A stretch of 60,591 bases of DNA, filler included, from Dugesia japonica (Eukaryota): assembly GCA_001938525.1 (NCBI GenBank). It is 5 parts of 5 records of this genome, joined end to end, with 100 filler letters (N's around TTAATTAATTAA, not from the genome) between each part and the next. Parts side by side here need not be neighbours in the genome. Positions count along the whole stretch, not along the records: positions 28,152 to 36,876 come from MQRL01639137.1; 4 more parts are not named here. The stretch is one strand, 5' to 3'. The translations under genes were made by a program, and so were the position numbers. Shown here piece after piece: positions 1 through 60,591 of the stretch. Each line of letters starts with the position of its first letter. The first letter of the stretch is position 1. The notes beneath the pieces were generated by a model that made no database searches, was not told where the DNA came from, and saw nothing but the letters and a program-made list of their open reading frames with translations.

Positions 1-1084
1 TTTTTAGTCTCAATTACAACTTTTGATTATCCATTCTAAAAATATGGTTCACGTCGAACGATGTTTAGTTGTGTTTTTATATAATTATAAGATCCATAAA
101 GTTATGAAATTTTAGAAAATTTATAGTGATTAAAAAATTATGTATTTCATTTAATTTGGTACCACTTGTCGGTAGCCGAATAGAATATTTATATCAAAAC
201 TATTGATTAAATTAAAGAATAAATCTAGAGAAATTATTATTTATAATCAAATTTTGGAACTAAAAATCCGAGAAAAAGCGCAATTACCAAAATGAACTGA
301 AAATAAATGTATGATAATTGTATGTGTGAAGTGCCAAAAATTGCTATCAATTCATTTTAAAAAATTCTTTGAAATTGGTAAAATTATTTTTTTCATTATT
401 AAAAATCATAGAATATTCGAGTGCAGGGTTGTTCAATTTTTCTGGGTTTGTGCATCACATTTGGCAAGGAAAGTATGTTGTGGGCATCAATTCACATTTT
501 TTAATTACACTAAATCAGACTCGTACGTGTAAATTTTCTTTATACTTATTATAAAGCACATCGATTTAATATTTCAAAGCTTAAAAATATTAATAAATGT
601 GGATTTTGAGAAGGATATTTGAATTGTTTAATTTCAAACTTGTATGCATAATTAAAATCTTGACCAAAATTTTGAAATTTTAAATATTTGGAAAAAATTA
701 TGAAAATGACTATTCACATATTTGTTTGAATACTTAAACTTTTCAAATTAAATTTCCTATTTCAGACAAACAATTAGAAACATTGTTTTAAATAATTACA
801 TTGCAATTGTGATGGTTTTCTTGCTAATATGTATAATAATAGACTCTTAGATTTCAAATTTAAATTGATTTTATTTTAATATTAGTTGTATATACAGAAG
901 AATTGAAAGAAAGATTAAGTAAAATTGAAATTACATGTATAAATATATAAATAGTATTTAATTTCATACTTAAATAAAATTACGGAAAACATATTTTATC
1001 AAAGTAACTCAATAGATGCATAAACATTCATTTTATAATTTTTTTCTGGAAAGTACCACGGGCTAGACTTTCGATAACCCNGCT

Positions 1085-1390
1085 TTAATGTCTATTCTAC
1101 AAATCTAAGAACTTCCTTGTTGAAAAGTCTTCTGATGAATTGTTCACTCAGTGCTGCCGCAAAGGAATGGTCAAGTTTTCAAAGCCCTTTGACATTTACG
1201 GAAACAAGTTTGCTTATCCAACCTTCCTTGAAGATCTCATGAGTAATTTCAACAATCCAAACTAAAAGAGATTCCGAGGTCATATTCGATCTATTAATCA
1301 CGCAATGCCATTGGAATCAATGGGTGTTGACATTGTGGGTTTACCAGGATGCAAACATTACGTTTCAAAGTCAACGGTCAGATGTATAAC
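1085..1390 (+). mobile_element. Helitron Rep/Hel N-terminal region, pseudogene fragment
   Basis: Manual translation ELFTQCCRKGMVKF...YPTFLEDLM...RFRGHIRSINHAMPLESMGVD...FKVNGQMY matches the Helitron N-terminal pattern CCxxGxV / FxxNIRxYNxAxxFxSMG / FxxxGQxY; frameshifted. Confidence 0.75.
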
Positions 1391-1399
1391 AAAAATATT

Positions 1400-1810
1400 A
1401 TGGGAATTCTGTCAAATTGCTCCATATTGAAAGCAATCATCGCCTTCTTTAGAGTAACAATTTTTTATATTGGAATTTTTAACTTCTTTTTGAAGTCTCC
1501 AAGAACCGAGACATCTTACTATTGTGTAGGGATTACAACAAACAATGTCTTTATAAGTAACGTTATTCAAGTTAAATCTACTGTTAAACATAAATTTTAG
1601 GATTTCAATAATTTCTTCTTGATCAATTGAATTAAACATAAATTTTGATTCACAAAAATTTGTGGTAGATCATCCCACTGAGTATCTGTTGGTTTAACAG
1701 ATTTCATCTTGAAAAAATTCTTCAAATCTTCTCTACAAGAGAAGGTAAATTTGGCTAGTTCAAACACTGATTTGGGTGAATGTTTAAACTTTTTTAAAAA
1801 GCAAATTAAA
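1400..1810 (-). pseudogene. Probable Polinton protein-primed DNA polymerase B N-terminal fragment
   Basis: ORF 1412-1639 NPYTIVRCLGSWRLQKEVKNSNIKNCYSKEGDDCFQYGAI resembles the pPolB N-terminal pattern YxPLxGSxxxLP...INxKNxDxxCFxY; no catalytic motifs seen. Confidence 0.4.
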
Positions 1811-1859
1811 ATTTGCTCTTTGTTATTGAATCAAATGATCCACAATTGGTAGCTGAGTA

Positions 1860-2228
1860 TCTTTCTCAAAGTACAATCACTGCGCGAATTATTTCCGAGT
1901 GCATCTGCAGTAATGTAGTCATAATTTCTCGAATTATTCTCGTCCCTTCTAACACTACTTTGTCATTTTCTGCGACGACGTCAATTCCCGGTTATTCCAG
2001 CGTTCTGCATAACCATAAAAAAATACTAAGGTCAAACTTATGACATAGTGAGAATTGACCTGCAGCTTCCGGTATTTTGTCAAAGCCAACTTTATGTCGC
2101 TTTTTCACGTGCCAGCAACAGCGACAATATTAAAGTGAAAATTTAACAATCACGTGAGTAAATCTAGTTGCTGAAAAACAACCAAGAACTCACTCGAAAT
2201 GTTGTCTATAACTAAGTATTACGCATGT
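1860..2228 (+). mobile_element. Helitron Pif1-like helicase C-terminus, pseudogene fragment
   Basis: ISRIILVPSNTTLSF..RRQFPVIPAFCITIKKY*GQTYDIVRIDLQLPVFCQSQLYVAFSRA...TRNVVYN*VL, the typical Helitron helicase end (QFP..AFAxTINKxQGQT..GQLYVAxSR..TxNxVY). Confidence 0.85.
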
Positions 2229-2784
2229 AAATTGAATTAAAATTTCGATAAAATTATCAAAACGAGGGCACACGGGAAGTAGCTGATGTCGAAGAAAATC
2301 AACAAATGACGGTGAACATGATCAAGCAACTTCCTAGAAAAATTGCTTTGCAAAATAAGGCTGGAGGTTGATGGAAAACTTAAAATTGATGAGGTCTGTT
2401 GGACTACAAAATGAAACAGAGCATGTAGAACACACTGATGTCTAGCAAAAAATGATCTCTCAAGCAAGTATCAAGTAAAGAAATGAAAAAGACAAAAAAT
2501 GACTTTACTAAAACGCTGATAGTTGGTGGGAACTCTTTTATCAGACCTCATTTGAATGCTACATTGACGGTAAGTAGGTATCTTTATATCTTTTCTTTTC
2601 AATGAATATGATGACACACATTCTTTGATCACGGGTTTGTCGTACATAAGCTATCTATTTATTAATTTTAATGATGATAGTGATGATAGCAGTAGTAGCA
2701 TTGGTAATGAAGTTTGAAAAATTAATAATTATAGATATTTTAAATTTAAAATATCTAAATCTGAAATTGTATTGCACTTCTTAC

Positions 2785-2997
2785 TTCTGGCATTCGATTG
2801 ATATCACACGTATCTTTAATGTATTGCAGTATTGCTTTACCAAGTGGATGTTCAGATGAAGATTCTGCTGCTCCCAACATTAGAAGAATACTATTTCGAA
2901 TTTGACTAGTAACATTTTCAGCACAAATAAAGAAACTGGTAACTGACGGTTTACCCATTGTGATAGTTCCAGTTTTATCGAAAACAATAACGTCTAG
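2785..2997 (-). CDS. ATP7: Copper-transporting P1B ATPase exon (P and N domain)
   Basis: LDVIVFDKTGTITMGKPSV...AAESSSEHPLGKAI; acceptor TTTAG ending at 2998, probable donor GTAAGA at 2784. Confidence 0.92.
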
Positions 2998-3048
2998 CTA
3001 AATGAAATAACAATTGATTTATGAATTTTATCAAAATGTTATTTATAC

Positions 3049-3237
3049 TTGATGCATTTTTTCTAACGGAACACCTCCTTTTATTAAAATACCGTTGATA
3101 GCTCCCACNNNNNNNNNNNNNNNNNNNNNNNNNNNNNNNNNNNNNCCAAGAGCACAAGGACAAGCAACACTTAATACAGTAATAGATAGTTGAAACGCAA
3201 ATTTCCAGATTAATTCAGTGTTTTGTAAACTTGTAGA
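3049..3237 (-). CDS. ATP7: Copper-transporting P1B ATPase exon (CPC transmembrane motif), contains a 37-N gap
   Basis: [31 protein letters not shown][N37]-VGAINGILIKGGVPLEKMHQ; flanked by 43-nt and 51-nt GT-AG phase-0 introns. Confidence 0.93.
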
Positions 3238-3280
3238 CTATAATAAATCATGATGTAATTATTGAAATATTATGAATTAC

Positions 3281-3412
3281 GTTATATCCTGGTAAAACGT
3301 TTGGATGAGTATATCCTATTGCAATCCAAATCGACAATGTCATAAGAGAACAAATAATAATACCAGGAACAAAGAAACTAGCAATTTTATCGGCTAGTTC
3401 TTGTATAGGTGC
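3281..3412 (-). CDS. ATP7: Copper-transporting P1B ATPase exon (transmembrane segment after the actuator domain)
   Basis: APIQELADKIASFFVPGIIICSLMTLSIWIAIGYTHPNVLPGYN; AG acceptor at 3413, GT donor at 3280. Confidence 0.92.
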
Positions 3413-3589
3413 CTTTTAATAGAAATAATTTATTGATAATAAAGTCTAATATAACAATAACTTTATTAAAATTATTATAGAAAGAAACTTTTGACCAAAG
3501 CTTTTAATAATAAGATTCGGGTATACTAGAGCAAAAGAATTTTGACCAATATGACTACGAGGAGGCATCATTCTCCTCGTTAGTATAGT

Positions 3590-4080
3590 ATTGTTAAATG
3601 AGTTTGAAGTACTCATCGGATAATTAATGTCAACACTCATTTCCATAAAATAGTTATTTACAAAACAAAACTATAACCATCCGTATTTATAGTTTAAAAC
3701 TAAGTGTTTTAATTGGAAATCATTTTTTAATTTATTAAAATTTAAGATAAAATTTTTACTTTATTATTAAATTTTCAATTAAAATATTTACGAATTTTTA
3801 ATCAAAAAATCATTTATTATTTAATTTACAATTTAAATATTTCAAAAACTTTAAATAAAATATTCATTTCTTAAAATCTACAATAAATTGTGTATGAAAA
3901 TTTTAAACTAATCCTTAAACTATTCATAATTTTTATACAAAAATTTTAATTTATTTTACTTTAATTTTTTATTTAATTTCTAACTTTCAATTTTTAAAAA
4001 AAAATTTAAAGAAAATTATTTCTAACCACACACCAAAATTTCAACTCACTTTTCAAAACACACTCACAAGTATAATACCT
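3590..4080 (-). repeat. Dispersed AT-rich repeat family member inside an ATP7 intron (related copies ~11180-11712 -, ~15450-15810 +, ~46660-46800 -)
   Basis: Shared motif ATGGA..TT(G/A)A(C/T)(A/G)TTAAT(T/G)ATCC(G/T)ATGAGT..TCAAA; the TGTGAGT(G/A)TGTTTTGAA..GAGTTGAAATTTT motif occurs in the first three copies. Confidence 0.6.
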
Positions 4081-4324
4081 TGTATAGCAAAAATATAATA
4101 AAAATAAAATATTTTACTTAGTCTTAGCACTTTGAAATATCAACCATACTTTTCTATACTAATAAATTCTTTCATCGTTTCATTTATGATTTCATTTATC
4201 GTTATCATTATATCATAATAAAGTATATTAAATCTTTTTATATCGATTTAGTAAATACATTAAAATATAATTAATATATTTAAGTAAATATATTTTTTCG
4301 AGGCTTTGTGTCTGAAACTCCCAA

Positions 4325-4386
<62 letters not shown>
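4325..4386. repeat. (ATT)n microsatellite abutting an N gap; similar tracts at 24028-24200, 28190-28232, 45982-46039, 46493-46645, 48443-48619
   Basis: Direct reading of ATT/AAT trinucleotide runs. Confidence 0.95.
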
Positions 4387-4625
4387 NNNNNNNNNNNNNN
4401 NNNNNNNNNNNNNNNNNNNNNNNNNNNNNNNNNNNNNNNNNNNNNNNNNNNNNNNNNNNNNNNNNNNNNNNNNNNNNNNNNNNNNNNNNNNNNNNNNNNN
4501 NNNNNNNNNNNNNNNNNNNNNNNNNNNNNNNNNNNNNNNNNNNNNNNNNNNNNNNNNNNNNNNNNNNNNNNNNNNNNNNNNNNNNNNNNNNNNNNNNNNN
4601 NNNNNNNNNNNNNNNNNNNNNNNNN

Positions 4626-4749
4626 TTAGATGTTTGAGCCTCTTCCACCAATTTAACAATTTGGTTAAGTGCCGAATCTTCGCCTACCAGAGTTGCTCGA
4701 ATAATCAACATTCCAGAAATGTTTATAGTCCCACCAATGACATCAGAAC
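4626..4749 (-). CDS. ATP7: Copper-transporting P1B ATPase exon (end of actuator domain), 3' end runs into an N gap
   Basis: (G)[40 protein letters not shown](K), close to the ATP7A/B segment ending [13 protein letters not shown]; acceptor TTTAAG at 4750. Confidence 0.92.
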
Positions 4750-6429
4750 CTTAAATAAAAGTGACTTTATTAACTAAATTCTATTTTAAATAAACAATTA
4801 ATTAAAATATATATTCATCACAAATTACACGTACGGCTTCTATTATATTCAAGATAGAAAATTCAGCTTAAAACATTTCTTATACGTCTCTGTAAAATCC
4901 AGAAACAAAACATATCAAAAGAACGATAATTATCATTGTATAAAACACGTTATTATGTTAAGGTTACAGACATTATAAAGCAATAGATACATATATCAGA
5001 AAGCAATAAACATACATATATATACATAGCATATAAAATATATAAAAGAATCAAATCAATATCCTCAATCTCCAGATATAAACTCGTTGATCATCAAAAG
5101 TTACCATTTATTTTCAAGATCAAAGTATCCAATTATTCTCAATATCAAGTTATCCTCAACAACATCCCTTAGACAATTATATGTTTTAGACTTCATTTAC
5201 ATTGATCATTATCCCTGTTTTGGACTTTATTACTTTTTATTTTTATTTTGATATCTGCTTGATATAAATTAATCAATGTTTATTTATTATAAATTAATAA
5301 CAACAGTTGTTGAGCAGTATGGTAATCGATTGTAAAGGTGCTGTGCAAATTAGTAAATATGGAAAATTTGTGGAAAATTTATTGATTTTTATTTTTTAAT
5401 TCATTTTCTGTTTCAATAATTTGTATAGTAAATATGGAAAGTATTGATTTTATTTCTTAATTTATGGTTAATATGAATTTTTATTCTTAATGAAATTTTA
5501 TTTTGTGAATAATTTTATTGATTAAGGTAAGAAAATTTTATTTTTCTGTAAATTGTGTAAATTTGAATGCGAGTGAAATACGAGATTTAAAATAAGCCTA
5601 TAAGGTCTATAAGTTTTATAGCATACTGTATCATTTTTATATACCAAAAATAAATTGTAAAAGGTATATTATTTTTCTTTTTTATTTATATAAGGCAAAT
5701 ATATTATATCACCATATTTATAATTTTGATAAAATATCTTTATTATAATATCGTATCGACATATAAAGGGCAAAATAAACACCCGTAAATTCACAGCCAT
5801 ACTATCTATCAGTAGTTATAAAATAAAGTAGATANACCCAACAATTATACATTACGTGGTTCCTTATTAATAAAAATAATTTATTTACAGCATGCGTCGA
5901 CTTCATTTAAAAGATATATTTACAAAGAATAAATTTTTATCAAGTACAATAGAACTGTCAAAAGGTAAGAAAATAAACCTATGAAAAAATAAGTCAAATA
6001 TCCAGAAAACTCGAATGTATCTAAGAATATATTGGCTTGCTTAGTTTATGAACAAATTGTNNNNNNNNNNNNNNNNNNNNNNNNNNNNNNNNNNNNNNNN
6101 NNNNNNNNNNNNNNNNNNNTGACGTACTGAATGGTCAGTTACGAATGGATAAAATTGAAAGCCTGAAAACAGTGAGACTGAATTTAATAAATAATAATAA
6201 TATTTTTATTATTCATTTTAAATTAAAGCTTTGGTCGAAATTTTTGTTTTAAATAAATTCTGAAAAACAATTAATGGTTACGTCCAACTATTATTCTCGC
6301 AATAATTGAAATTGTAAAACAACATTTTTATTATTTAAAAGTAAAGTACTAATCTTGAATTTTAATTAATATAATGCAGACATAATCAACTTTTATTGGC
6401 TGGTTAAGATTTTGAAGATGTTGTCGAGG

Positions 6430-8026
6430 GTCAATCAAAAAGTTCAATAATCATTTTTTAACTTAAATACAATATATGTAAAGAAATCGTTGGGACTCAG
6501 AACAAGACTGTACGGAGGATGATCCAATAACTCGATGTTTTGAGAACCTAAAAATTCGGTGGCCATTCAAGCGGTATGTGAGCTGGCATTATCATGGTGA
6601 AGGATAGTCTTTCGTCTCCTGTTTGTTTTTTGGAGTACTGAAAATAATTCTGGCAAACAAACTGTTGTATACTAATGCGCAGTCACTGTATTTTGATTGT
6701 GGTGCACTGGCACAATTTGGGGGAACCACCCTCTAGGAGGGGCTTGGAAACTGCTTACGAATGTGCCAAAATTTTTGTGTTAGTTTATTTTTTCTAAGAT
6801 TTTTGGGATTTAAATTTTTTTTATCGGATCAAATTTTTTTTTGATCAAAGTAGGTCAAGTTGATGTGGTGTGTGTGAGTATGTGTGTGAAAGAAGGAATT
6901 TCGACTAGAGTGAGAGCTGGAGATCTTGGAAATAATTTTTTGGAGGTTTTTAAGATTTGTTTGTGGTTGGACAAAAATTTGGTCTATATATTGTCTAAAG
7001 AACTTATTAGGTTGAATTGATGGTTTTTCCTAGAAGGATAGTGGCCACTGGCACAATTGTATGAGTTATCGTGGGGCGTTTTTTGACTGTTAATAGGTTT
7101 GTTGGTAGTTGATGGGTTTTTTTTGGGGGAATTGTTGTTGGAAAAGCAATGTGATGGGGAAGATTTTGAATGTCGATTATGCTTTAATTTCTGATTGGTT
7201 GTGGTTGAATTTGATTGGTTGATATTTTTAAGTAGTATAAGTGTCTTAAAAACTTTTGGGAGGTGGAAATGTTATGAGTGGAAAGAGAATTAATTATCGG
7301 ATTTTATAAGATTTATTTGGAATTTTTCTGGCGGGATTGTATGACAAAGGTTCACAATCTTCTTTGACGCACTACGGGAACGGATAACTTTTGTTAGATT
7401 ACCATGATTTTGAAAAACCCAAACAGAAGATTGAAGTTTATTCTAAGGCTCGTAGTAATAAATCCAAGATTCGTTACTATCCACAATGCTGTAGACATTT
7501 TTGTGCTTCCGTTGTTAAACCTGGTCAAAGTTTTTCGGCACCAATTGACACGAACCATTTTTTGTACATTGGTTAGCAGATGTGGAATCCAATGGGAAAC
7601 TAGTATTCTTAAACCTAATTCTTTATGCAGGACTTTTTACAAAGTTCTTTGATATTCCCAAGTAAAACTCCATCTTACGATATGTCGCAAGTCGATCTTC
7701 TTTGATTAGCTGACGCAGAGCATCAATATTTTCTTGGATGACTACTAAGACATACAAAAACATAAATCATCTCGGATGGACGTTGTTCTTGAGATAATCC
7801 TCTTCGATAATGATAGAAAATTATTAACTGAAAATTTTCTTTGCTTAAATACATTTTTCTGTTCATTGGGATTTTAAAATAAACACTACTAATAAATTAA
7901 TTGATATACTTAAACAAAATATTAAATATCAATTACTTATATATTGGCGTCTGTTTTACATTCTAAAATTTTATTATCGGAGTTTTATATTCAGCCATAT
8001 GCAGAACTTAAAAGACAGCCCACGTA
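6430..8026 (-). mobile_element. Decayed mariner transposon split by a ~640-bp insertion (~6710-7345)
   Basis: 7350-7750: NESWIYYYEP*NKLQSSVWVFQ..TKVIRSRS; 6470-6700: ILHHDNASSHTA..LLDHPPYSLVLSPNDFF; mariner-like end TA-CGTGGGCTGTC at 8014-8026. Confidence 0.85.
6710..7345 (+). repeat. G/T-skewed repeat inserted in the mariner, related to the 9365-9790 family
   Basis: Shares ATCGGATCAAA and GATGTGGTGTGTGTGAGT motifs and strong G/T skew with 9365-9790. Confidence 0.55.
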
Positions 8027-8239
8027 TTAACTAAAATTCCAATTCAAGATAAAAACTGTACTTTTGAATAATAAAAATATCATTATTTACCAAATCCAGT
8101 TTATTAATTTTACCATACTATCTAAATTCTAAATCAAATATCAATGATATCGTTGTACTGTTGTGATACTTGACACTTTTTATCGTGGCACAGTTCATAA
8201 ATGTTTGCCTTGATATATGATGTTTTCATATGAAATTAA

Positions 8240-8930
8240 TTTGAAAGATTGTCATTAGTCAACTCACACTTGCTTTAGCTTTTTTGAATTTTATTTTTGA
8301 AAAAAACTGTTTAGATTTTTAGGTACTAGGAAAAAATGACTTTATTTTTTCTGTAATTACATCCAAATAATGAAACTTTGATTGAGAAACCTAAACTTTG
8401 TAAAACCAATCCAAAAATACTTCATAATGGTTTCTTTGGATATCACTATTACACTGAAGTTTAATCAGTTCCATTTGAATTGAGTTATGTGCTAACATTG
8501 CATTACAATTGAATGGATCTGAAAATAATTTGAAGTCATATTCATGAGTAATAAACCTTGAACTGAACTCTGTTTACAGAAAGGAAACTTGTTTAGTATG
8601 ATTATTAATCTTCTAGAACCAACTATAAGTACGTGATGATAACTTGGACCAATTTATGGAGTGATTTATCAAGAAAATCAATAAAATGTTTTTTTTATTT
8701 GGGGTATGCAAAAGTATCTATTGTTTCAAGCGAAAATATTTTATTAATATTATGTGATCAAAATATTTCCCCCATTAGTTCACACTTTTTGCAATTTTTC
8801 ATGCAAAATATGGATACTCTGATGAAAAAAGTCTTTGCTCTTAGATCAATAAATTTCTGCACTTCTTCAGCATTGCAAAATCGTCTATCAGAAAAACTGT
8901 GTTGCATGGAATGAAATAAGTGAAAGTAAG
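8240..8930 (-). mobile_element. hAT (Charlie/GTF2IRD2-like) transposase C-terminal fragment
   Basis: EYDFKLFSDPFNCNAMLAHNSIQMELIKLQCNSD...FPST...EQFFSKIKF, matching the hAT dimerization region; many stops. Confidence 0.65.
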
Positions 8931-9364
8931 ATTTGAAAAATACACAATGTTTACTTTTAATATCTCAGTTCCTCATCATTTAAGTTTGGCTTGAAAAACT
9001 TTGACATGTTAATAAAAATTATTTACTTACTGATCTTAATCTTATAATGCGGTATTAAGATTATTCAGATGAGTTGTGATATTAAACTAGAAAACTAAAT
9101 CAAAAATCCTAGTGGCATTCAATAAATCGTTAAAAACCTCTTTTATCTCCATGAAAAGCCAAATTTCGTGATGAAAATTGTAAAATAGATCTAAAACCTT
9201 CCCTCTATTTAGCCAGCAAACCTCTTTGTAATAAATGACATTCGAGTATTTAGCTTACATAAGTAGATATATGTAGGCGCATTAGATGACCCCATTCTGC
9301 AGAAATGGGTAACTGATCTAAAAAACTGTGTCATATATTATCGTGGATGTATTGATTAAAGAAT

Positions 9365-9790
9365 TTTGATCGGATCAAAATTGAAAATATTTGGATAAAG
9401 GTTGTGTAGGGATGTGGTGTGTGTGAGTGTGTGTTGAAAAAACGAAAGACAATTAAAAAATGTGTATGTGTGTGTATTTTTGGGCTTTTGATGATGGATT
9501 TGTTTTGATTCTTGAAAGTTCTGTATATGTTGCCAAAGGTAACTTAGGGTGAAAATGGGTCAAGGGGTTCCAAAATTGTGAGCGCATTAGATCAGAATGA
9601 TGGGTTATCGCGAGTTTGGGGTAAAAGTGGGTATAGAATGTTGAGATTTTATTCGATTTGTATGAGAGTTGGTTTGTTTGAAAGAGGGTAGGTTGAAAAA
9701 TGTGACGGTGTTTTGAGGTTATTGATTTTTTGGGTTATTGATTAATTTTTTAGAGGGCTTGGGTTTGATGGTTAGTAAGTAATGTGGAAG
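9365..9790 (+). repeat. Left arm of a ~400-bp near-identical inverted repeat (partner 12292-12865)
   Basis: 9388-9790 is the reverse complement of 12292-12698 with few mismatches; 9365-9385 pairs with ~12843-12865. Confidence 0.9.
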
Positions 9791-10279
9791 CGAAAAGAAA
9801 ACCTCTCAGCAATCGAAATGGAACAAGAGAAGATTTCGGATTTTCATAATCACAAGATTTATTTTCTCAATATTTCAATCATTTATGACTTTAAAGTAGT
9901 TTTTTTATTTATTATTTTATAAATTAACTTTGATTTTAGAAACTTGTTATGATCAAACACTCAAAATTTAGTCTGCTACTATCGGGAATACATGACAAAG
10001 ATAAAAGCATATTAGAAGCCTTTTTCTCAAGATTTAATCGGGAAATTGAAATTAATGAAGCAATTTTCATTAATTTAAAGGAAAGAGATGAGAAAAATTA
10101 TGATACGAAGACTGGATGGATGTTCCAGGTAGAGATCAAGGGCTATAAGTAGTCAATCAATTTAACTAGTATCATTTGGAAAATTAAAAACAATAAACAG
10201 AAGACTTAAATTTGATGTTTATTATTTATTTGATGTTTATTTTGTTGTTTTTAAAAAATAAATCTCTTTAGACCAATAC

Positions 10280-10386
10280 TTTGAAAAACAAATTTAAACA
10301 AAGTTTATTTTCAATTGCAAAGATCAAAACGATATTATTTTGATCTTTGCAATTGAAAATAAATTTTTTTTAAATTTGTTTTTCAA
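10280..10386. repeat. Palindrome/hairpin with ~50-bp arms
   Basis: TTGAAAAACAAATTTAAA..TTTATTTTCAATTGCAAAGATCAAAA-loop-TTTTGATCTTTGCAATTGAAAATAAA..TTTAAATTTGTTTTTCAA. Confidence 0.85.
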
Positions 10387-12291
10387 AAAAATTGTTTAAA
10401 ACACACATCAATGGTAAAGTTGAATTTCATGAAATTGAAAATTTTAAAATGAAAGTTTGAAGATTGAAAAGTGTTACATTCTTATTGTTGACACGCTATC
10501 TTTATTGAGAATATTTTCTGTCATTTGGAATTTTAAAAGTTATTAATTTACTGAACCAACTGCTTATATACTAGTTCGAATACATACATATTCATTATTT
10601 GTTACTTTCTATTGATCGTTACCTCTTTTAAAAGATATGATTGGTTATTGTTTTTATGATTGGTTATTATTAGTTTTAATTGATATGATTGAATATCTAA
10701 ATTATATACATATGATATGATTTTCAAAATAAATTAATTTTTAAAAAATGCCGAACTTCGAAAATTACTTCGAAACTGCTGTTAGATCAAGAAATATATT
10801 TCAAAATCAATATATTGCAAAATTAATGGAATATGTGGATAAAGGAAAAATTAATGAAGAAATAATGGAAGATGAAGAACAAACAGCGGATAATCTAAAG
10901 ATGGAAGTGACTTGTAATTGCAATCACAAGGAACAAATGGAAGACAAACAGGAACCAAATGAAGATAGGTATCAATGAAAAAAGTTTATTGAAGAAGCAA
11001 TAGATAATTTTAAACGTAAGGAACTTATTTAATGTATATTTATTTCTTTTATTTTAGTATCAGCAAGATAGATAGTCAACGAAAAATGTCAACACTTTGT
11101 AGAAGAATCCAAGAATTGGAATTCTGACTATTATTGGGATAATGTTTTGCCCAGAACATGTCAAGACTTTGATCTCATTGTTAGATGGGTTTTGAGAATT
11201 CATCGGATTATCAACATCAAAATTCAAATACATAAAATTTATTTCAAATAAAAACTTTAACATCATTATTTGTTTAATCAAACAAATTAAAACCCATGCT
11301 TCAATTGGAAATTATTTTCTAATAAATTTAGAATTAAAACTTAATTTAAAATACTTCGAAAATTTAAGAAAATAATTATCTGTTATCGAAATTTCATTTA
11401 AAACTTTCACAAAATTTTAAAACAAAACATCATTTGTTACTAAAATATTTAATTTTTATTTTTGCAAATTTTGAAACAAACCATTATTCACTATATAAAT
11501 ATTTAATTTTCAATTTTAAAAATATTTGTATATAACAAATATTTTAATAAATCTTCAACTACACATAATGTTCGTACCAAAACTTTAATTTAATTTATTT
11601 TAATTTCTTGATTAATTTGTGACTTCCAATTTTTAAATTAGAGATTTTAAAAAAATAATTCCCAATCAAAGCACAAAAATTTCAACTCGCTTCAAAACCA
11701 CTCACACTCATAATGGAAGATTTTATTTTGGAACTTCTATTCGATTTCCCATCCAACAAAAACAGAGATCCAAACGATATCTTGAAAGAAAATATACTCA
11801 AGATGTCAGATGACTTTAGAATTAATCTTGTATTTGTTATGAAAAATAAATTTTATTTGGATAAATGTCTTATTTTTATTTTATTTTAATTAATTGCGAA
11901 GATATTTTAATAAAAAATAATTTTTTAATTATTAAGTAAATATAATTACAATAGCGATGCAACCCATTGAAACACAGCTGCAACACACAGTCACATAAAA
12001 ATCACGTGCCTGGGAATTTTTTAAACTACCCAAACCACTGGACTTTACGTATAACTCATTTTTGCAACACGAAAGCTGAACCACTACAACATATTCCCTT
12101 TAGAAACTTAGACTGCCCAAACTTTCAACCTCAAGACTGTCCAAAGAAAAAGCATATAGACCCCACGAACAATATTCTTAAAAAATTCTTCCCACCTTAA
12201 AAAAACCTTATAAACCATACTTTTTCCAACTTTTCATTCTCTGTTTTACACTTTTAAGATAAAAAACTTCGCATAAAAATTATTTTTACCA

Positions 12292-12885
12292 CTTCCACAT
12301 TATTTACTACCATAAATCTCAAGCCCTCTAAAAAATTAATCAATAACCCAAAAAATCAATAACCTCAAAACACCGTCACATTCTTCAACCTACCCTCTTT
12401 CAAACAAACCAACTCTCATACAAATCGAATAAAATCTCAACATTCTATACCCACTTTTACCCCAAACTCGCGATAACCCATCATTCTGATCTAATGCGCT
12501 CACAATTTTGGAACCCCTTGACCCATTTTCACCCTAANTTACCTTTGGTAACATATACAGAACTTTCAAGAATCAGAACAAATCCATCATCAAACACCCA
12601 AAAATACAAATACACACATACATAATTTTTTAATTGTCTTTCGTTTTTTCAACACACACTCACAAACACCACATCCCCACACAACCTTTACCCAAATATA
12701 CTCTCTCAAAACCCATCCCCAATACCCACAATACACGAAAAAATATTTCCCGCCAAAATTTTTAAAATAATTCAAAATAAATTAAACAAAATTTTAAATT
12801 CCCACAAAAATCACATTTGAATTTTAAACCACTCAAAAAAAAATTTCAATTTTGATCCGATCAAATATCCGATCAATACATCGAC
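12292..12885 (-). repeat. Right arm of the inverted repeat (partner 9365-9790)
   Basis: Reverse complement of 9365-9790, with an extra ~145-bp segment. Confidence 0.9.
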
Positions 12886-12899
12886 CTATTAGGGAGTAG

Positions 12900-13410
12900 A
12901 AGAATTTGTAATTTGACACTTAGCATTGAAGTTCTATTAAAATAAAAGGTAGAGAACTTCAATGCATATTTAATATGTTTGGATGAAAGTACTGTTATGT
13001 CAGACAATACACAGTTAGCTTTTTTTGTTCGTGTAGTTGACAAAATTTTCCACATTAAAGAAGAGCTGGTAAAGTTAGCCAGCATGAAGAGAACCACAAC
13101 TGGAAAAGATATTTTTAATGAAGTTAAAAATGCTTTGACCTTTTTAAAATAACTGGAATCACAACAGATAGACTTCTTGAAATGGTTGGAACAAGCAATG
13201 AGCTCATTGGCTCTATGCAGACAGAGCTGGGAAAATTATCGAAGTCTACACAGTTTAATTCATTACTCTAAATTATACATCATGAACATTTATATGATAA
13301 ACAGTTGACTATGGATCATGTGATATTGGTTGTTTTTAACATTGTCGATTTTATCAGAGCTCATGGATTAAATTATAGGCACTTCAAAAAATTTCTTGAA
13401 GTTATGGAAG
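12900..13410 (+). mobile_element. hAT (Charlie/GTF2IRD2-like) transposase central fragment
   Basis: LICLDESTVMSDNTQLAFFVR..EELVKLASMKRTTTGKDIF..GITTD..IIHHEHL..VDFIRAHGLNYRHFKKFL. Confidence 0.85.
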
Positions 13411-13643
13411 TAGATAGATGTGATCGCAATAGATCACCCCCCCAGAAGAAATAAATAACTGATCTGAAAAACTGTGCCATAGGTCAATACATCCACCCAG
13501 AGGTCAACATCTATTTCCCTATAATAATTCTAGCAAGCTGATAAAACTACATGTAATTCTGCCAAATTGCCAAACCATAGAAAGTCTATTGAACTATGGT
13601 CAATTTATATCTGAATGCAAAAGTTATGTGGGTTTCATTAAAA

Positions 13644-13743
13644 NNNNNNNNNNNNNNNNNNNNNNNNNNNNNNNNNNNNNNNNNNNNTTAATTAATTAAN
13701 NNNNNNNNNNNNNNNNNNNNNNNNNNNNNNNNNNNNNNNNNNN
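13644..13743. other. Artificial assembly linker N44-TTAATTAATTAA-N44
   Basis: Identical 100-bp structure occurs four times; TTAATTAATTAA gives stops in all six frames. Confidence 0.95.
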
Positions 13744-13759
13744 AATAAAATTAATAAAA

Positions 13760-15000
13760 TTAATTAATAAAGATCAAACTGAAAAGGAAGAAATGTTACG
13801 GTTAAAACTCTAAATGATGGAGGAAAATAAAGAGAGACCATTAAAAAGTTGTTGGAAATGATTATGAATACAGACACTTTTAAAAAACAATTAATAGAAC
13901 CACAACAACGCTGGAGAGCTTAGAAAATTGTAGATAACCACTGCGCGAAACTAATCAAATTTAAAGACCTGAAGTAGACGATAAAAAAACTTTGACCAAA
14001 GTCGTTCCAACAAAGCCCCTAGCGAGAATAAGCCCTTTGATTTGAAAATAATTTACCAATAATATAGGACAATCAAACAATTCAACCACGACGACCACTT
14101 ATTCAGTAGAAGCCGACAAATACCGATATTTATCACAGTGAAGGGTGACAAAAACTTCTGTTTGATTCTAATATCCATAAGTAGAAATAAAATCGAAGAA
14201 GAGGATATCAGAAAGAGAAATAAAGAATCCAGAATATAGGAGGTCAAAGATTAGTTAAAGAAAGTAGTGATTAAGGGAAAACCAAAAATAGGGAATTAAA
14301 ACAAGCAATAACTAGTACAATCTTGAAAAAAAAGGAAACGACTTGGGAATGAGGAAACCAACGAAGATAGAAAATGACAGAATACATCAGAAGACTGAGA
14401 GAACAAAGAAAACGGCAAATAAAAACTAGTGCAGATAATTTATTAATAAGAATAAAGAAAATTGAATTAAATTAATAATTAAAGAAGGAAGAAATAAATT
14501 AAATAAATTATTTATGAAAAAACGCTTAAATTAAATTAAATATCAGCTTGGAAGCGATAGCCAATTGGATTCCATCAATTTTGCAATTCCAAGACATTGA
14601 TCAATAAAAGGAAATCATGTGACTAGACCTGAATAATTTAGCCAAAATCAAACGATCCTAATTAACCAAAACGAAGAATGGGGGTGTAAAAACAGACCGG
14701 TGAAAATATCGTTGAGTTTTCACATTAAAATCAATCAAATAAATTCACTTTTTAAATTCATACTAAAGAACAAATGGTGATTTATTGGAAAAAATTAATT
14801 ATTGCAATGGTTTCCGATCCAGAAATTTATTGGATACTGGGAGCCCCAGGAATATGATAATTTTACGAATTAGATGAAGGTGTGTAATAGATGGACACAT
14901 ACCGTGTAGGTGTGTAAATGAATCGGAGAGAAATTTAGACTGCACTAGTGTGTAATCAAAGATGGATCAATTAATCAATTTGGGTTGTCAAGGTGATTTC
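13760..15000 (+). mobile_element. Degenerate LTR-retrotransposon gag/protease remnant
   Basis: NLLDTGSPRNMII aspartic-protease motif at ~14825, preceded by purine-rich, charged, broken frames. Confidence 0.4.
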
Positions 15001-16658
15001 AATTGTGCTATGTGCTTGCTCTAGTTTTATATGCTGGCCACGGAAGTTTGATGAGTTTTCTTAAATTGTAGATTATACTGTAATCGATAAATTTTGGTAA
15101 CGGTTAATAATATAAATTTCATTAAATGAATTTTCTTTACTTAATAATAATGACTCTGACTATTAGTAATAATAATATTTTTTGAATTAAATGTTCAAAT
15201 AATGTTATTTTGCTAATAATATTATATGATAGTTAAAATAATTAATTAAAAATTTTAGTATTGATGAATAATTGATAGTAATATTAATTAATAATGATTT
15301 ATAATTATGATTACTGGTAGTAAAATCAATCAAGTGGTAACGATAATAATAATAAAATAATAAAAGTTAAGCCATTTTGAAATAATTAGTAATCAATAAC
15401 CATCCGTACTAACTTTCGATTTCAATACAGGCAACTTTAATGATAGTTATTGTGAGTATGTTTTGAAGAAGCGAGTTGAAATTTTTATGTGGTTGGTGAT
15501 CGTTTTCTTGAAATCTTTTTTGAAAATTGATTTAAATTGAAATGAAAAATTAAATGACTAATAAGTAATTGTTTTAAAGTTTGAAATTAAGTTTTAATAA
15601 ATAAATTGAAAATTTATTTTAAAATCTGAATTAAAAATTAAATGACTTTAAATAGATTTTAAAAGATTTTAAGAAACGATCACCAATTAAAAACACGAAT
15701 TTAATTTGTTTAAAAACAGAAATAGTGTTGTTATAGTTTTTATTTTAATAAATTTATGGAGTTGATGTTAATGATCCTATGAGTTCTCAAAACAAATCTA
15801 ACAGTAATAATAATAATAATGGTAATAATGATCATAATAATAAAATTAATAATTTCAGCTTTCAAAATAATAAAAAATGATGATAACAAATGAATGGTTA
15901 AAAAGGGGAATTAATGACGATAAAGTTTTACAATAAGTACTAGTAATCATAATTCATGGCGATAACCATATACAATTAATGGGAATATGTGTAAACATGA
16001 TTATGATAAAAATGTTAACTAGATGTCGACAGAAGTGCTAATCCTAGATAACAAAAATGATTATAAGGACAATACTTAATTAGAAACTAAAAGCTCGATT
16101 ATTCACCCGACTTGCATCATTACGAATTTACGACAAATCTAAGGAATTGTATATCGATTGCCCATCTTGTATTCTTTTCCTTAAATATAAACAATAATAA
16201 TAGTTGCAACAAGATACTAGTATACATATTATACAATGACAGTCACCTTAATCACTAGGCTAACGAAGTTGTCTGTCGAACCAGAGCAAGTATTATTGAA
16301 GTGTGAACCCAAACCAAAGGAATTTGAACTACGGGCTACGAGTCACTGGTCCCACTCTGCAAATCTAGAGCGGGGGACTAGATTAAATTTTTCGTTGGCT
16401 TTCACTAGGCCATGTCATCCTAGATATAGTTTAAAATTAAACTGTTTTGATGCAACCCTAACAATAATAATTACTATTATTAAAATTATAATAAAAACAC
16501 AAATTGAAAAAGTTTTGACAACATTCTAGTATTTTTCAATTAAAGATTGTTTGTTAAAAAGTATTATAATAAAATTCTGGTAATTTTTCAAATTTAATTT
16601 TAAATTAAAACCAATTTCTTTATATATATATATATATAAATATTAAATTGATTGAAAT

Positions 16659-16850
16659 ATTTCATTAAAATAAGAAAAGGCTTCGATCATAATAAAATTT
16701 ATTTGTAAATAAATTTTTTTATACAATATAAATTTTTTTTTACAAATAAATTTTATTTTGATCGAAGCCTTTTCTTATGTTAATGAAATCTGAAATGCGA
16801 TCAATGGTTAAGTCCAACAATTATTCTCACAATAATTGTAATTATAAAAT
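16659..16850. repeat. Palindrome (~60-bp arms) followed by the ATGGTTAAGTCCAACAATTATTCTC repeat-family motif
   Basis: ATTTCATTAAAATAAGAAAAGGCTTCGATCA...TGATCGAAGCCTTTTCTTATGTTAATGAAAT; variants of the downstream motif at ~6275, ~35386 and ~48369. Confidence 0.8.
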
Positions 16851-17691
16851 GATTGAAATATATTCACATTCATTATTTTATTGTGAAAGAGTTTTGAATG
16901 ATATTTACATGTTAAATGATTCCTAGTAAATCTTGGTCTTTTAACGAATACATTTTGTTTTAACAGAATTTATTTCTCATGTTAATATCTACTTTGTATT
17001 TTCGTGTGTGTATTTTACTTTTTAATTAAAGAGCACCGTAGATAAATAGAGCACTTGAATCTTTTCATGAATCTAATTTTAATTTGGTATTTATTTTTAA
17101 CACATGACGTAATGATCATTATTAGAATTATTACTACTCATAATTTCACTTTGTTTAGAAGTATTATACTTTGTTATATGAAATAATACTTGTTTTAATT
17201 TTGTTTTCTATTGTCATTTATAATCCGTATCTTTTATTTCAATTTTCTACGAGTTACCACAAGTAAAATAAATTATATTTTAATTAAGTGGACTTTAGTC
17301 AATATTACTATCTAATCAATCAGCATTATGTGTACACGACTTACCATTGATATTTACTATATTAAATGCTTCATTGATTTACATGGTTTCTAAGAAAAAT
17401 GAGTACGTTAACGATTCATGATTAACTGGAGTATAAATGTTTTTGATAATGAATTTTTACGTTATAACAACTGTCAATATTTTAATTTTAGGTTGTTTTT
17501 CTTTATGCCAAATTTAAAGCTAAGGTTAAAATTTTTAGATGGTCTGTGTAATAAATTAATGTTTAGTTTATAAAGATATCACTTATGAGTAGAAATAGAA
17601 TCAGAGTCGAGAATTCTTTCTCACAACTACATTTACAATGTATACAAACGTAACTTTTCTAGAATATTTTCCATTTGTAATAATTGGTCTG

Positions 17692-18620
17692 TAGATAGAT
17701 ACATCTACACTGGGTCACCCCACCGACAAATTGATCCGGGGATTTTAGTGATTTTGAAATTTTGTAACTTGATTGGTCGTTACGATTACATAAAAAATTT
17801 TCGATTTCGAATTTTATTGGTCGAAAGTTTGCTCAGTTGAAATTCAGTATTTTGGTTTTGAATTTGTTTGATCAAATTTGCTCGCATAGTTTCAAATCTG
17901 GTATCGTTGGACTCACATTTAAAAACTGTTAATTGATTTTACGTAACCTTTCTAGGAAAATGTTTGGTTCTCGAGATAAAGATACGTCTGAACTGGATTA
18001 CTTCAAACTTGGTTTAGAATTTCTGCTGTTGCATAATGAAAATTTTAATACAATTTGATTCAGAATGAAATACTGTTTGTATATTGTTTAAAGGACTACA
18101 GTAGAAAAATGATTATTTCAGGAAATAATATATAATCATATTAAATAAAAATTATAATTATAATAATTTTTCAAATATTTTGATATCATTCAACTATGAA
18201 TAAAAAAACTGTCTATACATGGTTTGAAGGACAACTATTGAAAAATGTTTCATTCTACACTGAAAGGGATGGTGCGTACCGGATCAAATCTTATTCCTCT
18301 ATTTTGGTGTAGAAATTTTGGATCGAAACCGGTATCATTTACAATGTAAATTAAAACGCAAATCAGGTCTGTATTAATAACCAGTATCGAAAAAAAGGTT
18401 CTCAAAATAAAAAACTGATTATATATTAAATAAGGCTTACTATCTAAAAATGCTTTGTTCTCGAGATAAAGGTAGGTCCGCTTTGGATCACTTNGAAGTT
18501 GGTATAGAATTTTCCCGTCAAAACTAATCGTATGAACTTGAAATCTTTAGATTCAAAATAAAAACAACTACTTATACATTGCTTAAAAGACTAGTATAAA
18601 AAAAAGCTTACTTCTAATAA
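17692..18620 (+). repeat. Dispersed non-coding repeat with internal duplication; homolog at 29461-29920
   Basis: TTGATTGGTCGTTAC..TTTATTGGTCGAAA..TGGATTACTT..AACTT blocks align between 17700-18120 and 29461-29900; 18260-18610 repeats the distal half. Confidence 0.7.
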
Positions 18621-19142
18621 TTTGATTTCATTATGTGTTTTGTTTAAATTCCAGGTGTTAATTTAAATTCAATTTTAAAATTCCGCGTATAATTCATTAT
18701 TTCTACAGTAAAATTTTATAATTAATTATCCTAAGTTTTATAATATGAAATCTTGATATATTTTTAAATTAACTGTTTAAAATTTCCTAAGTATTGAAAA
18801 TTTCAAATTTTACTATTGGTACATACAGAGCCGGCACTAAGAATTTATTTAGTAGATAAAAGTCAAATAGTATTTAAAAAATTTGCTTTTTTTGTTTCAA
18901 AATATTTATTTATTTCTTAACTTAGAAACAACACAAAATAAATTAACTTATTCGAAATTCTTTCGCAAATATAACAATAAACTTAAACGTTATTAGCAAA
19001 ATATAATAACTAATGCATTGAACCCTCACCAAGTATAACACAGTCACATAATGATTAAAATATCATTGATGATTTTAGAAGACGAAATGAATTAGAAGCT
19101 GCACCATTATACCATCCTTATTCATGAAGGAAAGGTACTCCT

Positions 19143-19960
19143 ATGTATTCTATGAAACACATAGCTAGACAAATATATAATAAATGTAGAGGTTTTTCAG
19201 CACCTAAGGATGAATTTCTTCGATCTGGTCAATGTTTCTGTTGTAGTGGAGAAGATCATCTGAGAATGCACTGTCCACTGAAAAACAAATGTTTGTTTTG
19301 CGGTAAACATAATCATCTTTTTTCGGTCATGCCTACTGCTAGTGACAACATCAAAGCCCTGAAGAAAATCAGTTATGTGTATTTACAAAGAATCAGAGGA
19401 TTTGAACCAAATAAAATGTTACCAAGATGAATTTAAAGAAGTAAAAACCCGACGGGCTCCATTGCATACATTTTGTCTATGGGGTTGAGTTAATAAAGAT
19501 TTTCAAAATTTGGAATAGAAAAGATGTTGAGATGTATGAAACTGCATATGATTGGCAATAAATTTTGATGAAGATGAAGGATGTAGAGATCAGAATGTTG
19601 TAGGATTCAAAAGCATCAGTAACAGTATTAAAAGAAGAAACATAAAGAAAATTCAGAGGTCCTAAATTATTTTCTAGAAGTATCTTACATAGCGATTTGT
19701 TTTCATCTGAAGGAGAGAAGCCTTTAGGGATGTTTAAAGCAAAACTTTCTTTGAAATGAAGGAACTGCAGAGCACAAGTAATTGCTGTAAAAGAAACTAC
19801 AACTAAATTTTATTGGTGAATAGGATTTGATGAAGTTATTTGTTAAATTACCCTCATGTTTGCAATATTGATTCTGTTGATTTGAATAAGAAAATATCAG
19901 ACATTAACAGAAGAAATTACGTAACATCATTTTTCAAAGATCAATCAAGTATGCGATTAC
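19143..19960 (+). mobile_element. Ty3/gypsy gag (two CCHC zinc knuckles) and protease remnant
   Basis: CFCCSGEDHLRMHC-PLKNK-CLFCGKHNHLFSV; downstream ML*DSKASVTVL, a degenerate protease motif. Confidence 0.7.
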
Positions 19961-19989
19961 ATAAATTACTGGGTCAATATTTCTATTAC

Positions 19990-21690
19990 ATCAACATTTG
20001 ACATTCTGTATAAAGCTGTAGTTCAACATGATATCTAAGAGAATTCCTTAATATCAAATAAAAACTTGAATGGTTTCACTTCATCTCAAAAAGTTTCAAA
20101 ACAATTTTTCATTACTTTGTTAGCACATACAAACATTTTATTAAATACTTTCTTCTTATATTTCATTTTTGTGCTCAATGAGTCTTCTTCCACCATTTTT
20201 CCTTGTCGCCTACCAATTGAATCAATTGGAAAACAATTGTATACATCCAGAATATAAGCAAGTTTCTATTCTTGAACAATTATTGAATCAAATTTATTCT
20301 GATTACAATTTTTCTGTAAAGAGAACCATAGTTATTGTTAGAGATAATAAAGCTTGTTCCTATATTAATAGAAACTGATTGAAGTTATTTATGGGAAATA
20401 TTAATTTCAAATAATATGTCACACCAAATCATAATTAAACACAAGAAATCAGAATTTGTAATTTTTGATGCAATTGATTCTGCAGTAATTTTTGCAAGTG
20501 CATTGTAGATTAATTTAGCTACATAATGTAGTGCTTAATAAACCTTTGGTAATTCCAAACCAAATGTGACTTTCTCATTATGTATAACTTAGGNATTTAT
20601 TTGTTAAAAATGAAAACTTTGCTTGCAAGATTCTCTACCTTTCGGTTGACGTAGGGAAGAATTTCTTAACTTGATCAATGATATTACAAAACTTGGCAAT
20701 CTTGTGTGAACACTTCACTAAATCAATCACGACTAAGTTCAAAGTGTGTCTACAGCATGGAATACAAAAAGCACGAGACATTTTTTGAAAATACGAGCTT
20801 GAACACCATTTCTAACATCTTTTATATTCGCGTCGTTATCATAACTCTGGCCTCTTCTGCTTTCAATTGAAACATTGTTAGATTCTAATGAATCAAAGAT
20901 TACCTTCGTTAATTCAGTTGAACTTTTAATCAAGTAAAAGCCAAAAAANAACTGTCATTAATTTGAATATTTTAATTATTTTCCACGTTTACATATCGAA
21001 TTATCATTGACATTTGATCATTGTGGCTGATATAGTGTGCAATTGACTATCAACGAAAAGTACACCGATTATTGCACTTTCTCCGAAATTTTATTTTGGA
21101 TGTCTTTTCCTACATAATGAACGGAATAAAATTTTTCCTTAGCTCTGACCAAATGTTTTTCTCTAACCGATTCAAATTCAGCCAAAATGTCTAAGAATTT
21201 CAAAATATTTCGATTATTGTTTTGGTAAACTTTATCAGAAGATCCCCTAAATAACAGATTTTGTTACCCTATCAAATTAGTCTTCTCAACACATTGGCCC
21301 AATATTAAATTTTTTTCTTCAATTTTTTTTCTTTGATGGCATTTACTGACTCTCTTACGTAATCTCTTCATTAATTCTATACAGTTGTTGAAGCATTCAA
21401 AATTTTCGGTACTTCACTCGNNNNNNNNNNNNNNNNNNNNNNNNNNNNNNNNNNNNNNNNNNNNNNNNNNNNNNNNNNNNNNNNNNNNNNAATTTTGTTT
21501 TGAATAAACTAATCCTGACACGAAAATTCGTTTAACATTATCCATAATTCGTTGAAATAATAATTATTTTAATACTTAAATTTTCGTATATTGATTCAAT
21601 TTATCTTTGAAAACGTTTGGTCCTTCATTAATTGCTTTTTGAATATTGTCTTTGCCAAAAGCATCTAGCTATTCACTTATATCAGTTAAT
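19990..21690 (-). mobile_element. hAT (ZMYM1/DUF4371-like) transposase pseudogene
   Basis: RGQSYDNDANIKDVRNGVQARI, HTLNL, and DQMSMIIRYV motifs; multiple stops and frameshifts. Confidence 0.85.
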
Positions 21691-24021
21691 TCAAAGTGAT
21701 AGATATAGTCAACTAAATTTGTTGATTCTCCATGATAATTAAAATAAAATTAAACCATATCATAATAATAATAATTATTATCATTAATATTGTTAGTATT
21801 AATTATTACTCACAGAAAATAAATATTTTTAGTCTTTATGTTATTAAATTAAAAGATATTTGTGCCTGGAAATGCTAAAACAATTACCTCAGGAGTTAAC
21901 ATTTTAAACAAACTGACAGCAATAACAAAAGTATTACAACATGATTAATTTGCAGGTGATTATACAGTCTAAATAATTAATCATTAAAAAAAAGTCTTGG
22001 ATAAACTCCAATTTTTTTGAAATATGATTAATAGTGACTTTTTACTTTCAAATGTTGATTATATTTATTGCTTTTCTCTAAAGAAAAATTTAATAATAAT
22101 AATAATAATAATGTTAGGACAAAACCAATCAAACATAATAATCAAAAATATAAAATTCACAGAGATAGCAAAGTTATTAGAAAATTACAATACAATTTAG
22201 AAGCAGCAGGAGAATTCCAATGCAAAACAAATAACGATAAATATAAGCGATATATTTTCAAAAGGAAAATCAATTGGAAAAAATAAAAATGTTTTTAACA
22301 ACTTAATTTTTTAACAAATGATTCACAATTAATTCAAATAATAATCAAAATAATAAATGAATTCCTCATTTAACAATTAAATTTATAGAATAATCTATAA
22401 GTATGCGATAAATTCTATGAGATTATTGCGAATAGAATTAATTTTATAATTAATTCAACCAATGAAATTTTCAAAATAATCCAAAAAAGAGTATAAATAC
22501 CTAAAGAAAATTTTGCAAAAAAACTAGGTAAAAACACTGGAAATAACTCATAATGTAGTGGTTTAAATTAAGTAAATATTTCTGCTTACAANCGTAAGTA
22601 CACACTAACGATAATCGATTTCATTCGCATTTCATATTTTGCTGTTTCCAAAGAAAATTACGATTAATTACATTATCAGCAATCTCGACATCAGACGTCA
22701 ACAATCGTAACTTGAAAATTTTAATCCATAACTAGTTAGTGTGCAAAAACACTGGGAGAATTTGTATTAATCACAAACTTTTTTCCATTATCACTATTAG
22801 GAGTTGGCCTACGTACCCTGCATTTAGAATAATTTCATTTTCAGACATTTATTTTCTAAAATAATTGGATTTACAAATAAATAGTATAATAAAATTCTAC
22901 AATACTAAATAAAACATTTTATATAATAATATTTAAAAACGTTATAATTTTGAAGCCAAAATAATTTTACAAAATATTATTTATTAAACAATTAATAATT
23001 AAAAATTACAAGCTTACGTATGGCTATTCACCAATTACAATTTAATTCCTAAAATAAATATAAAATTCACACTCGTTCACTCGTTTTTAAAAATCTGCCA
23101 TACATAATATTTAACCAAATGTTTCTTTTATTTAAAATAAACAAGTCAGCTTTAATTAATAACATACTTATAAAAATAAAAATTACTTAAAACATTCACG
23201 AATTACGCATTTCCTCAACACCACTACTCGATTAGTTAATCAATCGACAAATCTCTGGACAGGATTTTTGCAATCAAGGCACTAGAATATTTTAAAATAA
23301 TGACAAGTCCGTGTGTAGAAACACGGTATAAAATCTAGAGAGACTTTATCCAATTCATTAACTTTTTCCCATTTGCAATTAGCAACAGAAAATTAAATCA
23401 AATTCAATTGCCATATTTATTGTCAGTCATCTTGATCACCATCTTCTTTGAGTATGTAAATTTTCGATTAATTAAGACATGTTTTAACCAAACTTAATCT
23501 TAGTCGGTCTCACAAAACGGAAATTATGTAATGGACTAATCCAACAATATCTACTAAGGAGATGATTGTGTTAGTGATTGATATTGATTAGGATAAGACT
23601 ACTTGAAAATGGAAATGGAAGACATTTTGATCTGCACAACCAAACCAATTATAGACAAACATCCGAAAACAGCTCGGAATCGGTGATAGCCGTTTCTTCA
23701 CTTCAAAAAACTTAGTGATTAACAATTAATAGTTTATTAGATGTGTTATCAAATAAAAATTTCCATGTTTTCATAAATTTCATGAATTTCAACTATTTAT
23801 GAGCGCGGGTATAGGAGAGCATCGGTATTTGCGATCAATTCGGACCTTCTATTGTTCTAATACTCAACAAATTTAAACAAAATTGGTACACGCTTGCACT
23901 CCTAGACATAGTCACTGACACCAGCGACAGAACCGGTCTTAAAACAGCCGGGTAAGTCATGGTTGAGTATGGCTAAATACACCTAGACTAATTAAATAGC
24001 CACCCATAACCAATTATAATA

Positions 24022-24084
<63 letters not shown>

Positions 24085-24134
24085 NNNNNNNNNNNNNNNN
24101 NNNNNNNNNNNNNNNNNNNNNNNNNNNNNNNNNN

Positions 24135-24200
<66 letters not shown>

Positions 24201-24201
24201 T

Positions 24202-25050
24202 GTTATGAAGTTTCTTAACTTGATTTACCGTTATGGTTCTTATCTATGAGTTGAAATAAATATATTTTATTATTTATATATTATTTATTTACTCCGTTTG
24301 TGATATGCTTTATGTTTAGATTTCTTATTTTATTATTAATTTGTATTATTTTATTTTAATTATCTGAGAAATTATCTAGAACCTATCAGTGTCTCCTGTA
24401 TCAATCTTTGGATAATTCAGATTTTTATTATTTCAATTTTTATTAATTCAGGTTTATTTTGTGTATGAATTTTATTAATATTTTTGTGTTTGCATTTATT
24501 ATCATTATAATAATTACAATATACTATACTAAGTTATACGATAATAAAATGTAAAATTAAGACAACCCCACAATAAGAAAATCAATCATTTTTCAAGATT
24601 TGTACACCGAAATTAGAAAGATTTCATATTTTTAAACAAATAAAAAAGAAAGTAAAATAAAAAGTTAAAATGACCAGAATGAGTAAATTTACATTATTTT
24701 TTTTTAAAAAACATTCATTGGTAAATTATTGATTTCATTTTTTATTTCGTCTGTGTATTTTACAGTAAATCCCTAAATTTTGCTGCAGATCGTACAAGTA
24801 TATTCCGATTAAAAATCTGGTGCGCTACATATGCATACACCCCGGTTGTCCCAACATTGATCCAGGAGACACTTCCGGGCTCTATATAATTTCTCAGATA
24901 ATTAAAATAAAATAATACAAATTCATAATAAAGAAAATGAAATCTAAATATAAAGTATATCACAAACGAAGTTTAATAAATAGAATACTAGTGTTTTCAA
25001 CTTATAGATAAAAATCATAACGTTAAATCAAATTAAGAAACTTCAAAACA
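24202..25050. mobile_element. Foldback/MITE-like element with ~200-bp diverged terminal inverted repeats
   Basis: 24202-24405 is the reverse complement of 24857-25050 (e.g. TATTTTAATTATCTGAGAAATTAT / ATAATTTCTCAGATAATTAAAATA). Confidence 0.7.
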
Positions 25051-26059
25051 ACAAGAAAAATTGTTGATATTTTTGAAGAGTAGTGAAAATAAAAGAAAGG
25101 TTTCTTGAAAAAAAAAGTTCACTTGATTAAAATGCAGTGACGTTGAGGCCTTGATAATTAGACCACCCTTCTCTTTGGTTTAGAGTGAGAAATAAAAAAG
25201 GCAAGTAGTTTTTTTAATACAATAAATAATCAAGAAATAAATTTAACACATGAACAATTACATAACGAAAGAAAAGAATATTCTGGGTAAAATTTAAACT
25301 TTAATCATAAGATGAACGTGCAAAAACAAGCATATAAGTTTCCATTTCATTATTATAAGAGTTCATTTTTACATACTAATTATGGCNTCCAATCTTATGT
25401 CTTATGTATAACTTTGAAATGGTTTTGTTCTTTGACGAATCAATCATACACACACACACACAGACACTTTATACACAATAGTATGCACGACGTTTAAAGT
25501 TGGTTGACAAATGAGGTTTCACATTTTACTGAATTATTGGCTTACTATAAATAAACTTTTAAAATTTCACATTTGGGATGAATTTATCTTATTATTATCG
25601 AGTCAATTCTACTTTCATAAAATAATATTCGTAAATATATTCCGAATTTTCATCGAAAAGTTCTATCAAAGGGTTTGTAAAAGTACCAAAATTAATCTCA
25701 AATAATTGAATGAAACTCTAAAATAATGATTTATTTTGGCAGAAAGATATCTATGTAAATGTCTATAAATGAACATTCAACAAAGCATTAAGTAATATTG
25801 TGTATTATGAAATATTTTTTCAATTATTTCTCAAAAAGTATTTATTTTGTTAAATGAAATTAATAATTGTTCTTTAAATTTCGGAACACAATTGTGTCAA
25901 ATATTCTAGTTCTTATACTTGTATAAAAATATGTGCATAATACAGCATGTTTTAGAGAAACAATAGAACGTATTTAACCCTTGGAATCCTTATAGAACAC
26001 AGGTGGTCCATGAATAAAATTATGGCAAAAGTGTGAGTCCGGGACATTTAATATTACTT

Positions 26060-27605
26060 TACAAAAAGGATTTAGTTTAGATATGCTTTATGAGTTTTGA
26101 TATTTNCAAATTCCTTAATAATATTAGAATAGTCTAAAGTCTTATCAATTTCTTGGTTTATATGAAGGGTTGCTAATCCGTTTAGTCTCTACTAATGCAT
26201 AGTTAACCTTAGAAAGTTTTAAATTCTTTTAAAAGTATTGAAAGATTTTTCTCCCTCTGCTACTGTCACTGGAAATGTCAAACAAATTCAAAATAAAATT
26301 GTTTTATTTGCCCAAACACTTAAGAGCCTCTTTTTGATCCTTTCTTTGAGCAATTCTGGCGGCTTGGCGATTAATTTCAAATTGGCGCTATAAATTCGCA
26401 TTAAAAAGATTATTTCTTCAAATATTTCCTAATTAATTTCATTTTCTATTTTTTAAATTACAGTTCTGTTTTCGAAGTTAAATTTTCTTCATCTATTTCA
26501 TTTAATTTCCGTAAAANTTCAAAAAAAAGAGCAATTTGAAGAAATGGCTTGAATTTGACGATGCTGTACAAACGGTATTGTTTAGGAAATGATTTTATTC
26601 AAAAGATCCAACTTAAAATGTTCTTTGGCGAATTATTGATCATTAAATCTATGATCTATTTCAAATTCAGTGGTGATTTTGTTTTCAATTGTTACTTGTC
26701 TGAACTTTTAAGAACTAACTGGTTTACTGCATTTAATCTAACAGACCATCATGTTTTTGAAATGTTATGTATTGAATATCCTGATAAATGCTTCTTTAAA
26801 ATTTCCCATCTTTATTGAGCTACCACTAATTAAATTATAAATTTCATGAATTATGCCAAAGAAAGAAGTTATTGTTTCCTGATAGCATTCCGCGGAATCA
26901 ACTGCTACTAAATTTAAGGTGTGATTGCTACAATAAAAGAATGTGAATCTGCTATTTTCCCGCAAAATAACCGCATCATTATATATACCAACCATGTTGG
27001 CTCAATTATCGTAACCTTATCCCACACAATTTTTGAAGTTTAATTTACTTTTCGAAGCAAAGCTAAACATCGAGTAGCCATTTCTTGACCTGTTTTATCA
27101 GAAAAATTATCAAAGCATATAAAATCTTTCTTCAATTGAAAACTTCAACTCACTAAATTTGATATAAAGAATAATTACTGTTTGCTCCTTATGAGATCAG
27201 TCTAAAATTGCATCAGCAATAATGGAAAAATATTTACTTTTCTTCACTTTAATAATAATTGTACGTTGGAAAAATGAACCTCATATATTGATAAATTTGT
27301 TTTGTATTCTAGTCGAAAGATAATTGACTTGCAATCTTTACTTTTCTTCATGCAAAGATCTAAGTTTTGAAATATGTTATGGAAATATTAAATCATACTT
27401 ACTCAATTATTCAATTTTACCTAGAAAATTCCCGTTATGTAGACTTTCAATCCGTTCACCATTTCTAAAAGAATGCCAAGCCTTTTTCAAAAAAGAAAAA
27501 ATATCACATCTAGATATCGTTCTAATAGCCTTTTTGAAACGTTGGTGTGCTTATTATTCTTATCCGAAGGTAAATTTTCCATTCTTTTATCTTGATGATA
27601 CTTCT
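26060..27605 (-). mobile_element. hAT (ZMYM1-like) transposase pseudogene, second family
   Basis: KYFSIIADAILD, GYDN*ANMVG, YCSNHTLNLVAVDSAE, and the C-terminal FPVTVAEGEKSF..RLNGLATLHI dimerization motif. Confidence 0.85.
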
Positions 27606-27716
27606 TAAAACAATACAAATCTACACATAACCTCTTACAAATTAAAAATTTAACCCGTTAAAATTGTAGCTCTTGAATTATTTAACAAGTATTGAGTAAC
27701 ATTATATATATAAATA

Positions 27717-28051
27717 CAGGGTGTTCAAAAAGTATTTAGACAATTTCAAAAATTTATTAATGTTGGAAATATGCCTGAAAACTCTTTAAATATATTGTGT
27801 AATAAACATTGAATAATAAAGTTTTTAGTCCATTTAAAATAAAATTTCTAAATGTTCCCCATTTGTTGCTCGAAGGATATCTAAGCAATAAGCAAAAATA
27901 ATTGAAAAAAAAATAAAAATTTTAAAAAAAATATTTCAAATATTCAAAAAAAATATAAGAAATTTTATTTTAAATAATCTAAAAACTTTATTAATCAATG
28001 TTTATTACACGATATTTTTCAAGAGTTTTCTAGTATATTTCCAATCTTAAT
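27717..28051. mobile_element. Tc1/mariner-type MITE, right end cut off by the linker
   Basis: Starts TA-CAGGGTGTTCAAAAAG; 27757-27850 is inverted relative to 27960-28051. Confidence 0.7.
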
Positions 28052-28151
28052 NNNNNNNNNNNNNNNNNNNNNNNNNNNNNNNNNNNNNNNNNNNNTTAAT
28101 TAATTAANNNNNNNNNNNNNNNNNNNNNNNNNNNNNNNNNNNNNNNNNNNN
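28052..28151. other. Artificial assembly linker N44-TTAATTAATTAA-N44
   Basis: Same 100-bp structure as 13644-13743. Confidence 0.95.
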
Positions 28152-28186
28152 AAATTATAATAGTTATAATAATCATTTTATTATCG

Positions 28187-28236
<50 letters not shown>

Positions 28237-28275
28237 ATTAATAATAATAATAATAATATTAAAATCTAACTTTGA

Positions 28276-28875
28276 TACAATTTCAAAAAATCTTTTCGCT
28301 TTAAAAGTTGACTTATCCATAGTAAATTTATTTAATTCAAAATTGTCTATGTCACTCGGTTTCTGGTGCCCCCCACATTCAATTAAATACAATTGATCTG
28401 ATTTTACTCCAATTTGATAAGAAATAGCCGCTTTAGTGAGCACAATTGTTTCATTTTCAGAAGGTATTTTCATAGGATAAAAACTATTTTGGTGTTTCAC
28501 ATCAATATAGGTGTACTGTTCTTTACTAAATAGTACATTAATTACAGAAATTCAGTTAGTCTTACTAATCATCAGCACTTTCTTCTGCATATATTTCACA
28601 TGGAGATGTTATAAAAAAATTTTCTATGAAACTAAATAGGAAATAAAAATTTTTTGATACGTTTTTTAAACACTTACGTTTTTATCAAATTTTCTCCATT
28701 GTCATTAATATCAGTAATGGAATCAATGTATAATTTAATAGCATAAAGTCTAAGGAAATCGCATCAAAATTATTACAGAATTTATTTAGTAAAAACTAAC
28801 ATAATATTTCTAACAGACTCAATAATTTCGCAGAAAATGCTCTCAGAATTTATATAATTAAATATTGAAATATGC
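28276..28875 (-). CDS. Unidentified host gene, exons 28875-28801, 28749-28678, 28631-28566, 28525-~28276
   Basis: GT-AG phase-2 introns of 51, 46 and 40 nt splice to an open frame HISIFNYINSESIFCEIIESVRNIILYAIKLYIDSITDINDNGENLIKTFIENFFITSPCEIYAEESADDYKEQYTYIDVKHQNSFYP...; last donor uncertain. Confidence 0.75.
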
Positions 28876-29194
28876 CTTTAAAAAAATTAATAATATTTTA
28901 ATAATTCAATTAATTAATAAAATTAGGTTGAAATTATGAAAAGATAAAGTTAAGAATCAAGGAATATATTAAATAATCAGTACTTTTAATTAATAATTAG
29001 GTTAGTAAAAATAGAATGTTGGCTTTTAAATTATTTACTGTTTCATATTTGTTTCATATTTGTTTTAAATATTTTAATATTCAATATCATATTTGATATA
29101 ATTTTAAATCGTTATTTCGGCTCAATATTTTGATTTATATATTATTAAATAACGTTTTATTTTTGATAATTAATCAACGATAAAAATTAAAAAA

Positions 29195-29459
29195 AACCCG
29201 GGCAATTTTTTGTATGAGTATTAAAGAGGTCGAAAAGCATCAGAGACAGATCACAATGTTAATAAAGCATTTGGCCAGAAAACTGCTAACGAAGATTCAG
29301 AACAACGGTGGCTTACACGGTTTAGACATGGAGGCGAGAGCTTTGAAGAGGAACAGCACGGTAGCTGACCATTAGTGGTTAAAAACGACAAGTTAAAACC
29401 ATAATTGGAAGCAAATTGTAGCTCAAAAATCATATAGCTTGTAGAAGAATTAGGCATAA
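29195..29459 (+). mobile_element. Mariner transposase N-terminal HTH fragment
   Basis: LYEY*RGRKASETDHNVNKAFGQKTANEDSEQRWLTRFRHGGESFEEEQHGS*P...LVEELGI (Mos1/SETMAR-type HTH). Confidence 0.85.
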
Positions 29460-30713
29460 GACTTGCGCACTGGATCTCCTCTCCCCTGCCAACGTAGTTA
29501 TCTAGAGATTTCAGTGATCTAGAAATATAGGAATTTGATTGGTCGTTACCATTACTTAAAAAGATCTCGTTTTGGAATTTATTGGTCGAAAATTTGCTTC
29601 GAGAGTTTGAATTTCAAAATTCTGGTTTGTATTTTTTTGGAAAATGTTTCTCGTATGGTTTCGAATTTGGTATTGTTGAACTCAGAATTAAAATCCGAAC
29701 ATTTTCTACGTAGAGTTTGCTATATCAATAATTTTAGTTTCCAAGATAATATTAGGTGCGCACTGGATTACTTGAACTTTGTTTTAGACTTTTCTCAGCT
29801 AATATTGGTTGCATGGCTTTGAATTTGGTACAATTAGACTCAGAACAAAACTTTACAGATGTATTGTTTAAAGGATTTATGCTTGGTTGAGGAAATTATA
29901 AATATAATTATATAGTTAATTATAAATTATAAATTTTGTTTTTAATTTTCTTTAAGTATTGTGGTATTGGTGCAAAGTAGTCTTGTCTGTTATTGTGTGT
30001 GGAAACTGCAGGTGCACATTTTGCAGTGTGTAAGAAAATGTTACAAATACCACCACTATGGAACCTTTGATAATAAATTATGACAGATTGTTATAAATTT
30101 TAACATCTATATGGAAATTATACCGTCGCTATGTCAGTTATTATAGTACATTTTATTATGATATTAAAATTATTATAAAAACATATACATTTTATGAAAG
30201 CCAATGTAATTTATTGACTCTGTTTAACCTATATGGCCTTTTTATAAATGGTTCATCTCTAATTACAGTTTCGCTGTATNCCTTATTTGGTCTAATTGTC
30301 TTAAATGAAGTAATTATTGATTGCATTTTGGTTAATTGTATTAATAAAGATAAGTGTATTGATTTATTATGTCTATTAGCTTATCATGTGCATATATGTA
30401 ATGTTCTGAATGCACAATATTTAATGTAATTAATAAGAGTTTTCTATGGTCTTCATAGTTCTTATAGGTTATGTAAATATCTTTTCATAAGTAAATATTT
30501 TTTNNNNNNNNNNNNNNNNNNNNNNNNNNNNNNNNNNNNNNNNNNNNNNNNNNAATAAGAGTTTTCTATGGTCTTCATAGTTCTTATAGGTTATGTAAAT
30601 ATCTTTTCATAAGTAAATATTTTTTTATAAAGAAATTTTTAAATTTTTGTTTTTTGTGAAAATTACACTTTGTGTAATTATTCACTTTTTCAAAATTTTT
30701 AATCATTGTTACG

Positions 30714-30805
30714 AAAACAGCTCAGAATGTATTAGCTAATAGTGGAAAAATACTACCAGCATTAAAATCCAATGAATTAGCTGAACTTGGAAATGCTTAG
30801 TGGAG
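30714..30805 (+). pseudogene. C-terminal piece of a Polinton protein-X-like core protein
   Basis: KTAQNVLANSGKILPALKSNELAEL aligns with KTVDDVVSKRQSFKDLIKNQAMNLL of the 51305-51580 ORF; same position upstream of MCP. Confidence 0.45.
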
Positions 30806-31010
30806 NNNNNNNNNNNNNNNNNNNNNNNNNNNNNNNNNNNNNNNNNNNNNNNNNNNNNNNNNNNNNNNNNNNNNNNNNNNNNNNNNNNNNNNNNNNNNNN
30901 NNNNNNNNNNNNNNNNNNNNNNNNNNNNNNNNNNNNNNNNNNNNNNNNNNNNNNNNNNNNNNNNNNNNNNNNNNNNNNNNNNNNNNNNNNNNNNNNNNNN
31001 NNNNNNNNNN

Positions 31011-32190
31011 NATATATTTTTGATCGTCTATCTACAAAAGCTGTTGTTGAATTTAGTAAATTAGAAAATCTGTTTCCAATAAATTTAATTTCTGAATCAC
31101 AAAGCGATGTAGAGTTTTTTTATAAATGTATCTCAAACGGAATATTTGGATTTGAATGATACTTTATTGTATATTAGAGGGAAGGCTGTTGATAAGGATG
31201 GTAAAGATAGGGCTGACACTCCTTATGCGGTTCTTAGTAACTATATGTTGCATATACGTTTTAAGGATGTAATTCTTTTGTTTAATAATTTTAAAATTGA
31301 AGGTGGAAATGAATATTATCTTCACAAAGCATTNATTGCAACTATTATAAATCATAATGGTAATAGTAAGAATATTTGTCTTACAACAATGGGAATAGAT
31401 CAGAAGCAGATAGAAAAAAGTCTATTCGAATATCTAAAACCTTATTTCTATGCAGTTCATTACAACTCCATTTCGTGGATCAACCGAAATATCTTATTCC
31501 ATGTGTTATTGTTCACATTCGATTGAAAATAGCATCTCTTAAATTTTGTTTGGAATCTGCAGCTAATGAACCTACATATGTATTACTAGATGTAAAAGTA
31601 ATGGTAGGACGTGTACGCGTCGAACCTTAAATATTGGTTGCTCATCAAGTTGGGCTATAAAAGCAACATTTCTTTTCCCAATAAGAACCAAAAAAGGTGT
31701 TGCATTTACAATTAGCAAAGATAGTTCATCGTTTTGTAAGGTACAAATCTTTGGTGATCGTGGCTTACATAATTTTANTCTAGTTGCATTTCAAAATGGA
31801 GATCAATATAACTGTAGTTATAAAAGCTCAAAGGTTATAACATCTAAACGTTGCTTAGGTTTTTTAACGAAAAATACAGATTCTCGAGAAATTTATACTC
31901 AAGATCTTAAAAACGATAACTATAGTACAACATATATGCAATATGTAATTAGAAATATGGATATTTGGATAAGAATTTGAATTTTGGAAAAATAATTGAA
32001 GATTTTAAGGAAAATTATCGATTCTTTATATTTGTTCTTTCTCAATATTTTGATATAAATCAAAGTCAATTGCCTAAACAAGGAAATTCGATATAAGATA
32101 TAAAGTTTGATAAAGCAATAATATCCCCGGCATATGTTATAATTCATGGAGTATTTTATAATTTATTGGGGAACAGTATCAGTATAAACA
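31011..32190 (+). pseudogene. Polinton major capsid protein (double jelly-roll), copy 1
   Basis: IFDRLSTKAVVE..LFPIN..DVEFF../EYLDLNDTLLYIRGKAVDKDG..NYMLH..FKDV..DQPKYLIPCVIVHIRL..RVRVEP..EDFKENY..QGNS..DIKFDKA; frameshifts and stops. Confidence 0.88.
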
Positions 32191-32249
32191 ATGCTATGTA
32201 TTCTAGAAACAATCGCAATGAAGTAAGCGTTGTTATATTATTTATTGTT

Positions 32250-32564
32250 TAATTTATTAGTTCTATTCGGATTGATCGAATTACANCAAAGTGGCTTGGA
32301 ACATCACGGCAAGATTTCCATGCATTAGATAAGCTTTTAAATTATATTCCAGTAAATAAAGCCTTAATCATGGAGACATATATATCAAATCTAAGTGGAT
32401 AACATTAAATAGCTGCTTACATTAAACCAGAAAACATATTAGTATTTGATCCATTAGCATTTCCTTATTTATCAATGTTGGTGTCATATTTATCAACATT
32501 TTCAAAACAAATAGAGTACAATAGTATTCGATTTCAAGATTCATTTACAATAACTTGTGGTTAA
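32250..32564 (+). pseudogene. Polinton adenain-like cysteine protease
   Basis: NLSG*H*IAAYIKPENILVFDPLAFPY...IEYNSIRFQDSFTITCG*, matching the adenain signature GxHW / FDxxG / Q..CG. Confidence 0.8.
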
Positions 32565-32909
32565 AAAAGCAACTTCGTAGTTTAAAAAATTTAGTTCCAT
32601 AATTTTGTTGTATAAAAATATATATATTTATATAGGATGGTTGATGTATTATTTAATAATTATACAGAAAAAGTGGCAAGCAAACAATTTTATATATTGT
32701 TTAATTCGTTGTTATAATAAATAATTGGCAGTAAATTAATATCTGGAAATTTATTATATAAATAATATTAATCAATATAATTTAAATTTACATTTAACAG
32801 TATAATTTAATAAATTTCTATGCCATTTGAATGTACAAAATTTAGGATGTCTGAGATATTTTTAAATAGTTTTATAGAAAAGTGATAAGTATACAATTAT
32901 ATTAGTCTA

Positions 32910-33145
32910 TAACCTTTAAAGTCACAAGGTTTGAACCCCTATAATATTAAATTGATTGGTTTGCAATCATTACCAATTGTAGTAAATATAAAAGTTGCGA
33001 TAAATTTGTATAAATTAACAAATAAAAGTAGTCACCTGTTGGTTCGAACCAGAGTTATTTTGTCATTAGGACTGGTAAAGTATGATCCTATGTGAGCAAT
33101 TATGTTCTGAGCATGAAAAATAGAACCATTTAGACATAGACTTTG
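32910..33145 (+). pseudogene. TBP-fold protein pseudogene, copy A (C-terminal repeat)
   Basis: NPYNIKLIGLQSLPIVVNIKVAINLYKLTNK/VTCWFEPELF/LSLGLVKYDPM*AIMF; FEPELF corresponds to TBP YEPELFPGL. Confidence 0.7.
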
Positions 33146-33348
33146 ACTTTTCAGTCATACAACCCATAAATTTATAAACCCTATACACTCATAAACTTTA
33201 TTTGCTCATAAAACCCATTAATCTATATTAAACTAATTAATTTCATCAAATGATTCATCAATTTCAATAAAATTTACATAATTTGTTTTAACGGATCAAT
33301 TAAATTACTACCAACTAAACCCAAATGATCCACTGACATTCATTAATT

Positions 33349-33954
33349 ATGATAACCAATATTAATTACAGAGGTGTAATGTCGCAAGAAGTAACAAATA
33401 ATAAGAGCTATCTTATAAACAATGCCAATTTAAAGTTAAAAGTGTCAATTATGCAATTACTGTACAATTTTGAATGCCTGAAATCTAGGACTGTTGATAT
33501 ATTATTAAACAATTATAAAGAAAAAATATCACGTATATAATTTTGAATGTCTGAAATTTAGGATGGTTGATGTATTATTTAATAATTACACAGAAAAAGT
33601 GACAAGTAAACAATTTTATTCTTTAGAGCAGGAAAATGTAGAATAATGAGGGTGTAAGAAACCATTGTAACAGTTTAATTTAAACCTCTATGATATTAAA
33701 AATATACGATTACAATCGCTAAAATTTTAGTAAATATGGAAGTTCAAATTAATTTACACAAATTAGCAAAAATATTCAATTGCTGATTTGATTCAGGGTT
33801 ATTTCCAGCTTTAAGACTTGTAAAATATGACCATTTATGTGTAAATATGTTTTCAATAGGAAAACTAGTAATACTGAGACTTTAAAATTAGAATTTTCAA
33901 GGATATGTTGATAACATTACATCATATTTATTCAATTTGATCGAAAAAATTTAA
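33349..33954 (+). pseudogene. TBP-fold protein pseudogene, copy B (both repeats)
   Basis: MITNINYRGVM...TILFFRAGKCRIM/GCKKP...IKNIRLQSL/ILVNMEVQINLHKLAKIFNC*FDSGLFPALRLVKYDHLCVNMFSIGKLVIL vs TBP IQNIV / ALIFSSGKMVCTGAK / YEPELFPGL..LLIFVSGKIVLTG. Confidence 0.75.
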
Positions 33955-34099
33955 GAAATACGCAACAATGATGCAAAACAAATACATTTCGAGTACAAAT
34001 AATATCAATTAAAATTTATATACATAATTTTTCAAATAATTAGATATTGTATAGTAATATTGCATTACATTATTATTTTCTTTTGAATTAATTATAAAA

Positions 34100-34610
34100 T
34101 TGTCTCAAAATTTAAATCACGAAGAAAAGGCAACAGTTAGTGAAGAAGCAGGATTTAATGACGAAGAAGTTATACAGAAAAAAGTAATTATTAAAGAAGA
34201 ACAATTATTTATTTACGAGAAAAGATGGTTTTATTTTATCATTAAAATTGTTTTATTGTTTTTATATTTAGATCTACTTAAGAGGATCTTTGAAAATATT
34301 TTTCCCACAATAAAAGTGGCATCAAAGGAATGGCCACGTTATCAATATTGGGAGAAGATCAAATGATGCAGAGATATTTGGAAGAACTCTCAGGAGGAAA
34401 ATAAAATGCTTAGAGAGATTAATAAAACTTAATAAGAAGAAGATCCGAAACTTATAATCATATGAATGGAAAAACCTGGCCCTTTTTAGGACTATAAATC
34501 TTGATTTTTAAATGTTTTTAAAAGAAAATATTGATTTACTTAAATGGTTTTTAACATAATCAACTTGTGAATGTAAAAACCGACCATGTTTAGGGATAAG
34601 TAGTGTTGAT
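34100..34610 (+). pseudogene. Unidentified degenerate ORF inside the Polinton-like element, possible short intron at ~34228-34271
   Basis: Acidic N-terminus, GT..TTTAG intron-like stretch, then DLLKRIFENIFPTIK..W..YQYWEKIK and a C-terminal CECKNRPC. Confidence 0.25.
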
Positions 34611-36379
34611 TGAGAAAGTAAAATTTGTTGCTTTTTATAGAAATTTAATAATAAAGTTGTTGCTTTCTATAAATGTCGTGTTTTGCCTTTTATAAAGCTG
34701 TTTTTTTAATAAAAATTTGTTAAAAATCTAACTAATGAAAAGTTATAACTTCAAAATTAAAAATGTTTTAAAAGTAAAAATTTATTTAACTAAAAATTGC
34801 TTGTTAAAAAAATATTTACTTATGAAAAGATATTTACATAACCTATAAGAACTATGAAGACCATAGAAAACTCTTATTAAATACATTAAATATTGTGGAT
34901 TCAGAACATTACATATATATATATATATAGCACATGATAAGCTAATTGGCATAATAAATCTATACACTTATCTTTATTAATACAATTAACCAAAATGCAA
35001 TCAATAATTATTTCATTTAAGACAATTAGACCAAATAAGGCATATAGCGAAACTGTAATTAGAGATGAACCATTTATAAAAAAGGTAATGTAAGTTAAAC
35101 AAAGTTAATAAATTACATTGTATTTAATATTTTATCATGAAAAATTAAATAATAAAAAAATAAGTTAACAAATAAAAAACACATATTTGATTGAATTTCA
35201 TTAAAAATCAATTAAGAAGTTTTCCTTTCTTTTCATTAAAATAAAGTAAAAGCTTCGATCAAAATAAATAAAGTTTTTAGATATTCAAATTTTCGACATT
35301 TTTCTTCTTCATTTGAATAGCTATAAAAACAATTTAGTTTAATCGAATTAATTACTTTATTTTAATGAAATCTCAAATGCGATCAATGGTTAATTCCAAC
35401 AATTATTCTCACAATAATTGTAATTGTAATTATAAAACTTCTTTTCTTATTGAATAAATTGTATTAAAAAATATGTTTTTATTGAAAAACCCTTGTTCAT
35501 TTATTTTTAATTTAACTAATAAAAAAGATCCAATACAAATTAATAACAATATTTAGTATAATTCGTTGTTATAATAAATAATTGACTGGAAATTTATTAT
35601 ATAAATAATATTAATTGAACAATTTTAAAAACAATTTTACTATATGGTTTGCACAAAATAACCGAGAATATNNNNNNNNNNNNNNNNNNNNNNNNNNNNN
35701 NNNNNNNNNNNNNNNNNNNNNNNNNNNNNNNNNNNNNNNNNNNNNNNNNNNNNNNNNNNNNNNNNNNNNNNNNNNNNNNNNNNNNNNNNNNNNNNNNNNN
35801 NNNNNNNNNNNNNNNNNNNNNNNNNNNNNNNNNNNNTAGAAGAAAATCATTTTGATCTTTGCATTTAAAAATAAATTTTAAATTAAAAATTGGTTTTTTC
35901 AAAATATTCATTTATAAATATAACAATTTATTGTTTTATTAAAATTAAGCTTCGATCAAATTTGTGCTTGGTTTTGAGATTAATTCTAATTTTCGAATTT
36001 GTCTTCGTCAGGAATTGACGTTTTTTGTAAATATAATTTATGTAAATATAAAATATTTAAAATGATGTAAATATTTAATTTACTTTTTTAAACCTTTAAA
36101 TATATTTAAAATAAACTCTTTTAAAATTTAATATTGATTATTTATATTTGCTGACAACTTAATCCTTATTATTTTTAATTGAATTTACATCAAAGAAAAA
36201 TATTTAAAGAGAAACTGTAAGTTGATAAACCATTAAGAATAATTTTAATTATATAAAATTTCAAATTATTCATTTAATTTAAATTTAACAAAGTCTTACA
36301 AAGGCACAAGAAAGAAATTTTCAAAATCGTCTATTCTACATAAATGATTAATGAAAAAGAGCAAAAAATGTATTATTAC

Positions 36380-36807
36380 TCAACATTATATTTATCCAAT
36401 AATATAGACAGGTGAGACTCGCATAGATCTAAAATTCTATCACTGAAATTCATACAAAACAAATATTTGGAATCCTTGAATGATTTGGGTATATTTGACA
36501 AATTTTGATTTAATTCGGAATCGTTATGCACATTTGTTGCTATAAGTTCTCTAGAAAATACAAATTCTTGAATATAATACATTTACAATTTACCCTATAT
36601 TTCTAATCTCCTTTCTTACATCATCAGTCATTTCAAAATCATAGTCATTAATCCAGATTTTCCTTTTAAAATTTATTAAGGAAATCTACTTACAAAAATC
36701 TGTTCTTGAAAACTTACCAATCAAATCTTCGATAATAAAGATCACTCAAATAGTGGTCATGAGCTTTGCAACATTCTTCATAAGTTACAGGTTCATTATA
36801 TGACCAA
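36380..36807 (-). CDS. Unidentified host gene, upstream exons 36807-36718, 36662-36594, 36550-36380 (splices to 28875)
   Basis: Phase-2 GT-AG introns give WSYNEPVTYEECCKAHDHYLSDLYYRRFDW/KIWINDYDFEMTDDVRKEIRNIG/ELIATNVH...LLDKYNVE; final GA|G join is in frame with exon 28875. Confidence 0.7.
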
Positions 36808-36876
36808 CTGAAAAGAAATATTACTGTTTTCTTAATGATTTTTTTAATGATTTAATTGAAATATTATGTTCTTTTT

Positions 36877-36976
36877 NNNNNNNNNNNNNNNNNNNNNNNN
36901 NNNNNNNNNNNNNNNNNNNNTTAATTAATTAANNNNNNNNNNNNNNNNNNNNNNNNNNNNNNNNNNNNNNNNNNNN
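36877..36976. other. Artificial assembly linker N44-TTAATTAATTAA-N44
   Basis: Same 100-bp structure. Confidence 0.95.
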
Positions 36977-37608
36977 GGGAGAAATAATCATTTGTTTATA
37001 TAAGTTTATTATGAAGGTCACTGAAAGCTTGAAAGTTGTTGACAAGTTTAAAAATTGTTGACATAATTATTGGACAGCAAAAATGAATAAAATTAAATAA
37101 AATATTTCTTATGAATTTTAACTTGCGTCACTATATACTGAACTTTGAACATGTGTCACGGGTCAACTCTGAAAATCAAATGAAATTTGATAAGTTTTAA
37201 TATAAAATCACTATAAATTATTTTAGTTTAACAGTAATAATAAATCAATAGAATCTAAGATTTCGAAAGATTAAAACAAGAAAAAGTAACAATTTGATTC
37301 TATCAACTTGAGTGAAAACAAATATGTAAATTTAAATAAGCATACGTGAACATAATTGAAAATGTTTAATAAATCTTAAATAATTGCATTTTATTGTGAG
37401 AAAAACAAAATTAAAAAACAATAATTGTGNTTATTTGGCGAAAGAAATACAGGATTATTCGAATTTACATTGTCGTTTATTTCTGATTATATTCTTATTA
37501 AATAAAGTTTCTGCAGAAAAGATTCATATAAAGGAGCCCCAAAAGGAAGTAGTGAGAAAAAAAATTATTAATTCAGAAAAATTTGTGAACAATAACTAAT
37601 TTCACTAA

Positions 37609-37856
37609 TTATTCACGGTAAATAATATCGATTTTCTTCAATTTGTTTTTTAAATATAACATGGTGTATATATAAATGATAACCAAAATTGTGTATTGTA
37701 CAAATAGAATCAATGAAAGATCTAGATCATTCATTACTGATGATAACACTGTAGAGGGTGCTATCATTGAAGAAATAAAAATAATTGATAAATCTCCAAG
37801 TTTTTCTACTGGTGTATTTCTAGGGGTTAATATTTCNTTATTCTGGTATATTATTT
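37609..37856 (-). CDS. Possible host exon with a transmembrane-like segment
   Basis: TTCTTCTAG acceptor, open frame (E)IIYQNXEILTPRNTPVEKLGDLSII...LSLILFVQYTILVIIYIYTMLYLKNKLKK...*. Confidence 0.3.
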
Positions 37857-39069
37857 CTAGAAGAAAAATTATTTGAAGGAAATTTAAACACTTTTGCTAA
37901 TTTATTTAATAATTATTATTAGGTAAATCTTACAAAAATAATTTATTTTTGAAATGACAACTAATAATTTGAGACGTATTTTTATTCACATATAAATAAT
38001 AAAATAAACATATGGCAATTAAACTAATTTTCAATTAGAAATTACTTTTATCATTTTCTATTTGTTGAATTGCTTCATAATTATTTATTTCTTTACATCC
38101 CCTTTTTTAAGAAACTTTCTAAGTTATCCACATTTCTCTCCAATCGCTTTCCGTTTTCAAAATCACATTTCGTGAATTTTCTCAAATTTTCGATAAGGAT
38201 CTTCAAATCTATCTTCACTTTTATTTCTTGTTTCTAACTTGATAAGGACATAAACTTCTACGTTGAATTGTCTTTTAATATATACTACTGGAATGTATTC
38301 TTTAGTTCTCTTTAAAGCACCCGACTTATACCACTTTTCTCTGCTGATTTCACACAATATTCAGTTTAAATAATAATATTCAAAGTTCAATGATCACAAT
38401 GATGTAATATTAGTTAGAATATTGATTTTGGATTGCAGATTGAATATGGATTTTTGGATTGTAGGTTGAATGCTGGTTGAATATTGATTTGTATATGTTT
38501 GTACATTCTGTTTGTATACAGGTGTATGTGTACGTGTGTATTTAAGGTTGGTTTTCCCCAACACATTAATAATAGTTACAGGGTTATTCATTTTTATCTT
38601 AACCATTATTCATTTTAATTTTAACCATTATTCATTTTTATATTATCATTGACCAAAATTTTTTACGTTGAATAAAATATATTTATGTAAAATAAAACTG
38701 TCATTAATAATAATTACTCAATTATATAAAAACTCAATTAATATTAAAAAATTCATCATCAAAATATTTCATTTTCTCAATTTCTTTGTCATATTTTCCA
38801 CTATTTCTTAATAATGTTTTCTGTTCATTTATCATAATTTTCTTTATATTCATCATCATAATTCATTTTCTTCATTATTTTCATAATTTTCTTCAGCATT
38901 CTTTGCTTCATTCTTTTAAATAAAATTTCATTTGAAATAATATTTGTAATAAAAAATCACTTCTTTTCTGTTTGGTTTTCAAAATCACATTTACAAAATA
39001 ATTGGAATATTTAAAAAATCCTTTAATAACAGTTTTTTTAAACATATATATTTTTACAATTGCAATAAG

Positions 39070-39221
39070 CTTCGATCAAAATTTGTTCTTTTGATTTTTG
39101 ATAATAATTCTATATTTCGACTTTGTCTTCGTCAGAAATTGACATTTTATCAATTCTGGCGAAGACAAAGTCGAAATATAGAATTATTATCAAAAACCAA
39201 AAGAACAAATTTTGATCGAAG
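39070..39221. repeat. Palindrome with ~72-bp arms, Penelope pseudo-LTR-like
   Basis: 39070-39142 is nearly the exact reverse complement of 39150-39221; single-arm homolog at 35948-36019. Confidence 0.85.
39106..39140 (-). ncRNA. Minimal type-I hammerhead ribozyme motif (Penelope type)
   Basis: AAUUU CUGACGA A GAC-AAA-GUC GAAA UA UA GAAUU: conserved core, 3-bp stem II, 5-bp stem I, loopless palindromic helix III. Confidence 0.6.
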
Positions 39222-40945
39222 GTTTTATTTTAAATAAAATATATATTGTTTTAATTTGTAAAATAATTAATAGAACTACTATATTAATTAATGATAATTT
39301 TCTATAAATTTTAATAAATTTGCTGTTTTAGAATTCTCAATGATTTAATTTATTTAAAAACTTAATAAATTTTAATTAATAAGAAATTAAAACACACGAA
39401 TTAAAATTAATGTATTGAATTTATAAGATGAATTTAAAATGTTTATATGTTGATTCTAAATTTTACTTTGATTGAATAAAATTTCTTTGAAAATTTAATG
39501 AATTAATTGATATGAAATGTTAATAATAGGTTCATGAATAATTAGAATTTCAATGATTGAATAAATTTATATTCCAAAGAGATGATTAATTGTATAATAA
39601 AGCACATTGGAAGGTCTATTTTCAAAGGAATTTTACGTGAATAATTAACTGGTTTATTTGCTGTAAAGTATAGATTAATGGTGAATTGTATGAATTATAG
39701 AGCTGAATACATAGGAAATAATGATTCTAATACTATCAAGATTTATAACCCACTAATTCACTCATATAATTACTTATTTAAACATATTGATTTCAAATGT
39801 CAATATTCCCCTGTTCGCAACTAGATGTGAATTAAATATTTTAATTAATTTGATTTAATAAAAACGGATTATATTGANNNNNNNNNNNNNNNNNNNNNNN
39901 NNNNNNNNNNNNNNNNNNNNNNNNNNNNNNNNNNNNNNNNNTGTACTAAACGGATGTAATGTATTGGCATGGAAAGAAAACAAACTATTATTGAAAAAAA
40001 TGTATGAAAATAATTAACTAATAATTTATTAGTTACTATTTATTTAATAATTTATAACATTTATTCTTTATTTTTATTTTATAACAATTATTGTTAAAAT
40101 TCTATGGGGAGCAACTAATGTTAAAATTTAAATTTGACCATTTCCAAGGAAAATTCCGTAGCAAATAGACTATCACTAGTAAATTCCTTAGCAAATTGAC
40201 CAAAAATGGAATCGATTTGATCTCCACGAGTAATTATTCAACTAAAATCAATGAAACTGATCGAATAGGCTAAAATAAGTAATAATTGTTCCTAATTAAN
40301 TATAATCAACCTCAGCGATTAAATTTTCAATCGAAATTAAAGTCATTTTAAAATATAAAATTTTATTAACAATAATTAATTAAGGTGAACTAATTTTAAT
40401 GTACCCGGGAGCGACTTATATTATTATTATATGAAATTAATTAATTTTAATGGAATTGTTCTCTATGGATTGATTGATTGATCCATTAACGCAAAATAAA
40501 AAGTCTAAAAATTATCACCAACTAAATATCGTGAGAATTATCATCAAACAAGTTTAAAATTATTGCCAATTAAAAAGCCTAAAAATTATCATCACCTGAA
40601 AAGTTTTGAAAAAGTTAACCAGATAACTAACAAACGAAACAGACAGTTCGATCAGATTTTTATTAAATAAATTTTTAGTTTTATATTAGTTTTATATTAG
40701 TTATATTAGTTTTATATCTTATTATTAAGTTTTATACTTTGTTTTTAATTATTTTATGTTACTTGGGGTAAACTCCAAATTAAGTACATTTTTATTAATA
40801 TAACTTTGTATGTATAAGACTTGTTTATTTTTTAACAGTGTTATTCGTAATGAGCAAATACTTTCCAATCTGATTACTTATAATTTTCGATAAAGTTTGG
40901 GTTACTTTTGATTTTTTCATAAAAGTTGGAAATCCGGAGGATAGC

Positions 40946-41750
40946 TGTATATCTTAGTTAGGGAAGCATTTTTGTCGAGACGGTATTTTAGTTTTTTACA
41001 GTCAGTCTTTCCTTTTAAGTTAAATAAAACCAAATTTGAGTTCATACGAGCTATCTCCGCACAGAGAACTGATCGCTAAATTCTGAAATTTGATATTTTT
41101 TTAGACAAAACCTCATTTATTTCAGCCAGAACATGGTTTGATGATTTTAGGTTAACATATTTGGAACCAATTTAAAATTCTCTATCGAATAGACCCTTTT
41201 TTAAAACTAGTTTTGGTAGGAAAATTTTTCAAAAAATTCAGTATAAAATACTGGAATAATCAAAAATGATCGCCGTACAATTCTGGAATTGATTAATGTA
41301 AAATATCCAAATGTTAAAAAATTGAAAAAATTATTTTCGAAAGTTTGGATGTTCACCCTGATTTCATAAAAAATTTGATTTAAAAAATTTAACAATTTGA
41401 AAATTTACACAAATTTGGATTTGCCATCGGTTTTCATTAAAAAATTGAAAAAGTTAAAAATTTTACAAAATTTGGGTTGTTCGACCGGATTTACAAAAAT
41501 TTGACCGATTTCGTAAAAATTGTATGAAAAATCTAGCTCAGTGTATAAAAGTCGCAGCGCACTTACGGAATTATTAGCGATATTTATGAAAAATATTTCT
41601 CCCAACTAAATATACAGGGAAATCGCACCTCACTTCCGTAATATTACCTAATATGATGCATTTTTTAAATTCCCAACTATATATACAGGGATTAAGTTTC
41701 ATTACATTACTAATCCTGGGGGAGCTGAGCTGGTGCACCACTATCTACCC
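40946..41750. repeat. Non-autonomous element with short inverted subterminal motifs
   Basis: CTGTATATCTTAGTTAGGGA (~40947) vs TCCCAACTAAATATACAGGG (~41600, variant at ~41671); CTATCTACC terminal motif at ~41741. Confidence 0.4.
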
Positions 41751-41834
41751 TTTTGCAAAATAGGTTATCTAATTACTTAAAGTTTTTTAAAATTAACTAA
41801 ATCAATAATATTTCAACAAATATGTTTAAATATT

Positions 41835-43430
41835 ATATCTAACACCCCCAGCTTCGTAATCTTTTCAAACATCTGATTTTTAGCCACTCAATCCTTCGTG
41901 ATTTATTGATTCAATAATAATTTGAAAGCACTTGATGTGGACTTATAAACTTTAATATTTTAAAAGGATCTTAATATTTGTATCTATTTTGCTTTAAATT
42001 GTGAGGTTCCACTTTTACTAGAACTTCTTAACAAAATTCCAATATATTATTTTATCTGATTCATATTCATTTAGTTTTTGTGCACTATTTTAAATTTTTT
42101 ATCAACTAATTCTCTAACTTCACCACTACTTGNNNNNNNNNNNNNNNNNNNTCCATGAAGTATAGTTTTTCTTCCATAAATTATTTCAAACGGTGATACT
42201 CCAGCCGCTTTTTGTTGGGTTGCATTAATCAAAAATTGAATTCAAGGTAATAAAACTTATCTATCCACTTTTTATTGTAGTAACAATCATATCTCTTAGG
42301 GTCGGGATCGTTCTTTCTGCCAACCTGTTTGATTGATGTTGGTATGGAGACGAAAATTCTTGTGTAATTCCAAATTTCTGAGTCATTCCTTTCATCAATT
42401 GCCCTTCAAATATTTTGCCTCTATCTATCAGTATGGATTTGGGTTTGCTGAAAATATATACAATTCTCTTTTATTGATTCAACTACAGATTTTTCGTCTT
42501 GTTTTGTCAGGCTGACAGGCTAACAAATTTGCTGTATCCATCTATCATAACTAAAACATATTTCTCTTTAATTTTGATTCATCAAAATGAGCTATATCAA
42601 TGACAATCTGTTCTAACGCTCCAAATTCTGTTCGAGGTAGTAAAATTCTTTTGTTTTGCCAGTATATGTTTTTCGTTTATTGAAAATTAAGAATTTTTAA
42701 AACTCATGTTCAATCGTGCTGAATATATCTGGGCAAAATTAAGTTTGAATATTTTCAGTTAATTTCTTCGTTCCCAATTGACATAATTCTTCATGAATGT
42801 ACTTTATTAAATCAACCACTGATTTACCGGCTAAAACAATNNNNNNNNNNNNNNNNNNNNNNNNNNNNNNNNNNNNNNNNNNNCATAACGAATTCATCAA
42901 TATCTCTAAAGTATTGACTTTTATTTAAATTTTTACTAACTTGGAAACTATTTATCATTAATATATTTAATTATTTTTTTGGTAATTTGATCATTACTTG
43001 GAATTTTTATGATACTCTCTTTATCATAATTAGAGCTTTCTGCAATATTTATTCTTCTATGTCTAGATTTTTTATGTTATTTTTATATTATTTCTTTTTG
43101 CATCTAGATGAGTCATCAGACATTAAGTGCATAAACTTTCTCCTATTCTTGAAAATCCACCAGCATTCCCATGATCAATNCCTTTAAAAAATTGAAGATC
43201 AAAATCAAATTCTGCTAGGTTTGTAATCCACGCCTAGAACTGTGAACTAATTGGCTTAATTGTTTTCTTCCTAAACACTAATGCCTTATGATCGGTTCTG
43301 GCTATAAACCTTTATCCTTAAAGATAATGCTTGAAATGAATCATAAATTTGTGTAAACGTTCTTTATTATTAGTTCTTTCCTGGTTACACAATAACCCTT
43401 TCTAAAATCATCCAAAAACGAGATGCATAA
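41835..43430 (-). mobile_element. Ty3/gypsy pol pseudogene (RNase H, integrase) with polypurine tract and 3' LTR start
   Basis: IAYASR..TRKE, RTDHKAL, EQIVIDIAH, ILIDRGKIF, SPYQHQSNRLAERTI, SPFEIIYGR; GAAGCTGGGGG-TGTTAGA at ~41845. Confidence 0.9.
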
Positions 43431-44129
43431 GCAATAAAAATTTAATCCAATATGGAATTGATCACATTAATTAGATGATAATATCCTAAGTTGATCCAAA
43501 ATTGTCTAAGATAATGATATAATGCGTTCAGTGTAGTGGTTGTAAAATTAAAATGATGAAAAAAATAATGGAAAACCTTAGCNATTATGAAAAGTACTAC
43601 ATGTATATGACATGGGATGAAAGAATTTAAAATCCTGTATGAAAATTAATAAATCAAAACTGGTGATGATTGATCTTCCTTATGTTTTAAATTTTGTTTA
43701 TGAGATGGTCGTAAGGTTATTTAATAATGTATCGCACTTAATTTCTTTCAGTTATATTTTAATTTTGTAAAGGTCTTTGTTTTATTTATTTATATTGTTA
43801 TTTCATTTATAAATTTCTTAAAATTAAGTAATCAACGTATAAGGCTTTCAATTATTAAAAGGATTACTTTAAAATTTTAGTTTGAAATTATTTGACTTTT
43901 TATTCATGTTATCGTTATTTGGATTATAATTTTTATTAAAATAAGGTTTTGGATTGCTTTTAAATGATTGCTTTTATATTTTAGTTTATGTTATAGAAGA
44001 AGACAGATAAATTCCAACTTTTATTAATAATCAAAAGCTGAGCTCTTTATTCATAATATTTAAACAACAACTAATTCGATAATTAGTTGTTTTACAAATA
44101 TTCATTTTTAATTATAATAAACGAATATA

Positions 44130-44520
44130 TCGCATTCCCCTTCAATAACTAATTGTATTTGGGATTTGGATTTCTAGTAGAGCGAGTTGGATATCTTTTC
44201 TTACTGACTTATTTGTTTGTTACTCTCCTGCTCTGAATACTTGTACTTTGAAATATTGTCGTCTCGTNATTCTTGTCAACTTGCAGAATGTGTTTGATCT
44301 GATTATATTTTTTTTGTATTACTTGCTGACATTTTCACTTTTTAAGACATAAGACCACTCGTTTTAATTGAAATAATCATGGAAGGTCCAATAAAATTTT
44401 GACCAAATCCTTCTCTGTGTTCGTTTCTCACCATTAACCGATCTCCCACATTTAGTTTCTTATTCCATCTTGTTCTGCCATAATTTTCTGCTCTTTTATC
44501 ATTCATTGTTTCCACATTAT
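44130..44520 (-). mobile_element. Ty3/gypsy integrase C-terminus (GPY/F-like) with polypurine tract
   Basis: KLNVGDRLMVRN..FGQNFIGPSMII; TTGAAGGGGAA-TG at ~44135. Confidence 0.6.
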
Positions 44521-45382
44521 TTTCAAAAATTCAAATAATTTAATCAAAGAATCAAAAGCAACTAATTAACAAAACTATTTTTAACAAAAGTGACATTAAA
44601 CTCTAAAAAATAATTATTTATAGCATCAGTTTAATATTCGTCTTTCTTTTCTTTTGGATTTGATTTTTCACTTTTGATTGTCAAAAAATTGCTTCAATCT
44701 GTTTTCTCAGTTCTTGGTTGCTGAAATAATACCAGTTTAATATTTCTTTTTCTTTCACTGTGGATTTGATTCTTTTATTTTCAGAATTTATGTCATTAGT
44801 TCAAAATTTGAGACTGTTGTTAAGTTTTCTTCATTATTATTATTCATTTACTCCCAATCTTCAGCGTTGTAAAATTTCAATTCAGTTTCTCTTCTTTTTT
44901 AAAATTTTCTGGCGGTTGCCAAGTTTGTATTTTAAATTTGTTTTTGTAATTTATATTTCAATTATTTTTATTCTGTCAATATTTATTATTGATCATCATT
45001 TTTATTTTATAAATATTTTATCTATAATAACTATAATTATACGTGTGTGTATTTATATGCAATATAATCATTTTTATTTATGTATATATACATGCACTTT
45101 TTTTAAAGAAATAAAAAATACAACATTACAAACGGTAAAAGGCAAACATATTTGTAGAAAAAATCAATCACTCCCATAATTTACTTAAACCCAGTTGAAT
45201 TATAAGGCAAAGTTATATCTATTCTTATCATTTCAAAAGGTTCATTTGAGACTAGATTCTGTAGAGGAGCTCTGATTCGACCATTTAAGTATTTATTTCT
45301 TTGACAATACTCATATTTTCCAATGTACTTCTTTATATTGGCTGTCATATTTGGTAAAAAATAATCACACGTAATAACGTCT

Positions 45383-45482
45383 NNNNNNNNNNNNNNNNNN
45401 NNNNNNNNNNNNNNNNNNNNNNNNNNTTAATTAATTAANNNNNNNNNNNNNNNNNNNNNNNNNNNNNNNNNNNNNNNNNNNN
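45383..45482. other. Artificial assembly linker N44-TTAATTAATTAA-N44
   Basis: Same 100-bp structure. Confidence 0.95.
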
Positions 45483-45483
45483 A

Positions 45484-45660
45484 ATAAGAAAAATGTCACT
45501 TATAAAATTACATGCACCATTTGTCAAGAAACATATATAGGTGAAACATGCAGAACGATCCGAACAAGAGTTAAAGAACATTTGAAACAAAAAGAAAGTG
45601 AAGTATTTAAACAATTTCAACACAAACATAAAATTTCACCATAACAACATCACATTACAT
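45484..45660 (+). mobile_element. Penelope-like element GIY-YIG endonuclease fragment
   Basis: KNVTYKITCTICQETYIGETCRTIRTRVKEHLKQKESEVFKQF (VYxIxCxxC..YIGET.R...RxxEH). Confidence 0.88.
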
Positions 45661-45981
45661 GGAAAACACTAGGAACAGGCTACATTTCNNNNNNNNNNNN
45701 NNNNNNNNNNNNNNNNNNNNNNNNNNNNNNNNNNNNNNNNNNNNNNNNNNNNNNNNNNNNNNNNNNNNNNNNNNNNNNNNNNNNNNNNNNNNNNNNNNNN
45801 NNNNNNNNNNNNNNNNNNNNNNNNNNNNNNNNNNNNNNNNNNNNNNNNNNNNNNNNNNNNNNNNNNNNNNNNNNNNNNNNNNNNNNNNNNNNNNNNNNNN
45901 NNNNNNNNNNNNNNNNNNNNNNNNNNNNNNNNNNNNNNNNNNNNNNNNNNNNNNNNNNNNNNNNNNNNNNNNNNNNNNNNN

Positions 45982-46039
<58 letters not shown>

Positions 46040-46492
46040 GAGAAATATACATAAACTAGATTATTTGAGCATTTTAAAGTAATTGGGGAAATTAATTTGC
46101 AATTTATTGTTAATCGAAGTAAATGATATTCATGATTTTAAAAAATTACTTGATGGTTGACTTTGTGAATATTGAATATGATCTGAAATAATTCAAATAC
46201 GTATTAAATGTCATATAATTAACAAAAACTAATTCTAACTAATACGAAAGTGTAATAGTGAAAATATAATAATTTGGTAAAAGACAAATTGCAAAGGACG
46301 ATTCAAAACTTTAAAAGTTCAAAATTTGTTTTGAAAGTATTGAAAGAACAAAATTGCTTTAATAAATAAAGTTTTAATTGGAAATTCGGTGAGTAATATT
46401 GATTAAATGTTAATATTACCTAGCGTCATTAATCGTAACATGATCCGAGAGAAATTTAATTTAAAAATCATTAATTTCACTTAATTTAAACA

Positions 46493-46558
<66 letters not shown>

Positions 46559-46608
46559 NNNNNNNNNNNNNNNNNNNNNNNNNNNNNNNNNNNNNNNNNN
46601 NNNNNNNN

Positions 46609-46656
<48 letters not shown>

Positions 46657-46824
46657 TTGTTAGATGAGTTTGAAACACTCATCGGATAATTAATGTTAAA
46701 ACTCGTTTCCATAAAAGATTTATTAATAAAACAAAACTATATCCAACACTATTTGTTTATTCAAATATGTTTTAATTAATTTGTTTTAATTAGAAAATTT
46801 AAAACTAAATAATCATTTGTTATG

Positions 46825-46945
46825 TATCGCATTTACTCCTTGAACTGTTGTTGGATATCTGAACTGCTCAAATAATTAATCCAAGTTTGAAACTGAGATA
46901 TGATCGGTTTCTTGGTATTTAGAATAAAAGTAACAGCTTTATGGT
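46825..46945 (-). mobile_element. Small Ty3/gypsy RNase H fragment
   Basis: NHKAVTFILNTKKPIISQFQTWINYLSS, homologous to RTDHKALVF..KPISSQF*AWITNL at ~43210-43300. Confidence 0.6.
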
Positions 46946-47331
46946 TTAATAAATTTTATAATAAATTTATGTTTAAAAATTGAAATGGTTTAGAAAATAG
47001 TTAATATAAATTAATTACTAATTTTTTAAAACAATGTATATTTATTATAATATTTATTTTAAAACTTATATTTATCAATTAAAATTTGAAATATATTAAA
47101 TTGATGAAATATTTTTTAATAAACTATTAATTTCTATTAAACTAAAAATATTAAAAGTATGTTTGATGTGCGAATTTTTTAGGTTTGTCTGAAAAACAAA
47201 TTTATATAATCATATTTTTGTGTTGTCTTGCGTTGCAATAAATTTTGCAATTGAAAAGTGTTTGTCATATGAATTAAACGATAAGTGTAACAAACTCATT
47301 TAACAATAATAATAATCATAACCAAACTTAC

Positions 47332-47623
47332 CCAATATTTTTTTAGACAGATTCTCAATATTGTCCTTTATATCTAAAGAAAAATGAATGTCAATAATTC
47401 TTACAAATATTAACACTTGTCCTATGAGATAATATGAAGAAGAAATGAAAAATAAAACTTGCAGGAATAAACTTCTCACTTCTAAAATAAGAAGGTAATT
47501 TAAATGGATTTACTTATTATTATCTGCCAATGAATGACAAAAGTTTGAGGATACTGATGCCCCAACTAAAATTTCAATTATGAAATAAATAAATAGCAGA
47601 ATAGTGGATAAATAGTAGCGCAT
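47332..47623 (-). CDS. 5' exons of an unidentified secreted or membrane protein (47623-47514, 47481-47405, 47373-47332)
   Basis: MRYYLSTILLFIYFIIEILVGASVSS (signal-peptide-like), frame stays open across 32-nt and 31-nt GT-AG introns, ends at a GTAAGT donor. Confidence 0.6.
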
Positions 47624-48439
47624 ATAAACAGTTTCACTTAAACAAAAAGATATATTCGTAAAATATACTAATAGGTGGATAGTATCACAATACATCAACC
47701 TTCGTCCTGCCACGAAAAGAGGTAAGAAATTATGTTAAAATTTTTGTTTTCTTTATGGAAATTTTTTTAAAAATACTTTAGCGAGCAAGTGTTAGAAATT
47801 TAAAAAAACAGGGTACAGTGTGCCTGATTAGGTTGAATGTAATACTTATGTATTTTGGAGCTATTTCCATTAAACTGTGCCCAATTAAATCAATCTCAAT
47901 CATACCAGCATTTATTCAAAAAATTTAAAATAACTTTGCCAGGAACTGAGTTTTTCAATAGGGAATTTTTAAGAAAATAAGAATAGAACAAAATGTGCAT
48001 CTCAGCCTTCCGTGTGTATAGATAGAAAAGCCCTGTTTTTCAAAAGTTTTAAAAAGTTTTTGGAAAAATATTTTGAAACCAAGAAAATTATTTCTAAATC
48101 TGTAAACCAAATTTCTATTAACGTGAAATAATTTAATAAAAAGATCTATAAGTCTAATAAATACCAAAAAGTTAAATATAAGCTAAATAATTAAAAATTA
48201 ATATTAACCTATAATTTCTTGAAATTTTTTCTCCAAATTTCCTAGAATAAAATAAATTTTAAATATTTAACTAAAATTGATTCACTTCAAAATTTACTTT
48301 AGAAATAATATCTAAAACAAAAAATATTGATCGAAGGTTTTAATTTAATGAAATTTCAAACACGAACAATGTTTAAGTCTGATAATTATTGATTAATTCT
48401 TAATAAACTAGAATAAATCGATACTTCTATTATTTATTA

Positions 48440-48501
<62 letters not shown>

Positions 48502-48551
48502 NNNNNNNNNNNNNNNNNNNNNNNNNNNNNNNNNNNNNNNNNNNNNNNNNN

Positions 48552-48622
<71 letters not shown>

Positions 48623-49418
48623 AATGATTCATTCATTTTTGATTCTAATTCTTAAAAATCGAGAATAAATCAATAAAATAAATAATTAAAAGTACTATTT
48701 TGATACTTTCTTTTTCTGCTTTCAACTAATGTGTATTGCAAATGATCTAAAATGTTGAATTTTAAAAAAATGAAATAGATTTTGAAAATATTAATTTTAA
48801 TACTGTAATATTTTTTAAAGTTTTTTTAAAAGTTTTAAAACTTTAATTTGACACGTTTAATTAACGAGTTTGAAAATAGTTTCTTTCCGAAAATAATATT
48901 TAAATTTTAAAATTATGAATTAATAAGAAATTATTTTTATAATTTATTATTAAAACTAGTAAAATTAAGTTGTTATTGTTTTAAATGACTTTTTAAAGAA
49001 ATTAATTAAAGAGAAGTTTAGAACCGTAAATAGAATAATACTATATATTTATTTTAATCAAATATAAAACAATATTTTCAGAACCAATTTGTTATAATTA
49101 ATAAACTTTTATGGATAATTTTTTAGAAAATATTACATTAACTAATAAATAAAAATATTGTAAAATCACGATATGCATTTTACGGAGGATTAATGTAAAT
49201 TTAATAAAAATAAACTCTCGAATTTTGGACAAATTCGATGAGTCACATCTTATGTGTCTTGGAAAAGATTTTAATTAATAAAATGTATAAAAAAAATTTT
49301 TAAAATAAATTTAAATGAAATATACCTTGTTTTTTAGTTAAATACCGTTGGGAAAATTTAGCTAGAAAATATAAAATAAATTAAATATAAAGATGAAATT
49401 AATTTAATAAATTTTAAT

Positions 49419-50430
49419 AGTAGATAGATAGGGGCGCACGTAGCCACCTGTGTGTAAAATTATTACATAACTTTTCTTATGTAAATACCAGAAGCCACAC
49501 ATTGGTGTGTATTATGTAATGTATTATATAGTGGCTACGAATGTATATGATTAAGTCGAGGAATAAATTACATAACATTTGCTCATATTTTTTTTGAATA
49601 GTTAACCGAAATATTTAAGTTTTTGTACGGTTTTCTACAGTTATTCTTCGAGAAGGTTTATTTTTGTAAGATTTTGGACACTAATTTCCTCGGGTTGGTC
49701 TGTATGAATTGAATTTTTACGGAAATTCGTTGGGAAATAGACAAATTTGTTTAAATAATTAAAAATTTTCGGCAAACAACTCAAATTTGAAAAAAATAAT
49801 TGTCGAGATTTACATCAATCGAGTCAGAATGATGTTGGGATCATTTCTAGCTAAAAATAATTTTTTCGAAAAATATTTTGTTCTCGAATTTAATTATCAA
49901 CCAGTCTATTCAATAGAGAATCTTTCACTGATCATGACTGGCCTAGTTAAAAATCGACAAACTCTGTTGTGTGCTGAAGAAATTAAGAAAAGCATGTGAT
50001 TTTTCGAGATTTTTTGAAAATATTTCGTCTTTGATCTTAACGAAACAAACATTATTCCATAGAGAATTTTTCACTAATCAAGAAAATCATCACCTTAAAT
50101 CGCTTAACTTAATTTCGACTGATAAAATTTGAAAAACCATGGCCAAAAATCCTGAAGAGGCTTAACCGACACAAATAAAAAATTAATTTTTCTAATTTTC
50201 ATCCAAATTTAATGATCTAAATAGTATTCGATAGATAATTTTTCATTGATCAAGACTCTATACGGCAAAAGTATCAAATTAAATTACTTCAAAAATATTG
50301 TACATTTTGTAATTCTCAATAATTAATTAAAAAATAAAAAAGTATCTCTAAAAAGTATAATCAAACTATCTATTCGATAGAGAAATTTACGGTAATTAAC
50401 AATATCATCACCTAAAATCGTCAAACCTTA
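49419..50430 (+). repeat. Non-coding element with degenerate ~150-170-bp internal tandem units
   Basis: Starts AGTAGATAGATAGGGGCGCAC; ATTC.ATAGA.AAT.TTTCA.T.ATCA motif recurs at ~49908, 50054, 50226 and more degenerately 50372. Confidence 0.5.
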
Positions 50431-50477
50431 TAAGTAGATGGTTACGGGTAGACTGGAAAAAAGAATACCGTCTTCCA

Positions 50478-50722
50478 GTAGCCGTGAAATTTCACACTTT
50501 AATGTATACTGGACACCCGTTATGGTTTATAGTAGCCGTGAAAATTTCAAACTTTAACGTATACTGGAACAATGAATGCCACTACACAATAGCTGTAAAA
50601 TTACATACTTTAATGTACACTGTGACCCTGACGTGTGAATTTTGGATATGTCGTAGACTTTGAACAAAGAATGCAGTCACACGGTAGCTGTGAAATTTCA
50701 CACTTTAATGTAAACTGTGACA
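50478..50722 (+). repeat. Four ~36-bp direct repeats separated by non-identical spacers
   Basis: RTAGCYGTRAAATTWCAHACTTTAAYGTAHACTG-like units at 50478, 50532, 50590, 50683. Confidence 0.8.
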
Positions 50723-51304
50723 CCTTACTTGTTAATTTTTTTTCACCTTAATATAAACAGTAAACANNNNNNNNNNNNNNNNNNNNNNNNNNNNNNTGCT
50801 GTCAATTTTCATACATTAAATTAGAAAATTGATTTTAATATTTTTATTATTTTTTTAATTGCAGGAATTGAGTTTTTACGCATTTTGCATGAAATTATAT
50901 AATATTAATAATGTACTTGTCAAGTTATACATGAATTTTCAAACTTTTAAGTTTTTAATAGACAGCAAATAAAAGAAATATTTTATTTCAACGATGACAA
51001 ATATTGTACACATAGTTTTAAACATTTTTTATAAGCACANNNNNNNNNNNNNNNNNNNNNNNNNNNNNNNNNNNNNNNNNNNNNNNNNNNNNNNNTTATA
51101 ATTGACTAATCGAAGACTCGGGAAAAAGTGTTTGAGAGTGTTGATTTTCTTTCTATTTACATGATCAAGTACATAAACAATTAGTAGTTAGGAATTGCTT
51201 GCAAGTCATTGAGAATATGAGTTGGATCGAATTTGCAGTAACCATCAATCCATTCCACTGCTATGCTGTCCTCCAACAACTTCCTTTATTGCATTAATGG
51301 TATT

Positions 51305-51580
51305 TCACTTCACATCCAGCAACAAATTCATTGCTTGGTTTTTGATTAAATCCTTAAATGACTGCCTTTTGCTTACAACATCATCAACAGTTTTTAGTGC
51401 TGCTCGCTCCACTGACTTCGCAATTGGAAGTCCAAATTTCTGCAAAATTGGAATTGCAAAACGTCCAATTCTATGCAGCCAATTTCCACCGCCTTGCTGT
51501 TGTTGACTACCGATAAAATAGAGTAAGTCTCCACCCATTTGTGGAAGACTATACATTGCGGTAATAGCTCGATCAACCAT
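51305..51580 (-). CDS. Polinton/adintovirus protein-X-like core protein (stop likely premature)
   Basis: QMGG...FIGSQQQQGGGNWLHRIGRFAIPILQKFG: Gly-rich adenain-site-like motifs followed by an amphipathic helix; lies directly after the penton. Confidence 0.7.
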   Translation of the reverse strand: MVDRAITAMYSLPQMGGDLLYFIGSQQQQGGGNWLHRIGRFAIPILQKFGLPIAKSVERAALKTVDDVVSKRQSFKDLIKNQAMNLLLDVK

Positions 51581-51612
51581 TTCAATAATGAATAAAATTG
51601 TATTTAAATTGT

Positions 51613-52943
51613 TTATACTTGTCGAAAATGTAGTGTTAAACTTGTTTTTGATCCATATGGGAAATCAATCAATCTTCCCGCATCATAACGTATGTTTACT
51701 TTAATTTTGTTGATTGAAGATGATGATACAGGTAAATACATCGGATTTTCAAGTCTTACGTGAACAACATCACCAAACGAATGCTTGTTACTGTCAACCC
51801 ATATACTCCTCAAAATGACACGCGTACATCACCAACCAGAATTGGATCGACTATTGATGAGTAAATAATATACAGTTGCCTTATACCACCATGTAATAAT
51901 AGTTTATGCAAACCCTTTACTTGTTACGTAGATTTGTAGAATTTTGCAGAAGGAAGACCGAATATTAGCGAAAGACTCTCGTCAAATGATACATATTCAA
52001 CATTATCAAGTAATTTAAACATGACCATTCCAAATGTTGAATTTATAACAAATTCTTTAAATATTTTGTGGCATAATTTTATAAATGATGTAACCAGATT
52101 ATCCAGATCGGTAACCATTATATCACTTTCAAATTCAAAATAATTTATTTCTGTTTTTATTTCAGTAAATATTAATTTAACATCAGTTTTAGTAATATTA
52201 TCCAACATTTTGGTATCTGATTCGATAAATGAGTCCATTGGTTTGTTCTTTGTATTTTGAGAAATAAACCCCAGTAACCGAGCATCAAACAATGAATTAA
52301 ACTCCAATTCCATATAGCAATCAGATTTGATAATTATTTTCTTTTGACTATTAATTCTGATTTTACAATTCTTTTTATTTTTCAATCCAGAAACAACAGG
52401 CTTTCTATTTTTAATCTCAACATTTAAATTTTCTTCAATTTCTTTTATTNNNNNNTTTCCTTCCTCGATAGCATTAAACTTTAATTTTAAAGATATTGAT
52501 GGAATATTTTCCAGAATCAACTACTCATCAGATTCAATAACTGAATCTGACGGCTTCTTATTTTTGGTATTGATTAAATTGAATCCGAAATTTTTTGCAT
52601 CTGATAACGATTTAAACTCCATTTTTACTTGGCAATCTGTTTTTAATATTAATTTCGTTTCATCGGAAAATATAAACCAGTTATATTTATTGGAAGGGAT
52701 GGTATTATTAAGTTTAAGACTACCATTTACAATACTTAATTGGAATTTATCTTCAATTTCCATCACTTCTCTTATTTTATATTCAATTTTTGAACCTTTC
52801 CGTATAGTCTGTGGACAATAATTAAAAACAAATTCTGTCATGGCAACTTCCCCATGGTCATCTTTTAAATTGATGGCATTCTCATAGTCGACCAAAAACT
52901 TGCTCGCATTATTATCAGGTCGAGTTCTTGGACTACTATTGCT
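51613..52943 (-). pseudogene. Polinton penton (minor capsid protein) with a large, internally duplicated insertion
   Basis: N-terminal SNSSPRTRPDNNASKFLVDYENAINL..EVAMTEF; C-terminal YSSIVDPILVGD..LRSIWV..NPMYLPV..IDFPYGSKTSLTLHFR; in-frame stop at 52521 and further disruption near 51880-51925. Confidence 0.88.
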
Positions 52944-52946
52944 TTA

Positions 52947-53322
52947 CAGGGGCGCGTGTATCACAGTTTGAGAACCACTTTATCATATTATAGAATTAAA
53001 AAGTCAAGAAAGATAATTGACATAATTACTTTGGACATTTCATTTTAATTTATGTTGTAAAATAAAAAACTAAATCCAAAAGAAATAATATAAAGGATCG
53101 AATTAGATTTTACATGTTTGTATTGAAGTTTAAAAGAAATAGCCTTTATAAGAAAATAAGTTTAAATAAATACTCTTCGTACGATTATTTACAACAGTTA
53201 TTATATTTTAAAATTGTGTAGTTTTGATATAAAAACGTTTTCTATTTAATTTTTTTTAAAATTTTCCAATAAGGTCCGTGGGCCACACAAAGAAGTTTTG
53301 CGGGTCGCGAATTTGACACCCT
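52947..53322. mobile_element. hAT/Charlie-type end remnants truncating the penton 5' end
   Basis: CAGGGG start at 52947, AGTTTGAGAACCACT at ~52965 and TTTGACACCC at ~53311 (reverse complements of typical Charlie TIRs). Confidence 0.45.
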
Positions 53323-53484
53323 TATTATATACTAATGATTTTAGAGTTTTAGGTTTGAGACCGCATGAAACGGGTAGACTTTATGTATAAATATAACTGG
53401 TAGACTTTATATGTAAGTTTGATAAATAGTGTAATGATACATAATCGAATAATAATATATTACATATTAAATTATGAATTAAAG

Positions 53485-53817
53485 CAATATTTCCCAAAGT
53501 GGGCAATACCGCATCCTGTGGGGGGGGCGATTGTAGCCTCGGGTGAATATAGGAAACTAAATGAAAATAAGGAATCGCTCAAAGTATAAAGAAAGATGGA
53601 AGATTTAAAACATATTCGCCCATATTATTTTTTTTATAAATAATATTGTAGATAAGGAGCATTTATAATGTAAGAATATAAAGAATAACCGCTAAAAACT
53701 AAATTTTAGAGCGTAGGTAGATATATAATGCATAAGTTTTTGTTCATTTTAAAACAGAAGCGAAGAGTATTTTTTCTAAAAAAGGGGCGGTAGGTCAAAT
53801 AAGTTTGGGAACCATTG
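53485..53817. mobile_element. hAT/Charlie MITE
   Basis: TIRs CAATATTTCCCAAAG / GTTTGGGAACCATTG; 8-bp TSD AATTAAAG / CATTAAAG (7 of 8 match). Confidence 0.8.
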
Positions 53818-54910
53818 CATTAAAGACATCATTTTTTTTAATAAAAATTACATTACACTTTTAATAATAAAAAAACAAATAAAAATATTAGTATTTAACT
53901 CTTTCGCTAGCATAAACGTGAATATATGTTAAATTTAAAAAATACAATATAATGAGGTACTTTTTAACAAAAGTACCACAAAAATTATATTTTTATTGAT
54001 ATAATTAGTTTATAACTTGATTTTTTACTTGAAAAATAATATCCAAATTATTATTGATTGAGATTAATTTTTTATCCTGTCTCAAAATTGTTAAATATTG
54101 ATTTACTGAAATTTGTATTTGTAATAAAATTCATCAATAATAATGATAAAAAAAACTCACTGAACAATTTGAATCTGGTTTCCAGAAAATGGACGACAAG
54201 AATAATAATAACTAATACAAATTTCATTATTTTAGTAAATATATAAATACTAACTGATCACTAGAAGAATAGCACAAGAATCGTCTAAAACATAATTAAA
54301 ATTAATTATGAAAATTGTAATTATTTATTTGTTTCAATTTAGTTAATCTTTGATCATATTGTTATTACCATTCTTCCTGTCAATTTACCTCTAAATATTT
54401 GGTTATTGTTATTACATTACAATGTAATGATTACATTAATTAAATTCATAAGTCTGATAATTAATTTTAAAATGTAATTCGTTATTTACTTATTTTAGCA
54501 CAAGTATTCTATTGGCATATAATAATACGATAAAGATATATCAGTACATCGAAAACCAGGATAGCACCTAATTTTCACATTTTTTCAATACCGAAATCGA
54601 TTATTTTAAATACAACTTTTCGATATTTAATCAAAAAAATAATTCTTTTTCTTACGAGTAATATCAAAAACAGAATTATTATTTGTTTCTAAAATTTTAT
54701 TCATGATATATACAAGGGATCTTCTCTTATTAAATATTTAGATTCTGAATAGTAAATTCCTGCAACAATTTCAAACTAATGTCTTATTTCAAAAAACTGC
54801 ACTATCAAAACTCTGCAATATTTAAACAACCACAATTTAAAAAGAAAATTATAAAAATTAAAAATATTCTTAAAAGTAAATCCTCGCATTCCCTTTTTCA
54901 AGAATTTTGA

Positions 54911-55324
54911 GAAGATTGATTGATTTTCCATGTGGATAAAAAACAAGTTTAACTCTACATTTTCGAAAAGTATAAAAGTTTTTATTTCAATTTGATTGAT
55001 TATTGAAATAGTTGATCGAGCTATTATTGCAATGTATGGTCGACCAAAAATGAGTTGAGACTTGAACGTTTTGCAATTCCAATTTTGCAGAAATTTAGAC
55101 TTTCAATTGCAAATTCAGTGGGGCGAGCAGCACTAAAAACTGTTGATGATGTCATAAGCAAGAAGCAGTCATTTAAACAATCAATCAAAAACCAAGCAAT
55201 GAATATGTTGCCGGAAGTGGAGAAAAATGCACTTAATACATTAAAGGAAGTTTTTGGTGGACAGCATGGTAGTGGAATACATGAGCGGAAAAAAAAAATA
55301 ACATCAACTATGAACAAAAGATGA
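54911..55324 (+). pseudogene. Second Polinton copy: penton C-terminal tip plus protein-X-like gene
   Basis: RLIDFPCG*KTSLTLHFRKV* followed by RFAIPILQKFRLSIANSVGRAALKTVDDV; inverted homolog of 51250-51677. Confidence 0.85.
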
Positions 55325-55339
55325 CGATTAGAAGAAACC

Positions 55340-56395
55340 ATCTTTCCAAAATAAGCATGTATGCCGGAAAACTGAATTATCGCTTTTTGACCACAATATA
55401 CCACATGTTGTTGTTGAAAGCTCAACATTTGAAGAAATCTATCCAAAGGATTCTATAAATGGGTATGCTGGACAACAAATTGAATTAAATATTATTCGTT
55501 CAGATAAGGATTCGTTGGTGATCATTAAAATGAAGAAAGTGAAACATGATGGAACGGATTTTCCATCAACTAATACTACGAACATAATTCCTTCCAATTA
55601 TTTGCTTCATACTCTATTCAAAGAAGCATCATTAACACTAAATAATGCAAAGGTTGAGGACACCAAAGATACTTATAAGCAAAAGGCAGTAATTGAAGCA
55701 CCATTGAATTGTGGATCAGATCTTGAAGTCATTGGTTATCATAAAGAAGAATATGACAATATAAAGTGTTGGTTTAAAATGTATGCTAATCTAACGCTCT
55801 GTGGTGTACTTAATTTGGATTTCTTTGTCCAACCAAAATATTTGTTGCCGGGAGTCAATGTGACAATCAAATTGAAGATAAATGTGGGTTCGGTAATTTA
55901 CAAATATACTAAAGACGCTAAAGAAACAGTTGAGATAAATCCACAACCATACATTATTGAAGCAAAATTAGTAGTGCGACTTGTTTGTGTTGATCAATAG
56001 ATTATGATTAGACGTCGTTAAAGATTGGAACATCAAAATACAATCTACCCTTTCCAGAAAACAAAAATCGTACATTTTACAATTACGAAAAACTCACATG
56101 GATAATATAAAGATAATCTCTTTTCCGATTTGTTTTGGTTGCTTTCCAATCATCATAAGAAGCAAGTGGTGATTATGACTCATTTTGTTCAAATTTTGGT
56201 TTAAAGTCAATATGCTTGGCATGAAACGTTGATTATCGAGAAACATATACTACTGACTTTGATACCGATTATACTGATGCATATATGCAATCAATAATTC
56301 GTAACACGAGTCTGTTAAATGTAGATCGAAACAATTGTATTACTATGAAGGAATTTAAAGACTCGCATAAGTTTTCCCCATATTATTGGTTCCAG
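55340..56395 (+). pseudogene. Polinton major capsid protein, copy 2
   Basis: ELSLFDHNIPHVVVESSTFEEIYP..IELNI..NYLLHTLFKEASLTLNN..LCGVLNLDFFVQPKYLLPGVNVTIKL..IYPFQKTKIVHFTI..NNCITMKEFK. Confidence 0.9.
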
Positions 56396-57289
56396 TCATT
56401 TTATTTGATATAATAAAAACATTGTTAATATGCGTGAAAATTCAGTCAATTGTTGAAAATGAATCCAATTATACAATACAATCTATTGCAAATGAAACTG
56501 CAAATATCAGATGAGTGTGAAAATGCATCGGAGAACACTTGGATACATCAATCGTTATGATGTTTGGATTTCTCATCAATTGAGAGAGAAAAATTTATGA
56601 CTCTTATTAGTAAGAAACTCAAACGAACCTTTTCTTAAAAGGACAATTACGGCAAATGAAAACATCCACAATGAAAAAGATCTTGGAAACAAAGAAATGA
56701 GTCTCGGTAAAACACTTAAAAAGGTGAAATCTATTAAATTGGATCGATTAAAAGTTTAAATTAATGAAACGTACACAAAATATTTTAAACAGGTTGCGGA
56801 ATTCAATCTGACTTGGGAAGAAAATGTAAATATTTGATAAATTATAATGTTGTATTTGTGATAAAAGGAAGTTGAAAGGTTCCTGCTATCCAATAGTTAT
56901 CTTTTGTTCATAAAATACAATTAGCTGCTACCAGCGTACTTTGTAAAGGAACAACAGTCGAAATTAAAAAAATATTTAACTATATCTAAATTCGGATTGT
57001 GAAAACATCACATATTGATGATGGTAGCGAGGTTGAGAAATTTCGAAATACTGATAGATTTTTCAATTGAATATGATGTACTGCCTTGATGAAACGATAT
57101 TGCTTATAGCAAGATGTGAAAACCTATGAAATTGATCAGAAAAAATTATTTTACAGAAATATTCTATTAGTGAATTTGACTTATAATCAACTTAATTGAA
57201 TCATTTTGCAATTTAATTTATTCCTTTTGAAATATATAAGTTAATATATGGTTAAAAATAATAAATAATAAAACAATTTAAAGCAATTA

Positions 57290-58500
57290 TAATACAAGAA
57301 AATTAAATTTTAAAAATATTTTATTAAAAATCTTCTTTTCTAGCACCTTTTACTGCAAAACTTCTAATAATTTATCCAATTCATTTCAGTAATATTCGAT
57401 ATTGTTGAGTTAATAGCAGCATATCATTCTTCTTTTGTATTTGAATTATTTGTATTAACCAAACCTTTCCATTTTGAAAAAAATCTCTTCTAAGGACTCA
57501 ATTGGGGGTTATATGCTTGCACAAATACTAGTTCATATCCTATGTTCTCAATAAAATTTTTAATTCCTTTCCTTAATGAATTGAATCGTTATCTAAAATT
57601 ATTTTTAAATTAGTTTTTCCTTACTCCTCAACATAATCCAATAAATGTACAATAAACATATAAAAAAATTATTGATTATATGCTCGCTCTAGCATAACAA
57701 AATTTATCAGTCTTCTCTTACACACAGCTGCCAGTACAAAAATATTTTTCCTTCTTATTGTCCTAATAACTTTCTTTGATATTGTATTGATTAAACTTTT
57801 TCATGTTTTTGTCTCTAAGAGCAACTTACTCCAAACTCATATAGAAATACAGTGCAGTCCCGTTAACCCTCGGTCACTGGAGTCCATGATCTGCCACCCT
57901 CGGGTTTAGTGAAGCGCGAGTTATATTTGTCATTTTATCGATGATAGATTGTTTATATATTGTTACTATGATGATTATTGGTATGTATGTGTCAATTAGG
58001 GAGCCAATGCAGAACCGCGGGTTAAGAAGAACAGTAGGTTAACGAGGCGCGGGTTAACGGAACTGCACTATATCGTCTTATCTTCAACATGACAATAATT
58101 TACGCAATAATCATACTTTTTTTCAATATTACTTTCTGAATTTCTTTGTTGAAGAATTAATTCTATTATTTTAAAAGAATAATTTAATGTTGTAATTGAA
58201 TTATTAATAGTACTTAAACTAGCTTCAACATTAAGTTCGGATTGTAATTTCTTTTCCAATGGATTAAGGGTAATTAAACATCTTCTTCCATTACTAATCG
58301 AATAAAATTTTTACCTTTTTCACTTAGAATGTTAGTTCTAGCTTGTCGATAACACTCAGCTGAAATTCTGCCAGAAGTTGAAAAAATTTTATAACCGAAT
58401 TTACAGTTTTTTAATTCAACTCAAGTTCCGAAGCTATTTAAAAGGAGTGTTATCGTCATCATATTTTTTTTGCAAATACGGGATCTGATGTTCTTTGTGA
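57290..58500 (-). mobile_element. IS630/Tc1-superfamily (DDE_3) transposase pseudogene interrupted by a MITE
   Basis: Winged HTH (EKKLQSELNVEASLSTINNSITTLNYSFK), DKTI|FLYEFG, KIILDNDSIH, VFVQAYNPQLSP*KRFFSKWK. Confidence 0.85.
57850..58070. mobile_element. Tigger/pogo-type MITE
   Basis: TIRs CAGTGCAGTCCCGTTAACCC / GGGTTAACGGAACTGCACTA, TA target duplication on both sides. Confidence 0.88.
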
Positions 58501-60059
58501 GCTGCTTTTTTCTCGAAATAATGATTTACATTTTAAATTATTTATATTTTTATTAAATTTTGAAAGTAATTAACAAAAGGATTAAATTAAGTTGAAAACT
58601 TTGAAAAAGATTTACGAAAATTGATGCAAAGAATCTTTGTAACCGTCCATAATTGATGCTTCTGATTGAATTGCAATTAAAGTTATATTTAAAAATTTTA
58701 TTTATTAACTAATATATCAAAATTCATGGAAAACTGACTAAAAATTAAACACAAAATAAAATATTAATTAATTAATCAAAAAATTTAATTAACTTGAAAA
58801 TTTATGAGGTGATTCTAAAATTAAAAATTAATAAAACTTTATCACAAATTATAAAATTAACCATTCGATTTATTTGTCATTGATTTCTGAGTTGAACTGA
58901 ATTTTTCTAGAAATAAAAATAATAAAAATATCAAATAGAATAATTACAAACCGAATTTATTGGGAATCGTTTTATCGATAATCTGTTGAATTAAATTTGA
59001 GTGGTCTAACAATATTTACTCAGATCAATAACAATGATAATTACTTATCGATTTTATTTAATTTGATTTATATTAAGTTTTTTTATTTAGTGATTGAAGA
59101 AATCTGATGCAATTATTTTCTTGATTACTGCAGTGAATAGATTAAATTTATTAATAACTTTCAGAATTTTTAACTTTTTTATTTATTGTATTGTTTTTTA
59201 AAATAAAATTAAAAATAAGGTTTAATCATTTGCTAAATATATAATGAAAATGCATTTTAAAATGCTCAATATTTAAATTGGTTGGTAGATAATGCCGCAC
59301 ATGAGCACTGGGGTAAAATAAAGTTGATTATTAAGTAGGTAGACAGTCGCGCATTTGGTCACCCTACACCGTGGTAGAGAATTATTCCGTGGTTCAATAA
59401 AGTAATCGATGTGTACCAATTATGTAAATGATATAATATTACGATATGAAGCATTAATTGTTACACAATCCATCGGAAATACAGCTTTGTTTAGATTAAA
59501 TTAAAATAATGGGTTATTGTGAATTTCTTCATGGAAACTCGATGGAAAAGCTTATTTTTGTTTAAATTAACAATAATTTTTAAAAGTGAAGTAAGTGAAT
59601 TTCTCAGACAAATATTAATATTAAATCTAGTTGCTCCCCAAATTATGATAAGACTAGAATTAAGCTATTCACTCGGAAATACATACTAACATACAGTTCA
59701 TGTATAAGGAAGAAGTATTAATAAAGGTTGAGATAAACTAAATGACTGAGATTGATTAGAAATATCTTAAATGATGAAAAGGAAACGTAGTAGATTAAAC
59801 ATTTTCAAAAAAATAAACACGACGTGTTGCACTGATAATGCTAATTTTTCACTATAAACTAATGTTACCAAATATTTGGGAGATAAAATTGAGAAAGTAA
59901 TAGCATTAGTATTTCAAGTAATAATGTAGACTACATAATTAGAAGCTATAATTAGAAATTAGGATTCACTGAAATAATCAACAAGAATTATGAATAATTC
60001 AAAGAAATAAAGTTGTATAGACAGCCTTGTACACATTTGGATCAACAACATCATTATTG

Positions 60060-60591
60060 GGAGTTATATTATTTTGGTAATGTAGGAATGGTAAAAGTTA
60101 ACCATACCCAAAAATCTTCTGAGCTCTTTTGTTGTTTTTGGTAGCTCATATTTNNNNNNNNNNNNNNNNNNNNNNNNNNNNNNNNNNNTTCCTGAGTGAT
60201 TTAATGTATGTCCCAGGAAATCTATTTCCTCCTTAATGAATTCACATTTCTTTACGTTTAATTTTTAATTGTTGTCGTCCAATGTTTTAAAAATTCTTTC
60301 TATATCTGTTAGATGCTTTGATTTTGTCGGGCTCGCAATTAAGATATCATCTAAATATGATATTGCATTATTATTTTCTTTTAGTATCTGATCCATAAAT
60401 CTTTGAAATGTGGACGCTGCATTTCTAAGTCCGAAAGGCATCATATTGTATTCGAACATCCATATTGGTGTAACGATAGCTGTTTTTGCTACGTCTTCTT
60501 TTCTGATTGGAATGTGATGATATGCGTTTTGCAAATCAATTTTTGAGAAAAACTTAGCTCCGTTTACCCTGTTTATAATGTCTTTTATTAT
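60060..60591 (-). mobile_element. Ty3/gypsy reverse transcriptase fragment (runs off the window)
   Basis: FSKIDLQNAYHHIP..KTAIVTP..MPFGLRNAASTFQRFMD..YLDDILI..KKCEF..FLGH..LRRFLGMVNFY; one in-frame stop at 60265. Confidence 0.95.

Follow-up and report, generated by a model that had tools for sequence, protein, structure and literature searches.

Does the set of Polinton genes that lies between two inverted repeats of about 300 bp in an intron of Dugesia japonica form a small element with terminal repeats of its own, or is it what remains of a larger element whose ends are no longer there? The first-pass annotation of this DNA took the repeats for Polinton TIRs and the unit for a deletion derivative or non-autonomous element. 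The window analysed here is a stretch of 60,591 nucleotides, filler included; its features are collected in Table 1. Our results support a truncated Polinton/Maverick capsid-module remnant within a host intron, and they speak against the repeats being TIRs.

Table 1. Features of the unit and its surroundings, in positions of the window
Feature	Position	Strand	Basis or remark
Phase-2 GT-AG intron, 7,504 nt, of an unnamed host gene	28876-36379	-	Exon chain
Left outer tract, begins AGTAGT, low copy	29976-30201	+	No inverted counterpart beyond the right arm within the window
Left inverted arm	30202-30503	+	Arm alignment
Second copy of 30432-30503 (72 nt, exact), beyond the 50-N gap	30554-30625	+	blastn
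pX-like gene, C-terminal part	30684-30797	+	Profile positions 41-78, E 0.046; E 0.009 against L002
MCP pseudogene	31016-32192	+	Five frame segments, 35-54% identity to intact relative
Adenain-like protease pseudogene	32217-32576	+	Profile E 1.5e-19
Low-copy segment X	32582-32810	+	Bin at 4-6x host-exon depth
Second, older partial TBP-like copy	32925-33122	+	E 2e-6; 29% divergent from the main copy
TBP-like pseudogene	33349-33933	+	N-terminal start judged by eye from L003 and L007
Open frame, 102 codons, no homologue found	34058-34363	+	Within low-copy tract 34058-34806
Right inverted arm, with TA-run expansion	34807-35120	-	Arm alignment
Palindromic MITE-like repeat, very high copy	35231-35429	.	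Also at 16660-16847; bin depth ~570,000-630,000
Direct copy of segment X, beyond the right arm	35430-35650	+	Score 152 against a shuffle maximum of 89, 0/200 as high

The unit is antisense to the host gene, and its earlier placement in a 7.5-kb intron holds. Exons at 36807-36718, 36662-36594 and 36550-36380 are followed, across the big intron, by those at 28875-28801, 28749-28678, 28631-28566 and 28525-28282 onward. All seven of these flanking exons are open, the introns are GT-AG in 6 of 6 cases, each of the six complete exons is a multiple of 3, and the chain is consistent in phase. RNA of the host gene is strand-biased and present on both sides of the big intron, with reads ending at 28748, beside the predicted acceptor at 28750. 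The 15 joints listed, with 518 more beyond the listing, include neither a read across the big-intron junction nor an empty site. No homologue of the host exons was found among 19 candidates, two other matches being repetitive and unrelated-looking.

Within the unit, the pX-MCP-protease-TBP block has the same gene order as intact relatives. The MCP, adenain and TBP-like genes reported earlier were recovered, while of pX only the C-terminal part was found, the N-terminal part being missing or unrecognisable; all four are broken or truncated, which had gone unmentioned. The MCP begins inside a 206-N gap, changes frame at least four times and has stops at 31628, 31658 (close to a frame change) and 32094; in its broken state it matches the relative L002 at E 3e-48 (tblastn). 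From the model of the L002 MCP (pLDDT 84.9), which matches the iridovirus, PBCV-1 and mavirus MCPs at E ~1e-16, the MCP family of the unit is predicted to have the double jelly-roll capsid fold, as modelled on this relative. The protease has stops at 32250, 32400 and 32406, the last two within the stretch that aligns, as placed by eye, with the putative catalytic His motif of adenain type. The window copy of the protease has no Pfam match, and that of the relative L007 matches Peptidase_C5 weakly (E 0.0029).

The TBP-like pseudogene is broken by a 73-nt tandem duplication and by stops, and its part at 33592-33933 is recognised by profile (E 1e-23) and by Pfam TBP (E 3.5e-4). Against the TBP family PF00352 the broken window copy reaches 20.8 bits, just below the cut-off of 22.9, whereas the domain in intact relatives scores 32-65 bits, above it (4 of 4 tested). 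A TBP-like gene stands beside the MCP in no fewer than 4 of the 12 related loci, which makes this combination of genes a usual one in the clade. The one unknown frame noted earlier is indeed open, with no homologue among 479 candidates at E up to 1 and no Pfam family; its best Atlas match (0.86, with low recognition) is a lead only. By eye, the tract that holds this frame also contains a possible 44-nt GT-AG intron.

MCP and protease together carry six stops in ~505 codons, as opposed to about two expected if decay started when the arms were identical, P (>=6) being 0.02-0.04; since one of the six possibly lies in a frame overhang, P (>=5) becomes 0.05-0.075, and the excess is modest.

No pPolB, rve integrase, packaging ATPase or minor capsid gene was found in the unit with the relatives' profiles, tblastn or Pfam, as the earlier reading had it for the first three, the pPolB profile being built from one relative only and the two N gaps (50 and 206 nt) inside the unit being unread. 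Pfam found no Polinton family in six frames of 31013-34850 or in three plus frames of 30560-30806; these blanks carry little weight, since intact MCPs and the L003 pPolB escape Pfam as well. A PDB sequence search gave no match for the MCP (P0004) or the TBP piece, and no relative was found in viral_contigs for P0010 or the MCP alignment. Weak Pfam matches (Saf_2TM, Toxin_trans at E 0.059, DUFs) were treated as chance.

The two arms themselves are confirmed. They align with 288 matches, 13 substitutions in 301 aligned bases and 12 gap columns in 314, that is, with 4.3% divergence (blastn E 2e-128) and, by our estimate, two indels in ~300 nt. The outer 45 nt are 13% divergent, compared with 2.7% for the remainder (Fisher p 0.006). 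As a caution, 300-nt inverted repeats flanking Polinton genes do not amount to TIRs unless ends, TSD and copy number concur. The arms start with CAATG, and AG...CT termini are absent at their ends. A search for a TSD over 5 left and 20 right ends, at lengths of 4-9, returned two 4-nt ATTT matches only. The AGTAGT at 29976, to which the first-pass annotation had drawn attention, is present, but it lies 226 nt outside the left arm; with AGTAGT occurring 14 times in the window, the chance of meeting one within any 300 nt is ~7%. The 6-mer preceding it has no second occurrence on that strand between 28000 and 37500, and ACTACT is absent from the same interval. A longer TIR reaching 29976 was rejected: no inverted match exists right of 35121 in the window, and 150 of 200 shuffles score as high. 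The frames of arms and outer tract have no Pfam family and no tblastx match to the 12 related loci, and a 25-nt arm motif has no exact match in viral_contigs.

Depth separates the arms from the genes. In all three DNA runs (X1, X2 and X3), at 85% identity, MCP bins stand at 2,181-7,959 and TBP bins at 2,020-3,085 times host-exon depth, where summed contig depth does not equal copy number and short-match depth does not equal an element count. Left-arm bins reach 2.5-4.0 and right-arm bins 1.9-4.2 times host-exon depth in the same three runs, and the bins of the tract with the open frame 1.6-5.0 times. This places the gene block in a repeat family of very high abundance, and the arms, this tract and segment X among rare sequence. 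With the arms at 2-4x and MCP and TBP at thousands-fold, the arms are not the termini of the abundant family. Depth is very high, too (37,036-67,650), in the bin that separates the two TBP copies (33159-33445) and holds no recognised gene, so that a TIR of this family would be expected to show likewise at 85% identity. Nor are the arms an independent high-copy repeat, given their depth.

Sequence of the unit's interior is also found past the right arm, in the copy of segment X (6.0% divergent in its core). Segment X itself contains a 64-nt copy of TBP-gene sequence (32630-32693 and 33556-33619, 6.2% divergent). Besides the arms, four local duplications lie in or beside the unit, with divergences of 6.0, 6.2, 19.2 and 29.2%. 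The 72-nt copy across the 50-N gap is most likely a contig overlap and not a true tandem repeat. This overlap, the second TBP copy and the interior copy beyond the right arm had been missed earlier. Elsewhere in the window there is a second inverted pair (400 nt, 3.2% divergence) that matches no Polinton profile. A hairpin at 30656-30685 has a z of -1.94, with 8 of 200 shuffles equally good, and Rfam gave no match in 28000-37000.

We lean towards reading the locus as the remnant of a Polinton, dead and reshuffled locally, with arms that stem from an inverted duplication of low copy number. A full TBP-carrying Polinton/Maverick would have inserted antisense into the host intron and then lost its replication, integration and packaging part together with its true ends. 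The remnant may have been reshuffled through repeated local duplications, and one break-repair or template-switch event could have copied ~300 nt of rare flank, inverted, beside the pX break, giving the arms. Subsequent exchange between the two copies may have made their inner parts more alike; such homogenisation would make the arms appear too young under either model. As the inner end of the arm is at most ~60 nt from the start of pX homology, and as a profile search found no pX or minor-capsid sequence on the right flank, a plain staggered-break inversion would need an extra deletion. The host would splice out the whole remnant, which probably has no present function. Of the earlier choice between deletion derivative and non-autonomous element, the truncated remnant is supported and the latter is not, as MCP, protease and TBP-like gene are disabled and the ends are absent.

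Among the points that run against local duplication are a variant contig, the AGTAGT at the start of the outer tract, and the modest size of the stop excess. In 3 of 3 DNA runs the variant contig connects the left outer tract (up to 30181) with an arm of the right type, which implies a repeated unit longer than the arm, of at least one further version, and is TIR-like. It is possible, if doubtful, that the arms are eroded TIRs of a rare Polinton subfamily, in a dead deletion derivative whose left TIR starts with AGTAGT at 29976. AGTAGT matches the end motif most often seen in Mavericks, and the arm, at 300-530 nt, falls within the TIR range of 46-1,447 bp given by a vertebrate survey (PMC8097293). 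A depth of ~2-4x would fit two arms here and one or two elsewhere, and the four MCP frame changes fit the inter-arm indel rate, which is an estimate. The bins immediately inside the arms show weak similarity (3 of 200 shuffles), and the repeat may thus have extended further in the past. However, two separate deletions would be required, one from inside the left TIR to mid-pX and one taking away the right TIR's outermost 226 nt along with the TSD. The AGTAGT, which has no partner ACTACT or TSD, would be met by chance in ~7% of 300-nt stretches, the genes are at thousands-fold depth while the supposed TIR is not, and segment X is present outside the right arm.

All three Polinton remnants in the window hold capsid-side genes only. 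The genome may carry a mass-amplified derivative consisting of the capsid module (pX-MCP-protease-TBP, thousands of copies), moved in trans and far outnumbering pPolB and integrase, with this locus as one damaged copy, its real ends either lost or represented by a rare TIR variant from AGTAGT 29976; we consider this unlikely. Since decayed fossils make up most Maverick loci and a TBP-like gene is nothing unusual in the clade, the locus as it stands carries little weight. The main lead is the very high MCP and TBP-like depth in D. japonica: if capsid-side copies far exceed polymerase and integrase copies, a non-autonomous capsid-module family would be indicated.

Quite improbable, in our view, is that the two-arm structure or the interior orientation is an effect of assembly, in which two allelic versions of a single arm were scaffolded on either side of an interior rich in repeats. 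The unit contains two N gaps, no contig piece spans it, and contigs break exactly at a 72-nt core identical in both arms. Yet the junctions of left flank and arm, arm and pX, open frame and arm, and arm and right flank (4 of 4) fall within window contigs, the unit has host exons to either side, correctly ordered and in phase, and a contig of X1 stops where the core ends on its inner side, which a fork would produce. Record 10 of X2 runs from left flank through the arm to the right interior (30150-30429, then 34880-34500), but graph simplification of similar arms, or a real inversion, could explain it; being ambiguous, it was rejected as proof of inversion.

A mobile family of ~5-kb mini-Polintons, bearing these TIRs, retaining the pX-MCP-protease-TBP block and copied and inserted by the enzymes of full elements, is highly improbable: the block is compact, co-oriented and free of pPolB, integrase and ATPase, and polB-less Polinton insertions have been reported (10.1101/2025.02.07.637071), but the arms are rare, termini and TSD are absent, the broken genes give no sign of selection for the module, and the unique parts are almost without RNA (0 in 30002-30575 and at most 0.46 in 34307-35167, in one RNA run).

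Among animal Polintons/Mavericks (adintoviruses), the closest relative found is the metagenome element L002/L003, to which the TBP-like gene is 37% identical, the MCP being as given in Table 1. The MCP of the unit falls within a supported 10-row clade with L002 (97/96), on a long branch that makes its placement unsure. L005, L007 and L010 resemble the unit in their pX-MCP-protease order with a TBP-like gene nearby, which in L003 is on the other side. L003 (14.2 kb) has a pPolB-sized ORF, integrase, ATPase and two minor capsid genes in intact frames, all of which the unit lacks.

In its stops, frameshifts, missing core genes and lack of recognisable termini or TSD, the unit is like the degraded Maverick fossils of vertebrates, where 96% of 3,511 loci are degraded and 2,166 are without discernible TIRs (PMC8097293). 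It differs in depth, which for MCP and TBP is thousands-fold here, as against at most 287 copies there, depth not being an element count (PMC8097293). As a Polinton derivative without polB, it resembles the butterfly polinton insertions that lack polB, described together with gene-bearing TIRs (10.1101/2025.02.07.637071). The butterfly insertions vary by presence and absence and have large cargo or 2-kb TIRs holding hexon and adenain, whereas the arms of the unit carry no known gene. Staggered breaks have been described as giving rise to inverted duplications at breakpoints (PMC1885836), and the unit is like such duplications in having non-repetitive sequence duplicated and inverted on both sides of its interior.

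The unit is a capsid-module block, now disabled, from an abundant Polinton family; it lies between rare arms without termini and within a spliced intron. The better-kept MCP at 55332-55997 was used as the query, yielding 9 full-length relatives among 850 candidates, and with their alignment 81 pattern matches were obtained in metagenomes, of which 12 were confirmed as loci. The predicted model of the MCP from one related metagenomic locus, L002, matches double-jelly-roll capsids (E about 1e-16). The MCP of the unit was delimited by comparison with the relatives' loci, and its TBP-like gene gave a profile match at E 1e-23. The MCP, protease and TBP-like gene are all disabled, and both the MCP and the protease bear out derivation from a Polinton. 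Of the pX-like gene listed in the first-pass annotation, the C-terminal part is present, but its match is weak (E 0.046). That annotation had seen no pPolB, integrase or ATPase motifs; likewise, ATPase, integrase, pPolB (a single-sequence profile) and minor capsid profiles gave no matches inside the unit, which does not qualify as an autonomous element.

Features of the unit and of the rest of the window
Feature	Coordinates	Strand	Remarks
Host gene	28282-36807	-	no homologue detected
Host intron	36379-28876	-	7,504 nt
Left arm	30202-30503		
Right arm	34807-35120		
Repeated arm core	30554-30625		directly after a 50-N gap
MCP	31016-32192		five frame segments, 3 stops
Protease	32217-32576		profile E 1.5e-19, 3 stops
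Segment X, interior tract	32582-32810		direct copy at 35430-35650
Second TBP-like copy	32925-33122		partial
ORF	34058-34363		no relative found by homologue search
Second inverted pair	9387-9790 / 12292-12699		400 nt, 3.2% divergent; G/T-rich vs C/A-rich arms
High-copy MITE-like palindromic/dispersed repeats	35231-35429, 16660-16847, 35837-36024, 39037-39262, 10267-10400, 29507-29932		
Polinton remnant	50992-52961	-	minor capsid pieces, pX, exonuclease-like trace
Polinton remnant	54913-56374	+	end of minor capsid gene, pX, MCP
P-type copper-transporting ATPase exons	2755-4750	-	PDB matches HMA4, ATP7B-type pumps, E 2e-9
Integrase-like remnant	42264-42608	-	probably LTR-retroelement type, by eye
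hAT-type transposase-like remnant frames	20388-21413 and 26291-27657 (-), 12900-13400		by eye

Read depth was obtained from 4 of 24 runs matched to 28280-36870 at 85% likeness, using 16 of 30 bins, with four host-exon bins as the reference. Relative to the latter, summed depth, which is no copy number, was alike in the three DNA runs (X1, X2 and X3): 1.9-4.2 times in the arm bins, 1.6-5.0 in the 34020-34593 bins, 4-6 in segment X, 97-161 in the protease 3' bin, 708-752 in the pX bin, 2,181-7,959 in the MCP (31150-32010) and 2,020-3,085 in the TBP-like gene (33733-34019). The MCP and TBP-like depth suggests thousands of related pieces in the genome. As the bin between the TBP-like copies is likewise very deep, detection reaches beyond the known genes. 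That the genome has far more capsid-side than polymerase and integrase copies seems fairly improbable. RNA over the unique parts was near zero (0 across 30002-30575, at most 0.46 across 34307-35167), and 95 in 100 matched RNA reads continue into unlike sequence, so most of the RNA signal over the genes derives from other copies.

The 7.5-kb host intron proposed earlier was recovered. Seven open exons flank the unit; the six introns examined all have GT-AG boundaries and phase 2, and each of the six complete exons has a length divisible by 3. The host is an AT-rich, intron-rich eukaryote, probably an animal. In the one oligo-dT RNA run, X19, of which about 25 in 100 was read, first mates over the exon bins reached 2.8-12.1 on the plus strand versus at most 0.37, a pattern that most stranded libraries give for minus-strand RNA. 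X19 reads stop at 28748, adjoining a predicted acceptor at 28750, and none of the 15 joints listed of 533 spans the large intron.

The inverted repeat around the unit is real: 288 positions of its arms match, 13 are substituted and 12 alignment columns are gaps. Their inner 72 nt are identical, and 6 of the 13 substitutions fall in the outer 45 nt (Fisher p 0.006). The further occurrence of this 72-nt core is most simply explained by a contig overlap. Each arm starts with CAATG, not AG. The AGTAGT noted in the first-pass annotation is present at 29976, but it lies 226 nt outside the left arm and is one of 14 occurrences in the window; ACTACT does not occur in 28000-37500. No inverted partner of 29900-30201 was found beyond the right arm (150 of 200 shuffles scored as good), and no 5-9 nt TSD was found across 5 left and 20 right ends. 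The earlier observation is partly confirmed and its interpretation partly supported; a non-autonomous element is not borne out by termini, a TSD or a shared TIR.

The arms do not close off the unit: segment X has a direct copy (0 of 200 shuffles as good) outside the right arm, on the far side of a high-copy palindromic repeat. Summed depth is near 600,000 across 35168-35454. Further local duplications inside the unit diverge by 6.2, 19.2 and 29.2%. Elsewhere, the second inverted pair holds no Polinton matches in the around 2.5 kb between its arms; by eye, the two sides are alike again at about 9345-9385 and 12845-12885, so the pair may belong to a long-TIR element interrupted by an insertion.

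We slightly favor a local inverted duplication as the origin of the arms. A full element would have inserted; its replication and integration side and true ends would then have been lost; local duplication would have recurred; and one inverted duplication at a break, by a mechanism as in PMC1885836, would have produced the arms. Against this reading, the inner end of the arm is close to the pX break, for which a simple inversion gives no explanation. The MCP and protease carry 6 stops in about 505 codons, more than the 2 that 2.2% decay would give (P 0.02-0.04, or 0.05-0.075 if one stop is overhang); the count fits 4-6% decay well, and arm homogenisation blurs the dating.

Alternatively, and less probably, the arms might be eroded TIRs of a rare subfamily. 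Mavericks normally have 46-1,447 bp TIRs, AGT-AGT ends and 6-bp TSDs (PMC8097293), and AGTAGT heads the outer tract left of the left arm. Moreover, X1, X2 and X3 each contain a contig (depth 13-20) in which a right-type arm follows directly on the left flank at 30181; there is thus a further version of the arm plus outer tract, as would be expected of a longer TIR. The depth gap of three orders of magnitude between arms and genes is hard to square with TIRs of the abundant family. It is improbable that the two-arm structure is an assembly effect. Against the favored reading, X2 record 10 passes from the left flank via the arm to the right interior, which may reflect an inversion or graph simplification. 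A mobile mini-family, given the missing termini and TSD, is very improbable.

Two further Polinton remnants lie back to back in the window, and their pX copies (86% identical) form an inverted pair, 13.6% divergent. The MCP of the plus-strand remnant is 70% identical to the MCP P0004 versus about 39% to that of the unit, indicating at least two Polinton families.

The gene set of the unit is ordinary. Of the 12 loci, at least four (L003, L005, L007 and L010) have a TBP-like ORF on the MCP contig, in each case exceeding the Pfam cut-off, the remaining contigs being 1.0-6.4 kb and possibly ending before such an ORF. L003 additionally encodes an ATPase, an integrase, minor capsid proteins and a 1,298-aa ORF of pPolB size. 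The relatives' ORFs that we take to be pX, minor capsid and pPolB were labeled from position, size and motifs; Pfam was blank for the first two and gave an endonuclease VII match alone for the pPolB-sized ORF, in L003 as a stretch inside it. Related Polintons also have genes for a ubiquitin-conjugating enzyme (Pfam UQ_con, E 1.7e-12) and for a RING-finger protein (L003:225-719 and L010:2281-2625, both minus strand). By a plain count of sites, TATAAAC occurs 30-100 nt ahead of most genes in L003 (10 on the plus strand, 3 on the minus); in the unit it is found at 32183 before the protease and at 33173 before a deep, unnamed stretch, and at 33414 it falls within the TBP-like gene, likewise in L003.

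Polintons are 15-25 kb in size (PMC6431247), and as context alone, Polintons or Mavericks are abundant in planarians (PMC8532177, 10.64898/2025.12.11.693146). Figure legends name TBP-like genes in adintovirus-like elements (PMC8502044, 10.1101/697771). No capsid-plus-TBP non-autonomous Polinton was found in the literature covered, mostly titles and abstract starts with few subscription journals. Polinton insertions without polB are already in print (10.1101/2025.02.07.637071), and among vertebrate Maverick loci 96% are fossils of the unit's kind (PMC8097293).
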